Made by a program: the position numbers and the translations under genes. DNA of 64,000 nucleotides from Phycisphaeraceae bacterium (GTDB lineage Bacteria > Planctomycetota > Phycisphaerae > Phycisphaerales > Phycisphaeraceae). Where the stretch lies: positions 5,408,001 to 5,472,000 of the forward strand of contig OY771506.1 of the NCBI GenBank assembly GCA_963674705.1, read 5' to 3'. The first letter of the stretch is position 1. Each line of letters opens with the position of its first letter. The notes beneath the pieces were generated by a model. The model saw only the letters and a program-made list of their open reading frames with translations, ran no database searches and was not told the DNA's origin. Shown here one piece after another: positions 1 to 64,000 of this stretch.

Positions 1-687
1 ACCGATGCGCCACGGGTCTTCAAAACCGGGCCGATTGATCGCACCGACGAAGTACTGGTTCGCCACCGCATGGGCCGGTTGTTCCAGTTTCCAAAGATAT
101 TCGCTCAGACCGGCCACCGTGGCGGACGGATTAAAGACGATCTCGGCGCCGTTCAAACCCAAACATCTCGCGCCATCCGGGAAGTGCCTGTCGTAGCAGA
201 TATAAACACCGACCTTGCCGATCTTCGTATCAAAAACCGGGTACCCGAGGTTGCCCGGGCGGAAGTAGAACTTCTCCCAGAAGCCGGGGTTGCAATGCGG
301 GATATGGACCTTGCGGAATTTGCCAAGGAACGTGCCGTCGGCATCAATGACCGCGGCGGTGTTGTAGTACACGCCGGTCATCTCTTCTTCATACATCGGC
401 ACCACGATCACCATCTTGTGTTTCTTGGCCAGGTCCTGCATAAGTCTTGTGGTCGGGCCGTCCGGGATACGCTCCGTCAGGTCATACCACTTGGTCTGCT
501 GCTCGGCGCAGAAGTACGGGCCGTAGAACAATTCCTGCAAACAAACAACCTGGGCCCCCTTCTCGGCGGCCTGGCCAATCATGTCAACGTGTTTGTCGAT
601 CATCGCCTGTTTGATCTTGGCGACGGGGGAGGTGACGGGCTCACAGAGCGTGGCCTGAATCAGTGCACCGCGGACATTTCGTGCCAT
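1..687 (-). CDS. Nitrilase-superfamily amidohydrolase, beta-ureidopropionase-like (runs off the window's left edge)
   Basis: Not in the ORF track because no stop lies in the window. Manual translation from ATG 687 gives MARNVRGALIQ...CLQELFYGPYFC...FRKVHIPH...FWEKFYF...VYICYDRHFP, containing the E-K-C catalytic triad motifs of the nitrilase family. Confidence 0.88.
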   Translation of the reverse strand, partial: MARNVRGALIQATLCEPVTSPVAKIKQAMIDKHVDMIGQAAEKGAQVVCLQELFYGPYFCAEQQTKWYDLTERIPDGPTTRLMQDLAKKHKMVIVVPMYEEEMTGVYYNTAAVIDADGTFLGKFRKVHIPHCNPGFWEKFYFRPGNLGYPVFDTKIGKVGVYICYDRHFPDGARCLGLNGAEIVFNPSATVAGLSEYLWKLEQPAHAVANQYFVGAINRPGFEDPWRIG

Positions 688-781
688 TTTCTTGACTCCA
701 AACAGTCACAAGCCTTTGGGAAACGAACAGGATACCATATAATCGCTCATTTCCGATGCATAATTTCTCTATGGGCGATCT

Positions 782-2305
782 ATGTCAAGACTGGATACGG
801 TGAATATGAATCAAGTGAAGATGTTAATCGGGGGTTCCTGGCAAACAAGTAAGAGCACGCGAACCGGTGATGTCTTCAATCCATCGACCGGTAAAGTGAT
901 CGCACAGGCCCCGATGTGCACCGCAGACGAGGCGGATCAAACCGTGCAAGCCGCTGCCAAGGCCTTCCCCGCTTGGCGCGATACGCCGGTCGTGGATCGT
1001 GCGCGAATCATGTTCCGCTTCCGCGACCAGATGGAACGAGACTTCGAGAATCTCGCCGCCCTCGTCACCCGGGAGCACGGCAAGACCCTGCCGGAGGCTC
1101 GCGCCGAGGTCCAGCGCGGCATCGAGATGGCCGAGTTCGCCGCCGGCATCCCAAGCTTGATCAAGGGTGAAACCCTGCCCAATATCGCTACCAATGTCGA
1201 TGCCGAAACGGTCCGTCACCCCGTCGGCGTCTGCGTCGGGATTACGCCGTACAACTTCCCGTTCATGGTGCCACTATGGATGATGCCGATCGCGATCACC
1301 TGCGGCAACACCTTCGTGCTCAAGCCCTCTGAAAAAGTACCGCTGTCATCTGTACGCATGGCCGAACTGCTCATGGAAGCCGGACTGCCCGATGGCGTCT
1401 TTAACATGGTCCACGGTGACAAGGAATGTGTCGACACACTCCTGACCCACCCGCTCGTGGCAGCCATCTCATTCGTGGGCTCGACCAAAATCGCCAAGTA
1501 CATCTACGAAACCGGCACCACACATGGCAAGCGTGTGCAAGCTGCCGGTGGCGCGAAGAACCATATGATCATCATGCCCGATGCAGATATCGATCTATCC
1601 GTCAAAGCAGTCGCCGCCTCGGCGTACGGCTGCGCGGGCCAGCGCTGCATGGCAGGCAGCGTCGCGGTTGCAGTCGGTGAGATCGGTGATCCGCTTGTCG
1701 ATCAATTGCACGATTACGCCTCCGGCCTGAAGACCGGCCCTACCGACGGCGCAGAAGCCGACATGGGCCCGCTTATCAATCTCGACGCCGTCAACCGCAT
1801 CGGTTCTTACCTGGATATCGCGAAAAACGAAGGCGCCACCGTCCGGCTCGACGGCAGGGAAAACGTCCGCGGCGATGGCTTCCTCGTCGGCCCCAGCATC
1901 GTCGACCAGGTCCAGCCCAAGATGCGTGTCGCACAGGAAGAGATCTTCGGTCCCGTACTCTCCGTCATCCGAACTGACGATCTTGATGCGGCACTGGAAG
2001 TCGGACGCAACTGCCCGTACGGTAATGGCGCATCGATCTTTACGAATTCCGGCTACGCCGCACGCCAGTTCAAGCAGCACTTCAATGCCGGCATGATAGG
2101 TATCAACGTCGGTGTGCCGGCCCCGATGGCATGGTTCCCCTTCACGGGCTGGAACCAATCCTTCTTCGGCGACCTGCATATCCAGGGCAATGAAGGCGTA
2201 CACTTCTACACCCATCAAAAGACCGTCCTCACACGCTGGTTTGCTCCCGAAAACGAGTGCCACCATGACCCAGTCTGGAAGACCGGGCAAGGCAAAAACG
2301 GCTGA
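782..2305 (+). CDS. mmsA: CoA-acylating (methyl)malonate-semialdehyde dehydrogenase
   Basis: ALDH motifs ITPYNFP, LKPSEK, SFVGST, GGAKNH, AGQRCMA, EEIFGPV and GINVGVPAP. The start could instead be ATG 806. Confidence 0.92.
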   Translation: MSRLDTVNMNQVKMLIGGSWQTSKSTRTGDVFNPSTGKVIAQAPMCTADEADQTVQAAAKAFPAWRDTPVVDRARIMFRFRDQMERDFENLAALVTREHGKTLPEARAEVQRGIEMAEFAAGIPSLIKGETLPNIATNVDAETVRHPVGVCVGITPYNFPFMVPLWMMPIAITCGNTFVLKPSEKVPLSSVRMAELLMEAGLPDGVFNMVHGDKECVDTLLTHPLVAAISFVGSTKIAKYIYETGTTHGKRVQAAGGAKNHMIIMPDADIDLSVKAVAASAYGCAGQRCMAGSVAVAVGEIGDPLVDQLHDYASGLKTGPTDGAEADMGPLINLDAVNRIGSYLDIAKNEGATVRLDGRENVRGDGFLVGPSIVDQVQPKMRVAQEEIFGPVLSVIRTDDLDAALEVGRNCPYGNGASIFTNSGYAARQFKQHFNAGMIGINVGVPAPMAWFPFTGWNQSFFGDLHIQGNEGVHFYTHQKTVLTRWFAPENECHHDPVWKTGQGKNG

Positions 2306-2380
2306 GATGCGACGCAATGACCTCAGCCTCTTAGGCTGCTATCATCATGGATCACACACTGAATCCGTGGTGCCAGCACT

Positions 2381-3757
2381 ATGAAGCAAATGTCAAGTCA
2401 AAACCTGGTCTATATCGCTCGCGCGGCCATGGCTGTTGTCCTGATCGTTGTCGCAGGGGGTATTTTCATGCTCCTGGCACGAAGCCGGCCTGTCGTACCT
2501 AGCACCGATCCAAACCAGCAGCACAACCGTGTTAACGTGTTTACCGCCCGTGCAATCGATGTCCACCGCCACTGGACGGGCTACGGTACAGCCGAAGCGG
2601 TCGAATCCGCCAACGTGCCCGCACGTGTCACCGCCACCGTCGACCAGATCCCGCCGCAGATCCTCGAAGGCGCGGTTGTCAGCAAGGGGCAACTGCTGGC
2701 CGAACTGGATAACAGCGACTTTGTGAATCAACTCCGCGTGACTGAGCAGAACATGGCCGCTGTCGACGCAATGATTGAAGAACTGGACCGACAGGAGAAG
2801 TCACTCAATGAACGTGTAGCTGTTGAGAGCGACGATCTGGAACTTGCCCGGCAGGAACTGGCGCGTGTTAAAAATATGTTTGAAAACAACGCCGCCAACC
2901 AGAAAGACCTGGACGCCTCCGAGCGGACCGTGCTTAGCGTGCAACGCAGCAAACTCCAGATCGAGCAAACCCTCTCTGGTATCCAACCGAGACGTGATCA
3001 ACTACTTGCCCAAAAGGCGGAACTGCAAGCCACCGCCGACACTGCTCAATTGAACGTCGAACGATGCAGCGTCCGGAGCCCGATCGACGGCGTGCTTCAA
3101 TTCGTTGATATCGAGGTCGGCGAAAGCGTCGCGCCGGGCCAGCGCATCGCCCGCGTTGTGAATACCGATCGCATCCAGACACCGATCAGCCTCCCGGCTA
3201 ACGCACGATCGCACATCCGCGTCGGCGATAAAACCTACCTGACATCCACCGCCGATCCCGATCAATCCTGGGAAGCCCAAGTCACACGCATCACTCCCGA
3301 AGACGATCCACAGACACGCACGTTCGCCGCATATGTTGAGGTCAACCAGAAACAGCAATCCGAATCCGGCAATTCACAAATGCGTCTGTCCCCGGGTGTG
3401 TTTGTTCGTGGCTCTGTGGTAGCTTCGGAAAGTGAGAACCGCGTCGTGGTGCCACGTCGTTCTGTGCGCATCGAACGCGCGATGGTCGTAATCGACGACA
3501 TACTCGAGAGCCGAAAGGTAACCGAAGCCTACGCGATCGATGGACCGCTGCCGGAAACCGGTTTGCTGGATCAGGAATGGGCGGTCCTCACAGAAGGCAT
3601 CGAGCCCGGCGATGTCGTCGTATTGACCCCGACACGCTCGCTGAGCGATGGTCAGCAGATCGAGCCTGTGATGGTAGATAATGAATTACTCACTGACACG
3701 GTGCGTGAACAAGATGAAGCCACGTTAGCAACGACTCAACGGGGGGAATCGCGGTGA
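2381..3757 (+). CDS. RND efflux periplasmic adaptor (MFP)
   Basis: N-terminal TM segment, lipoyl half-motifs (EGAVVSKGQLLAELD; VRSPIDGV), long coiled coil, PQTRTF motif. Overlaps the start of the RND gene. Confidence 0.88.
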   Translation: MKQMSSQNLVYIARAAMAVVLIVVAGGIFMLLARSRPVVPSTDPNQQHNRVNVFTARAIDVHRHWTGYGTAEAVESANVPARVTATVDQIPPQILEGAVVSKGQLLAELDNSDFVNQLRVTEQNMAAVDAMIEELDRQEKSLNERVAVESDDLELARQELARVKNMFENNAANQKDLDASERTVLSVQRSKLQIEQTLSGIQPRRDQLLAQKAELQATADTAQLNVERCSVRSPIDGVLQFVDIEVGESVAPGQRIARVVNTDRIQTPISLPANARSHIRVGDKTYLTSTADPDQSWEAQVTRITPEDDPQTRTFAAYVEVNQKQQSESGNSQMRLSPGVFVRGSVVASESENRVVVPRRSVRIERAMVVIDDILESRKVTEAYAIDGPLPETGLLDQEWAVLTEGIEPGDVVVLTPTRSLSDGQQIEPVMVDNELLTDTVREQDEATLATTQRGESR

Positions 3758-6700
3758 GTCTTGCCAACTACGGGGTCCGTAAGCCGGTCCCTGTGAACCT
3801 GCTGATGATCGCGATCCTGCTAGCGGGTATCGTTTCGGGCCTCACGCTTCGCCGTGAGTTCTTCCCCGAGTCCGACCCGGACATGGCATCCGTGCGCATG
3901 CCCTACCCCGGCGTCACGCCCGATGAGCTTGAAGAAACACTCGCCATCAAGGTCGAAGATGCACTGATCGACCTGGACGAAATCAAGGAACTGCGCACGA
4001 CTCTCACCGAAGGCGGTGGCGGTATCGTTGTCGAGTTTAGAGAAGATGCCGATCCTGATGAAGGGCTGGACGAAATCGATCGCGCGATCGATGCGCTGCA
4101 GGATTTGCCCGAAGAGTCCGAAGAAATCCAGGCGCAGCTTATGGAGCCGAAGCTCCCGGTCATCCGACTCACGCTCTACGGCGATCTTGACGAGCAGGCG
4201 ATGAAACGCGCAATCCGCGGCATCCGTGACGAGTTGCGCGCCATGCCGGACATGGGTGAGATCCTTGTCGAAGGTGTACGCGATTACGAACTGCGCATCG
4301 ATGTACGATCCGGAGCCCTGCTCGAACACAAACTGAGCCTGCCACAAGTCGCCGATAGTGTCCGTCAGTGGATGACCGACATCCCCGGCGGAACCGTCCG
4401 CACCGGCACGAACAACGTCAAGGTCCGTACGATGGGCGTTGAAGAGCGGGCCTCGGCAGTCCGAGACATCATCATCAAAGCCAATCCCGCCGGTCCGGCT
4501 GTCAGGCTGGGTGATATTGCCAACGTCACCGACTCCTTTGTCGACGAACAACTCTACTTCCGTTTCAACGGCCAACCCGCCGTCAGCCTGACTGTCTTCA
4601 AGGTCGGCGAGCAGGATATCGTCCAGATTGCGGAGATGGTACGAGCGTATGTCGATGGGCAGAACAACAAGCCGTTTGTCCCTTCATCTTTAAGAGAGCG
4701 CGTTGTTACAAACGTACCTTTCCAAGGGCTACGCAACTTTTTAGGGCCCTTGCCACGATTTGAAGCCTGGAAAGTCGGTCAGAACAGCCAATACCCCATC
4801 CCCGTGGGTGCGTCATTAACCACCGACACAGACCTTGCCCGATTCGTCGAAGGCAGGCTCGACCTTCTCATGCGCAACGCCAAATACGGCGCGATCCTCG
4901 TATTCCTTACGCTGCTTGCGTTCTTGAACTGGCGCGTCGCGATGTGGGTCGGCGTGGGCCTGGTCACCGCCATCATGGGCACACTGATGCTCATGTCCTG
5001 GATGGATGTGACGCTCAACCTGCTGACCATGTTCGGCCTGATCGTTGTGCTGGGCCTGCTCGTTGACGATGCGATCGTCGTTGCGGAAAACATCCAGGCG
5101 CGTCACGACCGGGGAGAACCCTCCATCCGCGCCGCAGTGGCGGGTACGGACCAGGTTGCATGGCCTGTCGTTGCGACGGTCTTGACCAGTGTCGTCGCTT
5201 TTATGCCTTTGACTTTCATCCGCGGACGCATCGGCGATCTGCTGGGCGCTCTGCCGTGGGTTGTTGCTTGCGCTTTATTGATGAGCCTGATCGAGTCATT
5301 GGTTATCCTGCCCAGCCACATGGGCCACAGCCTCGCCAAGCGGGACAAGTCAAAGCCCGGCAAGACCGTGGACAAGATCCGTAAGTTCGAGAAGTGGCGC
5401 GACCACATCGTGCTGGACCGGATGATCCCGGCCTATGGCCGATTTATCGCTGTCGCGCTTAAGTTCCGCTACATCGCTGTCGCCGCGGCCTTAGCGATCT
5501 GGATCATCTCGATGGGCATCGTTGCCGGCGGGCGCGTCGCGTTCAACTTCCTGCCTTCCAGTGATTCTGAAACCATCATCATCGATGTCAACATGCCCAT
5601 CGGTTTCCCGATCGAGCAGACCAATGAAGTCGTCAAACGCATCGAAGAAGCCGCCATGCAGCAGCCCGAGACCAAGGGGATCGGCGCTGTGATCGGCCAA
5701 CGCGCTAATGTGGAAACCGGAAACGCCGAGGCGTTCGCGCCGCACGTCGCACAAATGTTCATCGAACTCAAGCCTGTTGAAGAACGCGACAAGGAATCAT
5801 CCAAGGTCATCCAGTCGATCCGCGATGCGTTAGATGGCAAAATCGACGACGTCGATCGCATCAGCTACAGCGAAATCCAGGGCGGGCCAAGCGGCAAGGA
5901 CATCACCCTCCGTGTGCGCGGTGATCACCCCGAACAAATCGAATCGGCTGTCCATGACATCGAATCCTGCCTGGCGAGTATCGAGGGCGTCCACGACATC
6001 GCCGACAACAACGACGTCGGCCAGATCGAACTCCGCTACGATGTGAAACCCGAAGGCAAAGCGTTGGGCTTCACCTCTGAAGAAGTTGCCCGTCAGGTAC
6101 GAGGTTTCCTGTACGGGATCGACGCCCACGTCTACGCCGCCGACCAGGAAGATATCGATGTGCGTGTACGTTTGGATGAAGACACCCGCCGCAGCCTTTA
6201 TGCCGTGCAAAACGCCTGGCTGATCAGCCCCGCAGGTCTGCCCGTACCGATGAACCAGGTTGCCGAGGTCACCGAGAACGAAGCCTACTCGACGATCAAC
6301 CGCTTCAACCGCCAACGCGCCATCACGGTCGAGGCAAGCGTCGCCCCGGGAATCAGCCCCGAAGCAGTCATGGAAAAACTCACCACGGCGCAGACCGAGC
6401 AGGCCGAAGGCTCAACCGAACCGAAACAAGTCAAGCCAAGCCCGTTGGACCAGATCCGCAACAAGTATCCGCACCTGACAATCGAATCCGCAGGCAGGCA
6501 ACAGCAGATGGCCGACGCCTTTGCCTCGCTGCCGTGGGGTTTCCTTGCAGCCAGCGCGATGATCTACATCATCCTCGCGATCCTGTTCAACAGCTTCTTC
6601 CAGCCGCTGGTCGTGATGCTCGTTGTCCCGTTCTCGATGGTCGGTGTGGTCTGGGGACACCTGATCCTCGGCTACGACATGACCTTCCTGAGCCTGATCG

Positions 6701-7110
6701 GCTTTGTCGCCCTGTCCGGTATCGTCGTCAACGACTCGCTGATCCTTGTCGAGTTCTTCAACAAGATGCGTGAAAAAGGCATGACCGTGCCTGACGCCCT
6801 CGTCGCCGCCGGCCGCGCCAGGCTCCGCGCGATCCTGCTGACCACGATCACGACCGTGCTAGGGCTGATGCCGCTGATTCTCGAAAAATCTTTCCAGGCT
6901 AAATTCCTGATCCCGATGGCGATCTCGATCGCCGCCGGGCTGATCTCTGCAACGATTCTTGTCCTCGTCGTACTGCCGTGCGTCATGGTCATCTTTGATG
7001 ATATCGGCTCGGTACTGTATTACTTGTGGCACGGGACCAAGCGCCCCAGCACACTACCGGTTTCTCATACCACGGAAGTAAGCTATGAAGACGACCCAAA
7101 CGAAACGTAA
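3754..7110 (+). CDS. AcrB/AcrD/AcrF-family RND transporter permease
   Basis: 1118 aa with GLLVDDAIVVAENI, GIVVNDSLILV and RLRAILLTTITTVLGLMPL; two-repeat RND architecture. Confidence 0.95.
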   Translation: MSLANYGVRKPVPVNLLMIAILLAGIVSGLTLRREFFPESDPDMASVRMPYPGVTPDELEETLAIKVEDALIDLDEIKELRTTLTEGGGGIVVEFREDADPDEGLDEIDRAIDALQDLPEESEEIQAQLMEPKLPVIRLTLYGDLDEQAMKRAIRGIRDELRAMPDMGEILVEGVRDYELRIDVRSGALLEHKLSLPQVADSVRQWMTDIPGGTVRTGTNNVKVRTMGVEERASAVRDIIIKANPAGPAVRLGDIANVTDSFVDEQLYFRFNGQPAVSLTVFKVGEQDIVQIAEMVRAYVDGQNNKPFVPSSLRERVVTNVPFQGLRNFLGPLPRFEAWKVGQNSQYPIPVGASLTTDTDLARFVEGRLDLLMRNAKYGAILVFLTLLAFLNWRVAMWVGVGLVTAIMGTLMLMSWMDVTLNLLTMFGLIVVLGLLVDDAIVVAENIQARHDRGEPSIRAAVAGTDQVAWPVVATVLTSVVAFMPLTFIRGRIGDLLGALPWVVACALLMSLIESLVILPSHMGHSLAKRDKSKPGKTVDKIRKFEKWRDHIVLDRMIPAYGRFIAVALKFRYIAVAAALAIWIISMGIVAGGRVAFNFLPSSDSETIIIDVNMPIGFPIEQTNEVVKRIEEAAMQQPETKGIGAVIGQRANVETGNAEAFAPHVAQMFIELKPVEERDKESSKVIQSIRDALDGKIDDVDRISYSEIQGGPSGKDITLRVRGDHPEQIESAVHDIESCLASIEGVHDIADNNDVGQIELRYDVKPEGKALGFTSEEVARQVRGFLYGIDAHVYAADQEDIDVRVRLDEDTRRSLYAVQNAWLISPAGLPVPMNQVAEVTENEAYSTINRFNRQRAITVEASVAPGISPEAVMEKLTTAQTEQAEGSTEPKQVKPSPLDQIRNKYPHLTIESAGRQQQMADAFASLPWGFLAASAMIYIILAILFNSFFQPLVVMLVVPFSMVGVVWGHLILGYDMTFLSLIGFVALSGIVVNDSLILVEFFNKMREKGMTVPDALVAAGRARLRAILLTTITTVLGLMPLILEKSFQAKFLIPMAISIAAGLISATILVLVVLPCVMVIFDDIGSVLYYLWHGTKRPSTLPVSHTTEVSYEDDPNET

Positions 7111-7963
7111 GCGACGCACCATGCACGCAGCGGCAGCCATCTCGGCACTGTTGATCCTCGCCCTGACGGTCAGCCTCTCCCCCGCTCAACAACCCGCCGC
7201 CGCAACGACCGATCTCTCCCGCTACGAGGGGATCGCATACCCCAGCAAACAGGTTGTCCTCAACGCACCGGTCGACGGCAAACTCGCTTCGATCCTCTTT
7301 GAAGAAGGTGATCGTGTAAAGCAAGGTGAACTGCTCGCACAGATGGATGACGCGGAGCAGCAAGTCGTCGTCGAATCCGCCCGCCTGCAATGTGAGTCCG
7401 AGGCTGAGCTTGATCGCGCCAAGTTTGCCTTGGAAGAAGCGATCATCCTTCACGAACGTGCGACCGAAACCTATGAAAAAGACGCCGCCAGCGAATGGGA
7501 AGTGCGCCGGGCGCAACTGCAAAAAGACCAGGCCGAGGCCGACCTGCAACTCGCCAGAGACCGCATCAAGATTGCGACCGTGAATTTGGAACTGGAAGAA
7601 ACCCGCCTGGAACGCATGCAGGTGCTCGCACCGTTCGACGGTGAAGTCATCGAGCATAACGCCGAAGCCGGCGCCACCCTTACACGCGAAGAACCGATCC
7701 TGGCTGTCGCCGCGCTCGACCCGCTCGAAGCACACATCAACCTGCCCGTCAGCGTCTTCAGCCAACTGCAGATCGGCAAGACCTATCAACTCAAGGCAGG
7801 CGATCCGATCAACGCCACGATCCCCGCCAAACTCAAACACATCTACCGCATCATCGACACCGCCAGCGAAACCGTGCGTTGTGTGTTTACCATCGACAAT
7901 AAAGACGCCGAACTCATCGCGGGCTTCCCCGTCACGCTAAGCAGCCTCACCCCGGCCGACTAG
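7085..7963 (+). CDS. Short HlyD/RND-type periplasmic adaptor with signal peptide
   Basis: Signal-like N-terminus, EEGDRVKQGELLAQMD, coiled coil, VLAPFDGEV and IDTASETV. The start may be 7121. Confidence 0.85.
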   Translation: MKTTQTKRKRRTMHAAAAISALLILALTVSLSPAQQPAAATTDLSRYEGIAYPSKQVVLNAPVDGKLASILFEEGDRVKQGELLAQMDDAEQQVVVESARLQCESEAELDRAKFALEEAIILHERATETYEKDAASEWEVRRAQLQKDQAEADLQLARDRIKIATVNLELEETRLERMQVLAPFDGEVIEHNAEAGATLTREEPILAVAALDPLEAHINLPVSVFSQLQIGKTYQLKAGDPINATIPAKLKHIYRIIDTASETVRCVFTIDNKDAELIAGFPVTLSSLTPAD

Positions 7964-7964
7964 C

Positions 7965-9401
7965 CTATTGACGTGACCGACGCACCATCGAAAAGTAAAT
8001 CGTCGTCAACACCAATATAAACACCGAGATGAAAAGCATGTTGAGGCTCCAGATCGGTAACTGGGCCTTGATATCTGCAACAGGACGGCCTTCTATCTGA
8101 GCAAGCCAGGTATGGAACCGGGTGTTCACGACAACAGCGGTGACAATAGCGATCAACCATGTCACAATAAAAGTAACCGCCCCCCGTGCCTGTGGCCCAC
8201 GCTTGCTGACACAAGCAACCGCAATGAAGAACAAGCCGATACCTGTCGCGGCGATCGTCAACGCCCACGCGACATCCTCGGCCTTCAGTGCCATTACGAC
8301 CATCCACGCGAACGATCCAAAGATAGCGCCGCCCAGCCCACCGAAAAACATCCCAGGCGCAGCCGGGTTACGTTGCATCACTTGATTAAGCGGCGGCGAA
8401 CCTTCCTGTTCACGGATCCTCCGCTGCCCACGGTTGGCCCATATCACAATCGGAATAAGACTACCCGCATAAACAAGAACCATGACACATTCGATAATGA
8501 CAAATGTCACCGGCTGCACCATGGGCCGCAACAACCATGAAGCTAAAGCCAACGAAACCATGAAAAGACAGACCATCACCCAAATAACAACCGCGTAACG
8601 GATCATAAACCGTCGCTCGGTCGGTGTATCGGTGTTCTTGATACTGATCCATGTCCCGAATAATCCACCAAATATGCCGATGATGGGTCCGATGAACATC
8701 GACCAGCTCAACAATAAGCCTGACGACTTGGCCGCCGCCCCGGTCCCCACCGCCGCGGTCGCCACCTTGGGTGTCATCGCCGGCAACGCCGCCATCACCG
8801 CCAAGGTAAATGCATGTGAAGGCCGTGTCGTTCGCAGACCGCGTTCCACCACGGATGCCAGTTCCTGTCGAACCATCGTTCGTGCGCGTGACAACCTCTG
8901 ACGAACAGCGCTTTCACTAAGACCTGACACCTCCGCTAACTGAGCGGTACTCATCTGCTCTCGATAATACAGCACGAGCACTTCACGGTAGTCCTGCGGG
9001 ATCGACTCGATCGCACGCCAGACCAGGGCGGTCTCGTCCTCTTTTTCTAATTGTTTGTCTGGCGCATGCTCAAAACCAGCCGTTGTCGATTCATCAGGCA
9101 AAGCTGAAGCGTTACGGTTCAGGTCCGTACGCTTACGCCGCAGCCAATCCCGCACACGGTTCCGGGCAATCGCACAGAGCCATGCCGCCAGTTTCTCCGG
9201 CTCTTTTAGTGATCGAATTTTCCGCCAAGCTTGTAAAAATGTATCCTGCGCCAGGTCTTCACTGATCGGGATGTCGCCGGTGGCGTTATAGGTAATGCTC
9301 GTAACCAGCCCCTGGTATCGCTCCACAACACGACGAAACGCGTCGTGCTCGCCGTTCTGACAGGCCTGCCAAAGCTCGGTATCACTAGTCATCTGGGTCA
9401 T
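7965..9401 (-). CDS. ECF sigma-70 factor with multi-TM C-terminal extension
   Basis: Region 2 (SEDLAQDTFLQAW...WLCAIARN) and region 4 (YREVLVLYY...SESAVRQRLSRAR), then an Ala-rich linker and about 7 hydrophobic segments. AAGGAG RBS at 9410-9415. Confidence 0.9.
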   Translation of the reverse strand: MTQMTSDTELWQACQNGEHDAFRRVVERYQGLVTSITYNATGDIPISEDLAQDTFLQAWRKIRSLKEPEKLAAWLCAIARNRVRDWLRRKRTDLNRNASALPDESTTAGFEHAPDKQLEKEDETALVWRAIESIPQDYREVLVLYYREQMSTAQLAEVSGLSESAVRQRLSRARTMVRQELASVVERGLRTTRPSHAFTLAVMAALPAMTPKVATAAVGTGAAAKSSGLLLSWSMFIGPIIGIFGGLFGTWISIKNTDTPTERRFMIRYAVVIWVMVCLFMVSLALASWLLRPMVQPVTFVIIECVMVLVYAGSLIPIVIWANRGQRRIREQEGSPPLNQVMQRNPAAPGMFFGGLGGAIFGSFAWMVVMALKAEDVAWALTIAATGIGLFFIAVACVSKRGPQARGAVTFIVTWLIAIVTAVVVNTRFHTWLAQIEGRPVADIKAQLPIWSLNMLFISVFILVLTTIYFSMVRRSRQ

Positions 9402-9432
9402 GGCTCGGTCTCCTTACTGCTGCTACCTATCC

Positions 9433-9459
9433 AGACGCAGCACCTGACCGGCTGTGACC
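9433..9459 (-). promoter_or_regulatory. Putative autoregulatory ECF promoter GGTCACA-N15-CGTCT
   Basis: Minus strand reads GGTCACAgccggtcaggtgctgCGTCT, about 30 nt upstream of the ECF gene. It resembles TCACA/CGTC-type ECF promoters. Confidence 0.5.
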
Positions 9460-9503
9460 AATTATATGAAGTGAACTGAAATATTTACCCCCAGATCCCC
9501 GGT

Positions 9504-11552
9504 TTAGTGCTCTCGACCGGCAAAACCAAGGTTTTCTTCCATCCAGTCGTCGCTCTTGAGTACACTCTTACGCTGACGGCGGGCAAGCCGTTGTGATCGA
9601 TCCTGGGCCTTCTTGAATAACCGTTTATACCACTTGCCCGAGACTTCACGGTCCCCGCAGCGCTTCGCTGCACGTTTACCGCTACGACCGGCATACTTGC
9701 GGATCAGTTCATCTTCCAGACTGACAAACGCGATCGCCGAGCCCGGATCGCCCTGTCGGCCGGCGCGGCCGTAGAGCTGGCGGTCGATACGCCCGGATTC
9801 GTTACGCTCGGTAGACACCACGTGCAGCCCTCCCGCCTCTGGCACGCCCTTACCCAGCTTGATATCCGTTCCACGCCCGGCCATGTTCGTCGCGACCGTA
9901 ATGCGCCCCGGCTGACCCGCATCCGCGACGATCTCTGCTTCCTCCGCGTGACGCACCGCGTTGAGCACCACGTGCTTGAGCGCCTTGGCGTTCAACATCG
10001 AACTGAGCTTCTCGCTCGCCTCCACGCTGCGCGTCCCGACTAACACGGGTTGGCCCTTCTTGTGAATACGGCGGATCTCCTCCACTACCGCTTCCCAGCG
10101 CGCTTCAGATGAACCAAAAATCCGATCCGGATGATGAATACGAATGCAAGGCCTGTGCGTCGGGATCTTCACCGTCGGCAGCTTGTAGACCTGCCAGAAC
10201 TCGTGCCTCGCTTCCCATGCCGTACCCGTCATCCCGCAGAGATTGCGATACATGCGGAAGAACCGCTGGAAACTCACACGCGCCATCGTGTCCTTCGGCG
10301 GCGTCACTTCCAGCTTTTCTTTCGCTTCCACCGCCTGGTGCAGACCATGACGCCAACTACGATCGGGCATGAGTCGACCGGTCGATTCATCCACGATCAC
10401 GACCTTGCCTTCCTGCACGACGTACTGTTGACCTTTGAGGAATAGCTCCTTCGCCGTGATCGCCTGAACGATCAGTTCCTCGCGCATGCGCGGGCTCTGC
10501 CATATGCCCGGCAAATCTTCACACAACTCATCGATACGGTGCTTACCCGTACGGTTCAAATCCACATCACGGAACTTCAGGTTGACCTTGTAGTGTTCGC
10601 CCTGATCCATATCGCGTGCAAGCAACGCCGCCTGCTCGAACGCCTGGGTCTGCTCATCATTCGGTGCTTCGCTGGAGATAATCAGCGGCGTCACCGCTTC
10701 ATCGATCAACAAGGAGTCTGCCTCGTCGATGATCGCTGTTTCAAGACCACGCATCACCAGACGATCTACGCCGCCCATTCCGCCGAGATTGATCTTGTTC
10801 ACCAGCGCATCGGTCAACCCGCGCATCCGTCCCAACTGAAGCCGATCTCGCAGGTAATCCGCAGCGATTTCCTTGTTCGTCCCGTACGTGATGTCACAAA
10901 GGTAAGCCTGCCTGCGCTCCGGCGGCGGCTTTTCCCCATCAACCCAGCCGACGCTCAGACCGCACGCGGCATATAGCTTCTTCAAGCTGGTCGCATCACG
11001 CTTGGCAAGATAATCATTGACGGTCAGCACGTGGCAACCGCGCCCGCGCCAGCCGGCGATCACCGCAGGCATCGTTGCAACTAATGTCTTGCCTTCACCC
11101 GTCGCCAGTTCCACCAACGATCCTTCCGTCATCGCCAGCGCCGCCGCGACCTGCTCACGGTATGGATGCAATCCCATTACGCGGCGTGAAACCTCACGCA
11201 CCAGCGCCATCGCCCGGTCGATATCTTCGTGCTTCTGCCTGCCAAGCCGAAACACCATGCGCAACTCGGCCGCCGCCGCTTGCAGGTCCGGATCGGATAA
11301 CACGCTGAACTGCGGGTCCATCGCAAGCACGCGCTCGGCTCGTTTCAGGTAGCGCCCGGTTCTTGGGACCAAAGGCACGAACTGGCCGACCATCGCGTCC
11401 CAGATCGCATCCAGGCCTTTAGGCAACTTCGGTGCATCACGTCGTTGCGCCAGCATCCGCCACGTCCCGATCGGTGCAGCCCACGCCGGCGCAACGGTCG
11501 TCTGCGCCGCACCGTGTTCAGCAGGCATGTGTTGGTGGGTCGTGACAGCCAT
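9504..11552 (-). CDS. secA2: Accessory SecA-like ATPase (SecA_DEAD/SecA2-type), C-terminally truncated
   Basis: ELATGEGKT, VLTVNDYLAKRD, IIDEADSLLIDEAVTPLIIS, GRLMPDRSW..GLHQAVEAKE, GMTGTA, VATNMAGRGTDI, RIDRQLYGRAGRQGDPG. Only 682 aa. Confidence 0.9.
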   Translation of the reverse strand: MAVTTHQHMPAEHGAAQTTVAPAWAAPIGTWRMLAQRRDAPKLPKGLDAIWDAMVGQFVPLVPRTGRYLKRAERVLAMDPQFSVLSDPDLQAAAAELRMVFRLGRQKHEDIDRAMALVREVSRRVMGLHPYREQVAAALAMTEGSLVELATGEGKTLVATMPAVIAGWRGRGCHVLTVNDYLAKRDATSLKKLYAACGLSVGWVDGEKPPPERRQAYLCDITYGTNKEIAADYLRDRLQLGRMRGLTDALVNKINLGGMGGVDRLVMRGLETAIIDEADSLLIDEAVTPLIISSEAPNDEQTQAFEQAALLARDMDQGEHYKVNLKFRDVDLNRTGKHRIDELCEDLPGIWQSPRMREELIVQAITAKELFLKGQQYVVQEGKVVIVDESTGRLMPDRSWRHGLHQAVEAKEKLEVTPPKDTMARVSFQRFFRMYRNLCGMTGTAWEARHEFWQVYKLPTVKIPTHRPCIRIHHPDRIFGSSEARWEAVVEEIRRIHKKGQPVLVGTRSVEASEKLSSMLNAKALKHVVLNAVRHAEEAEIVADAGQPGRITVATNMAGRGTDIKLGKGVPEAGGLHVVSTERNESGRIDRQLYGRAGRQGDPGSAIAFVSLEDELIRKYAGRSGKRAAKRCGDREVSGKWYKRLFKKAQDRSQRLARRQRKSVLKSDDWMEENLGFAGREH

Positions 11553-11567
11553 ACTTCGCTAACTCTG

Positions 11568-13751
11568 TTAGAACCGCTCCTGGATCACCTGCGTGATTGA
11601 AAGCCACCACTGCTGCAACAGCGGTGTATGCTTGAGGTCGAAGCGGGTCACCACGCGTTGTCCCGTGAAAAGACGTAGTTCCTTCCCGTCTTTTGCTGGA
11701 AGCGGCTCGATCTGCACCTCCCAGAACGGGTCCTGCGATTGTGTGCCCTGTTCGTCTTGCATATCCACCGGCAACGCACCGCCGCCTGCAAAACCCAACG
11801 CTGGCGATGGTAGTTCACGACGCCCAACTTCCAAAACGCGTACAACTTTGCCATCGATCAATTCATCGGGGCGGCCACGCACACGCATCTGAACCGTTGA
11901 CCCCACGATGGAAAACTGTGATACCCATGGCCCAGCATATTTATCCAGCACGACACGGATGCGAGGCGACTCATCCGTCAACGTGCCGATGGGTTGGCCT
12001 TGTTTTACATAAGACCCGCGCAGTTCATCCGCATTCTCACTGACCCAAACACCATCGAATCCCGGCTTGATCGTCAACGCATCAAGCTGCTGCTCAACAC
12101 GCGCGAGCTGCTCGTTGATCGCTTCGATCTGTCCCAACATCACCTGCGCCTGAGCCGGCTCATCTGATCGGGCCTGGCGGTAGTACGCTTCGTAAAGCCC
12201 CTTATCCGCCAGCAGCTTTCTGTGTTCGATTTCAAGCTCGTAATTTTTTGCAAGCACCAATTGATGCCCGCCCGCCCGGACATTTGTCGCAGACGGCAGC
12301 ACATCTTCGATAAACCCATCCGCCCCGGCAAAGACCATCTCGATACGGTTTGGCTCGACCACCCCCTCGCCCCGCGCGTGATACGGCGCGGGGATCATGC
12401 CCAACGAACCGATCAATACCGCAAAGAAAACCACCGTCACAAGCTGCGCACGCGCCCTGGTGCGCAAAAGCTCTGGATTAACCAACAGGTAGTGGACCCA
12501 CTTGCCAATCGGCACGATCACCCAGCCAATGATGCCCGACATCGCCAGCAGGATGCCCAGGTACTTCAGCGAGTCAACCACGAACAGGATGATCGAAACC
12601 GAGATGAACACGCGGTAGATCGCAGCCGAGATGCAGTACACAGTCAGCCAGAACCGCTCGCCCGAAGAATGCGATGGATCGCGAGGTCGACGCACACCAT
12701 ATGCGAACTTCTTGACCAGGTAATACAGGTATTCCTTGCTGCGCTGCTGAAGGTTAGGCGTTTCCAGCAGGTCAGAGAGGATGTAGTAGCCGTCGAACTT
12801 GATCAACGGGTTGGCGTTAAACAGGATCGTCGTCACGCCGGCGATGAAGATCATGTTGTAGGCAAGCGCCGCGGTCGGCGTACCCGGTGACGCGTTCGAC
12901 CAGATAATCGCCGCAACCGCGCCGATCGCCGTTTCGACATACATACCGGCCGCACCGATAAACGCTCGGTGCCACTTGTTACGCAGCGCCCATGCACTGG
13001 ACGCATCCACGTAAGGCAACGGCATAAAGACGATGAACATGATGCCCATCGTGTGTACCTCGCCGCCCGAATGCGATTGCCTGCCGAAGTGTTTACACGC
13101 GAATCCGTGGCCGAACTCGTGGATCGCCTTGATCAGGATCATGCACACGTAAAGCAAAGGCAGGTTCGACGGCGAGAGGATGCCGGACCGCTGATCCCAC
13201 AAATCATCCACACGCCCCGCGATCGACCACAACCCCGCGCCGATCAGGATCGCCCAAAGGATCAGACCGATAGGCCCGAAACACCAGCCGAACACTTTGA
13301 CCCAGCTATCCAGGATATGGTCCGGATCGAACAGCGGGATGCGCGAGAACAGCAGGTTCATGAAGTACCCGCCGACCTCGCGCCGCCGCCGCTTGCGGAA
13401 TCGCTCAAACATCCCAGCCGCATCGGCGGGCAGGTCCGCATCCAGCAGGTTCGATTGATATAACTGCCCCAGCAACTGGATTGCTTCGCCCTGTGTCGGC
13501 GCGCTATCACCAAGCTGTTCACAGCAGACGTTCCACGCGTCCGCCACCTTGCGCTGCCCGTTCAGCAAACCGACAAAGTGATAACTCGCCTCGTCCAGCC
13601 GGAAGAACTTGTTATTCGCCGAGTCACGCAGGACGTGCCACGTCCGCCCGCGGTAGCGCTGCCGATAGCTTTGCACCAACGACCGCAGCCGCGGCTTCAA
13701 CTCCGCCACGCGGTACCAGCTTTCCGAAAATGTTGGGCGATCTACTGGCAA
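11568..13751 (-). CDS. Fusion of a PqqD/RRE-like N-terminal domain, a site-2 protease (M50) and a HlyD-like adaptor
   Basis: HEFGH zinc motif and FNANPLIKFDGYYIL (NPxxxxDG) in the TM region; N-terminal FFRLDEASY..LLNGQRKV winged-helix-like segment; C-terminal GEGVVEP / IKPGFDGVW MFP motifs. TTG start. Confidence 0.85.
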   Translation of the reverse strand: MPVDRPTFSESWYRVAELKPRLRSLVQSYRQRYRGRTWHVLRDSANNKFFRLDEASYHFVGLLNGQRKVADAWNVCCEQLGDSAPTQGEAIQLLGQLYQSNLLDADLPADAAGMFERFRKRRRREVGGYFMNLLFSRIPLFDPDHILDSWVKVFGWCFGPIGLILWAILIGAGLWSIAGRVDDLWDQRSGILSPSNLPLLYVCMILIKAIHEFGHGFACKHFGRQSHSGGEVHTMGIMFIVFMPLPYVDASSAWALRNKWHRAFIGAAGMYVETAIGAVAAIIWSNASPGTPTAALAYNMIFIAGVTTILFNANPLIKFDGYYILSDLLETPNLQQRSKEYLYYLVKKFAYGVRRPRDPSHSSGERFWLTVYCISAAIYRVFISVSIILFVVDSLKYLGILLAMSGIIGWVIVPIGKWVHYLLVNPELLRTRARAQLVTVVFFAVLIGSLGMIPAPYHARGEGVVEPNRIEMVFAGADGFIEDVLPSATNVRAGGHQLVLAKNYELEIEHRKLLADKGLYEAYYRQARSDEPAQAQVMLGQIEAINEQLARVEQQLDALTIKPGFDGVWVSENADELRGSYVKQGQPIGTLTDESPRIRVVLDKYAGPWVSQFSIVGSTVQMRVRGRPDELIDGKVVRVLEVGRRELPSPALGFAGGGALPVDMQDEQGTQSQDPFWEVQIEPLPAKDGKELRLFTGQRVVTRFDLKHTPLLQQWWLSITQVIQERF

Positions 13752-13755
13752 TGTT

Positions 13756-13813
13756 GGGTCTGGGGTCTAGGGTCTGGTCAGAGCTAATGGCTAACGGCTA
13801 ACAGCTAATGGCT
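13756..13813. repeat. Bipartite heptamer array (GGGTCTR x3 + GCTAAYR x4)
   Basis: GGGTCTG GGGTCTA GGGTCTG at 13756-13776 and GCTAATG GCTAACG GCTAACA GCTAATG at 13783-13810. Confidence 0.9.
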
Positions 13814-13819
13814 CTGCTC

Positions 13820-15697
13820 CTAGAACCACAACTTCATCCGCAGCCAGTTCACCGCTTGTCGGGTCCATATCCACGCGTACGAGGCTTCGCCCGCATCGAT
13901 CTTCGCCATCCCGGCCGTGCCCGGCAGCAGGTTCCTGCTGTCAGCGGGTGGCTTTAACAGCTTCACGCGGACACTGAAGATGTTCTTCTGTTCTTTCACC
14001 TGGGCCATCGGCTCGATGCGATCAACTTCGAAACGGTAATACTTGCCCGGTTCTGCCGCGGTCGCAAGATAGCCCGATTGCCCTTCCTTGACATCTGCGA
14101 TCATGTCTTCGGGCACTTCCAGACGGGCACGCAGGTTGTCCAGTTGAGCGATCTCAAACATCGCATCACCCTTCGTCACAGCCTGGCCCACCCGACGCTT
14201 CAGATCACCTTCAACCACCACGCCCGACACCGCCGACACGATCGATGATTGGCTAAGCCAGTAGTCAATCTCATCGATCTGCGCCTTCACGCCGTCAGCC
14301 TGATGCTGGGCGATCTGCACTTCGACCGTCTTGTTCTCACGACGCGCCAGGTCCGCCTCTTTCAGGTAACGCAGATGCTCCGCCACCAGCGACGCACGAC
14401 GCAGCCGAAGCTCCGCCGTCTCCATCGATGCCAGCACGCTCTGCCCCGCCGCAACCGTATCGCCGGGTTCGACATTCACCTGCTTGATGTACCCATCGAA
14501 CGGCGCAGCAATCACCCGGCCTTCCTGCGCTTCGATGATAAACGGCGCATCAACCCGGTACGTCCCCTTGGCGAAGATCAAAAAGATGATCAGCGCCGAG
14601 ACACCAATCGCTGTCAGCTTAGCCCAGGTATGACGCGGGCCGACCAACGCTGCCCCGGCTTTCTTGGCTGAGATCGCCATCTTCGCGCCGATCCACCGGT
14701 CCGTGTCGTGCAGGTTACCGATCAATGCGGCGCAGAGGTTACACGTCAGCCGCAATCCCTCAGCATCACGCATGTTCAGCGGACGATCGACGGGCCTTTC
14801 GACCGTCAATACACCGATCAGTTCATCGCCCCGCCGTAGCGGCATGCTACAGATCACCGTCGGGCCGTGCTTCTCACTGAGCCTGGCTGCGGCACGTGCG
14901 ATGTATGGCACCTCGGGCGGCGCAGGATGGATAATCTCAACCTGCTGGTCCATGCACTCTTCCATCGCGGACTCGATGTCCTGAACGAGTTGCATCTTGC
15001 GGTTGAACTGTTCGGTCTGGCTCATCGCCTGAAGCTTGACGTAAGAGCCTCGCTGGATACCCAGACTCACGCGCTCCGCTTTCCAGCGGTTGGCGATCTC
15101 ATTACATAGCGCGATCGCTGCCGGCTTGAACTTCTGATGCTCGTTGATCGCCGCGCTGACGCTCATCGCCGCGGCAAACACATCCAGGTCACCCTGACGG
15201 CGCTGCAGCGATAGCCGCATCTCGTAGAGGCTCAGCAGCGTAACCGTCAACTCAAGACGTTCCCGGCACTGTTCGAGCAGACTGGCGTCACTGTGATTCA
15301 AGAGAAACGCGCTGATGCCACGCACCTGCCCACTGCCACGCAACGGCAGGATCACGATGTGTTGGCGCGCGTTTTGGCCGTACATCTCTTCCGTCGAATG
15401 CACGGGCAACAGGATCGTTTGAGCATTTTGGACGACCGATGGCATCGCCTCCGCGGCCTGCGCCAACCATACCGGCGCGGGTGTCCCGGGCGTGGGCTCC
15501 GGATACACCGCCAGCACTTCCGGCCGCCCTTCCTGGCCGACTCGCAACACAGCGCCGGCCTCGGCTAAACCCAACTGACACTGTGCCGCAAGCAACTTGC
15601 GCAGGAACGCCTCGGGCGGCCCCTGAAAGGCTACCAATTCATCGACGATCGCGGCTGGACTCATCGGCCCCGCCTGCATGTTTACGTGCTGTGTCAT
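13820..15697 (-). CDS. GAF-domain-containing HlyD-family adaptor
   Basis: GAF-like segments (ILPLRGSGQVRG; CSMPLRRGDELIGVLTVER), a central TM, then IAAPFDGYIKQVNVEPGD MFP motif. ATG 15697 preferred over 15733 because the upstream extension is a hairpin repeat. Confidence 0.85.
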   Translation of the reverse strand: MTQHVNMQAGPMSPAAIVDELVAFQGPPEAFLRKLLAAQCQLGLAEAGAVLRVGQEGRPEVLAVYPEPTPGTPAPVWLAQAAEAMPSVVQNAQTILLPVHSTEEMYGQNARQHIVILPLRGSGQVRGISAFLLNHSDASLLEQCRERLELTVTLLSLYEMRLSLQRRQGDLDVFAAAMSVSAAINEHQKFKPAAIALCNEIANRWKAERVSLGIQRGSYVKLQAMSQTEQFNRKMQLVQDIESAMEECMDQQVEIIHPAPPEVPYIARAAARLSEKHGPTVICSMPLRRGDELIGVLTVERPVDRPLNMRDAEGLRLTCNLCAALIGNLHDTDRWIGAKMAISAKKAGAALVGPRHTWAKLTAIGVSALIIFLIFAKGTYRVDAPFIIEAQEGRVIAAPFDGYIKQVNVEPGDTVAAGQSVLASMETAELRLRRASLVAEHLRYLKEADLARRENKTVEVQIAQHQADGVKAQIDEIDYWLSQSSIVSAVSGVVVEGDLKRRVGQAVTKGDAMFEIAQLDNLRARLEVPEDMIADVKEGQSGYLATAAEPGKYYRFEVDRIEPMAQVKEQKNIFSVRVKLLKPPADSRNLLPGTAGMAKIDAGEASYAWIWTRQAVNWLRMKLWF

Positions 15698-15701
15698 AAC
15701 A

Positions 15702-15727
15702 ATCCCCCGGCTTAACCGGGGGGCTTC
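15702..15727. repeat. REP-like hairpin (GAAGCCCCCCGGTTAAGCCGGGGGAT on -)
   Basis: CCCCCGG/CCGGGGG stem inside the operon, between the DUF3467 and GAF-HlyD genes. Confidence 0.6.
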
Positions 15728-15746
15728 GGACATCGGGTCACATTAT

Positions 15747-16139
15747 CTACTTCGTCCGGTCCGCGGCGTTCAACTTCAGCTCGCCGAACTTCTCTTCATA
15801 GCCGCGCACGATCTGCCCCAGAGACAGCGCCAGCCGTTTGGCTGTGTAATAGTTGAGGATCAGCCGGTCATTAACCTGGAACAGGATGTCGCCGGCCACA
15901 TCCGAACTCTGTGCCTGCGGGTTCGGCACCACCATATTCAGACCAAAGTCAACGATCACCTCTTCACTGGTCGCGTTGGTCTTGAAGGCGTTGGCGTAGC
16001 TGCTGGACATGTTCGATTGATCGACGCGCAGGCGGACCTGCTTGCCGCCGGTCTGCTGCTGCGCCTGATTTTCAACCGAATCGCCCTGTACAGGAATCTG
16101 TCTGGAATCTTCTGCCACTGTGTCGCTCCTGGTGTTCAA
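15747..16139 (-). CDS. DUF3467-like small protein
   Basis: SSSYANAF..NATSEEVIVDFG...RLILNYYTAKRL...YEEKFGEL matches the DUF3467 pattern as recalled. The start may be a few codons downstream. Confidence 0.8.
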   Translation of the reverse strand: MNTRSDTVAEDSRQIPVQGDSVENQAQQQTGGKQVRLRVDQSNMSSSYANAFKTNATSEEVIVDFGLNMVVPNPQAQSSDVAGDILFQVNDRLILNYYTAKRLALSLGQIVRGYEEKFGELKLNAADRTK

Positions 16140-16285
16140 TAATGTGTATCAGGTATCAGCCATGTGAGGCATCATGATACCCCGGTTATCGGGCTAGAGT
16201 GGCGCCCGCTAAGCAGGAGTGAACTAGCCTGCCGGATTGTTAGTGTACCAAGTGAAATCGGTCTTTGTGCGCCGCCGCTCAAGCC

Positions 16286-16996
16286 CTATTCCGGCTCAGT
16301 TTTAGGTTTTGGTTTGCCCATATCCAATGCCGCCACATCCTGATCCCGGCCGTACACGATTAATACGTCCCCAGCCTGGATCCGGCTCGATCCTTTAGGC
16401 GCACCGGTAAACCCGCCGCCCGGATGATGGATCCCCAATACCATGATGCCCGCGTCTGGTAACCTTGCCTCTGCAAGCGATTGATTGACCACAGAATCCC
16501 CTTGCTGAACCATGATCTCCGCCACGCCATAATTGTCCGCAAGGTGCAATAACTCCGCATAATCCCGGGTATCCAGCGTGGTCCAGCGGCACAACGCCGC
16601 CGCTATGATCCGGGACATGTGACGGTCAAGCCATTTGCTTGCCGAGAGCAACCACAATAAGCCCACCCCCACAACGATCATCACCATGCTCATCGCCCAG
16701 CCGATGGATTTATCGCCTGCGTTGGCGAACGTCAGGATCAAGGTCGTCGCGACCGACGCCAGACCTACGTTCCCAGCCATCATCAGCAGCATCACGATCC
16801 GCCGTCTGACGGGGTGATTCACGACTGACTCCGATTCACTGGTCGTAAAGCCCGCCCCGGTGAACGCTGAACGGGCCTGAAACCGGGCCGATTCTCGCGA
16901 CAACCCCGTCAAGACCAACGCGACAGTCGCCACCCGGTTCACGATCATGGACAACACCACAACCAGCAGCAGAGAAAGGACTGGCAGCATACTCAC
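16286..16996 (-). CDS. Membrane protein with K+-channel-like pore segment and C-terminal TrkA-C (RCK_C) domain
   Basis: ARFQARSAFTGAGFTTSESE pore-like motif and C-terminal VLGIHH...P..SSRIQAGDVLIVYG. Confidence 0.85.
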   Translation of the reverse strand: MSMLPVLSLLLVVVLSMIVNRVATVALVLTGLSRESARFQARSAFTGAGFTTSESESVVNHPVRRRIVMLLMMAGNVGLASVATTLILTFANAGDKSIGWAMSMVMIVVGVGLLWLLSASKWLDRHMSRIIAAALCRWTTLDTRDYAELLHLADNYGVAEIMVQQGDSVVNQSLAEARLPDAGIMVLGIHHPGGGFTGAPKGSSRIQAGDVLIVYGRDQDVAALDMGKPKPKTEPE

Positions 16997-17191
16997 CTCG
17001 TAACTTGCCCATGATCCTGACCGACTTTTAGCAAACCGTCAAACCCGCATCTCACATAGACCCATACCGCCACGAATACCGCGTCAAAAACAGACAACGG
17101 ATGCGGCGGTATACTGTTGGTTCTCGATAACCGTTCAATCATGGCGTGATCCAACAAACACACGCCAACATCTTGTACGAGGGAGTTTATC

Positions 17192-17770
17192 TTGGCAGAC
17201 CTGTCTGATACCGTCGTCGTCGTCTCCGGCCTGCCCCGCTCAGGCACCAGCCTCATGATGCAGATGCTCGAAGCCGGCGGCGTCCCACCCTTCGCGGACT
17301 TCGAGCGCGTAGCCGACGAAGACAATCCCAAGGGCTACTACGAACTCGAAGCGATCAAGAAAGTCAAGGAAAATCCCACCCTCTTGGATGGCGCCGAGGG
17401 CAAGGTCGTCAAAGCGATCCACATGCTCCTGATGGACCTGCCGGGCAATCATAAGTACAAGATCCTGTTCATGCGTCGCAACCTCGATGAAGTACTCACA
17501 AGCCAGCGCAAAATGCTAGATCGCTCCGGCAAAAAAGGCGCAGCCATACCCGAAGCCGCTTTGAAAAAAGTCTTTGAAAGTCAACTGGCCAAAGTGGACG
17601 CCTGGACAGCTTCCCAAGAAAACATCGAAGTATTGAACGTCGAACACCGCGCCCTGCTGACCGATCCCGCGCCGGTCGTCGAACAGATCAACGCGTTCCT
17701 CGGCGGCACCCTTGATACCGAAAAAATGACGGCAACCGTCGACCCCACGCTCTACCGCAATAAAGCCTGA
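17192..17770 (+). CDS. Sulfotransferase-family protein
   Basis: VVSGLPRSGTSLMMQ (5'-PSB loop), DNPKGYYE, FMRRNLDEV; GAGGGAG RBS before TTG. Confidence 0.85.
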   Translation: MADLSDTVVVVSGLPRSGTSLMMQMLEAGGVPPFADFERVADEDNPKGYYELEAIKKVKENPTLLDGAEGKVVKAIHMLLMDLPGNHKYKILFMRRNLDEVLTSQRKMLDRSGKKGAAIPEAALKKVFESQLAKVDAWTASQENIEVLNVEHRALLTDPAPVVEQINAFLGGTLDTEKMTATVDPTLYRNKA

Positions 17771-17854
17771 AACCCGTCCTTCCCCCGGAAGCTGCGCTGC
17801 TATGGCGCGGTTGCTTCAGCAATCCACGCTGTACGCTGCGCGCGCTCGGTGCTA

Positions 17855-19483
17855 TTACTCGGTCGTACCGCCTACGCGATCGAACCGATACAGCCACACA
17901 CGCTCATCGCCTTCTTTGAGTGAGTATTCCTCGATAACAGGCTCGCCGAGTCGCGACTTCACCTGCTCAAGGTAACTATCCGCCAACTCCTTCGGGAACG
18001 GATTATTCTCCGGCGCATCGTCGTAGTAAACGAACAACCATGTAGCAGAATCAACACCGGGTTCGGGTACCCGATCCGGCGCGGGGCCCCACATCATCGA
18101 CACATCCTTCGGCCCGTACTGGAGCATGTCATATCGCCACCTCGCCAGGCTCCCGCCTAACGGCAGTAAATCCGGCACGTACTCGCTGCCCCCCAGCGAA
18201 CCGAACACCACCCACTTATCTCCCGACTCTGCTCTCGCTGTCCAATCCTGGACCAATTGGCGAGCAACCTCGTCAGATTCTTTCTTGTATGGCTCTAAGA
18301 TGTCCTTGACCATGCCGTAGCCAATGAAGCACAGCATCACCACGCAGGCGATCTGCATGCCAGACACGACACCGCGTTTCTTCCAGCCATGATTCAAAAA
18401 CGCGACCAGACCCGCACCTGCGATCAGGCACGCAGCCGGTGCGATGTGCTGCTCGACCCGGGCGCTGTCGCCGTATGGATACTTCTTCAACGCCGCCGCG
18501 ATAAACATCAACGGGATGGGGCTCAGTAATAACGCCAAAACCAATCGTTGACGCGTCCGCCAAAGCGCGATCATGCCGAAGATAATCAGTACAAATGTCG
18601 CGGTGCTCCCGCCGTGATTCCCTCCGACCGGGTAAGCCAGCATGTTCCCGGTATGCGCCCGGAAAAACCAGCCGATGAATCCCGTCAATGAATCCATCGG
18701 CGGAAACGCGCTGGCCCAGCCCTTCAGTTCGTGAATCCCCTCGTGATGAACCTCCTGCCCCACCGCCACAAGCTTCCACATCAAAAAGAAACTCACAGCC
18801 ATCACCGCCCCACCCGCAACCCACAGCGCATACCAACTTGCTTTGACGCGATGATGATACAAGCAATAACCCATCACAAACATCGATCCACCGATGATGA
18901 ATACGATCGGATATGAGAACCAGACCGCCGCCGTTCCGCACAGAAAAAACACAATCCATCGCACGACCGACTTAGGTGACTGGCAGATCGCCCACGCCTG
19001 CCAGATCATCGCTAACGCGATCAGCAGGTCCAGGCTGTAGCTCTTGACCTCGACGCTGTGACGGACCGGATAGTAGGAAGCCGCGAAAATGATGACCGCT
19101 GCCATCGCCTGCCGACGGTGGATCATCTTCGGCGCAAGACGCCAGAACACCAGCACCGCCACCATCCCCGCCAGCACCGGCAGAAGCCGTAGCGCCATCT
19201 CCCCCGTGCCCAGCATCCTCGATACCAGCCACTGCAGCCAGAGAAAGCCGACCGGCACAATCTGTGGATGGTCCAGCGCCCCCCCCAGTTCGCCAAACGA
19301 CCGGGTGATGAAGTTCACCGCAATAAATGCCTCATCCCCCCACATCGGGAAACAAAGCCCGTAACGGACCAGACGCCAGATCAGCGACGCCGCCACTACC
19401 ACGATGACCCAACGGTGTGGGGGCCATCGCAGGACCGGTCGGCTGGGGGCTGTGCCGCGACTTCGCCGCTCAGGCTTGCTCAT
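17855..19483 (-). CDS. GT-C / glycosyltransferase family 39 (ArnT/PMT-like) membrane protein
   Basis: WGDEAF, PQIVPVGFLWL, EMALRLLP and SVEVKSYS motifs with multiple TMs. Start uncertain (19483 vs 19558). Confidence 0.75.
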   Translation of the reverse strand: MSKPERRSRGTAPSRPVLRWPPHRWVIVVVAASLIWRLVRYGLCFPMWGDEAFIAVNFITRSFGELGGALDHPQIVPVGFLWLQWLVSRMLGTGEMALRLLPVLAGMVAVLVFWRLAPKMIHRRQAMAAVIIFAASYYPVRHSVEVKSYSLDLLIALAMIWQAWAICQSPKSVVRWIVFFLCGTAAVWFSYPIVFIIGGSMFVMGYCLYHHRVKASWYALWVAGGAVMAVSFFLMWKLVAVGQEVHHEGIHELKGWASAFPPMDSLTGFIGWFFRAHTGNMLAYPVGGNHGGSTATFVLIIFGMIALWRTRQRLVLALLLSPIPLMFIAAALKKYPYGDSARVEQHIAPAACLIAGAGLVAFLNHGWKKRGVVSGMQIACVVMLCFIGYGMVKDILEPYKKESDEVARQLVQDWTARAESGDKWVVFGSLGGSEYVPDLLPLGGSLARWRYDMLQYGPKDVSMMWGPAPDRVPEPGVDSATWLFVYYDDAPENNPFPKELADSYLEQVKSRLGEPVIEEYSLKEGDERVWLYRFDRVGGTTE

Positions 19484-19632
19484 GAATCGGGTCTCGGGCT
19501 GGGTGTCTGCCAAGGATGAAACGTTAGTGTAGCCGCCAAGGAAACTTGCGACCAGCACCTACCATCCGCCGCCTATTCGCTGTACCATGATCCAATCAAC
19601 TCAGGTGTCCTTTTTTCTTTCGGAGACCAAAT

Positions 19633-20748
19633 ATGTCTAACGGTCATTTTCAGATTGAACAACTGCTCGCTCAAATGAAGCCCCTCAAAGCGTCTGACCT
19701 GCACATCAAGGTCGGCATCCCCCCGACCTACCGGATCAACGGCCACCTGCGCGCCGTAGCCGGGGAACCGATCAGCGAAGAAGAGGCCGATCACATGCTC
19801 GACCCCCTGCTCAACGAACAGCAGCAGGAACGCTTCGAGAACGGGGGCAACCTGGACTTCGCCTGGCACCTGCCGGACGGGGACCGCTTCCGAATCAACG
19901 TCTTCCGCTCCGGGGCCCACCGCCACGTCGCCGTCCGCCGCGTCCAGGCGGAAATCCCCACCTATGACGAACTGCACCTGCCACCGGTCTACAGCGATCT
20001 GGTCAAGAAAGCCCATGTCGGGCTCGTGCTGGTCGTTGGCGTCACCGGCAGCGGCAAGTCATCCACACTCGCCGCCATGATCGACGAGGTCAACACCACA
20101 CGCAGTGTCAACATCATCACGATCGAAGACCCCGTCGAATACCGCTTCGTACCGAAGAAGGCGATTATCTCGCAACGCGAAATCGGCATCGACGTCGAGG
20201 GCTTCGGCCCTGCACTCAAGTTCGTCGTGCGCCAGGACCCGGACGTGATCTTCATCGGCGAAATGCGCGACCACGACACCATCATCGCCGCCATCCAGGC
20301 CGCCGAGACAGGCCACCTCGTCTTCGCCACGCTCCACAGCGCCGACACCATGCAGGCGTTCGGCCGCATCCTCGAGTTCTTCCCCCAACACGAACGCGAC
20401 TTCATCCGCGGTTCACTGAGCAACTCGCTATTGGCGATCTGCGCCCAACGCCTGATCCCCGCGCTCGAAGACTTCGCCGCCGGCGTCGTCCCCTCCACTG
20501 AGGTGCTGCTGAACACCAACCTCGTCAAGGAAAAAATCCGCGAAGGCGAAGAAGAGGACCTACCCGCAATCATCGCCTCCAACCCCAACTCAGGCATGCA
20601 CAACTTCAACCAGTCGCTGTGCCAGATGGTCAACGACAACTGGATCGACCGCCGCATCGCCCTGAACTACGCCCCCAACCGCGAACAACTCGACTCCCTG
20701 CTCAAGGGCATCGACATCAAGTCCAGCGGCCTGGTCGGCAGATCGTAA
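19633..20748 (+). CDS. pilT: PilT/PilU-family type IV pilus ATPase
   Basis: ASDLHI, Walker A GVTGSGKS, IITIEDPVEY, RQDPDVIFIGEMRD and ETGHLVFATLH. Confidence 0.9.
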   Translation: MSNGHFQIEQLLAQMKPLKASDLHIKVGIPPTYRINGHLRAVAGEPISEEEADHMLDPLLNEQQQERFENGGNLDFAWHLPDGDRFRINVFRSGAHRHVAVRRVQAEIPTYDELHLPPVYSDLVKKAHVGLVLVVGVTGSGKSSTLAAMIDEVNTTRSVNIITIEDPVEYRFVPKKAIISQREIGIDVEGFGPALKFVVRQDPDVIFIGEMRDHDTIIAAIQAAETGHLVFATLHSADTMQAFGRILEFFPQHERDFIRGSLSNSLLAICAQRLIPALEDFAAGVVPSTEVLLNTNLVKEKIREGEEEDLPAIIASNPNSGMHNFNQSLCQMVNDNWIDRRIALNYAPNREQLDSLLKGIDIKSSGLVGRS

Positions 20749-20785
20749 TAAGCCGCTCGCAGCTTAGCGCAACCTACAGTCATAC

Positions 20786-20818
20786 AAAGCCGCCGCGTCA
20801 CACGCGGCGGTTTCTTTA
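20786..20818. terminator. Probable bidirectional intrinsic terminator
   Basis: AAAGCCGCCGCGT-CAC-ACGCGGCGGTTT followed by CTTT, between convergent genes. Confidence 0.75.
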
Positions 20819-20861
20819 TGATTGCAATTACACCATCCCCAACAAGCCGGCTAACAGTTAA

Positions 20862-21848
20862 TTACTTCTTCTTCTTAAACTCGATCGGTTCACCCGTAAA
20901 CGGATTGATCATTGGTCCCTCAGGTTGTGGTTGCTCGGGATCTTCAACCCCCATCGCGCCCGCGTCGAGAACACTAACGACTCGCCCGCCATGCATATTC
21001 ACATTCAGGACATGCTCGTCATCCCAAATCCGATGAAACGAAAACTGCGTGTAACTCATCTCACCGTCCGGATGCTCGATGAGACTGATCCCATCACAAT
21101 TAACCCGACCGCGCATATCCTCTCCGCCAGGTGACTTCGGCAAGATGTCATAAAACCTCGGGTCACTGCCGTGGAATTCAAACCAGTCCTCAACCCGCCC
21201 GCTCTCTTCCGCTGCCAACGCATCCAGCACCTTGCCAGCAACTTCCACCTTGTACGCCAACAGGTACTCAACCGCTTTGACATCGGCATCGGTCAACGTT
21301 TTACGCAACGCAAGGCTGAACGAAATATAACCCTCCGCGCGGAGCCGCGCTGATTCCCGCTCCTCCTCCTCCTCGCGCTTCATCTGCCCTTCGAAGTCCA
21401 CATCACCATAAAGCTTCAGGCTTCTTAAGAGTTCAATCGTTTGCCTGTCATCGTCCGAAAGCATCGACAGGTCTTCCTCATCCTCTTCTTCCTCCTCCTC
21501 ATCTTCATCATCCATCGCAAGCAAATCTTCGATCGCATCACGCAGAGACTCGTACCCGAAGTAGCCGTGTCCCTCCGATTCAGGGATATCACTGGTATCC
21601 AGGTCCGGGTAGCGATCCTGAATCAATGCGATGATCTCGTCTACGTTTTTATCTTCCCAGTCACGTGAATCACAAAGGTGCCTGGTCAACACTTCGACAA
21701 TTGCCGATCGGTCCCCGCGATCGACCTGTTTCATCCTGACAGCCCATCGTTCCTCAACCTGAAGCGAGGCCACCTCGGGCAGATGCAGCAGCCCAACGAG
21801 ATCACCGTATCGACCTTCTTTTAACGTGTCTTGCCAATTCCCTGACAT
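20862..21848 (-). CDS. Acidic hypothetical protein; C-terminus resembles DUF6985-like domain
   Basis: Poly-D/E tracts; C-terminal FSFHRIWDDEHVLNVNMHGGRVV resembles the W(D/E)xEH motif. Family assignment is from memory. Confidence 0.6.
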   Translation of the reverse strand: MSGNWQDTLKEGRYGDLVGLLHLPEVASLQVEERWAVRMKQVDRGDRSAIVEVLTRHLCDSRDWEDKNVDEIIALIQDRYPDLDTSDIPESEGHGYFGYESLRDAIEDLLAMDDEDEEEEEEDEEDLSMLSDDDRQTIELLRSLKLYGDVDFEGQMKREEEEERESARLRAEGYISFSLALRKTLTDADVKAVEYLLAYKVEVAGKVLDALAAEESGRVEDWFEFHGSDPRFYDILPKSPGGEDMRGRVNCDGISLIEHPDGEMSYTQFSFHRIWDDEHVLNVNMHGGRVVSVLDAGAMGVEDPEQPQPEGPMINPFTGEPIEFKKKK

Positions 21849-21982
21849 GGGTATACCCCCTTTTGATAATGCGCTTCACAAACCACTGATTCACCGCCGT
21901 TGAAAGAGAACAAAGTCTAGAGTATCCGACAGAAGTACACCAGTGTTTACGTAAGATTTACCTTCACCTATTGATCATTCAT

Positions 21983-22018
21983 ATAAAAACACCCCCCGAC
22001 TCGCGCCGAGGGGTGTGT
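21983..22018 (-). terminator. rpsA intrinsic terminator
   Basis: Minus strand ACACCCCTCGGC-GCGA-GTCGGGGGGTGT-TTTTAT. Confidence 0.8.
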
Positions 22019-22055
22019 GTTTTTAGCAATGACTTGACCGAATCGTCTTCGATCA

Positions 22056-23840
<1,785 letters not shown>

Positions 23841-24062
23841 TATCTACCGTTCTGTTTCTTACCCCGCCGAGGCATTGCACCTGGGCGTTAGCGGGTCGCG
23901 GGACGTTTTAAGCCAGAATCGGCTCTACGCCCGCCTGGTCCTCCGCCTGCCGCCGCCCCACACGGGACGATCCACGGCTTAGCGGTGAATCGACTATTGT
24001 AACAAACCCTCCCGGTTCCGCCAGAACCCCGCAAATGCTTCATCCACAAGCACATCGGAGCA

Positions 24063-25013
24063 TCACGGCTTTTTAACAACCAGCTTCGTCACACGCCCGC
24101 CAATAATCCATTCGACTATATAGATGTTGCCCTTTGGATCGACCGCCAGACTGTGCGGGCTGTTAAAGCGTCCCGGATGTAAATCCACTGCCGCGACATT
24201 GGGCCAGCCCTCCACTTCGCGTGGCGTCGGGTTCTCGCCGAAGTAACCCACAAGCGTCCCATCCATCTCGAGAATCGTCATACGCGCAAGCAGTTCCGGG
24301 ATCACTAACCGCCCATCGTGAAACGCCACCACGTCCGGGCTGTTGAGCACATCCTTACCGAACGCGCGTTTGAACTTGCCTTCACTGTCATACACCTGGA
24401 CCTGGCAATTCCCACGATCCGCGACGAAAAGTTCATTGCCATCATCGGTAAACCGGAAGCTGATGCCGTGCGGGCAGTTGAACTTGCCGGCTTCGCCCTC
24501 TTCGCCGTCGATCGATGCGATGTAGTTGCCTTGCTCATCGTATCGGTGCACGAAGGATGAACCATACCCGTCTGCGAGCCAGATGTCGCCGTTGCCGCCG
24601 AAGCGTTTTTCGTTGACCGCCACCCACGTCGGGCTGTAGATCGCGCCGCCTTTGTATGCATCATGCGCAACCTGCTTGATCTCAAGCAACTCTTCACCAT
24701 CGAGCGTGGTCTTGACGACCTTCCCGTTTTCCGAATCGACCAGCCAGAGCAGTTCCTGTCCGTCTTCCTCGACCAGAGTCAGACCATGCGCCCCCGGGAA
24801 ACCTGAGCCCCACACGTTTTTCAGTTTCCCCTCAGCGTCATACCGCAACACCGCCGGCTCAGCCTGATGGAAAATGAAGATGTCCCCGGTCCTGGATACC
24901 GCTACGCCGTGCGTCCTACCGTCCGGTTCGCCCGATGCTGTCTTTAGGTGGTTAGGAACCGTGATCCAGTTGTCGATCCACTCGTAGCACAGCCCGTTCG
25001 ATTCAAGCAGCAT
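24063..25013 (-). CDS. NHL-repeat beta-propeller protein (peptidyl-amidating lyase-like)
   Basis: THGVAV, GAHGL, IWLADGYG, FNCPHGI, FVADRGN and FNSPHSLAVD..GNIYIVEW. Confidence 0.85.
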   Translation of the reverse strand: MLLESNGLCYEWIDNWITVPNHLKTASGEPDGRTHGVAVSRTGDIFIFHQAEPAVLRYDAEGKLKNVWGSGFPGAHGLTLVEEDGQELLWLVDSENGKVVKTTLDGEELLEIKQVAHDAYKGGAIYSPTWVAVNEKRFGGNGDIWLADGYGSSFVHRYDEQGNYIASIDGEEGEAGKFNCPHGISFRFTDDGNELFVADRGNCQVQVYDSEGKFKRAFGKDVLNSPDVVAFHDGRLVIPELLARMTILEMDGTLVGYFGENPTPREVEGWPNVAAVDLHPGRFNSPHSLAVDPKGNIYIVEWIIGGRVTKLVVKKP

Positions 25014-25074
25014 GGTTCCGCCCTTCGTTGCCTGGTGTCGTGTTGAATTGGTTACTTAGTAAGTTGTATACAGC

Positions 25075-25851
25075 TTAGGCCGGCTGCGGCGCGTGTTGCT
25101 TCACGTGCTCGACCGCGTTCTGGAAGAAGCGCAGCCCCGCTGTCGTCGTCGTCAGCCAGTCTTCACCCTGCCTTGTCCACGTCGGGTGGTTCGTCGGATC
25201 AGTAAAGCGTTCAGGGTGCGGCATCAAACCGAGGATCGTCCCGCTCGGATCGCAGATCCCCGCGATGTCGTCCGTCGAGCCGTTCGGATTCTTGCCCGGT
25301 GCATACCGCAGCGCCACCTGGCCGTTGGCTTTGAGTTGTTCGAGCACCGAATCATCAGCACAAACAAGCCGACCCTCGCCGTGCGCGATCGGCAGGTCGA
25401 ACGCATCCAGCCCCTTCGTCCAGATACACTTCGACCCCGCATCCGCGACCATCGGCACCCACTTGTCGATAAACCGCCCGCAGGTGTTGTCCGCAAGCGT
25501 TACCGTCTGCTTCCCATCGCCCGGATCAGGCAGCAAGCCCATCTTGACCATCACCTGGAACCCGTTGCAAATCCCGATCATCGGCACACCCCGCCCCGCC
25601 GCGTCCTTCAAAGCCCCCCAGAGCCGATGCCTTAGCCGGTTCGCAAGAATCCGCCCCGCCGCGATGTCATCCCCGTAGCTGAACCCGCCCGGGAATCCGA
25701 TCAGGTCAAACCCCCCAATCCGGTCAGGCTCATCGATCAGCTCGTTCAGATGCAACGTCGCCGTCTCACAGCCGGCCAGCGTAAACGCATGCGCCAACTC
25801 AACATCACAATTCGTCCCAGCAGTCCGGATGATCAGTGCGGTAGGTGTCAT
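25075..25851 (-). CDS. purQ: Phosphoribosylformylglycinamidine synthase subunit PurQ
   Basis: GTNCD, PGGFSYGD, GICNGFQ, PIAHGEG, NPNGS and GLMPHPER. ATG 25851 chosen because a -10 box lies 6 nt upstream. Confidence 0.95.
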   Translation of the reverse strand: MTPTALIIRTAGTNCDVELAHAFTLAGCETATLHLNELIDEPDRIGGFDLIGFPGGFSYGDDIAAGRILANRLRHRLWGALKDAAGRGVPMIGICNGFQVMVKMGLLPDPGDGKQTVTLADNTCGRFIDKWVPMVADAGSKCIWTKGLDAFDLPIAHGEGRLVCADDSVLEQLKANGQVALRYAPGKNPNGSTDDIAGICDPSGTILGLMPHPERFTDPTNHPTWTRQGEDWLTTTTAGLRFFQNAVEHVKQHAPQPA

Positions 25852-25899
25852 AAGCACATGATAATCCGTACTCACTGATCCTGCATTGTTTCAAACTTA

Positions 25900-26070
25900 A
25901 ACCACAGAGGCACAGAGGCGCAGAGAAAACCGGGTTGGAACAGGGATGCACACAGATGAACACGGATTAGGGCAAGCAGCGGCTGACATTGATTTCAGAA
26001 ACTTATAAGCAGCAAAGATACGCTTGGTTTAACAACCGCGACTTCTCTGTGCCTCTGTGTCTCTGTAGTT
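25900..26070. repeat. Inverted pair of 9-nt-periodic arms (CACAGAGRC) enclosing one arm of a 10-nt-periodic family
   Basis: AACCACAGAGGCACAGAGGCGCAGAGAA (25900-25927) matches the reverse complement of 26043-26070 at 25/28 positions; internal CACACAGATGAACACGGAT at about 25949-25967. Confidence 0.85.
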
Positions 26071-26333
26071 CAATCTCTTTCGCCTGTCTTCCGATACGCC
26101 GCCCGCTGCTTCGCGTATTCCTCCGGACTCACCGGCAGGTCCGGGGCTTCCACGCCGTCCATACATTGCTGGTGCAGCTTCTCAATAAACGGCACACACC
26201 ACCGGCAACCCGTCCCCGCGGACAGGCATTCACTGATCAGACTCGCCACCGCAGGCTTCTCGCGCTTGCAGTAGTTCACGATCTTCCGCTTGGACACGTG
26301 GAAACAGAGACAGACGTTATCGTCATCGTGCAT
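26070..26333 (-). CDS. BFD-like [2Fe-2S]-binding protein
   Basis: VCLCFHVS...AGTGCRWC (CxC...CxxC). ATG 26333 follows TATAAT-N6. Confidence 0.85.
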   Translation of the reverse strand: MHDDDNVCLCFHVSKRKIVNYCKREKPAVASLISECLSAGTGCRWCVPFIEKLHQQCMDGVEAPDLPVSPEEYAKQRAAYRKTGERD

Positions 26334-26348
26334 GGATGCATTATACCC

Positions 26349-26504
26349 TGTATAGCCGCGACCATTGGTCGCGCTCTTATATCCCGGCCGGTGAACCATG
26401 AATGTGGAATGACTCGGTTGTCGTTCATTGAATCATAATCCGGCGCGACCACTGGTCGCGGCTATACATTGAATGCAGGCGCGGCCACTGGCCGCGGCTA
26501 TACA
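26349..26504. repeat. REP family 1: REPIN plus an extra REP, left of RAYT1
   Basis: TGTATAGCCGCGACCATTGGTCGCGC at 26349-26374 (+); inverted copies at 26443-26468 and 26479-26504. Confidence 0.95.
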
Positions 26505-27034
26505 GGATCGATCCATGGATACGGATCATCCGGGCGGCCCGCACGACGGTTGTGGCAACGGACGTAATCAGCGGTATTGATCCATTGATCTTTATCGAAG
26601 ATGTAGGTCAACCATTTGCCCTTGCACCAGAGCGGCCCTTTGTGTGTGGTTGTTTGATGGACTGCTTTGGTCGTCTGATCCGCGATCCATTTGGCTGTGT
26701 TGTCGATGTCTTTGCCGGTGTATGGCAGGAGCAGGTGCATGTGTGTGGATTCGATTGCAGCCGCGCTGATGCGCAAGCCACTGTGGGATTGTTCAATCAT
26801 CTTCTCAAGGGTATCTACAATGGCTTCGATCATGTCTTCGGTGAAGTGCACGGGCGGATGCTTCATGCGTTCCTCGGCCATACGCTCCCGCACCGGGTCG
26901 CCGGGGTGAAGCATATGCGGCCGGTGATACCCGATCTGCTCATCCCACGTATCCGACCAGTGCCCACGCTCATCACCCGGCAACCACAATCCATACCCGG
27001 ATTTGACCAGGTGGTAGCCGATCGTGTTTGACAT
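26498..27034 (-). mobile_element. REP-associated tyrosine transposase (RAYT/TnpA-REP, HUH Y1) no. 1
   Basis: N-terminal GYHLV..GYGLWLPGD, HUH motif THMHLLL, LWCKG and YVRCHN catalytic Tyr; flanked by REPs. Start MSNTIG at 27034. Confidence 0.85.
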
Positions 27035-27044
27035 GGCATCCCCC

Positions 27045-27163
27045 TGTATAGCCGCGGCCAGGGCCGCGCCGGATTTTGAACCAATATACAACGACGGTGT
27101 GATTGTATATCAACATAACAATGGTCGTATTTAAAGAGCGCGACCAATGGTCGCGGCTATACA
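27045..27163. repeat. REP family 1 REPIN, right of RAYT1
   Basis: TGTATAGCCGCGGCCAGGGCCGCGC at 27045-27069 and an inverted copy at 27138-27163. Confidence 0.95.
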
Positions 27164-27202
27164 TGATGCCCAACGGCTCCCCATCACATACAATACCCCC
27201 AC

Positions 27203-27817
27203 ATGACCAAGGTCCGATCCAACTCGGCGTTTGAACGGCTTACCGAACGGCTCTCCAGGCTGCCCGGGATCGGCAGGCGATCGGCGCAGCGCATCGCGTT
27301 CTATCTGTTGAAAACCCCGGCCGAGGAAGCCGAACTGCTCGCTGAGGCGATCCGGGCGTTTAAACGAGATTTAAAAGTCTGTAGTACCTGTGGCCACGTC
27401 ACCGAGTCCGACCCCTGCCCGATTTGCGGCGATCCGGACCGTGATGCGTCGCAGGTGCTTGTCGTTGAGCAACCTACTGACGTGTCGAGCCTGGAGCAGA
27501 CGGGCGTGTATCGCGGGGTGTATCACGTACTGATGGGCAGGCTCGCGCCACTGGAAGGTGTCGGGCCGGGTGAACTGAACATAGATCGTCTGCTCGCCCG
27601 TGTGGCGGACGGCAAGGTCCGAGAAGTCATCCTCGGGACCAACCCCACGCTCGAAGGCGACGGCACCGCGCTATACTTAGCGGAACAGTTAGAAGCCCGT
27701 GGCGTGAAGTTAACCCGCCTGGCAAGAGGCATCCCGACGGGCACACAGCTTGCCGGGGCGTCAAAGGCGGTACTATCAGACGCGATCCAAAGCCGACACG
27801 CCATGGGCAATGGATAA
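27203..27817 (+). CDS. recR: Recombination mediator RecR
   Basis: LPGIGRRSAQR, C4 zinc finger, YHVLMGRL, EVILGTNPTLEGDGTA and RLARGIP. Confidence 0.97.
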   Translation: MTKVRSNSAFERLTERLSRLPGIGRRSAQRIAFYLLKTPAEEAELLAEAIRAFKRDLKVCSTCGHVTESDPCPICGDPDRDASQVLVVEQPTDVSSLEQTGVYRGVYHVLMGRLAPLEGVGPGELNIDRLLARVADGKVREVILGTNPTLEGDGTALYLAEQLEARGVKLTRLARGIPTGTQLAGASKAVLSDAIQSRHAMGNG

Positions 27818-27846
27818 CCATGGTTGAGTAACCGATTTAGTGTATA

Positions 27847-27927
27847 AGCTGATAGCCGTTAGCTGTTAGCCATTAGCCGTTAGCACATAAGTGCCGACCA
27901 GACCCGAAACCCCAGACCCGAGACCCT
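27847..27927 (+). repeat. Bipartite heptamer array (AGCYRWT x5 + ARACCCN x4)
   Basis: AGCTGAT AGCCGTT AGCTGTT AGCCATT AGCCGTT, then AGACCCG AAACCCC AGACCCG AGACCCT ending 8 nt before the rpoN ATG. Confidence 0.9.
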
Positions 27928-27935
27928 GCAACATA

Positions 27936-29453
27936 ATGAGAATCGACACCGGCCAACACATGCGGATCGACCAGCGGATGAAGCTGGCGCCGCGCATGAT
28001 TCAGTCGATGGAGATCCTCCAGATGGCGCAGGCGGCGCTGGAGGCCCGGATCGATCAGGAACTGGCGAGCAACCCGACGCTGGAGGTCCGCGAGCCGGGC
28101 ACCGATGTCGAGGATTACGAAGCCGAACGCAACCAGACCGATCGCGACAACCGCGAGGGCGAACGCGAGCTGGTCGTACGTGACGGCGACACCGGCAACA
28201 AGGACGACTTCGAGCGTCTGTCCAACATCTCCGAAGAACTCGGCTCATCCTGGGAAGCCAACACCAGCGAAACCGGCGGCAGCTACCACAGCACGCAATA
28301 CGCGGACGGCGAACGCGACCGCAAGATGGACGCGATGGCAAACACCGCTGCACGCACCGCGTCGCTCTACGATCAACTCATGGAGCAATGGCACCTCGCT
28401 GAAACCACACCCGAGCAGTCCAAGGCCGGTGAATACCTCATCGGGTTCATCGATTCCGACGGCTACCTCCGCACGGATATGGAGACCCTGCTCGATCAGG
28501 CGCCGGCGGGCATCACGCAGGAGCAGCTCGAAGAAACGATCGAACTGTTGCAGCAAACGCTAGAGCCGCCGGGCCTCGCTGCTCGCGATATCCGTGAATG
28601 CCTGCTCATCCAGATCGATGCCAAGCTGCGCAACGATCCCGATGTCGACCTGACCAACGAGCGCATCCTCGTCGCGGAACATCTGAAAGATATCGAAGCC
28701 AACCGCCTGCCGAAGATCGCCAAAGCGACCGACCTGGAAATCGTGGATGTCAAACGCGCGATCCACAACCTCCGCCAGTTCCACCCGCACCCCGGCAAAC
28801 TCCTGGCTGACGACAGCCCGCGGATGATCTTCCCCGACGCGGTCATCGAATACGACGAAGACAACGACACCTACGTCGCCTCGTTGACCCAGGGCAGAAT
28901 CCCCGCGCTGCACATCCGCCCCGAATACCTGCAGGATTCTCGTGACAAGAGCGTCGATAAGAAGACCCGCGACTTCCTGAACAACCACATCCGCTCGGCG
29001 ACATGGATCATCGACGCGATCCAGCAACGCAAAGCAACACTGTTGCGCGTGATCGGCGTCGTCGTGCAGGCGCAGCGCGACTTCTTCGAGCAAGGCACGC
29101 AGGCGCTCAAGCCGCTGCCCATGACGCTGGTCGCCGATCAGTTAGGCATCCACGTCGCAACCGTCAGCCGGGCGGTAAACGAAAAATACATCCAGACGCC
29201 GCGCGGTATCTACCCGCTTCGCATGTTCTTCTCAGGCGGCACCGAAACCGAAGACGGCGACGCGATGAGCTGGTCGGCCGTGCAAGCCAAACTCGAACAG
29301 ATCATCAAGGACGAGGACAAATCCGCGCCGCTGTCCGATGATGCGCTGGTCGAAAAGCTCAAAGAGCACGGCATCGAAATCGCCCGCCGCACTGTCGCCA
29401 AGTACCGCAAGCAACTCAACATCCCCCCCGCCCGCCAGCGCAAGGAATATTGA
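27936..29453 (+). CDS. rpoN: RNA polymerase sigma-54 factor
   Basis: MIQSMEILQ, LKPLPMTLVADQLGIHVATVSR and the RpoN box ARRTVAKYR. ATG 27936 preferred. Confidence 0.97.
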   Translation: MRIDTGQHMRIDQRMKLAPRMIQSMEILQMAQAALEARIDQELASNPTLEVREPGTDVEDYEAERNQTDRDNREGERELVVRDGDTGNKDDFERLSNISEELGSSWEANTSETGGSYHSTQYADGERDRKMDAMANTAARTASLYDQLMEQWHLAETTPEQSKAGEYLIGFIDSDGYLRTDMETLLDQAPAGITQEQLEETIELLQQTLEPPGLAARDIRECLLIQIDAKLRNDPDVDLTNERILVAEHLKDIEANRLPKIAKATDLEIVDVKRAIHNLRQFHPHPGKLLADDSPRMIFPDAVIEYDEDNDTYVASLTQGRIPALHIRPEYLQDSRDKSVDKKTRDFLNNHIRSATWIIDAIQQRKATLLRVIGVVVQAQRDFFEQGTQALKPLPMTLVADQLGIHVATVSRAVNEKYIQTPRGIYPLRMFFSGGTETEDGDAMSWSAVQAKLEQIIKDEDKSAPLSDDALVEKLKEHGIEIARRTVAKYRKQLNIPPARQRKEY

Positions 29454-29460
29454 TTCCCCC

Positions 29461-29603
29461 TGTATAGCCGCGACCATCGGTCGCGCTCTTCCTCCCACAG
29501 TCATCCGCAAGAACCCCAATTCGGTTACATTGTTAACGGATATGTTGCGCTAATCATCAGCGATGTTATACATTGGGGCGCGACCAATGGTCGCGGCTAT
29601 ACA
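29461..29603. repeat. REP family 1 REPIN
   Basis: TGTATAGCCGCGACCATCGGTCGCGC at 29461-29486 and an inverted copy at 29578-29603. Confidence 0.95.
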
Positions 29604-30391
29604 TGATCTCCCTCACCACCGACTTCGGCACTCAGGACACTTACGTCGCGCAGATGAAGGGCGTCATCGCAGGCATCGCGCCAAATGTGCAAGTGATCGA
29701 CGCGACACACGACCTGCTGCCGCAGGACCTCTTCGCCGGCGCGCTAGCGCTCGATACCCTTGTCGATGCTTTCCCGGATGGCACGATCCACGTCGCGGTC
29801 ATCGACCCCGGCGTCGGTTCGGACCGCGCGGCTGTCGCAGTCAAGACAGAATCGTTCATGCTCATCGGCCCTGACAACGGCCTGTTCACACTCGTGCTCG
29901 ATCGTTACCCGCCCACCGCGATCGTCCGCCTGACCAATCCCGACTACCACCGCATCCCTGTAAGCCAAACATTCCATGGCCGTGACATCTTCGCACCCGC
30001 TGCTGCACATCTCGCAAATGGCGTCAACTTTAAATCCCTTGGCGAACCCGCCACCACACTCGTCAACCTCAACATCCCGATTCCCGAAATAGCCGGCAAC
30101 AGCCTGACCGCTCGCATCCTCTACATCGACCGCTTCGGCAACCTCATCACCAACCTCCGACGCGAAGACTACGAAACCTGGCTATCACAAACCAACAAAA
30201 CCAACATCATCTCACGCATCAAAAAGCACAAACTCGGCCCGCTGCGCAGTACCTTCGCCGATGTCGAGCAAGGCGAGCCGCTCATCTACTTCGGCAGCTC
30301 AGATCGGCTCGAAGTCGCCATCCGTAACGGCTCCGCAGCAGCCGCCTTCAAAGTAAATACAGGTACACGCCTCTTCCTCGAAGCCAACTAA
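29603..30391 (+). CDS. SAM hydrolase / SAM-dependent halogenase family (DUF62)
   Basis: MISLTTDFG, VIDPGVGSDR, GPDNGL, TFHGRDIFAPAAA and IDRFGNLITN. Confidence 0.92.
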   Translation: MISLTTDFGTQDTYVAQMKGVIAGIAPNVQVIDATHDLLPQDLFAGALALDTLVDAFPDGTIHVAVIDPGVGSDRAAVAVKTESFMLIGPDNGLFTLVLDRYPPTAIVRLTNPDYHRIPVSQTFHGRDIFAPAAAHLANGVNFKSLGEPATTLVNLNIPIPEIAGNSLTARILYIDRFGNLITNLRREDYETWLSQTNKTNIISRIKKHKLGPLRSTFADVEQGEPLIYFGSSDRLEVAIRNGSAAAAFKVNTGTRLFLEAN

Positions 30392-30424
30392 GACACGCCC
30401 CCCTTTCCGGCTTAAACTATCCCC

Positions 30425-31309
30425 GTGAAGCTCAGCATCATCACACCCGCATTCAACGCGCAAGCAACCTTGCAACGAACACTCCAATCGCTGCGCGTTA
30501 TCAACGAATCACATCGCGCCTCATCCGTCCAGGCGATCCTCGTCGACGACGGCTCAACCGATCAGACTCACGCCATCGCCCAAAACCTCCTGCCCCAACT
30601 CGGCCTCGCTTCATACGAAATCATCCAACAACAAAACGCAGGCAGCGCCGCCTCGCGCAACCGTGCACTCGAAGCTGCCGCAGGCGATTGGGTTTACTTA
30701 CTCGATGCAGACGACGAACTAATCAGCGATCCGCTCCCCCTGCTGGAAAAACACAAAGACCGCTCGCTCATCGCCTGCTCGATCCGCTTTGTTAAAAACG
30801 ACAAACCCGCCTCACACAAACAACCCAGACTCATCAAGCCCGGCAAACATCTGCACGCGCTCTCTGCCGAGAATCCCTACTGCCCCGCATCGCTTCTGCT
30901 TAAACGTGACCGCATCGACATCATCTTCAAAACCCAATACAAGGGCCGTGAAGACTGGGCCTTCCTCATGGATAACCCGCGCCTCTTTGAGTCCATGACC
31001 GTCGCGCCGAAAAACTTCGAACTCGCGCACGTCCATATCCACGGCCAGAACAAATCCTCCCGCTACGAATGGCAGGGCCAGTACCGCGCTCAGATCGCGC
31101 GCGACATGCTCGACAAACTCGATGCATCCACCCCTGCCATCATCAAAAACAACTTCCGCATCCAGGAAGCAATCGGCCTGATCCAGCAACGCAAACCCGC
31201 CGGTTTATCCAAGCGCGTTCGACTGCCCGCCAATCCCACGCTCCTGCTCAAGCTCATCATCTGGAAACTATCCGCCGGCAACATCGGCTGGATCGATCAC
31301 TACGGCTAA
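30425..31309 (+). CDS. Glycosyltransferase family 2
   Basis: LSIITPAFN, VDDGSTD, SRN, LDADD and EDW. Confidence 0.88.
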   Translation: MKLSIITPAFNAQATLQRTLQSLRVINESHRASSVQAILVDDGSTDQTHAIAQNLLPQLGLASYEIIQQQNAGSAASRNRALEAAAGDWVYLLDADDELISDPLPLLEKHKDRSLIACSIRFVKNDKPASHKQPRLIKPGKHLHALSAENPYCPASLLLKRDRIDIIFKTQYKGREDWAFLMDNPRLFESMTVAPKNFELAHVHIHGQNKSSRYEWQGQYRAQIARDMLDKLDASTPAIIKNNFRIQEAIGLIQQRKPAGLSKRVRLPANPTLLLKLIIWKLSAGNIGWIDHYG

Positions 31310-32658
31310 ACCGCCCCATCCTCGCGCGGTGCAGGCAGCGGCTGCGCTCCTTTCACCATCCGCAATAAATACACCCCGTTAATCGGCAACCCGATCAACG
31401 CAATCACAAACGAAAGTGCAATCGGCACCCCCGCCGCGTCGTATTCACCACACAACCACACCGCCAGCGGGATCGCTACCCCGATCATCAACGCGCCGCT
31501 GACCACCTGCACACCTAATTGCCCTGTCCCCTTCAATGGATTCGTCACCCATAGCAGCAGGCCGTACAACCCGATGAATACCACCATCCATATTTTCAGT
31601 AGCGCAGTCGGCAGCGCCACCTCTCCCAGCCATAGTGCGATGAACCAATCCCCGATCGCGAATATCCCCGCCGCCGTCACCACCCATACCAGCACTGTCT
31701 TGAATAAAGACCACCGCAGCGCCCTTCCGAACCACGCCCGGTCGTCATGCGCCGCCGCATCACCAAACGCAGGCCAGTACGCAAAACCGAACGCTAAAAA
31801 CACCGCAAGCGCCAATCCAATCAGCCTGAACATCGCCGAGTAAGGTGTCACCGCCTCCGCGCCCAGACACCGCGCGATGATCACCGCTCCGCTCTGCAAT
31901 AATCCCATCGCCAGCAACTGCATCGCAAAGAACCGCACGCCAACGCTCAATAATCCCGCCGCTTCCTTACGGTCCCACTTCCCAAGCGTTAACGCATCCC
32001 GTCCGTGCAACAACGACCACCACTGCATCAATCCCGCAACGATCGGCGGACTGAACGCCAGCACCGTAATCACCACCAGCGACAAACCCAGATACACCCC
32101 CACCGCGATCATCACCGCCGCCAGCACATGCGCCACGGTCAGCGCAACATAAGATGCAAACCCACGCTGGCAGCCAAGCAGCCCCATCGCCCCCAATGAA
32201 AACGGCAAGCCCACAAACGCCATCACCAGCATCACCAGCGATACCCCCTGCGCCTCCGTCTCAGCCTGCACACTCTCCACATTCAAGAACGTCGCCCAAG
32301 GCACAAGCCAACCCAACGCAATCGTGACCAGCGCCAACCCCGTCGAGATCAGACTTACCAGCACCAGCGCCGTCGTCAGCGCCCGCCTCGCTGCCTCTTT
32401 ATCCGTCGATGCGATCCCACCCAACCGCGTCAGTAGTGCGCTTTGCACCCCCAGATGCGAAGTTAGCGCCCACGCCCCGATCGACCACGCCGTCGTCCAC
32501 ATCCCGAACCGTTCGCTGCCGATATAACGCAACAGCAACCCAAGGATCACGAACTGCGATAGCGCGTATATACCCTGAAACACCACCCCCGCCGCCGTGG
32601 CATGCATCACGCCCCGTGCTCGCGAAGCGGTCGGATTCTCCTGCGCAGTTTGCGTCAA
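31306..32658 (-). CDS. Polysaccharide flippase (Wzx/MOP superfamily)
   Basis: About 12 TM segments and LLRYIGSERFGMW; lies in a glycosyltransferase cluster. Confidence 0.8.
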   Translation of the reverse strand: MTQTAQENPTASRARGVMHATAAGVVFQGIYALSQFVILGLLLRYIGSERFGMWTTAWSIGAWALTSHLGVQSALLTRLGGIASTDKEAARRALTTALVLVSLISTGLALVTIALGWLVPWATFLNVESVQAETEAQGVSLVMLVMAFVGLPFSLGAMGLLGCQRGFASYVALTVAHVLAAVMIAVGVYLGLSLVVITVLAFSPPIVAGLMQWWSLLHGRDALTLGKWDRKEAAGLLSVGVRFFAMQLLAMGLLQSGAVIIARCLGAEAVTPYSAMFRLIGLALAVFLAFGFAYWPAFGDAAAHDDRAWFGRALRWSLFKTVLVWVVTAAGIFAIGDWFIALWLGEVALPTALLKIWMVVFIGLYGLLLWVTNPLKGTGQLGVQVVSGALMIGVAIPLAVWLCGEYDAAGVPIALSFVIALIGLPINGVYLLRMVKGAQPLPAPREDGAV

Positions 32659-32701
32659 GCGGTCACATCTCGCGTTCGTTGATTAACTTGCCTGTCCACA
32701 T

Positions 32702-33769
32702 TCACCAGAATATCACCCACTTCACACACCACCAATAAGCGCCCAATACCGGGTTCGCCACATACTTCAATACCGCTCCGCCCAGCGACGGATGTTCGAT
32801 CATACCTATCATTTGTTTTGCAAATTCGCGATCCTTGATCTTCCGCTTCTGCTGCGCGATCCGTCTGCGCGCCAGCACGCGCTGACGACACGCGGGATTG
32901 AAAAAATACTTCCACGCCCGCCACTTATCGGTGAATTTGCCTATCAGAAATGAATACAACACCTGCCCCGCTTCCATCAGCAATATCGCCGGCAGAATCA
33001 GCACAAGCGTCTTCCACTTGTAATACACCAACAATAGCCACCAGCGGTTGCGCTCAAGAAAATAGTAATGCCGCTGTATCGCCCCGCTCGCATCAAACTT
33101 ATGCGACACACGGCTGCTCGGCACAAGCTCGTGCTTCAATCCCTGCTGACTCAACTTCCAACCAAGGTCTGTATCCTCGCAATACAAAAACATCTCCGGC
33201 TCAAACAGTCCGTGCTCAGACAATAAACTTGCCCGCACCATCATCGCCGCGCCCGAGCTGTACCCGATCCGCCAGGGTTTCTTCTCATAAGGAATCGGCT
33301 GCCCGCACAGACTCACCAACCCAAACCCAAGATAGTGCGACCGATTCCCCGCCGTGTTCACCAGCCCCGGCTCGTCATACAACGTGATCATCGGCTGACA
33401 CGTCCCCGTACCCGGCTCAGCCTCCAGCCTCTCGATCAACGGATCGAGCCAACCCCGATCCGGGTCCGTGTCCGGATTCAATAACGCCACGTACCGCACG
33501 CGCGGATAACGTTCGCGAATAAAATCCCAACCCACATTATTCCCCCCCGCAAACCCCAAATTCTCGCCCGGCTCAATCACATCCACTTCAGGAAACATCT
33601 CGCGAACATATTCAGCCGACCCATCCTCCGACCCGCAGTCCACCACCACCACACGCACGCGCACCGATTTATCCGCCCAGCGGTCCTTGTCCGCCAGGCA
33701 CTCAGCCAGATCATCCCGGCTGTTATACGCCACAATGATCACCGCGACTTCGATCGATTCATCCGTCAA
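32702..33769 (-). CDS. Glycosyltransferase family 2 (WbbL-like)
   Basis: IIVAYNS, VDCGSEDGS, NLGFAGGNN, LLNPD and FLYCEDTDL. Confidence 0.9.
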   Translation of the reverse strand: MTDESIEVAVIIVAYNSRDDLAECLADKDRWADKSVRVRVVVVDCGSEDGSAEYVREMFPEVDVIEPGENLGFAGGNNVGWDFIRERYPRVRYVALLNPDTDPDRGWLDPLIERLEAEPGTGTCQPMITLYDEPGLVNTAGNRSHYLGFGLVSLCGQPIPYEKKPWRIGYSSGAAMMVRASLLSEHGLFEPEMFLYCEDTDLGWKLSQQGLKHELVPSSRVSHKFDASGAIQRHYYFLERNRWWLLLVYYKWKTLVLILPAILLMEAGQVLYSFLIGKFTDKWRAWKYFFNPACRQRVLARRRIAQQKRKIKDREFAKQMIGMIEHPSLGGAVLKYVANPVLGAYWWCVKWVIFW

Positions 33770-33815
33770 TCAAACCTCACTCGTTACTCACACGACACCA
33801 GATGCCACCGGTTGG

Positions 33816-33897
33816 GGGTGCCACACTTTGACTCCGAAGGAGCAAAGTGTGTAAGTACCAGCACACTTTGCCGCTGCGCGGTCAAAGTGCTGCACCC
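33816..33897. repeat. REP family 3 inverted doublet
   Basis: GGGTGCCACACTTTGA-CTCCGAAGGAG-CAAAGTGTG at 33816-33851 and an inverted copy at 33862-33897. Confidence 0.9.
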
Positions 33898-33903
33898 ATC
33901 TCA

Positions 33904-34269
33904 TTATGCATCCTCCGCATCATCATCAGGCATCGCATCAAGCCCCTGCTTATGCATCAATACCCCCACGTGCTGCGCCAGCGTGGTGATACGCCTCTCC
34001 TGAACACTTACGATCGAAAGCAACTTGAAGATCATCAGCATGAAAAACATCGTCACGCCGATCAGCGCAAGCGTTCGGTAGTCGATGTCCAGCAGGTTCG
34101 CGATGTACCCCAGCGCATCCCGCCAAAGCGCAAGCACCAGGAAAGGCAAACCCGTCAACGCAAAGATCAACACGTACCGTTCCTTGAGCCTCCCGGCGCG
34201 CAGACTCCGCACCGCAAGCAAAAGAATCGTTGCGCCGATCACAAGCACGATGATGTTCCGCAGGATCAT
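33904..34269 (-). CDS. DUF2304-like membrane protein
   Basis: Three TMs, RLKERY and RITTLAQHV; typically found downstream of a DPM1-like GT2. Confidence 0.8.
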   Translation of the reverse strand: MILRNIIVLVIGATILLLAVRSLRAGRLKERYVLIFALTGLPFLVLALWRDALGYIANLLDIDYRTLALIGVTMFFMLMIFKLLSIVSVQERRITTLAQHVGVLMHKQGLDAMPDDDAEDA

Positions 34270-34271
34270 CC

Positions 34272-35021
34272 CTACCTCGCTTTCTGCGGCCAGGGCCGAC
34301 GTACCGTGTCCAGCACCAGGGCCGTACTCACCTTCAGGATATAGAAAACGCCTTTCAAAAACGGGATACTCGTCCGCCCCGCCATCCTCTCACGCATCAC
34401 GACCGGCGTCTCCGCCACCCGGTACCCCGCACGCTGCAAAAGCAAAATCACCTCGGGCTCAGGATAATCTTCAGGATACCAATGCGCAAACGCTTCGATC
34501 ACCTGTCGATTACACACGCGAAACCCGCTCGTGCAGTCCGTGATGGTTTGTCCCGTTAAAAGCCGCAATACCGTCCGCACCACGCCGATCCCCGCCGCCC
34601 GCGCCGCAGGTGGCCGATAGTTTTCTTCATCATTCAAAAACCGCGACCCGATCACCATGTCCGCCCCGCTCTGCTCGATCGCCGTCAGCAGCTTATGCGC
34701 CTCGCCCGCCGGGTGCTGCCCGTCCCCATCGACCTGCATCGCCAGGTCATACCCATACACAAACGCATACTTGTACCCCGCCTGCATCGCCCCCCCGATC
34801 CCCAGGTTAAAGGGCAGTCGCAAGACTCTTGCACCCTCCGGCACTGCCTCATGCGTCCCGTCCGTCGAACCGTCATCAACAACCAACACATCCGCCTGCG
34901 GCAAATCCCGACGCAGTTCTTCTACCACCTGCCCCACGCTCCCCGCCTCATTAAACGCAGGCACAATCACCAGGCACCTGCCCGATCCCTGCCTCGCCGG
35001 ATTGTCCCGTGTTTCCTGCAT
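34272..35021 (-). CDS. DPM1-like glycosyltransferase family 2
   Basis: VPAFNE, VDDGSTD, NLGIGGA, VDGDGQH and DCTSGFR. Confidence 0.92.
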   Translation of the reverse strand: MQETRDNPARQGSGRCLVIVPAFNEAGSVGQVVEELRRDLPQADVLVVDDGSTDGTHEAVPEGARVLRLPFNLGIGGAMQAGYKYAFVYGYDLAMQVDGDGQHPAGEAHKLLTAIEQSGADMVIGSRFLNDEENYRPPAARAAGIGVVRTVLRLLTGQTITDCTSGFRVCNRQVIEAFAHWYPEDYPEPEVILLLQRAGYRVAETPVVMRERMAGRTSIPFLKGVFYILKVSTALVLDTVRRPWPQKAR

Positions 35022-35049
35022 AGCCAGACACTGTAAACCAAAAACAAAA

Positions 35050-35073
35050 CCCAGGGCTCCCGCCCTGGGCTAT
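35050..35073 (-). repeat. Solo REP-like hairpin (TAGCCCAGGGCGGGAGCCCTGGG)
   Basis: CCCAGGGC/GCCCTGGG stem with a TAG foot, next to the family-1 REPIN. Confidence 0.6.
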
Positions 35074-35106
35074 ATGGTAATCGTTTAGGTTTCCGTCGGC
35101 CGCCCC

Positions 35107-35207
35107 TGTAAAGCCGCGACCATCGGTCGCGCCCCATATGCAATAAATCAATACGCTCCATAAACAACCGACGTCACTGTGGCGCGACCAATGGTCGCGG
35201 CTTTACA
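35107..35207. repeat. REP family 1 REPIN (TGTAAAG variant)
   Basis: TGTAAAGCCGCGACCATCGGTCGCGC at 35107-35132 and an inverted copy at 35182-35207; both arms carry the same T>A variant. Confidence 0.93.
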
Positions 35208-35212
35208 TGCCA

Positions 35213-36508
35213 TCAGTGCGGCATCGGGTACTTCTTGCAGAAGCCCTTCACCTCATCGCATATCTTCGCAAGCACTGCTTCGTCGCCGTTGCTGCCAAGC
35301 ACGCGGTCGATCATGTCTGCGACAGTGTTCATGTCCGCTTCCTTCAGGCCGCGCGTCGTCAGGGCGGGCGTGCCCAATCGCACACCGCTTGTCTGGAACG
35401 GCGAACGCTCATCCTGCGGGACCGTGCTCTTGCTCGTGATGATCCCCGCCTGCTCCAGCCACAGCGCCGCGATCTTCCCGCTCATGTCCGGGTGCGTCTT
35501 GCGGAAGTCCACCACCATCAGGTGATTGTCCGTGCCGTTGGCGGTCAGCTTGTAACCCTTATCCATCAGCGCCTTGGCGAGCGCCGCCGCGTTCTTCACG
35601 ACCTGCTGACTGTACGTCTTGAATTCAGGCTTAAGCGCCTCGCCGAACGCGACCGCCTTCGCCGCGATCACGTGCATCAAGGGACCACCCTGGATGCCCG
35701 GGAACACCGCGCGGTCGATCTTCTTGGCGATCTCTTCATCATTGGTCATCACCAGACCACCACGCGGACCACGCAGCGTCTTGTGCGTCGTCGTCGTCAC
35801 TACGTGGCAATGCGGGAACGGCGAAGGATGCACGCCCGTCGCAACCAGCCCCGCGATGTGGGCGATGTCCGCCATCAGTAACGCGCCGCATTCATCCGCC
35901 ACCGCGCGAAACTTCGCGAAGTCGATGATCCGTGAATACGCCGAGTAGCCCGCGATGATCAACTTCGGTTTATGCTTCAAACAAACTTCACGGACGTTGT
36001 CGTAATCGATATGCCCGTACTTCGGATCGTTCTGATCCTCAACCAGTGAGTAGTGCTCAGGCTTGAACCACTTGCCCGAGATATTCACCGGCGAGCCATG
36101 CGTCAGGTGTCCCCCCTCGCTGAGCACGATGCTGCTGAACGTGTCGCCCGGCTCAAGCAGCGCGACGAATACCGACATGTTCGCGTTCGCCCCCGAGTGC
36201 GGCTGAACGTTCGCGTACTTGCAGCCGAACAGCTTCGTCACTCGATCGATCGCGACGGTTTCCACATCGTCATAAAACTTGCAACCCGAGTAGTACCGCT
36301 TGCCGGGATAACCCTCACAGTACTTGTTGGTCATGCAGGAACCCATCGCGGCCATCACGGCCAGGCTCGTGTGGTTCTCGCTGGCGATCAGCTCGAGCTG
36401 CTCGTCCTGGCGCTGCTGCTCCAGGCGGATAATCTCGGCAACCTGCGGGTCGGTCTTGGCGATCACTTGGTCGGGGGCATACGTCACGGAATCGGTCTGG
36501 GCGGTCAT
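35213..36508 (-). CDS. glyA: Serine hydroxymethyltransferase
   Basis: [28 protein letters not shown] and [14 protein letters not shown]. Confidence 0.98.
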
Positions 36509-36563
36509 CTAGGAAGCTCCTGGTTAGGGTTAAGAGGCATCCTAGCCGGTGCGTGTCAGCGGT

Positions 36564-39500
36564 TCAATTGCCGCCGCTTTTGCCCGTCAGAACCAGCGTC
36601 CGCCCGCCCACGCCAAGCAGCAGCGAATCATTGATCAGCACGCTGTTGGCCGGGTTGATCGGCATCTCGATCTGCTTCAGATCCGCTTCATAAACAAGCG
36701 AACCCGTCCCGCGATCCAGCACGTACAGCCGATACCCCGAATTCTCCGACCATTCCGCGGCCCGCTGCGCCACCCGAATAAGCGCTTCTTCAAGCTCCGG
36801 CCGACCCTCCACGCGGATCTGCTGCACATTCGGGATCTGCACCGGCCTGACCCCGCCGAGGATGCAAAGATAATCCTCGCTGACGTACTGCTTCTGGATC
36901 GTCCCGACCGGGGCGCAGATCGCATCCGCCCAGAGCAGCTTGCCCTGTGCATCGAGTGCAGCGGCACGCATGGGTGTTGCGGTGTACCACGGGCCGTCCG
37001 CTTCGATCGTATCGAACATCATCGGCCGACCGTTGGTCGTGCGGATCGGTAGTTGATTCACTTCATGACCGGTTTCCGTATCAATCACCAGGCTCGAACC
37101 GACTTGTCCGCGCTGATCGGACAGCATCAGAAGCTTGCCGCCGAGTTTGTATTGCTGGTAGTTGGAACGTAGCTGTAATTCGCTGTGCCATTCGGTTCGG
37201 CCGCTGGTCGGTTCATATGCACTGAGGCTCGCGGGCATCGCGCTGATCAATAAACCGCTGTCCGTAAAGCCTATCCAGGAAGGGACTTTCTCCGTCTGGA
37301 TCACGGTTTCCAACGGCTCGCCGGTCAGGGTATCCAGCAGCGAGATGATGCCGTGCTGGGCCGCGGTGTCCGCCCAGCTTGCCCCGGCAAGTGCCACTAG
37401 ATCATTACCCAGCGCGATCGATGTCAGGTTGTCAGCTTGCCCGAGCATCTGCCAACGCACCCGCCCGCTAGCCCGATCAACACACACGGCGCGGCCCAAG
37501 CTGTCTGCAAGCAATACCGACGTCAGGTCCACAGTCATGTACAGGCCGGACTCGGGCTCATTGTCGGCAAGCCTTGGACTCCTAACAACTGCACCACCAA
37601 GTATTTGCACGAACTGTTTCTGCTGGGCGGTTCGGCGCTGCTCCTGAAGCTGCGGATCGCCCGCGTTTTCCAAGGCGCTTGCGCAGTCGATCGTATCCCA
37701 CAGCGAAGCGCCGGTTCGGCTGTCGATCGCGCCGAGCTGCTTAGTCTGCGTCGACCACCAGATCACCTGCCGGCTGTCCATGACAAGCACCTGCAAATCA
37801 CGTACGGGTACCGGCTTTCGCCAGAGTTCCTCCAGCCCGCCTGCGGCAAGCAGCCATATCTCCTGGCCATCGGTCATCAGGACATGGTCTAAATCAACGA
37901 TAGCATCCTTGACCTGCTGCTCAACCGGGATCGGCCGACCGTCGATCCAACGCGGTTCACCGCTGGGTAGATCGAAGCGTGGCAAGCGCTGCGCCATCGA
38001 AAGGATCAGATCGAGTTCGCTTAACCAAGATTGGATATGCACTTGCTGATCATCACGCATCAGCAGCATGTCCGGGTGCTGACGCTTTACGCGCTTCAGC
38101 CAACGTTTTGCAAGCTCCGGCCGCTCGTTGTCCATGTATAGCGAGACGATCCGCGAAGAGACCGTAGCAAGCTGGGCGTCATCAATGCTATCCAGATACA
38201 GCACCTGCAGTTGTCGAAGCGCCGCGTTGATGTCGTGCGCTTCAAGGCTAAGGTCGGCCGCCATCTGACGAGCCTCGTTGACGGAACTCGCGAGCGGGTA
38301 GCGATCTGCTAAGGCGACGTATCGCTTCGGGTCCGACTCCATCGTGTTGATCAGTTCGCTTAACTCATGCTCAGCCAAGAGGTCATATTCCTGATAGATC
38401 TCGCGGCCGTGCTCCTGTACAAGAGAGCTGATCCGGCGTTTGGCTTCGAGGCCGGCTTGTCGGGCGCTTTGGCCGACGTTGTACAGTTCCATGGCAAGCG
38501 ACTGGTCGGCCAGGATCGCCTGGTAGTGTTCGATGGCCCGTGTGGGATCGCCGGTCTCGACGAAGTATCCGCCGCGCAGAAGCTGGTAAGTCGCTTCCTG
38601 GAAAGGGTTCGCGGTCGTAGCGGCCATGCGGTCGAGCAGATCGCCACGCAGCTTGACGTTCGCACCGCTCAGCGGATTGACGATGTCGCGCAACTGATTG
38701 AACACCTTCAGCTGGGCCGGGTCTTCTTGATCGGGCGCGGGTGCCGCTTCGCCGACAGCAGCAAGTGCAAGATCAACCCCTTCAAGTACTTGTGCATCCC
38801 GATCGGTACGCAGCGCCAGCCGCGCCATCGCCATCCCCGGCCTGGGATCGGCCGGATCGAGTTCGGCGAGTTTCTTGAGTTGATCGTACGCCACGGCCCA
38901 GTCGGTGTAAGCCTGAATGTCCGCCATCGATGCGATAACCAACTGCCCTGAAGCCAGCGCGATGTTACCCGGAGCCGGGATGGGAACATCGTTAACCACT
39001 GAGCCGTTCGATAGATCCAGCGCCATCAATCGGTGGTCAGTGCAGAAGATGACCATGCCTTTGGGCTGCGGCTGGTCATCCGATTGCCAGAGGACGATGG
39101 CGGGTTTACCGCGCACTTCCCCCTCGAGCCTGGCATCAAGCGGCTTGTGCCAGAGGTGTTCAAGCGTTTGCCCATCAAAGCAACTGACTGATTTACCAAC
39201 AGTTATCACATGATCGCCGGCGACGTAACAGGCTTGTGCATCTTTCCAGTCCGCGTGATCCAGTTGACGCAGGACCTCGCCTGTCTGGGCATTGAGGAGC
39301 CAGTATGGATCGTCGGCATTAGCCGATGGCACGAGCAGGCCTGCATCCACGAGGACCGGGCTGGGGATATCCTTGCTGGGTCCATAGGCTCGACGGATCA
39401 TCGGCTTGTCATCGGTGTCGAAAGGCAGGATCGTGACCCAATGCACGGTGCCGGTTCTGCTGTCTAGCGCGACCACCGTCCCCCGGTTATCCGTTGCATA

Positions 39501-40925
39501 GACATGCCCGGCATCCAAGCTGAGCCTGACATCGGGACCGATGTTGTAATTCGTTTGCGTAGAAGTACTTGAAAGGTGTCTGCGCCAGAGCAGCGACCCA
39601 TCCTCCGGGTCGATCGCAGTCAGGTAGGCATCGTGCAGGCCCGAGACGTTGACACGTTTAGCGACGACGTAGAGCCGATCGCCATGTCCGATCGGCGTGC
39701 CGTCGAACTCGGCACCAGTGAGTGCGGGATCAAGCTTCTCAGCCGAGATGCGCCAGAGCACCTCGCCGTCCTCCGCGCGCAACGCGATAAGTTCGGCATC
39801 CGCCCCCTCGATGCCGCGTATGCCCAGGGCACTAACATGAAATCCGAGTAATGCAAATATGCGGTCGTCCTGAATGAGTAATCCACGAGGATTGATGCGC
39901 ATACCTCTGACGCGATTGGTGAGCATGCGCACAGAATCGTCTTGTTGATTCTCCCATGCCTGGGACCAGAGTTTCCAACCGGAGGCGCGGTCGTAGGCCT
40001 CGATCTTGTGGCCGAGGTTGATGAAGACGCGCTCGTGATCGATGACCGGAATCACGCGCAGGACCACCTGGTCGGCGGGCAGTTCACGGACATCCATCCG
40101 CTGATTCACGTTCTGCCAGAGTTCATCTGACAGGTCGATCTCCCAGAGCGGCGCATCGAGTGTGTCGGGCAGTTGGACGGGGCCTGCCTGGGCATGGTTA
40201 TGCAGCCGAAGCGGCGGGTGGATACGGTGCGTGAGTGACTCAAGTGTATCGATGGATTGCTCGTCGCCGATTTGTTCGAGCAGCGCGTGTTGCGTTTGGT
40301 ACGCATCGTCATCCCCCATAAGCATCGCCGCGACGCCCAGCAACATGTGATAGCGCGCCTGCTGCGACGTCAGGTCGGGATGGTCGCTTAGTTGTTCAAG
40401 CACACTTAACGCATCAGCGCCTTCAGCCCTTTCAAGGTGATACGCGCTTAATGCCAGTGCGGCTTCCAACGCGCTTGGCGTCAGCGGATACCGTGTGAAT
40501 ACATCACGCAATGCATCGGCATCGATCGATTGATTTACGGTCGGCAGCGCCTTGTGTAGCTCGCGTGAAGCGGCGGGCTCGAACATCGAGCAATAGGCTT
40601 GCAGCAGTTGGTCATCGGTCTGCAATTCCCGACGCACCCAAATCACAGCGTCGGTATAGGCGTTTTCGCCGACAGGCATGAGCTTGTGTGGATACTCATC
40701 GATGACCTGTTGAAGTAACTGCGCGGCATCCGCGTAGCGGCGTTCCTTGACCATGTCGCGCGCCTGGTAGCCAAGCTCCTGCGCGGCGGGTGAATCTTCG
40801 ATGTAGACGGTGGGCTGGTTGGGCTGGATCGCCTGACCCGACGCATCGATGGGCCCGGGTACAGTCGCCGCGAAGGCGAACAGCGGGAGGAGAAGCAACC
40901 GGACTCGTCGGCGGCGTTGGGCCAT
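36564..40925 (-). CDS. Large secreted PQQ-like beta-propeller / TPR protein (BamB-like repeats)
   Basis: Signal peptide MAQRRRRVRLLLLPLFAFA; repeated ALD..TG...W motifs and TPR-like helices. ATG 40925 has TAGAAT-N7 upstream. Confidence 0.82.
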   Translation of the reverse strand: MAQRRRRVRLLLLPLFAFAATVPGPIDASGQAIQPNQPTVYIEDSPAAQELGYQARDMVKERRYADAAQLLQQVIDEYPHKLMPVGENAYTDAVIWVRRELQTDDQLLQAYCSMFEPAASRELHKALPTVNQSIDADALRDVFTRYPLTPSALEAALALSAYHLERAEGADALSVLEQLSDHPDLTSQQARYHMLLGVAAMLMGDDDAYQTQHALLEQIGDEQSIDTLESLTHRIHPPLRLHNHAQAGPVQLPDTLDAPLWEIDLSDELWQNVNQRMDVRELPADQVVLRVIPVIDHERVFINLGHKIEAYDRASGWKLWSQAWENQQDDSVRMLTNRVRGMRINPRGLLIQDDRIFALLGFHVSALGIRGIEGADAELIALRAEDGEVLWRISAEKLDPALTGAEFDGTPIGHGDRLYVVAKRVNVSGLHDAYLTAIDPEDGSLLWRRHLSSTSTQTNYNIGPDVRLSLDAGHVYATDNRGTVVALDSRTGTVHWVTILPFDTDDKPMIRRAYGPSKDIPSPVLVDAGLLVPSANADDPYWLLNAQTGEVLRQLDHADWKDAQACYVAGDHVITVGKSVSCFDGQTLEHLWHKPLDARLEGEVRGKPAIVLWQSDDQPQPKGMVIFCTDHRLMALDLSNGSVVNDVPIPAPGNIALASGQLVIASMADIQAYTDWAVAYDQLKKLAELDPADPRPGMAMARLALRTDRDAQVLEGVDLALAAVGEAAPAPDQEDPAQLKVFNQLRDIVNPLSGANVKLRGDLLDRMAATTANPFQEATYQLLRGGYFVETGDPTRAIEHYQAILADQSLAMELYNVGQSARQAGLEAKRRISSLVQEHGREIYQEYDLLAEHELSELINTMESDPKRYVALADRYPLASSVNEARQMAADLSLEAHDINAALRQLQVLYLDSIDDAQLATVSSRIVSLYMDNERPELAKRWLKRVKRQHPDMLLMRDDQQVHIQSWLSELDLILSMAQRLPRFDLPSGEPRWIDGRPIPVEQQVKDAIVDLDHVLMTDGQEIWLLAAGGLEELWRKPVPVRDLQVLVMDSRQVIWWSTQTKQLGAIDSRTGASLWDTIDCASALENAGDPQLQEQRRTAQQKQFVQILGGAVVRSPRLADNEPESGLYMTVDLTSVLLADSLGRAVCVDRASGRVRWQMLGQADNLTSIALGNDLVALAGASWADTAAQHGIISLLDTLTGEPLETVIQTEKVPSWIGFTDSGLLISAMPASLSAYEPTSGRTEWHSELQLRSNYQQYKLGGKLLMLSDQRGQVGSSLVIDTETGHEVNQLPIRTTNGRPMMFDTIEADGPWYTATPMRAAALDAQGKLLWADAICAPVGTIQKQYVSEDYLCILGGVRPVQIPNVQQIRVEGRPELEEALIRVAQRAAEWSENSGYRLYVLDRGTGSLVYEADLKQIEMPINPANSVLINDSLLLGVGGRTLVLTGKSGGN

Positions 40926-40992
40926 GCCATGGATTCTAGGCGGGGCGCGGCCACGACGCACAGCCGGGCGGGAATCCGCTAAACTTTCAGGT

Positions 40993-41901
40993 ATGGCAAG
41001 TCCCTTTACTATTGTTGGTCTCGGTGAATCCCTGTTCGACATCATGGGTGATACCCAGCACCCGGGCGGGGCGCCGATGAACGTGGCGATCCATGCTCAT
41101 CAGCTCGGCAAGGCGGCAGGTGGCCGCGGCGTGATGGTCAGCCGGGTCGGACAGGACGACATGGGCAACCAGATCATCGACCTGCTGCGTGAGCGCGGGA
41201 TGACGACGGACTTCATCCAGACCGATCCGGATCACCCGACCGGCCGGGTGTATGTCGAGACCGACAGCAGCGGCGAACCCAGCTACGAAATCGTGGAAAA
41301 CGCGGCGTGGGACCTGATCCAGTACGACCCGGACATGGATTCATTGGCGTTATCGTGCGACGGGCTGTGCTTCGGCAGCCTGGCGCAACGGCACGCGCAA
41401 TCGCGCGGCAGTATTTACCGCTTCGTTGAGACGAGCCGGGCACGGTACAAGATGTTCGATGTGAACCTGCGCAAGCCGTTCTACACGCGCCAGCACATCC
41501 TGCGCAGTTGCGAACTGGCGACGGTGGTAAAGCTGAACATCCATGAGCTGGATGAATTGCAGGACATGCTCTCGCTGGGCGAGGGTTCTGCGGACGATCG
41601 TGCAAAGCGATTGATCGAAGCGTACAAGCTGAGGATGGTGGTGCTGACGCGCGGCAAGCAAGGGACGGTCTTGTACACGCCGGACGGCCGATTCGAGGGC
41701 GAACCTGTTTCGTACGATCGTGAAGAAGGCGCGGACTCGGTCGGCGCAGGCGATGCGTGTTCCGCGGCGGTGCTGGTGGGTAAGGCGCTACGCATGTCGA
41801 ATGAAAAGGTTGCAACGTTTGCGAATCACGCCGGGGCGTTTGTAGCGAGTAAAGCGGGGGCAACGCCGGTGATGGGGGAAGAGGTGATTGCTAATTTGTA
41901 A
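40993..41901 (+). CDS. PfkB-family carbohydrate kinase (fructokinase-like)
   Basis: GLGESLFD, GGAPMNVA, FDVNLR and DSVGAGD. ATG 40993 follows TAAACT-N7. Confidence 0.9.
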   Translation: MASPFTIVGLGESLFDIMGDTQHPGGAPMNVAIHAHQLGKAAGGRGVMVSRVGQDDMGNQIIDLLRERGMTTDFIQTDPDHPTGRVYVETDSSGEPSYEIVENAAWDLIQYDPDMDSLALSCDGLCFGSLAQRHAQSRGSIYRFVETSRARYKMFDVNLRKPFYTRQHILRSCELATVVKLNIHELDELQDMLSLGEGSADDRAKRLIEAYKLRMVVLTRGKQGTVLYTPDGRFEGEPVSYDREEGADSVGAGDACSAAVLVGKALRMSNEKVATFANHAGAFVASKAGATPVMGEEVIANL

Positions 41902-41926
41902 TTGCTGATCTGTAATCGTTAATCGC
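41892..41926. repeat. Degenerate heptamer array (TAATYKY x5)
   Basis: TAATTTG TAATTGC TGATCTG TAATCGT TAATCGC, the reverse complement of the GATTA-type array at 57728. Confidence 0.6.
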
Positions 41927-41956
41927 GGATGTGAAGTCTGTCATAAAAAATATATA

Positions 41957-42165
41957 CCCCGAAGGGGTAACAGCGTGTAGCCACGGGTGGAGCGAAGCGC
42001 AACCCGTGGGTATCGAGTGGTATCGTTAGTTTTAATCCGCCCCGGAGGGGCGGCGCAACGGCTACTGCCTTCACCCCTTCCGGGGTGATTAATAGTATTC
42101 GACACTTCTTCCACGGGTTGCGCTGCGCTGCACCCGTGGCTACAACCCGACGCCCCTTCGGGGCG
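41957..42165. repeat. Mirror-symmetric composite REPIN/MITE (REP family 4)
   Basis: CCCCGAAGGGG; GTAGCCACGGGTGGAGCGAAGCGCAACCCGTGG (41977-42009); hairpins at 42038-42052 and 42071-42088; inverted REP at 42111-42143; CGCCCCTTCGGGGCG. Confidence 0.9.
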
Positions 42166-42219
42166 GGACTCGAATTGCACGCATCAATATTCGGCAGCAA
42201 GCTGCCGGGCTAAACGGGG

Positions 42220-42247
42220 GTAGTGGGTAGTGAGTAGTGGGTAGTGG
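42220..42247 (+). repeat. Heptamer array GTAGTGR x4
   Basis: GTAGTGG GTAGTGA GTAGTGG GTAGTGG. Confidence 0.85.
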
Positions 42248-42404
42248 ATCGTTATATGAATATAGGTTGCATTGAAGCCCGGCCATTGCGTGGCTGGAGA
42301 CCTACAGATGCAATCTGTGGGCTTCGGTGCGCTGAGAGTATTCAAACAGAACCACTGCCGGGAAGTGTGGCATCTTAATTAGATCTGTAAATTGATCGGG
42401 CGGA

Positions 42405-42413
42405 TGCTATAAT
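42405..42413 (+). promoter_or_regulatory. Extended -10 promoter for asd
   Basis: TGCTATAAT about 55 nt upstream of ATG 42468; GGAGAA RBS. Confidence 0.6.
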
Positions 42414-42467
42414 GCGTGGTTCGACGGTGTGTGGCCGTCAATCACTGTTAAATTGGAGAATCAGATC

Positions 42468-43547
42468 ATGTCGTCCATTGCCCAGTCGTCCGGCCAGAGT
42501 GGCCGAGGAAGTTCCGCTCGCCAGAGCGCCCCTGTCGTCGCGATCGCCGGCGTCACCGGTGCTGTGGGGCAGGAATTCCTCACTCTCCTGGCTGAGCGGA
42601 ACTTCCCGATCGCGGATATGCGGATGCTCGCCTCGTCGCGCAGCGCCGGCAAGAAGATCGAGTTTCAGGGCAAGACTTACACCGTCGAGGAACTGACCGA
42701 AGAGAGCTTTGCGGGCGTGGACCTGGCGCTATTCAGCGCGGGCGGTTCGCAGAGTAAGAAGTACGCCCCGGCGGCGAGTGCGGCGGGCGCGACGGTCGTG
42801 GATAACTCGTCGGCGTTCCGTATGACGGACGGTATCCCGCTGGTTGTGCCGGAGGTTAATCCCGAGGCGATCAAGGGTATCGAACTGGGTAAGGGCGGGA
42901 TCATCGCGAACCCGAACTGCTCGACGATCATCATGCTGATGGCGGTGACGCCTTTGCATCGAGCGAAGACTGTAAAGCGCATGGTCGTCAGTACGTACCA
43001 GGCTGCGAGCGGCGCGGGCGCGGCGGCGATGGCGGAACTCGAGCAGCAGACGCGCGACGTTCTGGCAGGTGATCCGGTGACGATGAACGTCTTCAGCTTC
43101 CAGTACGCGTTCAACCTGTTCAGCCATAACTCGGCGATGCAGAGCAACGGGTACAACCAGGAAGAGATGAAGATGGTGCACGAGACGCACAAGATCTGGG
43201 AGCAACCCGAGGGCAAGCGGAGTGCGATCACTGCGACGTGCGTGCGTGTGCCGGTGATGCGTGCTCATGCTGAGAGCATCAACCTGACGTTTGAGAAGCC
43301 GATCACGGAAGACGAAGCGATCGCGCTGATCGAAGCGGCGCCGGGCGTGTCGATGATCAACGACCGGACGAACAACCGGTTCCCGACGCCTTTGGATGCC
43401 TCAGGTAAGGATGATGTGTTTGTGGGTCGAATCCGTAGCGACATCAGCCAGCCGAAGGGCGTGGGGTTGGACCTGTTCTGCTGCGGCGATCAGATCCGCA
43501 AGGGCGCGGCGCTGAACGCGATCCAGATCGCGGAGTTGTTGCTGTAA
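42468..43547 (+). CDS. asd: Aspartate-semialdehyde dehydrogenase
   Basis: GVTGAVG, DNSSAFRM, ANPNCST, STYQAASGAG and DQIRKGAALNA. Confidence 0.97.
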   Translation: MSSIAQSSGQSGRGSSARQSAPVVAIAGVTGAVGQEFLTLLAERNFPIADMRMLASSRSAGKKIEFQGKTYTVEELTEESFAGVDLALFSAGGSQSKKYAPAASAAGATVVDNSSAFRMTDGIPLVVPEVNPEAIKGIELGKGGIIANPNCSTIIMLMAVTPLHRAKTVKRMVVSTYQAASGAGAAAMAELEQQTRDVLAGDPVTMNVFSFQYAFNLFSHNSAMQSNGYNQEEMKMVHETHKIWEQPEGKRSAITATCVRVPVMRAHAESINLTFEKPITEDEAIALIEAAPGVSMINDRTNNRFPTPLDASGKDDVFVGRIRSDISQPKGVGLDLFCCGDQIRKGAALNAIQIAELLL

Positions 43548-43567
43548 GGTGTCATTATTGGAACCGG

Positions 43568-43603
43568 CACACTTTGTCGCTTCGCGATCAAAGTGCGGCA
43601 CCC
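43568..43603 (-). repeat. REP family 3 solo copy
   Basis: Minus strand GGGTGCCGCACTTTGA-TCGCGAAGCGA-CAAAGTGTG. Confidence 0.88.
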
Positions 43604-43622
43604 ATCCGGTTGATTAATTCGC

Positions 43623-44243
43623 ATGTATGCAATACCGAGGCCCACGTTCAGCGAACGTGGGCTTCTTTTTGTGGGTATGATGGGGGGCATGCCGGCGACG
43701 ATTGCACGAATGCTGATGTGCTTTGGGGTATTCACGGGGGCGGTGATTATCTATTTGGTGGTATTCATTTCGCTGGAGCGGTCTCTCGGTGATGAAGTGG
43801 CGTTGATGTATGCCGGAGCGGTATCGTGTGTCTTATTCGCGTTGGCATGGTTTCTGGTCTGGCGGAAGATGGTGCAATGGACCGCTAAACGCATCGGCTG
43901 GACGTTCGGGGTGGTGATGTTCAGTTTCGTTACGGCGGGACTGCTATGTGTATTCTTTGAGCTGATCACGCGTCATTGGGCTGAAGAGTTGGGGATCTTC
44001 CTGGGATCACTTGGCTGGGCGATGACGTGGCTGATCGGGACATCGATCGTCTGGCGTGAAAATGCGAGGGAACGCGGGGAGCGGCTTAGGCGTCTAGGTA
44101 TTCACGCTGTGGCATGTCCGGACTGCGGGTACAACCTGACGGGATTGAAAGAGGCGAAGTGCCCGGAGTGCGGTGCGGTGTATACGTTGGATCAGCTTTA
44201 TGCGAGTATCGCGGAGCAGCGGGCCGAACTCGGCGGGGATTGA
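43623..44243 (+). CDS. Membrane protein with C-terminal Zn-ribbon
   Basis: 4-5 TMs followed by CPDCGYNLTGLKEAKCPECG. Confidence 0.78.
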   Translation: MYAIPRPTFSERGLLFVGMMGGMPATIARMLMCFGVFTGAVIIYLVVFISLERSLGDEVALMYAGAVSCVLFALAWFLVWRKMVQWTAKRIGWTFGVVMFSFVTAGLLCVFFELITRHWAEELGIFLGSLGWAMTWLIGTSIVWRENARERGERLRRLGIHAVACPDCGYNLTGLKEAKCPECGAVYTLDQLYASIAEQRAELGGD

Positions 44244-44301
44244 GCCGTAGTAAGGCTGAGCGTGTTGTTTGAATCATCCTTTTTCAATCGGGAGCTTACT
44301 C

Positions 44302-45945
44302 ATGAAGACCGCCCTATCGCTATCGACGCTGTCTCTTTTGATGACTTTGAATACGGTAAGCGCGGAGACGATGGCGCTTGATGCGCCGCCGCAGCGGATT
44401 TCGATGTTTAAAAATGGTCTGGCGATGGTGACGAGCGCCGCAGAGCTTAAGCGCGATGGGGATTACAGCCTGACTGCGCCCGAGGCTCGGTACGGCAGCT
44501 TCTGGATCGGCTGGGGAGACGGGCTTTCGCTTGAGACGATCAAGGTGAATGAAGTCGACGGCGCAGAAGAGGCGGAGGTGACGAATCTGGTCGACCTGCT
44601 TCGGGCGAACGTGGGCAAGCAGATGTCGATCCGGCTGCATGATGAAGAGGCGTGGGCGAGCGGGACATTGCTTTCGATGCCGGTCAGGCCACAGCCGATG
44701 CCGCAGCCTTATACGCATGGCGGGTATCCGGTTATGCCGGCCACATCGGACCTGATGCTGTTCGAGACAGAAGAAGGCACGCTGGCGATGATGCCCAGCC
44801 GGGTGGCGCAGGTGCGTTTTGCTGAAGAGCAGATCAGCACGAAGGTGCAGAACCCGAAAAAGGAAACGGCGCTTAGCTTCAGCGCAAAGCAGGCGGACGG
44901 CAAGGGGCGCGATGTGGTGCTGCGGTATCTGGCGCAGGGGATCGCGTGGTCGCCGAGCTATGTGGTGGAGATGATTGATGATGAGACGGCGAAGCTTGCG
45001 TGCAAGGCGGTGATCGTCAACGACCTGATGGATCTGGATGGTGTGGATGTAGAGCTGATCGCGGGGTATCCGAATCTCGCGTTTGCGCAGAGCCCGTCGG
45101 CGATGAGTGCGACGCCTTTGGATGCGCTGTTGAATTCGCTGCAGAATCCGAATCAACGACAATTTGCGGCAGTCGCGACGAATGCGATGGTCATGGCCCA
45201 AAGCGCGAGGTATGACGCGGGAGGATACGGGGGTATGGTCAACTACACCGCCAACATCCCGGACCTGCCGGCGGGTGAAGGCGCTGAAGATTTGTACTTT
45301 TATCAGTTGCCGAACGTGACGCTGGCCAAGGGTGAGCGCGGGTATTATCCGTTGATCTCGGCGGAGGTGCCGGGCGGGCATGTGTATACGTGGGATATCG
45401 CGGACTTCGTGGATGACAACGATCGGTATGGGTATGGCAATCGGAATCAGAATCAAGAGCAGGAGCAGGTGGTCTGGCATTCGCTGGAGCTGACGAATAC
45501 GACGGATAAGCCTTGGACGACGGCGCCGGGGATGACGGTCAAGGATGGTCGTGTGCTCGGGCAGGACACGCTGCACTTCACGCCGCCCGGCGGGACGAGT
45601 CTGCTGAAGATCACACAGGCTTTGTCGATCGATGCTGAGCAGAACGAGGTGGAAGTCGAACGCGAGCGGAACGCGGTGAACTTCCATGGCAACACGTACG
45701 ACAAGGTGACCGTAACAGGGACACTGACAGTGACGAACTACAAGGACAAAACCGTCACGGTAAAGATCAACAAGCTTGTCAGCGGCGAGGTGGTAAGTGC
45801 TGATGCGAACCCGGAAGTGGTGAAGATCGCCAGTGGCATGAACCGTGTGAATCCTCGGAGCAAGCTGACGTGGGAGACCGAGATCGAGCCGGGCAAGGAT
45901 AACATGGTGACGATCAAGTATCAGTACAGTTTCTATACACGTTGA
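44302..45945 (+). CDS. Secreted DUF4139-like protein
   Basis: Signal peptide, ISMFKNGLAMV, LRYLAQGIAWSPSY and LYFYQLPNVTL; GGGAG RBS before ATG 44302. Confidence 0.75.
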   Translation: MKTALSLSTLSLLMTLNTVSAETMALDAPPQRISMFKNGLAMVTSAAELKRDGDYSLTAPEARYGSFWIGWGDGLSLETIKVNEVDGAEEAEVTNLVDLLRANVGKQMSIRLHDEEAWASGTLLSMPVRPQPMPQPYTHGGYPVMPATSDLMLFETEEGTLAMMPSRVAQVRFAEEQISTKVQNPKKETALSFSAKQADGKGRDVVLRYLAQGIAWSPSYVVEMIDDETAKLACKAVIVNDLMDLDGVDVELIAGYPNLAFAQSPSAMSATPLDALLNSLQNPNQRQFAAVATNAMVMAQSARYDAGGYGGMVNYTANIPDLPAGEGAEDLYFYQLPNVTLAKGERGYYPLISAEVPGGHVYTWDIADFVDDNDRYGYGNRNQNQEQEQVVWHSLELTNTTDKPWTTAPGMTVKDGRVLGQDTLHFTPPGGTSLLKITQALSIDAEQNEVEVERERNAVNFHGNTYDKVTVTGTLTVTNYKDKTVTVKINKLVSGEVVSADANPEVVKIASGMNRVNPRSKLTWETEIEPGKDNMVTIKYQYSFYTR

Positions 45946-45949
45946 TTGA

Positions 45950-46651
45950 ATGGTTGAGGGGGTTGCCATGGAGCCGTTTATTGTGTTCATTGCTATTTCA
46001 GGTGTAATTGTCCTGATCGTATTGATCATCGTGCTGTCGATCATTAACGAGAAGAAGCGGCGCGAGGCGATGCAGGCGTTTGCGGCGGCGAACGGGCTTG
46101 AATTCCATCAGAAGGTGCGCGCCCCGGGGGCGCTGGATTTGCCGGCGATCGAGCTGTTTACGCGCGGACACAGCCGGCAGACGAGCAACGCGCTGAGCGG
46201 GGAGATCGAGGGCTCGGCGGTGCGCGTGCTGGATTACAGATACACGATCGGGTCGGGCAAGAACTCATCGACGCACATGCAGACGGTCGTGGCGGTATCG
46301 ACCGGCGGCGTGCCGCTGCCGAGTTTCACGCTCGCGCCGGAAAACTTCTTCCACAAGATCGGCCAGGCGTTCGGGTATCAGGATATTGACTTCGAGATGT
46401 TCCCGGAGTTCTCGAATCGGTACCTGCTGCGCAGTGCAGATGAGGCGGCGATCCGGTCGCTGTTTGATGGGCGGGTGATCGATGCGTACATGAACGGATT
46501 AGGACAGAACGTCGAGGTGCGTGACGGGTGGCTATTCGTATTCAAGGCGGGCAGGCGTTTGAAACCCGAGCAGATCCAACCGCAGATCGAAGCGGCGTTC
46601 GGGTTTTTGTTTGAACTGACGGGTGCGACGCGGTGTGATGGCGTGATGTGA
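45950..46651 (+). CDS. Hypothetical single-TM membrane protein
   Basis: N-terminal TM, DYRYTIGSGKNS and QDIDFE..PEFSNRYLL. The start may be 45968. Confidence 0.75.
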   Translation: MVEGVAMEPFIVFIAISGVIVLIVLIIVLSIINEKKRREAMQAFAAANGLEFHQKVRAPGALDLPAIELFTRGHSRQTSNALSGEIEGSAVRVLDYRYTIGSGKNSSTHMQTVVAVSTGGVPLPSFTLAPENFFHKIGQAFGYQDIDFEMFPEFSNRYLLRSADEAAIRSLFDGRVIDAYMNGLGQNVEVRDGWLFVFKAGRRLKPEQIQPQIEAAFGFLFELTGATRCDGVM

Positions 46652-46665
46652 GGGTTAAGTGTGGT

Positions 46666-46700
46666 GGAAGAAAAAGCCCACGTTCGGAGAACGTGGGCTT
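46666..46700 (-). terminator. Intrinsic terminator after clpC
   Basis: AAGCCCACGTTC-3 nt-GAACGTGGGCTT, followed by a U-tract on the minus strand. Confidence 0.8.
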
Positions 46701-46739
46701 CGGGGGATGGTTAAGTTAATCGTGTGATTCTTTATTGAA

Positions 46740-49271
<2,532 letters not shown>

Positions 49272-49607
49272 AACGTCTCACTGGTTGAAGGTGCGTGTGT
49301 ACTCTCTAATTTTCAGCTATCGGGTGGTGGGACCGGCGTCTGCGGTGGGCATTACTTAAACGTCCGTATCAATGATTTTATAGGACGCTACCCCATCCGT
49401 AAAACACATACCGCTCACCTCTCAATCCCTTAACACTAATACTTCGGTCATCGGGCCCCGGGTCATCTACGCCTCTAAGTTTATCGGCTAGAAAGGGGTA
49501 GATTAGGCCACTTAACCGACTATGGTTATTACAGTTTGCTTAAGATCCGTGTTCATTCAGCACCCGCCCTGCCTGAGCGAATATTACGCCGGTTTTCCAA
49601 GCGAGGT

Positions 49608-50753
49608 TCACTCAAACAACGCCGGTTGATGTCCTATCATAGGCGGGCAAAACGCGTTTGTGTTCAAGTCCGGCAAATCGCGGTCCAGATTGTAGCGCCG
49701 GGCAAAGAGATGAAAAACCTCACCGATCTGATTTGCGATCGGTCCGACACCGCTTTGACGGATGTGGGGACGTGCATCGTACAACTGCCCGTCGCGCGAT
49801 TGTCGCAGAAGTGACACAACACGTGCGGCACGGTCCGGGAAGTGCCTGGCAAGCCATTCTATAACAATCGCTTTGAGTTGATGCGGCAGACGCAAGAGGA
49901 TGTAGCCCGTGGATTGTGCGCCGGCATCGCTTGCAGCGCGCAGGATGGCGGGCAGTTCAGAATCGTTTAATCCGGGAATCACCGGCGCGACCATCACCGA
50001 TACGGGGATGCCCGCCGATGCGAGTTTACGAATCGTGTCGATACGGTCGCGCGGACTGCTGGCGCGCGGTTCCATCTTTGAAGCCAGGTCGTTGCGCAGT
50101 GTCGTGATACTGATTGCCGCGCGTGAGGCGTGATGCTTTGCCAGGGTTTGCAGCAGGTCAAGATCGCGCAGGATCAGCTTGTTCTTGGTTATCAGGCTCA
50201 CCGGATGAAGCATCTCCGCAAACACTTCCAGGCAGCCTCGTGTGATGCGCAGTTCTTCTTCGATGGGCTGATAGGGATCGGTGACGCCCGACATGACGAC
50301 CGTCTGAGGCCGCCACTTGGGTGAAGTCAGTTCACGGCGGAGCATCGCAGGCGCGTCATGCTTGGCGACGATCTTTGTCTCAAAGTCGAGCCCGCAGGAC
50401 ATGCCGAGGAATTCGTGGCCGGGCCGGGCGTAGCAGTAAACGCAGCCGTGCTCGCAGCCGCGGTAGGGATTGAGCGTCCACTCAAAGCCGATGTCGGGGC
50501 TGGTCTTCGGGTCGACGTAGTTGAGGATGGTTCGGCTGGTGTCGGTGAGGATTTGTGTGTTAGTTTGTTGAGCAGGTTTGTGTTGTTGTTCGTCGAGGTG
50601 TTCGCCAAGGACGTAGAGGCGCAGAGACTCGAAACGGTTGGCGGGATTGAGTGCTGCGCCGCGGCCTCGCTGTGGGCCTCGGATGAGGGCGTCGGGGTGT
50701 TCGTGGGAAAGTTCTTGGGGAGTGTGAGGGGGATTGGATGGGGGTTGACGCAT
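49608..50753 (-). CDS. PA0069/Rv2578c-family radical SAM protein
   Basis: GRGAALNPANRF, NPYRGCEHGCVYCYARP and SGVTDPYQPIE. True start at 50753; the 51095 extension overlaps RAYT2. Confidence 0.92.
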   Translation of the reverse strand: MRQPPSNPPHTPQELSHEHPDALIRGPQRGRGAALNPANRFESLRLYVLGEHLDEQQHKPAQQTNTQILTDTSRTILNYVDPKTSPDIGFEWTLNPYRGCEHGCVYCYARPGHEFLGMSCGLDFETKIVAKHDAPAMLRRELTSPKWRPQTVVMSGVTDPYQPIEEELRITRGCLEVFAEMLHPVSLITKNKLILRDLDLLQTLAKHHASRAAISITTLRNDLASKMEPRASSPRDRIDTIRKLASAGIPVSVMVAPVIPGLNDSELPAILRAASDAGAQSTGYILLRLPHQLKAIVIEWLARHFPDRAARVVSLLRQSRDGQLYDARPHIRQSGVGPIANQIGEVFHLFARRYNLDRDLPDLNTNAFCPPMIGHQPALFE

Positions 50754-50799
50754 GCCTAACATTTTACTAACATATGGATATAAATCAAGAAGGTATGTG

Positions 50800-50822
50800 C
50801 CGCCCGCTGAAGCGGGCTCGCC
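50800..50822. repeat. REP family 2, upstream of RAYT2
   Basis: CCGCCCGCTGAAGCGGGCTCGCC. Confidence 0.88.
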
Positions 50823-50831
50823 GATGGATAT

Positions 50832-51461
50832 ATGGGGGCATGTACAGATGACGCGGGATACAAGCAGATTGTGCGGGTCAGTCGTAGCAGTCAGCCGGTG
50901 CGTGAGGGACGGCTGCGGTTTGAGCATTGGCATGTGGATAATCAGGTGTACTTCATTACCGCGCGCTGTCGGGATGGGTATCCGGCTTTCAAAGAAGAAG
51001 ACGCTAAGGCGGTATTCTGGGAGCGGTTTGAGCACTACAGCGAAGTGTTTGGTTTCAGGCCTTGGGTTACCTCGCTGATCGATAACCACTACCACACGAT
51101 CGGGTATCTGCGCGAGGGCCGAAACCTGTCATCAATGATGCAGCGGCTGCACGGGTCGGTTGCGAAACTGGTAAACGATACGCTCGATGTGAGGCGCAGG
51201 AAGTTCTGGCGCGATGCGAAGGGCAAGGAGTATTTTGATGGGTGCATCCGCGATGAGGATCAGGCACGCAAGGCCTATCGGTATACGTGCATTCAGTCAC
51301 AGCGGCACGGGCTGGTAAGTGACTGGCGCGGGTATGCACATACGCGGATTGGGGTGGAGGTGGATCGCGCGGTTAAGCGGGCGCATGAGTTGGGGGCGTT
51401 TATGGAGTTTAAGCCTTATAAACGGTATTTGGATCAGAAAGGGAAAAGCACCGCCCACTAA
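50832..51461 (+). mobile_element. REP-associated tyrosine transposase (HUH Y1) no. 2
   Basis: VYFITAR, HUH motif DNHYH, LSSMMQRL, FW...YFD..IRD and YTCIQ (YxxxQ); flanked by REP family 2. Start codon uncertain. Confidence 0.82.
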
Positions 51462-51519
51462 AGTGGGCTCGCCAGATTACAAAACGACCTCATGGCGAGC
51501 CCGCTTCAGCGGGCGGTGC
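51449..51519. repeat. REP family 2 inverted doublet, downstream of RAYT2
   Basis: CACCGCCCACTAAAGTGGGCTCGCCA (51449-51474) and TGGCGAGCCCGCTTCAGCGGGCGGTGC (51493-51519). Confidence 0.9.
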
Positions 51520-51539
51520 GGATTTTGTGTTTTTGTTTA

Positions 51540-52454
51540 TCAGCTTTGACGTACGCGGCGTGCGAGCAGCAGCGAACCGGCGCTTAGCAGCATCAGTGAT
51601 GTCGGCTCGGGCACGTCGGGGGTGAAGGTCGGTAGGTGAACCTGGCTCTGCAGGTTCAGGCTGTTTACCGCTACGGAACCGCTGATGCCGTTGCCTGCAC
51701 CTACCACGTCCACATCGGCAAACGGTGCGAGCACGGAGCCGAACAACTCACGGTTGATCGTCACGGTCTGGGCTTCGTAGAAGTTCCAGACGATCTTCTC
51801 AGCGATAGACAGGTTGTTGAACACACTGCCCATGTTGCCTTGATCGAAGGTCACGTTCGTGCCTGACACATTGATGATGATGGCTTCGGTGTTATCGTCG
51901 ATCAACAGGATGCTCTGAGCGAGGTTGTTGGAAAGCACATCGTCGCCGACCACGCTGAACACGGCGTAATCATCCACGCCGGCCACCGCGTTGAACGTGA
52001 TGTTCGACGGCTGGCTGCCGGGCAGCGAGACGCTGGAGTTAGGCGTGAGGCTCGCGAGATAGATCGAGTCGTTTTGCAGTTGGGATTGGATGGACGAGAT
52101 ATCCAGCGCGACGCCGGTGCTGATGTTGCCGCCGCCGTTGTTGTTGAGGTTGCCGGAGATCGAGCCGCCGACCTCAGCGCTACCATTGTTGATGTTGAGG
52201 TTGGTGGCGTGGATGCTGCCACCGACCTGCAGCGTAACGGTGCTGGGGTCGATACCGGCCAGGCCCACCGCGAAGTCGGCCGCTGGGCCGTAGATATCGC
52301 CGCCCACGAGGGTGTTGCCCTGCACGTTGGTGCTGGAGGTCAGGTCACCGAAGACGATGAGGTTGTAGTCCTGCAGCGGGCTTGCCTGGGCGGCCGTGGC
52401 AATAGATAAGACAGCAGCCGCAATCGCGGCGAATGTACCTCGAACAGACAGCAT
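51540..52454 (-). CDS. Choice-of-anchor A domain protein with PEP-CTERM sorting signal
   Basis: Signal peptide, DYNLIVFGD, IIINVSG, IVWNFYEA, GSVLAPFA and C-terminal VPEPTSLMLL...ARR. Confidence 0.9.
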   Translation of the reverse strand: MLSVRGTFAAIAAAVLSIATAAQASPLQDYNLIVFGDLTSSTNVQGNTLVGGDIYGPAADFAVGLAGIDPSTVTLQVGGSIHATNLNINNGSAEVGGSISGNLNNNGGGNISTGVALDISSIQSQLQNDSIYLASLTPNSSVSLPGSQPSNITFNAVAGVDDYAVFSVVGDDVLSNNLAQSILLIDDNTEAIIINVSGTNVTFDQGNMGSVFNNLSIAEKIVWNFYEAQTVTINRELFGSVLAPFADVDVVGAGNGISGSVAVNSLNLQSQVHLPTFTPDVPEPTSLMLLSAGSLLLARRVRQS

Positions 52455-52649
52455 CTGGATTTTCTCCCTTCCGGTTTGTACTACTAGCTTGGGTTAGCCA
52501 AGTGGGGTTTCACCAGCTTAACACTAGTGACTTCACGTGATTATACGATATCTCCCACGCTTATTCCATCCGGGGAATTCCCTAGATGAGCAAATCGCTT
52601 GGAGGTCGGCGTCAGGCTCAATACAGGCCGCAAATCGTGAACAGAAAGT

Positions 52650-54341
52650 TTACTTTTTAGTCCCGGCGATCTTCGCCCAGCTGTCCTTGAGGGTGATCGA
52701 CCGGTTGAACACAAGCGCGTCGGGCTTGGAGTCCTTACTGTCCAGGCAGAAGTAACCCATACGCTCGAACTGGATACTCACACCCGGTTCTGCGTCGGCA
52801 AGGGCCGGCTCGAGCTTCGCGTCGGTCAGGACGTTGAGCGAATCGGGATTGAGGTTGTCCAGCCAGTCGTCGCTGCCCTCGGGCGGGGTGGTCGGGTCCT
52901 CGGCGGTGAACAGGTGGTCGTACAGGCGGACTTCCGCGCTGAGCGCGTGTTTGGCGCTGACCCAGTGCAGGGTGCCTTTGACCTTTCGGCCATCCGGCGG
53001 ATTGTTGCCGCCTCGGGTCTGCGGGTCATACGTGCATCGTAACTCAGTGATGTTGCCGGAATCGTCTTTGATGACTTGCTCGCACTTGATCCAGTAAGCC
53101 GATCGAAGGCGTACTTCACCACCGGTTGTCAGACGGAAGAACTTCTTGGGCGCATCTTCCATGAAGTCTTCACGTTCGATATAGAGTTCACCCGAGAACG
53201 GGACCTTGCGTGTGCCTGCTTCGGGGTCTTCGGGATTATTGATGCAATCCATCTGCTCGACCTGGCCCTGCGGGTAATTGGTGATGACGACCTTGAGCGG
53301 GTCGAGCACGGCCATACGCCTGGGTGCGACCTTGTTCAGGTGGTCGCGCAGGACGGATTCAAACTTGGCGAACTCGATGTTGTTTGCGCGCTTGGCGATG
53401 CCGGCTTCGAGCCAGAACTGACGCAGGCCTTGCGGCGGATAGCCCCGGCGGCGCATCCCGCAGAGCGTGGGCATGCGGGGATCGTCGAAGCCGGTGACGT
53501 GGCCCTTTTCGATCAACTCCGCCATGCGGCGCTTGCTGGTGAAGGTATACGTGATGTTGCCACGTGCGAACTCGATCTGCCTGGAAGGGAAGATACCCAG
53601 CTCCTTGATGAACCATTCATAGAGCGGGCGGTGATCTTCAAATTCCATGGAACAGAGGGAGTGCGTGATGTTTTCGATGGAATCGCTCTGGCCGTGCGCG
53701 TAGTCGTACATGGGGTAGATGCACCACTTGTCGCCCGTGCGTGGGTGCGGGGCGTGGAGGATGCGGTACATGACGGGGTCGCGCATGTTGAGGTTGGGCG
53801 AGGCCATATCGACCTTGGCGCGCAGGACACATGAGCCGTTGGGGAATTCGCCCTTGCGCATGCGCTCGAACAGATCGAGGTTTTCCTCGATCGGGCGATC
53901 GCGGTACGGGCTGTTCGTGCCGGGGCTGGTGAGTGTGCCACGGCCTGCGCGGATTTCGTCGCCGCTCTGGTCGTCGACGTAGGCTTTGCCGGCCTTGATG
54001 AGCTTGATGGCCCATTCGTAGAGCTGATCGAAGTAGTCCGAGGCGTAGTATTCGTGTTCGCCCCAATCGACACCGAGCCAGATCAGGTCTTCCTTGATGG
54101 CGTCGATGAACTCCTGCTCCTCCTTGGTGGGATTGGTGTCATCGAAGCGCAGGTGGAACCGGCCGCCGTATTCCTGGCAGATGCCGTAGCTGACGCCGAC
54201 GGCCTTGGCGTGGCCGATGTGCAGGTAGGCGTTGGGCTCGGGCGGGAAGCGCGTCACGATCGGTTTCTGGAACCGGCCGGAGGCTAAGTCTTCGTCGATC
54301 GCCTGGCGGATAAAGTCGCGTGCTGTGGTAGGTTCGGCCAT
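52650..54341 (-). CDS. glnS: Glutamine--tRNA ligase
   Basis: [42 protein letters not shown] and QFERMGYF; no YqeY tail. Confidence 0.96.
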
Positions 54342-54355
54342 ATGAGGAGGATATA

Positions 54356-54506
54356 CGGTGTGGGGTTTGGGGTGTAGGTTACAGCTATTAATATGTAGAT
54401 AATTTAGGTTTGATGATGTGTTTTGGCCAATAGCACGTTCAAAAGGCTGTCGGAGAATATGAGATCTCTGCCAGTGCTAATGGTTAACAACTAATGGCTG
54501 ATGGCT
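54356..54506 (-). repeat. Bipartite heptamer array upstream of glnS
   Basis: Minus strand AGCCATC AGCCATT AGTTGTT AACCATT AGC (54476-54506), then TACACCC CAAACCC CACACCG (54356-54376). Confidence 0.8.
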
Positions 54507-54517
54507 CGCCCTCCCCA

Positions 54518-56047
54518 CTACTGCCCTTCTTTCGGCATCTTCAGCCTTGGGTCAGCAAGATCGAGCCGGTACATGATCTGGTTGTAGTTGTAACGCGGGG
54601 TGGGGAACTTCGCCCCGGAGAAGGTGTCGGCATAGGTACCTTCGAAGTAGATGATCCGACCACCATCCTCGGCAAAGTATGGGTGCTGCTTGGGATTGTA
54701 AAAAGTGTAGTCGTTGTGGGTCACGATCTTGATCGCCCGGGACCAGGGGCCGTGCGGCTGGTCTGCTTCGCAGTACCAGACCTCGCCTAGCATTGAGTTA
54801 CCCATGAGTTGAACCGCGATCATGACCCACTTCTGGCGGTACTCATTCCATGCCACAGACCCGCCGTGCAGCGTGATAGGCGTTTCAGTCAGGGCGGCGC
54901 GTGTGTCGATCCAGGCTTCGCTTTTCTTGAGTTGGCCGGCTTCGATGAGTGCTTTTTGTCTTTCGTAATCGATCCACGAGGTATTCTGTTTCCAGGCCCA
55001 GACGGCGTGGCCGAAGTCATCGCGTTCGATCTGGATGTGCGGGCCGAAGCGTGTGCCGGGCTTGAGGCAAGTGAACGACTCATACGCTGTCGGGTCCAAC
55101 ACCGCCGACCATTCCGCCCGGACGCGCCGAAGCGGATAAGGCGAGGCGAAGTAGTAATACCGCTGCCCATGCGCCGTTGCCTCGAACGGATGACCGACCG
55201 GGTGCAGCTCTTGCTCATCATCCAAAGGTTTGAGCTTGACGAAGGTTTCAGTGTCGTCGTTGTAAACCACGATGCTGTGATCGAGGCGTTCGGCGAGCGA
55301 ATGCATGTGGCTGGCGTGTGCGATCATGCGCTTGGCGCCGGTGTCATCAGTGATGACCATCAGGCCGTCGAGCCAGTAGAGCCCGTTCTTGACGTCGGGG
55401 AACGGGGCCATGGGCCTGCTGAAACCCTTGTCGTCCACGAAGTAAGTCAGGTTGACGCCGACGGACGGATCGAGCCCGCCGTCTTTCGGCAACGTTGAGA
55501 TAGCGCCGGCTGTGCGGAAGTGACCGAGCGGGTAGGCTTCGCGCGAGGTGTCGCCCCAGAACCAGTAGAGCTTGCCGTTGTAGATCGCGTTGAGGACGGA
55601 ATCCTGCCCGACGACCCGGCCGTTGAATACGGGATGAATGATGGGCGTGTCGTGCCCGAGCAGGACGGAATCGCGATAGATGCCCTGGCCGGTCACGCGG
55701 TACAGCCGCTGAGCGATGTTGATGCGTTTGATCTCAATGGTGGCGGTGGCGCCGGGCGTGGTGCGTAGCGCTTTGCCGCGATTGTTGAAGCCGTCGGCGG
55801 GGTATTCGTAGCCGTGGCTTGAGATGTAGAAGTAGACCTCGCGGTCCATCAGCCCGGGCTCATCAAACGCGACGTAGCCGGCGCTGTCGGTGTAGTAACG
55901 CACCTGGTTCGTAGAGCGGAGTTCGACCAAAGGCACGCCCCGGCCGGTCTCGGTATCGACGACTTGGATCGCGAAGTAATCACTCGGTTTAGAAAAGGCG
56001 ACCGAGGCTGTGAGTAACAAAAGAAGTGAGATGAGCCATCCGTACAT
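54518..56047 (-). CDS. Secreted hypothetical protein (possible beta-propeller/glycoside-hydrolase-like fold)
   Basis: Signal peptide from ATG 56047, LYWFWGDT and YNPKQHP. Function not assignable. Confidence 0.75.
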   Translation of the reverse strand: MYGWLISLLLLLTASVAFSKPSDYFAIQVVDTETGRGVPLVELRSTNQVRYYTDSAGYVAFDEPGLMDREVYFYISSHGYEYPADGFNNRGKALRTTPGATATIEIKRINIAQRLYRVTGQGIYRDSVLLGHDTPIIHPVFNGRVVGQDSVLNAIYNGKLYWFWGDTSREAYPLGHFRTAGAISTLPKDGGLDPSVGVNLTYFVDDKGFSRPMAPFPDVKNGLYWLDGLMVITDDTGAKRMIAHASHMHSLAERLDHSIVVYNDDTETFVKLKPLDDEQELHPVGHPFEATAHGQRYYYFASPYPLRRVRAEWSAVLDPTAYESFTCLKPGTRFGPHIQIERDDFGHAVWAWKQNTSWIDYERQKALIEAGQLKKSEAWIDTRAALTETPITLHGGSVAWNEYRQKWVMIAVQLMGNSMLGEVWYCEADQPHGPWSRAIKIVTHNDYTFYNPKQHPYFAEDGGRIIYFEGTYADTFSGAKFPTPRYNYNQIMYRLDLADPRLKMPKEGQ

Positions 56048-56103
56048 GGCATTACTATAACCCGGCCGCCCTATTCCGCTACAATCACATCTCGTTTTTT
56101 CTG

Positions 56104-56131
56104 ACCCCACACCCGACACCCCACACCCGAT
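56104..56131 (+). repeat. C-rich heptamer array before gltX
   Basis: ACCCCAC ACCCGAC ACCCCAC ACCCGAT, ending 9 nt before the ATG. Confidence 0.85.
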
Positions 56132-56140
56132 AACCTACCC

Positions 56141-57667
56141 ATGACCGTCGTCACACGCTTCGCACCCAGCCCGACCGGGAACCTGCACATCGGCGGGGCC
56201 CGCACCGCCCTCTTCGCCTGGGCATTTGCCCGTAAACACAGCGGCCAACTGATCCTGCGCCTCGAAGATACCGACCTGGCAAGGTCCACCCCGCAGTCCA
56301 CCCGCGGCATCATCCGCGACCTGACATGGTTAGGACTGGACTGGGACCAGGGGCCTAATCCAAAGTCGCTCGATGGCGGCGATCCGTACGATCGCAGCAG
56401 CCAGCTCGGCGAGCATGGCCCCTACTTCCAATCGCAACGCCACGCCGATGGCATATACGACAAACTCGTCCAGAAACTGCTGGATGAAGGCAAGGCCTAC
56501 GAGGAAGACGACGCGGTGCGGTTCCGCATGGATCGCGACATCGCGTTCGACGATGTCGTCTACGGCCACATCGAAGTCAAAGCCGCCGACCTCGAAGACT
56601 TCATCATCCGCAAAGGCGAAAAAGGCGGAAAGCTGCCGACGTTCCACTTCGCGGTGACGGTCGATGATGCGCTGATGGGCGTAACACATGTGATCCGTGG
56701 GCAGGAACACCTGACCAACACGAGCAAGCACGCGGCGCTCTGCGACGCACTCGGTTTCGATCGGCCGCAATGGGTGCATCTGCCTTCGATCATGAACGCG
56801 GATGGATCGAAGATGAGTAAGCGGGATAAGGCGAAAGCGGCGCGGAAGGCGGCGATTGATGCAGGGCTTGAACCTGCTGATGCTGCGATGAAGGCTTTTC
56901 TTAATAAAGAAAGTGATGACACGAAGGTTGCCGAAGCAATCGCGCAACAATTACATCTGACACTGCCTGAAATCGAAGTCGCAGACTTTAAACGCAGCGG
57001 CTATCTGCAAGGCGTGGTGCTGAATTACATCGCGCTACTTGGCTGGAATCCCGGCGACGGGACAGAGCGTTTTGGTCTGGACTTCCTTGTTGAGCACTTC
57101 GACCTGAAACGCATAGGCAAGAAGAATTCACAGTTCGACCGTGTGAAACTTGCGAAGTTCAACGCGGAAGTGTTGGCTGAAATGGAGCCGGCGAAGTTCA
57201 AGTCGCTACTCAAAGAACACTTTACGACCTATCGTCCGGACTATCTTGAGAAACTAGGTGATAGTGGATTTGAGCTGTTTGCTACCGCCTATCAGGCGCG
57301 CAGCCAGACACTGGACACGCCGGCGGAACTCGGACGGTTTTTTGTCTGCAGTGATGACGAGATCGAATACAACGACAAGGCGGTCAAGAAGAACCTGACG
57401 AAAAACGATGGCGAAGGTTTGAACGTGCTCAAGCAGTTCCGCGAAGTGCTCGCAAAATGCGATGACTGGACGGCGGATTCGCTGCATGACTTGATCGAGT
57501 CATTCACGGCTGAAAAAGAGCTTAAGAATATGGGCAGTGTCGCGCAGCCGCTACGTGTGGCGATGACGGGAAATGCGGTGAGTCCGGAGATCGGGCCGAC
57601 GCTGGAGCTGCTGGGTAAGCAGACGGTGCTTAATCGGATTGATCGGTGTATTAGAGAAGTTGGTTGA
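56141..57667 (+). CDS. gltX: Glutamate--tRNA ligase
   Basis: TRFAPSPTGNLHIGG, LRLEDTD, THVIRGQEH, KMSKR and PLRVAMTG. Confidence 0.96.
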   Translation: MTVVTRFAPSPTGNLHIGGARTALFAWAFARKHSGQLILRLEDTDLARSTPQSTRGIIRDLTWLGLDWDQGPNPKSLDGGDPYDRSSQLGEHGPYFQSQRHADGIYDKLVQKLLDEGKAYEEDDAVRFRMDRDIAFDDVVYGHIEVKAADLEDFIIRKGEKGGKLPTFHFAVTVDDALMGVTHVIRGQEHLTNTSKHAALCDALGFDRPQWVHLPSIMNADGSKMSKRDKAKAARKAAIDAGLEPADAAMKAFLNKESDDTKVAEAIAQQLHLTLPEIEVADFKRSGYLQGVVLNYIALLGWNPGDGTERFGLDFLVEHFDLKRIGKKNSQFDRVKLAKFNAEVLAEMEPAKFKSLLKEHFTTYRPDYLEKLGDSGFELFATAYQARSQTLDTPAELGRFFVCSDDEIEYNDKAVKKNLTKNDGEGLNVLKQFREVLAKCDDWTADSLHDLIESFTAEKELKNMGSVAQPLRVAMTGNAVSPEIGPTLELLGKQTVLNRIDRCIREVG

Positions 57668-57727
57668 GTTGAAGGCTATTAACAGATACCCGGACCTTCG
57701 CTGCGCTCAGGACCGGCGTTGGTTGGA

Positions 57728-57796
57728 GATTTGCGATTAACGATTAGAGATTAGCGATTAAAACCCCTACACCCTAAACCCAAAATCCTACACCCT
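57728..57796 (+). repeat. Bipartite heptamer array (GATTWRM x4-5 + C-rich x5)
   Basis: GATTTGC GATTAAC GATTAGA GATTAGC GATTA, then CCCCTAC ACCCTAA ACCCAAA ATCCTAC ACCCT directly followed by ATG. Confidence 0.88.
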
Positions 57797-58219
57797 ATGA
57801 AATACTGGTTAATCAAAACCGAACCCGGGGCCTGGTCGTGGGACGATCAGGTTAAGGCGCCGAAGAAGACCACGACGTGGGACGGCGTTCGCAATTACCA
57901 GGCGAACAACAATATGAAAGCGATGGCCAAGGGTGATAAGGCTTTCTTTTATCACTCGGTCAATGAAAAGCAGATCGTCGGCGTTGTGAAGATCGTCAAG
58001 GAACACGAGCCCGACCCGACGGATAAGACCGGAAAGGGTTTTGGCATGGTGAGTGTGCAGGCGATCGAAGAGTGTAAAACGCCGGTGACGCTGGCGGATA
58101 TCAAGGCGGAGCCGAAGCTTGGCGAGATGGTGCTGGTGAAAAACTCACGACTGAGCGTGCAACCGGTGACGGCTGCGGAGTGGAAGATAATCTGTAAGAT
58201 GGCTGGGATTAAGCCGTAA
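57797..58219 (+). CDS. EVE domain protein
   Basis: YWLIKTEP, WDGVRNYQA, GDKAFFYHS and SRLSVQPV. Confidence 0.95.
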   Translation: MKYWLIKTEPGAWSWDDQVKAPKKTTTWDGVRNYQANNNMKAMAKGDKAFFYHSVNEKQIVGVVKIVKEHEPDPTDKTGKGFGMVSVQAIEECKTPVTLADIKAEPKLGEMVLVKNSRLSVQPVTAAEWKIICKMAGIKP

Positions 58220-58222
58220 TAA

Positions 58223-58305
58223 TTCACCGCAGAGTACGCAGAGGACGCGGAGAAGAAGATATTTGTTTGAAAAACCTCTGCGATCTCCGCGTCCTCTGCG
58301 GTGAA
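58223..58305. repeat. Inverted pair of 9-nt-periodic arms (CGCAGAGNA)
   Basis: TTCACCGCAGAGTACGCAGAGGACGCGGAG ... CTCTGCGATCTCCGCGTCCTCTGCGGTGAA. Confidence 0.9.
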
Positions 58306-58323
58306 ATAAATGTATTCAACAAC

Positions 58324-58351
58324 ACCCGAACCCCGAATACCGAGACCCGAA
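58324..58351 (+). repeat. C-rich heptamer array before the second pfkB gene
   Basis: ACCCGAA CCCCGAA TACCGAG ACCCGAA, ending 2 nt before the ATG. Confidence 0.8.
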
Positions 58352-58353
58352 AT

Positions 58354-59262
58354 ATGTCATTGATCGTAACCGGCAGCATCAGCATCGACACCATCGACAC
58401 CCCCACCGGCAGCGCCGTTGAAGTCGTGGGCGGCTCGAGCATCTACTTTACCGCGGCGGCGAGTTTCTTCGGGCCCGTACGCCTGGTCGGCGCGGTGGGC
58501 GAGGACTTTCCCGATGCGTTTGTGGATGTGTTCACCGAATTCAAGGTCGATGTGACCGGCCTGGAACGTCGCAAAGGCAGCAAGAGCTTCCGTTGGCATG
58601 GGCGTTATCACGAGGATGTGAACATGCGCGACACGGTCAGTGTCGAGCTGAACGTATTGACCGAAGCGCTGCCGCCGATCCCCGAGTCGTTCAAAGATAG
58701 TGGGTATGTATTCCTGGCGGTGACACACCCGGACAATCAGCTGAAGCTGATCGATGCGTTCCCGCAACGTAAGCTTGTCGTCGCGGACACGATCGATCTG
58801 TATATCAACACGACGCGTGATCAGTTGATGGAGGTATTCAAGCAGATCGATGGGTTGATTATCAATGACTCGGAAGCGCAGATGCTGACGGGCGAGCCGA
58901 ACGCGATCGTCGCGGCGGACAAGCTGCTTGAGATGGGGCCGAAGTTCGTGGTGGTGAAGAAGGGCCAGCACGGCGCGATCCTGAAGCACCCTGACGGCGT
59001 GTGCGTGTTGCCGGCGTATCCCGCGAAGGTGGTGATCGATCCGACCGGCGCCGGTGACAGCTTTGCCGGGGCGTTCATGGCTTACCTTGCAGCGAAAGAC
59101 GACACATCGTTTGATACACTCAAAACCGCGATGGCCTACGGCACGACGGTCGCCAGCTTCACCATCGAAGCATTCAGCGTTGAACGATTGCAGAAGCTGA
59201 CGCGCGATGAGATTGATAAGCGGTTTGCTGAGTTTACTTCGATGTTGAAGATTGAAGGCTAA
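58354..59262 (+). CDS. PfkB-family sugar/nucleoside kinase
   Basis: GSISIDTI, GGSSIY, VVKKGQHGA and DPTGAGDSFAG. Confidence 0.9.
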   Translation: MSLIVTGSISIDTIDTPTGSAVEVVGGSSIYFTAAASFFGPVRLVGAVGEDFPDAFVDVFTEFKVDVTGLERRKGSKSFRWHGRYHEDVNMRDTVSVELNVLTEALPPIPESFKDSGYVFLAVTHPDNQLKLIDAFPQRKLVVADTIDLYINTTRDQLMEVFKQIDGLIINDSEAQMLTGEPNAIVAADKLLEMGPKFVVVKKGQHGAILKHPDGVCVLPAYPAKVVIDPTGAGDSFAGAFMAYLAAKDDTSFDTLKTAMAYGTTVASFTIEAFSVERLQKLTRDEIDKRFAEFTSMLKIEG

Positions 59263-59287
59263 ACCCGGCGAATGAAGGTAAAACCGG

Positions 59288-59322
59288 CCCTCACCCCGGC
59301 CCTCTCCCGGGGGGAGAGGGAG
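59288..59322. repeat. Solo REP-like element CCCTCACCCCGGCCCTCTCCC..GGGAGAGGG
   Basis: CCCTCTCCC/GGGAGAGGG hairpin preceded by CCCTCACCC, a widespread repeat type. Confidence 0.75.
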
Positions 59323-59361
59323 TGAGTACAACGACACATTTATCAATTAAGGTATTTGGTT

Positions 59362-60390
59362 ATGTCAGATGCACCGACCATCCGCTGGGGCATAATTGGT
59401 TGTGGTAATGTCTGCGAGGCGAAGTCCGGGCCGGGCTTTCAGGAGGCGGACGGCAGCGCGCTGACGATGGTGATGCGTCGCACGCCTTTGATGGCGGAGG
59501 ATTTTGCGACGCGTCACGGTGTGCCGAGCTGGACTGGGGATGTGGATACGTTGATCGAAGATGAGGATGTGGACGCGGTGTACATCGCGACGCCGCCGGG
59601 CACGCATTGCGAATATGCGCTTCGGGTTTGTAAGGCGGGTAAGCCTTGCTATGTCGAGAAGCCAATGGCGCGCAACGGCGCGGAATGTGACAGGATGGTC
59701 AAGGCGTTTGCCGAGGCCGGCGTGCCGTTGTTTGTCGCGTACTACCGCCGGGTATTGCCGCGGTTTTTAAAAGCGAAGGAACTTATCGACAGCGGAGCGC
59801 TTGGCGATATTGAGTCGATTATCTATCAGTATGACTCGATGGCTGAGCCGAGTAAGGATCATGGCTGGCGTGTTGATGTTGAGCAATCCGGCGGCGGGTT
59901 GTTTCTGGACCTCGGCTCACACACGCTGGACATCCTGGACTTTTTGCTCGGGCCTTTGCGTAACGTCAGCGGCGAGGCGGGCAACCACGGCGGGCTGTAC
60001 AGCGCCGAAGACCGCATCTCGATGAGCTTCGGTCTGGAAAACGGCGCATCGGGCGTGGCGAAGTGGAACTTCTTTGCCAATCAACATACCGACGAGATCT
60101 GCATCAAGGGCAGCAAAGGCAGCCTGCAACTAAGCACGTTCGGCAATGAGCCGGTTGCGCTAGAAACATCGGGTAAGCGTGAGATGTTCGACCTGCCGAA
60201 TCCGCGCGTGATCCAGCAGCCGTTGATCCAGACGATTGTGGATAGCCTGCGTGATGGCAGCGAATGCCCGAGCACGGGCGAAACAGCGGCAAGGACATCG
60301 CACGCGATGGATAAAGCGCTGGACAGCTATTACGGCGGACGATCGGATGACTTCTGGACACGACCGGAAAGCTGGCCCGGCGGGGATTAA
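59362..60390 (+). CDS. Gfo/Idh/MocA oxidoreductase
   Basis: RWGIIGCG, DAVYIATPP, YVEKPMA and GGGLFLDLGSH. Confidence 0.92.
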   Translation: MSDAPTIRWGIIGCGNVCEAKSGPGFQEADGSALTMVMRRTPLMAEDFATRHGVPSWTGDVDTLIEDEDVDAVYIATPPGTHCEYALRVCKAGKPCYVEKPMARNGAECDRMVKAFAEAGVPLFVAYYRRVLPRFLKAKELIDSGALGDIESIIYQYDSMAEPSKDHGWRVDVEQSGGGLFLDLGSHTLDILDFLLGPLRNVSGEAGNHGGLYSAEDRISMSFGLENGASGVAKWNFFANQHTDEICIKGSKGSLQLSTFGNEPVALETSGKREMFDLPNPRVIQQPLIQTIVDSLRDGSECPSTGETAARTSHAMDKALDSYYGGRSDDFWTRPESWPGGD

Positions 60391-60449
60391 GCAGGATAAA
60401 AGGCTTTCTCTAATTACCTCTGCTCTGCGACATTTTGAAGAAGAAAATT

Positions 60450-60597
60450 AGCCACAGATAAACACGGATGAACACAGATAAGAAAAAAACCGGGCTCGTA
60501 CGCTTCATATAAGGATGCTATTGCGGGCTCCTTCCTCTATCTGATAAATCGATTTCTTATGTCTGATATCCGTGTTTATCTGTGTTCATCTGTGGCT
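60450..60597. repeat. Inverted pair of 10-nt-periodic arms (ACACRGATRA)
   Basis: AGCCACAGATAAACACGGATGAACACAGATA (60450-60480) and TATCCGTGTTTATCTGTGTTCATCTGTGGCT (60567-60597). Confidence 0.9.
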
Positions 60598-61117
60598 CAT
60601 CTTGATTGGGTCGCAAGATTTGCAAAAAAAGCACGAACTTGTCAGTTCAAAAGGAGACCGGAGCGGACAATCTTTGGATTTATTAACCGATAAAAATATT
60701 TATTCCCCGGCAGATAATTAAACAAATCCGGCTTTAAAACCGTATAATAAAGTAGAGCATTTTTCACCTCACTGTGATGTTGCAGTGGGTGCCGCATGGA
60801 TCCGCGGTAAAAATGGTCAATTTACAATACGAAAGACGACTAGCGGATCGCTCGCGGCGCCAGGGAAAAAGGATTGAGGATGCTCAAGACAACTTGATGT
60901 GCCGTTGGGACTAGAGCCTGCACACGATTCGCCATTCTTGATTCATCTATTTATCACGCGACTTAGGACCCACGGCCCTGCCGACGGATGTTCCGTCGGG
61001 TAGCCGCTTCGGGTACGTACTGAAATACGTTTGGGGTATCCGTTCAATCACCGAGCGGCGAAAACCTCTATGTGGTGCGCGATCCGTGCGCCGACATGTC
61101 TGTATGGGAGGTGCGTG

Positions 61118-62353
61118 ATGACCGAATCAGTATCGTCGGAGCCGGCTGTCGTAGAAGTTCGCGGTTGGTGGTCGAGTATCGCTGACCACAATCCTTTCTT
61201 TCTTGTCAGCGGCGTGTTGATGCTGGCCGGCTGTTTCATGATTAACGGCTCGGCGCATGATGATCCGGACGTGGTCTGGCCGGTCGTCGGATTGGTAGGT
61301 GTATTCAATATCTACGAGTTTCTGATCATCGCGCTGGCGATCTACCTGGCGAACAAGAAGCGGTTTTACCGGGATGCGGGATTCCTGCTGTTATTAGAGG
61401 TATTGCTGCTGTGCGATGTGTCGCTGGCATATAACGAACTGATCCTGAAGAACCTGCCGATCGCGCTGGTGGTTTGTTCGATGGCGGTGGCGATGGCGGG
61501 GATGAAGCTATTGATGATCGAACGCGGTTTGCAGTTGCGGACGACCAAGGCCGGGGCGGCGATGCTGACGTTACTGATCGTGTTGCTGTTTCTGTTACCC
61601 ACGATGTTCCGCGAACTGATCCGGCATGAGTGGATACAGGAATGGCATTACTACTTGGTTTGGTGGTTGATTGGCGCGCTTCCGATGGGGATGGTATGGA
61701 CACAACCCTGGTTCCGTGGCCGGCGTAAGTTGGGCAGGTGCAGCCCGGATCGGCTGCGGCACTGGGTTGTGGGTTTGCTGTTTGTGTTGCCTTATGTTTC
61801 GCTGCTATTGCACATGCGGACGGCGTATTACGTGGACGATCGGCCGTTCTACTACTACAACCTCGCGCCGGTGGTGCTGGGGCTTGCGGGGGTGTGGCTT
61901 TATCTACGTGCCGGGGCGTGGAGCTTGCAACGGGTGGTGTCGCTGGGGTATTGCGCGGCCGCGCTGGCGGTCGGGCTGTCGCTGTCCAGTCCACGTGAGA
62001 TGACTATGCCTTTGATCGCACCGGAGGGGCTGGTCCTCTCGCCGTTGCGTGTGGTGCTGGTGATGTCGGCCGCGCTGCTGGGTTATGCCTGGTGGCGGAA
62101 GTCGGCGTGGTCGTGTGTGCCGGGCGCGGTGGTGCTGCTGATGCTGGCGGGGTTAGGAAGCGATGTGCAGGCGATGGGTAAGTCGATCCGGTCGCTGGGC
62201 CAGCGTGTGCGCGGCGTGGGTTCGGACCTCATCCCGGACACGATGCTGGGCTGGGGCGTGCTGGCGGTGATCGGCTCGTTTATCTTCCTGCTGATCGGAG
62301 CCTGGACGAGCCTTGGCCGACGGACGCAGCCGGCCGAGAACAATCGCAGATGA
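61118..62353 (+). CDS. Polytopic membrane protein of unknown function
   Basis: About 11-12 TMs and HNPFFLVSG..ML motif; GGGAGG RBS before ATG 61118. Confidence 0.8.
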   Translation: MTESVSSEPAVVEVRGWWSSIADHNPFFLVSGVLMLAGCFMINGSAHDDPDVVWPVVGLVGVFNIYEFLIIALAIYLANKKRFYRDAGFLLLLEVLLLCDVSLAYNELILKNLPIALVVCSMAVAMAGMKLLMIERGLQLRTTKAGAAMLTLLIVLLFLLPTMFRELIRHEWIQEWHYYLVWWLIGALPMGMVWTQPWFRGRRKLGRCSPDRLRHWVVGLLFVLPYVSLLLHMRTAYYVDDRPFYYYNLAPVVLGLAGVWLYLRAGAWSLQRVVSLGYCAAALAVGLSLSSPREMTMPLIAPEGLVLSPLRVVLVMSAALLGYAWWRKSAWSCVPGAVVLLMLAGLGSDVQAMGKSIRSLGQRVRGVGSDLIPDTMLGWGVLAVIGSFIFLLIGAWTSLGRRTQPAENNRR

Positions 62354-62393
62354 GTCGCTACAATACCCCCCTGCCACGCGAGATGCGTCCCAC

Positions 62394-62480
62394 GGTGGGG
62401 TGCCAGAGTGGTCGAATGGACCGGTTTTGAAAACCGGCGTACGGTTCGCCGTACCGTGGGTTCGAATCCCACCCCCACCG
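62394..62480 (+). tRNA. tRNA-Ser(TGA)
   Basis: Acceptor stem GGTGGGG/CCCCACC, anticodon arm CCGGT-TTTGAAA-ACCGG, long variable arm, T-arm GTGGG-TTCGAAT-CCCAC, discriminator G; CCA not encoded. Confidence 0.97.
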
Positions 62481-62522
62481 CTTTTAAATCATTCAACCGA
62501 GTCGTTCTGCTTAGAGGAATAA

Positions 62523-62792
62523 GTGTATCGCCATATTCCTATCGCTTTGAATGTTCTCGCTTTTGTTCTTGTAGTTGTATTCTTTTCTGATGCAATACCA
62601 ATTGATTCACCGGTATATTTGCTGGCAGTTCTCTTTGCTGCATGTTTGAATGTTATTTTCGCAGGACTAGCAGCTTACCGATTAATGTACGTTAAGACAT
62701 CAGACGGAAGATGGAAGAATTGGGTCTCATTCTCGTTCGGGATGTTATACCTAACGTCTTTTGTGATCTTCGAATTCATTCGACCTAAATAG
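62523..62792 (+). CDS. Small AT-rich 3-TM hypothetical protein
   Basis: 89-aa hydrophobic ORF with AGAGGA RBS, immediately after the tRNA. Confidence 0.55.
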   Translation: MYRHIPIALNVLAFVLVVVFFSDAIPIDSPVYLLAVLFAACLNVIFAGLAAYRLMYVKTSDGRWKNWVSFSFGMLYLTSFVIFEFIRPK

Positions 62793-62805
62793 GCAAAACC
62801 ACTTC

Positions 62806-63999
62806 TTACCCCTTCATCCCGGTCAGCGTGACGCCTTGGATGAAGTAGCGTTGGACGAAGAAGAAGAGGATGATTACGGGGAGTGTCATCACGAAAGATG
62901 CGGCCATGACGAGGCCGATTTCGGGGCCGGCGCGTAGGTTGAATTTGAACAGGCCCAGCGCGAGGGGGAAGAGGCGTTCGTCGTTGACGTAGATGAGCGG
63001 GCCCATGAAGTTGTTCCATGCGGCGATGAAGGTGTAGACGGCGATGATGGCGACGGTCGGGGTGACCAACGGGAACATGACGTGCCAGTAGACGCGAATG
63101 AAGCCGCAGCCGTCGATGCGGGCGGCGTCTTCGAGGTCGCGCGGGATGGTCTTGAGGAATTGGCGCAACAGGAAGATGAAGAACGGCGCGCCGAACGCGG
63201 CGGGTGCCCACAGCGGCAGCAGCGTGTCGTACCAGCCGATGTTTTTGATGATCAGGAACGATGGGATCATCGTGACCTGCGGCGGGATCATCATCGTCGC
63301 GAGCATGATGACGAAGCAGAGGTCTCTACCGGGCCAGTTCAGGCGGGCGAAGGCGTAGGCGGAGAGCGTGCAGGAGAAGATCATCAGCACGATGCTGAGA
63401 ATGCTCAGCGACAGGCTGGTCATGATGTATCGGCTGAAAGGGATCTCGCGGAAGACGGTGCGGTATTGATGCAGGATCTTGTCGTACCATGCGCCGGTTG
63501 CGGAGTTGCGTGTGATGGTCATGCTGACGACAAACGGTTCGCTGTTCGCAGGCGCGGGGCCTTGGTCGTAGAGCGTGAAGTATGGACGGCGCTGGATGGT
63601 GTCTTCGTTGGGATCGGGCCAGCGGAATTGCAGTTCGAGCCAGCGGGCGTCCTGGAAGTTGATCACCTCGGTGGTAGCGTAGCGCCGGCCGTCGCGGATG
63701 ACTTCGAATTGCAGGCGTGCCCAGGTATCGTCGCTACGGAAGCCGACCATGACGCGGTCGATGCCGGCGGGTTTGAAGTCGGTTTGCGGGATGAGTTGGA
63801 ACGTCACATCAGGCTGAGTATCAGTGAAGTGGATGACAGCCTGTTGGTATTTTTTTTGTTCGTTGGCGCGGGGGATGAGGGTGGTGATGTCGCTGGCGGT
63901 GGTCCAGTAGGAGCCGGAGGTGATGTGAGTCTGGTAGTCCTGTGTTCGCAGGCGGACGTCGCCGAGGTTGACGCGGCGGTAGATGCGGTCGAAGGCGCG
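62806..63999 (-). CDS. Carbohydrate ABC transporter permease (MalG-like) with large extracytoplasmic insert; 5' end outside the window
   Basis: EAA loop IPRDLEDAARIDG and AWNNFMGPLI. The frame stays open from 63807 to the window end (RAFDRIYRR...). Confidence 0.9.
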   Translation of the reverse strand, partial: RAFDRIYRRVNLGDVRLRTQDYQTHITSGSYWTTASDITTLIPRANEQKKYQQAVIHFTDTQPDVTFQLIPQTDFKPAGIDRVMVGFRSDDTWARLQFEVIRDGRRYATTEVINFQDARWLELQFRWPDPNEDTIQRRPYFTLYDQGPAPANSEPFVVSMTITRNSATGAWYDKILHQYRTVFREIPFSRYIMTSLSLSILSIVLMIFSCTLSAYAFARLNWPGRDLCFVIMLATMMIPPQVTMIPSFLIIKNIGWYDTLLPLWAPAAFGAPFFIFLLRQFLKTIPRDLEDAARIDGCGFIRVYWHVMFPLVTPTVAIIAVYTFIAAWNNFMGPLIYVNDERLFPLALGLFKFNLRAGPEIGLVMAASFVMTLPVIILFFFVQRYFIQGVTLTGMKG

Positions 64000-64000
64000 G

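Follow-up and report, generated by a model that had tools for sequence, protein, structure and literature searches.

The window analysed here is a stretch of 64,000 nucleotides, and its region 9504-16139 is filled exactly by four co-oriented ORFs on the minus strand, which confirms that the four genes described in the original prediction are real and intact. In the direction of transcription they encode a DUF3467 protein (15747..16139, a 130-aa ORF; PF11950 above cut-off, E 9e-16), a GAF-HlyD adaptor (13820..15733, a 637-aa ORF; GAF_2 at residues 256-338, Biotin_lipoyl_2, and HlyD_3 at 498-605, all above cut-off), a fusion of PqqD/RRE, M50 intramembrane zinc protease and HlyD adaptor (11568..13751, 727 aa), and a short SecA paralogue (9504..11552, 682 aa; matches to SecA_DEAD, PP_bind and P-loop_SecA but no SecA_SW). 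The true start of the DUF3467 gene is likely GTG 16118, giving 123 aa, and homologue starts suggest ATG 15697 as the likely start of the GAF-HlyD gene. Between these two genes lies a GC-rich hairpin of 8 bp (15704..15722, minus strand), the top terminator-like match. It is possibly a weak terminator or mRNA stabiliser, and the evidence is weak because the region contains 14 terminator-like matches against 8.5 +/- 2.9 in shuffled sequence. A promoter scan of the locus was uninformative (3 sites, 4.5 expected). Neither the ORF listing nor the Pfam search placed an ABC transporter in the operon, and the idea of a conserved, secretion-type module lacking an ABC transporter was supported.

The original prediction counted two HlyD-type adaptors and overlooked a stand-alone periplasmic adaptor on the plus strand (7085..7963, 292 aa; HlyD_3 and HlyD_D23 matches), which belongs to the set and raises the count to three. 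It has a hydrophobic, signal-like N-terminal stretch; its gene comes after an RND operon and is oriented towards the rest of the module. For 62 of 78 adaptor-sized ORFs from the fetched loci it was the best match in the genome, a fraction that is biased since these ORFs were picked using the same adaptor and a few of them are cut pieces of GAF-HlyD. At locus L007, a 45% identical orthologue faces SecA with no RND permease nearby. None of the three adaptors reaches the TIGR01843 type I cut-off despite their HlyD_3/HlyD_D23 domains. The module consists of five genes, four on the minus strand and one adaptor on the plus strand. Two neighbours were considered and rejected: the RND permease (3754-7110) as a module pump, its homologue occurring near the module only in L001-L003, L064 and L025, and the gene for a membrane-bound ECF sigma factor (7965-9401, minus strand, co-oriented with and just downstream of SecA) as a member, being patchy in close relatives. 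No channel-forming component was identified in the module.

The M50 fusion is the core and marker gene of the module. Taken alone, the protein of the window has a weak Pfam match to M50 (E 1.3e-4, under cut-off) and none to PqqD or HlyD, whereas among 62 aligned family members 59 match Peptidase_M50, 55 PqqD (PF05402) and 34 HlyD_D23 (E<=0.01); in the Atlas, residues 1-130 gave PqqD clusters at 0.95. The zinc-site HExxH (H211, E212, H215) and N314-P315...D320 are invariant in 62/62 members, and hydropathy indicates about 6-7 hydrophobic helices at 161-455, so that the HExxH and NP...D ligands lie within membrane helices, as in M50 (site-2) proteases. The best NCBIfam match is the daptide intramembrane metalloprotease NF041824 (residues 26-408, E 2e-47), with a score of 162 under a cut-off of 300. 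A PDB sequence search with the RRE/M50 part gave nothing significant (best MJ0392, E 0.73), and no relative of the fusion was found in the viral contigs searched. Pore formation is not known for M50 proteases.

For the GAF-HlyD protein, hydropathy suggests a single membrane helix (about 370-388) that separates a GAF region in the cytoplasm from an adaptor domain in the periplasm. Among 80 metagenome loci, 61 contain GAF-HlyD, 21 TolC, 18 DUF3467 (many loci being short) and one an ABC-like gene. DUF3467, which gave no solved relative in a PDB sequence search, has a second copy in the genome, 87% identical (G000:C1:998347-998733), directly behind a giant gene of 5,744 codons that carries the LEPR leader described below; the protein may serve as a cytoplasmic escort of cargo.

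The short SecA retains both nucleotide-binding domains and the PPXD clamp. It stops close to the end of the scaffold helix, most of which is present, and lacks the wing domain, the two-helix finger and the C-tail. Its residues 74-674 align with 25-612 of Clostridium difficile SecA2 (6T4H), in which the wing is placed at 626-705 and the finger at 706-781 (PMC7503281). Thus, the statement that all motor motifs are intact holds for the ATPase motifs, every one of which is present, and fails for the missing wing and finger. The housekeeping SecA is encoded elsewhere in the genome and is 34% identical to the short one. After sorting of hits by hand, the short SecA was found in 35 of 201 genomes of the own phylum and in nine of 251 genomes of a second phylum (that of G201), and every genome with it also has the M50 fusion. 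The reverse does not hold: 21 of 57 M50-positive genomes lacked the short SecA at the threshold used, and four of five such genomes still had only the housekeeping SecA at a lower threshold. In one short-SecA homologue, the Walker A and DEAD motifs as well as the arginine finger have been lost. On the basis of the missing finger, this ATPase-dead homologue and the four module genomes with the housekeeping SecA only, the proposal that SecA replaces the ABC motor is not supported as a general rule. The short SecA may instead be an accessory booster in the host lineage, not a universal motor. The M50 tree (60 rows; L001, L004, L005, L006 and short matches omitted) came from a quick, midpoint-rooted search and so cannot order gains and losses of SecA; the 'FD' label of L041 in this tree is a pattern artefact.

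A strict LEPR-XLL leader within the first 130 residues was found in 19 of 5,182 ORFs longer than 200 codons, compared with 0-1 in each of 20 shuffles, and one further ORF with a D-for-E variant brings the total to 20 cargo candidates; NF012209 matched 13 times. The N-termini consist of a mostly basic stretch followed by E-x-L-E-x-R-x-L-L-S, without a hydrophobic signal peptide: peak 11-residue hydropathy was 0.78-1.98 in the 19 leader regions and 2.78 in the signal stretch of the stand-alone adaptor. The candidates span 420 to 5,744 codons, are dispersed round the chromosome and contain domains of extracellular type (FG-GAP, Ig, RTX calcium repeats, lyase, GH25 and beta-helix), and two of them consist mostly of RTX repeats. 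A C-terminal [LIMF]GLW[ED] tail was seen in 11 of the 5,182 ORFs, all of them LEPR genes. It was rejected as a universal second signal, as in five relatives it was not enriched (2-6 against 4-17 for a reversed-pattern control). About half of the candidates of this genome lack it, and no clear motif is common to the C-terminal ends of the giants linked to modules. PF07595, with no match in the source genome, was abandoned for profiling as too insensitive, since it gave four matches in 201 genomes of the phylum, two of which were internal shadow-frame matches. In a genome-wide search for a canonical type I system with two models, TIGR01843 and TIGR03375, both stayed under cut-off.

We then compared the distribution of leader and module. 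Among the 201 genomes of the own phylum, 57 have the M50 fusion, 23 match the LEPR-8K model and 22 have both, that is, 22 of 23 LEPR-positive genomes carry the fusion against a base rate of 57/201; in the one exception (G197), the LEPR match is internal and not N-terminal. Among the 251 genomes of the second phylum, the corresponding numbers are 20, 8 and 6, with fusion and leader adjacent in four of the six. In the two remaining genomes, G318 and G340, the leaders are truly N-terminal but no fusion was detected; both assemblies are fragmented, and G340 matched the adaptor part of the fusion only. It should be noted that Fisher p-values for such co-occurrence are overstated because related genomes are not independent. 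The absence of a LEPR-8K match from 35 of the 57 M50-positive genomes is due in part to the low sensitivity of the model, which missed, for example, a leader adjacent to the module in G177. When eight of 60 plasmid matches were opened, seven had a co-oriented giant directly upstream (4,033-16,239 aa) with an LE-x-R leader, six of the leaders being read in sequence and one taken from annotation; at the Phyllobacterium locus, the upstream protein has 1,412 aa and no leader. The leader tracks the PqqD-M50 fusion rather than SecA. The suggestion that the leader of the substrate is read by a PqqD/RRE domain joined to an M50 protease with an intact active site fits this evidence, and the leader can now be named as LEPR-XLL.

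The guess that cargo and TolC lie elsewhere in the genome was also correct as far as candidates are concerned. There is no TolC at the window locus, and the genome has six OEP genes. The best candidate for a TolC-type partner would be a stand-alone OEP (G000:C1:1294156-1296243), which was the best match for 10 of the 21 TolC proteins of the metagenome loci at about 25-29% identity. A TolC gene 2 kb upstream of a LEPR gene of 2,321 codons was set aside as a dedicated channel, as it ends a MacAB-like operon.

On this basis, the products of the five genes probably make up the inner-membrane and periplasmic portions of a machine that is linked to TolC and exports and processes LEPR-XLL proteins. 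The cargo candidates carry the mostly basic stretch, the E-x-L-E-x-R-x-L-L-S leader and extracellular-type domains. The unfolded precursor might be escorted by DUF3467 in the cytoplasm, its leader bound by the PqqD/RRE domain and cut by the M50 site at the membrane, by analogy with the RRE-peptidase of daptides. The three adaptor domains would dock a TolC-type channel, for which the stand-alone OEP is the best candidate, and we therefore propose that export spans both membranes in a single step and that the chain may fold outside with calcium. The short SecA could act as an ATP-driven clamp feeding the chain into the machine instead of SecY; lineages without it might rely on outside folding, proton motive force or the housekeeping SecA. 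A bolder reading, which we offer tentatively and as somewhat less than probable, is a new class of Gram-negative secretion in which a RiPP-derived fusion of RRE-M50 protease and TolC adaptor reads and cuts LEPR-XLL and, with the two further adaptors, forms a one-step channel without ABC, RND or SecY, the finger-less SecA being an optional ATP clamp. Such a system would supply the exporter that the planctomycete extracellular signal of 2004 has lacked, also for bacterial proteins reaching tens of thousands of residues, and one machine would serve the roughly 20 dispersed cargo genes of this genome.

Other explanations should be weighed against this machine. SecYEG, powered by the short or the housekeeping SecA, might carry the cargo across the inner membrane, and the module would then only cut the leader and deliver the periplasmic chain to TolC. 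The single SecY of the genome (96.6% complete), the retained PPXD clamp, the modules in genomes with the housekeeping SecA only and the lack of an identified pore-forming subunit would all agree with such a two-step route. However, we consider it unlikely: the leaders have no hydrophobic region, the short SecA lacks the wing and the two-helix finger, at whose loop the SecY-interaction region is placed (PMC7503281), and the RRE and GAF domains likely face the cytoplasm, as both precede membrane helices. Alternatively, the module could govern retention and release rather than export itself. LEPR proteins would leave C-terminus first by a tail signal, with the leader as a cytoplasmic tether that M50 cuts on a signal sensed by GAF, similar to LapA/LapD/LapG. 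The exclusive occurrence of the GLW tail on LEPR genes, the RTX repeats, which are typical of C-terminus-first export, and the near-constant presence of the GAF protein speak for this option, but the tail is not enriched in the relatives and is absent from about half of the candidates, the module-linked giants have no clear common C-terminal motif, and the leader is a short motif, no folded plug, and occurs on proteins down to 420 codons. Such a mechanism appears quite unlikely.

Two functions outside the export of giants seem very improbable. M50 belongs to the site-2 protease family and the co-oriented ECF gene lies just downstream of SecA, so a trans-envelope sensing module might be imagined in which the protease releases a regulator such as this sigma factor; yet the ECF gene is behind SecA in only three of the five closest relatives (L001, L003 and L005, not L002 or L004) and not in L007, and the three TolC-type adaptors and the link to leader-bearing giants would be left unexplained. 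The daptide peptidase being the best NCBIfam match, the fusion might also process a small ribosomal peptide that the adaptors export, but we give this little credence given the score far under the NF041824 cut-off, an operon without modifying enzymes and a linked leader found on proteins of 420 to >16,000 residues.

The export and processing machine would bring together a leader for which no exporter was known (PMC8567305) and a gene module for which no cargo was known (PMC4452313), and the joined proposal is testable. If true, it would provide an exit route for surface proteins, some of them very large, that lack a normal signal peptide, and an additional trans-envelope export route in several phyla. 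It would account for the exit of some of the largest proteins of bacteria, possibly including the giants of the Chlorochromatium symbiosis, and imply that RiPP leader logic has been reused for giant proteins and that a SecA can work without its two-helix finger. The source genome is a useful case, having one machine, 20 scattered cargo candidates and no detected canonical type I system.

PMC8567305, citing Studholme 2004, treats the LEPR-XLL / Planc_extracel leader (NF012209, PF07595) as a putative new signal for export, and a 2026 preprint reports it on the Chlorochromatium giants, for which it turns to standard type I components and autotransport (10.64898/2026.03.19.712371). As far as their accessible text goes, neither source ties the leader to the module, and our literature search, in which subscription papers and supplements were thinly covered, found no published link. 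The 2015 paper of Kamneva, Poudel and Ward cited in the original prediction does exist and describes the gene set of the window, found computationally as a secondary SecA_DEAD module: SecA without SecA_SW, M50-HlyD, GAF-HlyD, stand-alone HlyD, sometimes OEP, and no ABC (PMC4452313). Likewise, the present genome has a SecA_DEAD protein without SecA_SW, a canonical SecA elsewhere, adaptor neighbours and no ABC gene in the operon. S2 Table of that paper adds SapC, a small hypothetical protein and homologues in Phycisphaera mikurensis. Cultured carriers of the module include Methylobacterium extorquens AM1, which the paper lists, and Pseudosulfitobacter DSM 107133. SecA as the ATPase and M50 as a possible pore were both proposed there and are therefore not new, whereas the main text, which calls the biological role completely unknown, has no match for cargo, leader, PqqD/RRE or DUF3467 and does not discuss versions without SecA or with a dead ATPase.

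Similar to the accessory SecA2 of C. difficile, mycobacteria and SecA2/SecY2 systems, the short SecA is a second SecA with intact ATPase motifs beside the housekeeping one; however, it is under the cut-off of every SecA2 model and lacks the wing and two-helix finger, both of which are present in C. difficile SecA2, and no SecY2 could be found beside the one SecY of the genome. In daptide MpaP, too, an RRE precedes a site-2 intramembrane protease within one fusion protein, and the daptide leader motif ELExMEAP is short and acidic-hydrophobic like ExLExRxLLS (10.1101/2023.03.08.531785). In contrast, the NF041824 model has 379 positions and no adaptor fusion, and daptides involve a small peptide substrate, ABC export and modifying enzymes, while our operon encodes no aminotransferase, dehydrogenase or methyltransferase. 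Finally, type I systems (HlyB-HlyD-TolC and peptidase-containing ABC exporters) share with the module the HlyD-type adaptors, RTX- and Ig-rich (candidate) cargo without Sec signals and a protease domain placed for leader removal; a TolC gene is adjacent in 21 of the 80 metagenome loci. The module differs from them in having no ABC motor or channel, three different adaptors, an RRE-intramembrane zinc protease in place of a C39 domain, and a SecA-derived ATPase.

The genome that holds the window (G000; one contig, 5.54 Mb, 96.6% complete) encodes the module as four minus-strand ORFs filling positions 9504-16139 of the window, in agreement with the four co-oriented genes of the original prediction: DUF3467 (130 aa), GAF-HlyD (637 aa), a membrane protein fusing a PqqD/RRE domain, an M50 intramembrane zinc protease and an HlyD adaptor (M50 fusion, 727 aa) and a SecA paralogue (short SecA, 682 aa). 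The last three were single-copy; a second DUF3467, 87% identical, followed the largest cargo candidate at a distance of 150 bases. A fifth gene, encoding a stand-alone adaptor (7085-7963, plus strand), was regarded as a module member because it was the best G000 match for 62 of the 78 adaptor-sized ORFs in the fetched loci (a biased sample, picked with the same protein) and because its orthologue at locus L007 faces SecA, with the RND permease absent. In the window, this adaptor is also the last gene of an RND adaptor and AcrB-type permease operon (2381-7110, plus strand), a linkage to the module confined to close relatives. A gene for an ECF sigma factor whose C-terminal extension is long and hydrophobic (7965-9401, minus strand) separates SecA from the fifth gene in only three of the five closest relatives. 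Upstream (17192-19558), a sulfotransferase (plus strand) faces a PMT_2 glycosyltransferase-like membrane protein (minus strand), with no linkage to the module.

Hydropathy placed approximately 6-7 hydrophobic helices at residues 161-455 of the M50 fusion, in which H211, E212, H215, N314, P315 and D320 were invariant (62-row alignment). At E<=0.01, the family matched Peptidase_M50 (59/62), PqqD (55/62) and HlyD_D23 (34/62); the window's own copy weakly matched M50 and neither of the other two. Its adaptor end matched EmrA (PDB sequence search, E 1.7e-6), and a homologue with 96% identity was found in Phycisphaeraceae. In SecA, chains are pushed into SecY by the two-helix finger. The short SecA, 34% identical to the housekeeping SecA encoded elsewhere in G000, had been described as having all motor motifs intact; every ATPase motif is indeed kept, but the wing and the finger are missing. 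It stops 72 residues past the SLED motif, and its alignment to C. difficile SecA2 runs no further than residue 612, before the wing domain (626-705) and the two-helix finger (706-781) located in an excerpt of PMC7503281; thus, the SecY-pushing part is absent.

As predicted, candidate cargo genes could be found outside the window. A strict form of the N-terminal LEPR-XLL leader, E-x-[LMF]-E-x-[RK]-x-h-h-[SA], occurred in the first 130 residues of 19 of the 5,182 G000 ORFs longer than 200 codons (0-1 match in each of 20 shuffles), and a twentieth ORF bore a D-for-E variant. The candidates ranged from 420 to 5,744 codons with few cysteines, and a hydrophobic leader region was absent in the 19 tested (peak 11-residue hydropathy 0.78-1.98 vs 2.78 for the stand-alone adaptor). 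Their domains included FG-GAP, Ig, RTX, PKD, beta-helix, rhamnogalacturonan lyase and GH25, and two had no Pfam match at 1e-5. Genome-wide, the type I adaptor (TIGR01843) and type I ATPase (TIGR03375) models all scored below cut-off. A C-terminal [LIMF]GLW[ED], preceded by an acidic, low-complexity stretch, was present on 11 ORFs of G000, every one part of a leader-bearing gene; the LEPR protein of L007 also terminates in FGLWD. This tail was not enriched in five relatives and was therefore regarded as lineage-specific. One LEPR gene (G000:C1:4594056-4601167, locus L179) was broken into a pair of overlapping ORFs (705 and 1,830 codons), one bearing the tail; since contigs from three runs (two samples at most) show an additional base at the split site, the split was attributed to an assembly error. 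Two other large ORFs (3,866 and 1,972 codons; G000:C1:2051116-2068705, minus strand) had no LEPR leader; one has a signal-peptide-like start, and type II secretion-like genes (named by eye) lie nearby.

Across genomes, co-occurrence was observed for the M50 fusion and the leader. Among 201 genomes of the same phylum (each at least 90% complete), the M50 fusion was detected in 57 and the leader profile LEPR-8K in 23, 22 of which had both (counts of profile matches, with N-terminal position checked for the single exception). The lone LEPR-8K match without the fusion (G197) turned out to be internal and to lie in a shadow frame. In the phylum of G201 (251 genomes), 20 had the M50 fusion, eight the leader and six both, adjacent in four. 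G318 and G340 carried true leaders on genes running off contigs and no M50 fusion was found in them, which is evidence against the link. It should be noted that Fisher values for co-occurrence overstate it because the genomes include kin and are not independent. LEPR-leader open frames reached 14,442 (G204:C2:78794), 19,211 (G393:C2:23891), 15,080 (G440:C1:94747) and 11,600 codons (G154:C4:6358817).

Plasmid matches included 17 Escherichia and 8 Citrobacter records. Among the eight of 60 matches opened, seven had, as the immediate upstream neighbour, a giant in the same orientation (4,033 to 16,239 aa): five giants bore a LEPR-x-LL leader (four read in sequence, one by annotation) and two, at TolC-first modules without SecA, the variant LE-x-R-x-x-FD. 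The eighth (Phyllobacterium) had a 1,412-aa neighbour without leader. TolC-first modules (L024, an E. coli plasmid; L028, Variovorax; L065-L068) are a related form in which TolC is followed by two adaptors and M50-HlyD and the locus has no gene for an ATPase; their upstream giants, where read, begin with LE-x-R-x-x-FD. The best 80 metagenome loci, many of them short, contained GAF-HlyD (61), SecA (61), TolC (21), DUF3467 (18), LEPR starts (6), SapC (2) and an ABC-like gene (1). For 10 of the 21 TolCs, the best G000 match was a stand-alone gene (G000:C1:1294156-1296243), one of six genes of the outer-membrane channel family (OEP) in that genome. Modules at L019, L160 and L164 have SapC and no detected DUF3467, which suggests that the two roles are interchangeable.

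Short SecA was found in 35/201 genomes of the same phylum and 9/251 of the phylum of G201, every time with the M50 fusion (short and housekeeping copies told apart manually by the length and position of the frame; G066 and G231 ambiguous). At the threshold used, 21 of the 57 M50-positive genomes of the same phylum had none. When five of these were re-searched at E 1e-30, G071 yielded a copy elsewhere in its genome, and G177, G090, G121 and G194 (91-96% complete) housekeeping SecA only. These four fall within one clade of a quick M50 tree, so their SecA absence may be a single event; the TolC-first modules make up another clade. In G177, the module itself contains a LEPR gene. No SecA was found on a Thalassospira plasmid carrying a module (plasmid-only search). 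In the short SecA of G135 (L043:10630-12609), the arginine finger, Walker A and DEAD are degenerate, whereas 21 of 22 aligned copies retain these motifs. The rest of the G135 module is complete, and a giant gene there is followed by two copies of DUF3467. SecA is not obligatory to the module, and the proposal that it replaces the ABC motor finds no support as a general rule, since some module-bearing genomes show housekeeping SecA only and the G135 copy has lost its ATPase motifs; thus, the LEPR leader goes with the RRE-M50-adaptor fusion more consistently than with SecA.

We consider it probable that the module is dedicated to the TolC-linked export and the processing of LEPR-leader proteins. 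What we observed is the gene content, how intact the motifs are, the truncation, the features of the cargo candidates, linkage and co-occurrence; leader binding, cleavage, channel, energy source and export direction are what we infer. By analogy with daptide MpaP, whose RRE binds the leader and whose site-2-type protease cuts it (excerpt of 10.1101/2023.03.08.531785), the RRE domain of the M50 fusion would bind the LEPR leader, with cleavage left to the M50 site. Docking of TolC would fall to the three adaptors, the finger-less SecA may act as an accessory ATP clamp and DUF3467 could be an escort. G000 has one SecY, and a two-step route via SecYEG, to be set beside a SecA without finger and cargo without hydrophobic leader region, appears unlikely. 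C-first export, with the LEPR leader as a cleavable tether, also seems improbable; the C-terminal tail on part of the G000 cargo candidates was taken to be lineage-specific. A sensing module and a small-peptide cluster both appear very improbable beside the linked giant genes.

The 2015 paper on secondary SecA in PVC bacteria cited in the original prediction describes this module (PMC4452313). Its main text reports the module from several phyla, already puts forward SecA as the ATPase and M50 as a possible pore, calls the biological role completely unknown, and has no occurrence of DUF3467, PqqD or LEPR. In excerpts of the other sources, the LEPR-XLL/Planc_extracel motif is termed a putative novel export signal and is borne by 52 Tuwongella proteins, including 8 of the 10 longest (PMC8567305); Chlorochromatium giants bear LEPR-XLL, their export being explained by autotransport and ordinary type I components (10.64898/2026.03.19.712371); and Omnitrophota giants contain wing-less SecA domains, a separate case (10.1101/2023.11.21.568195). 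Our literature search, its coverage mostly outside subscription papers, found no paper joining the leader with the module. Neither the gene set nor the SecA/M50 guess is new; the leader-to-machine link, absent from the literature searched, turns an old open question into a testable one. The module belongs to the 2015 module, itself uncharacterised. It would resemble a type I system in its mode of working but has no ABC, and it differs from an accessory SecA2 system in that its SecA lacks the finger and G000 has no SecY2.
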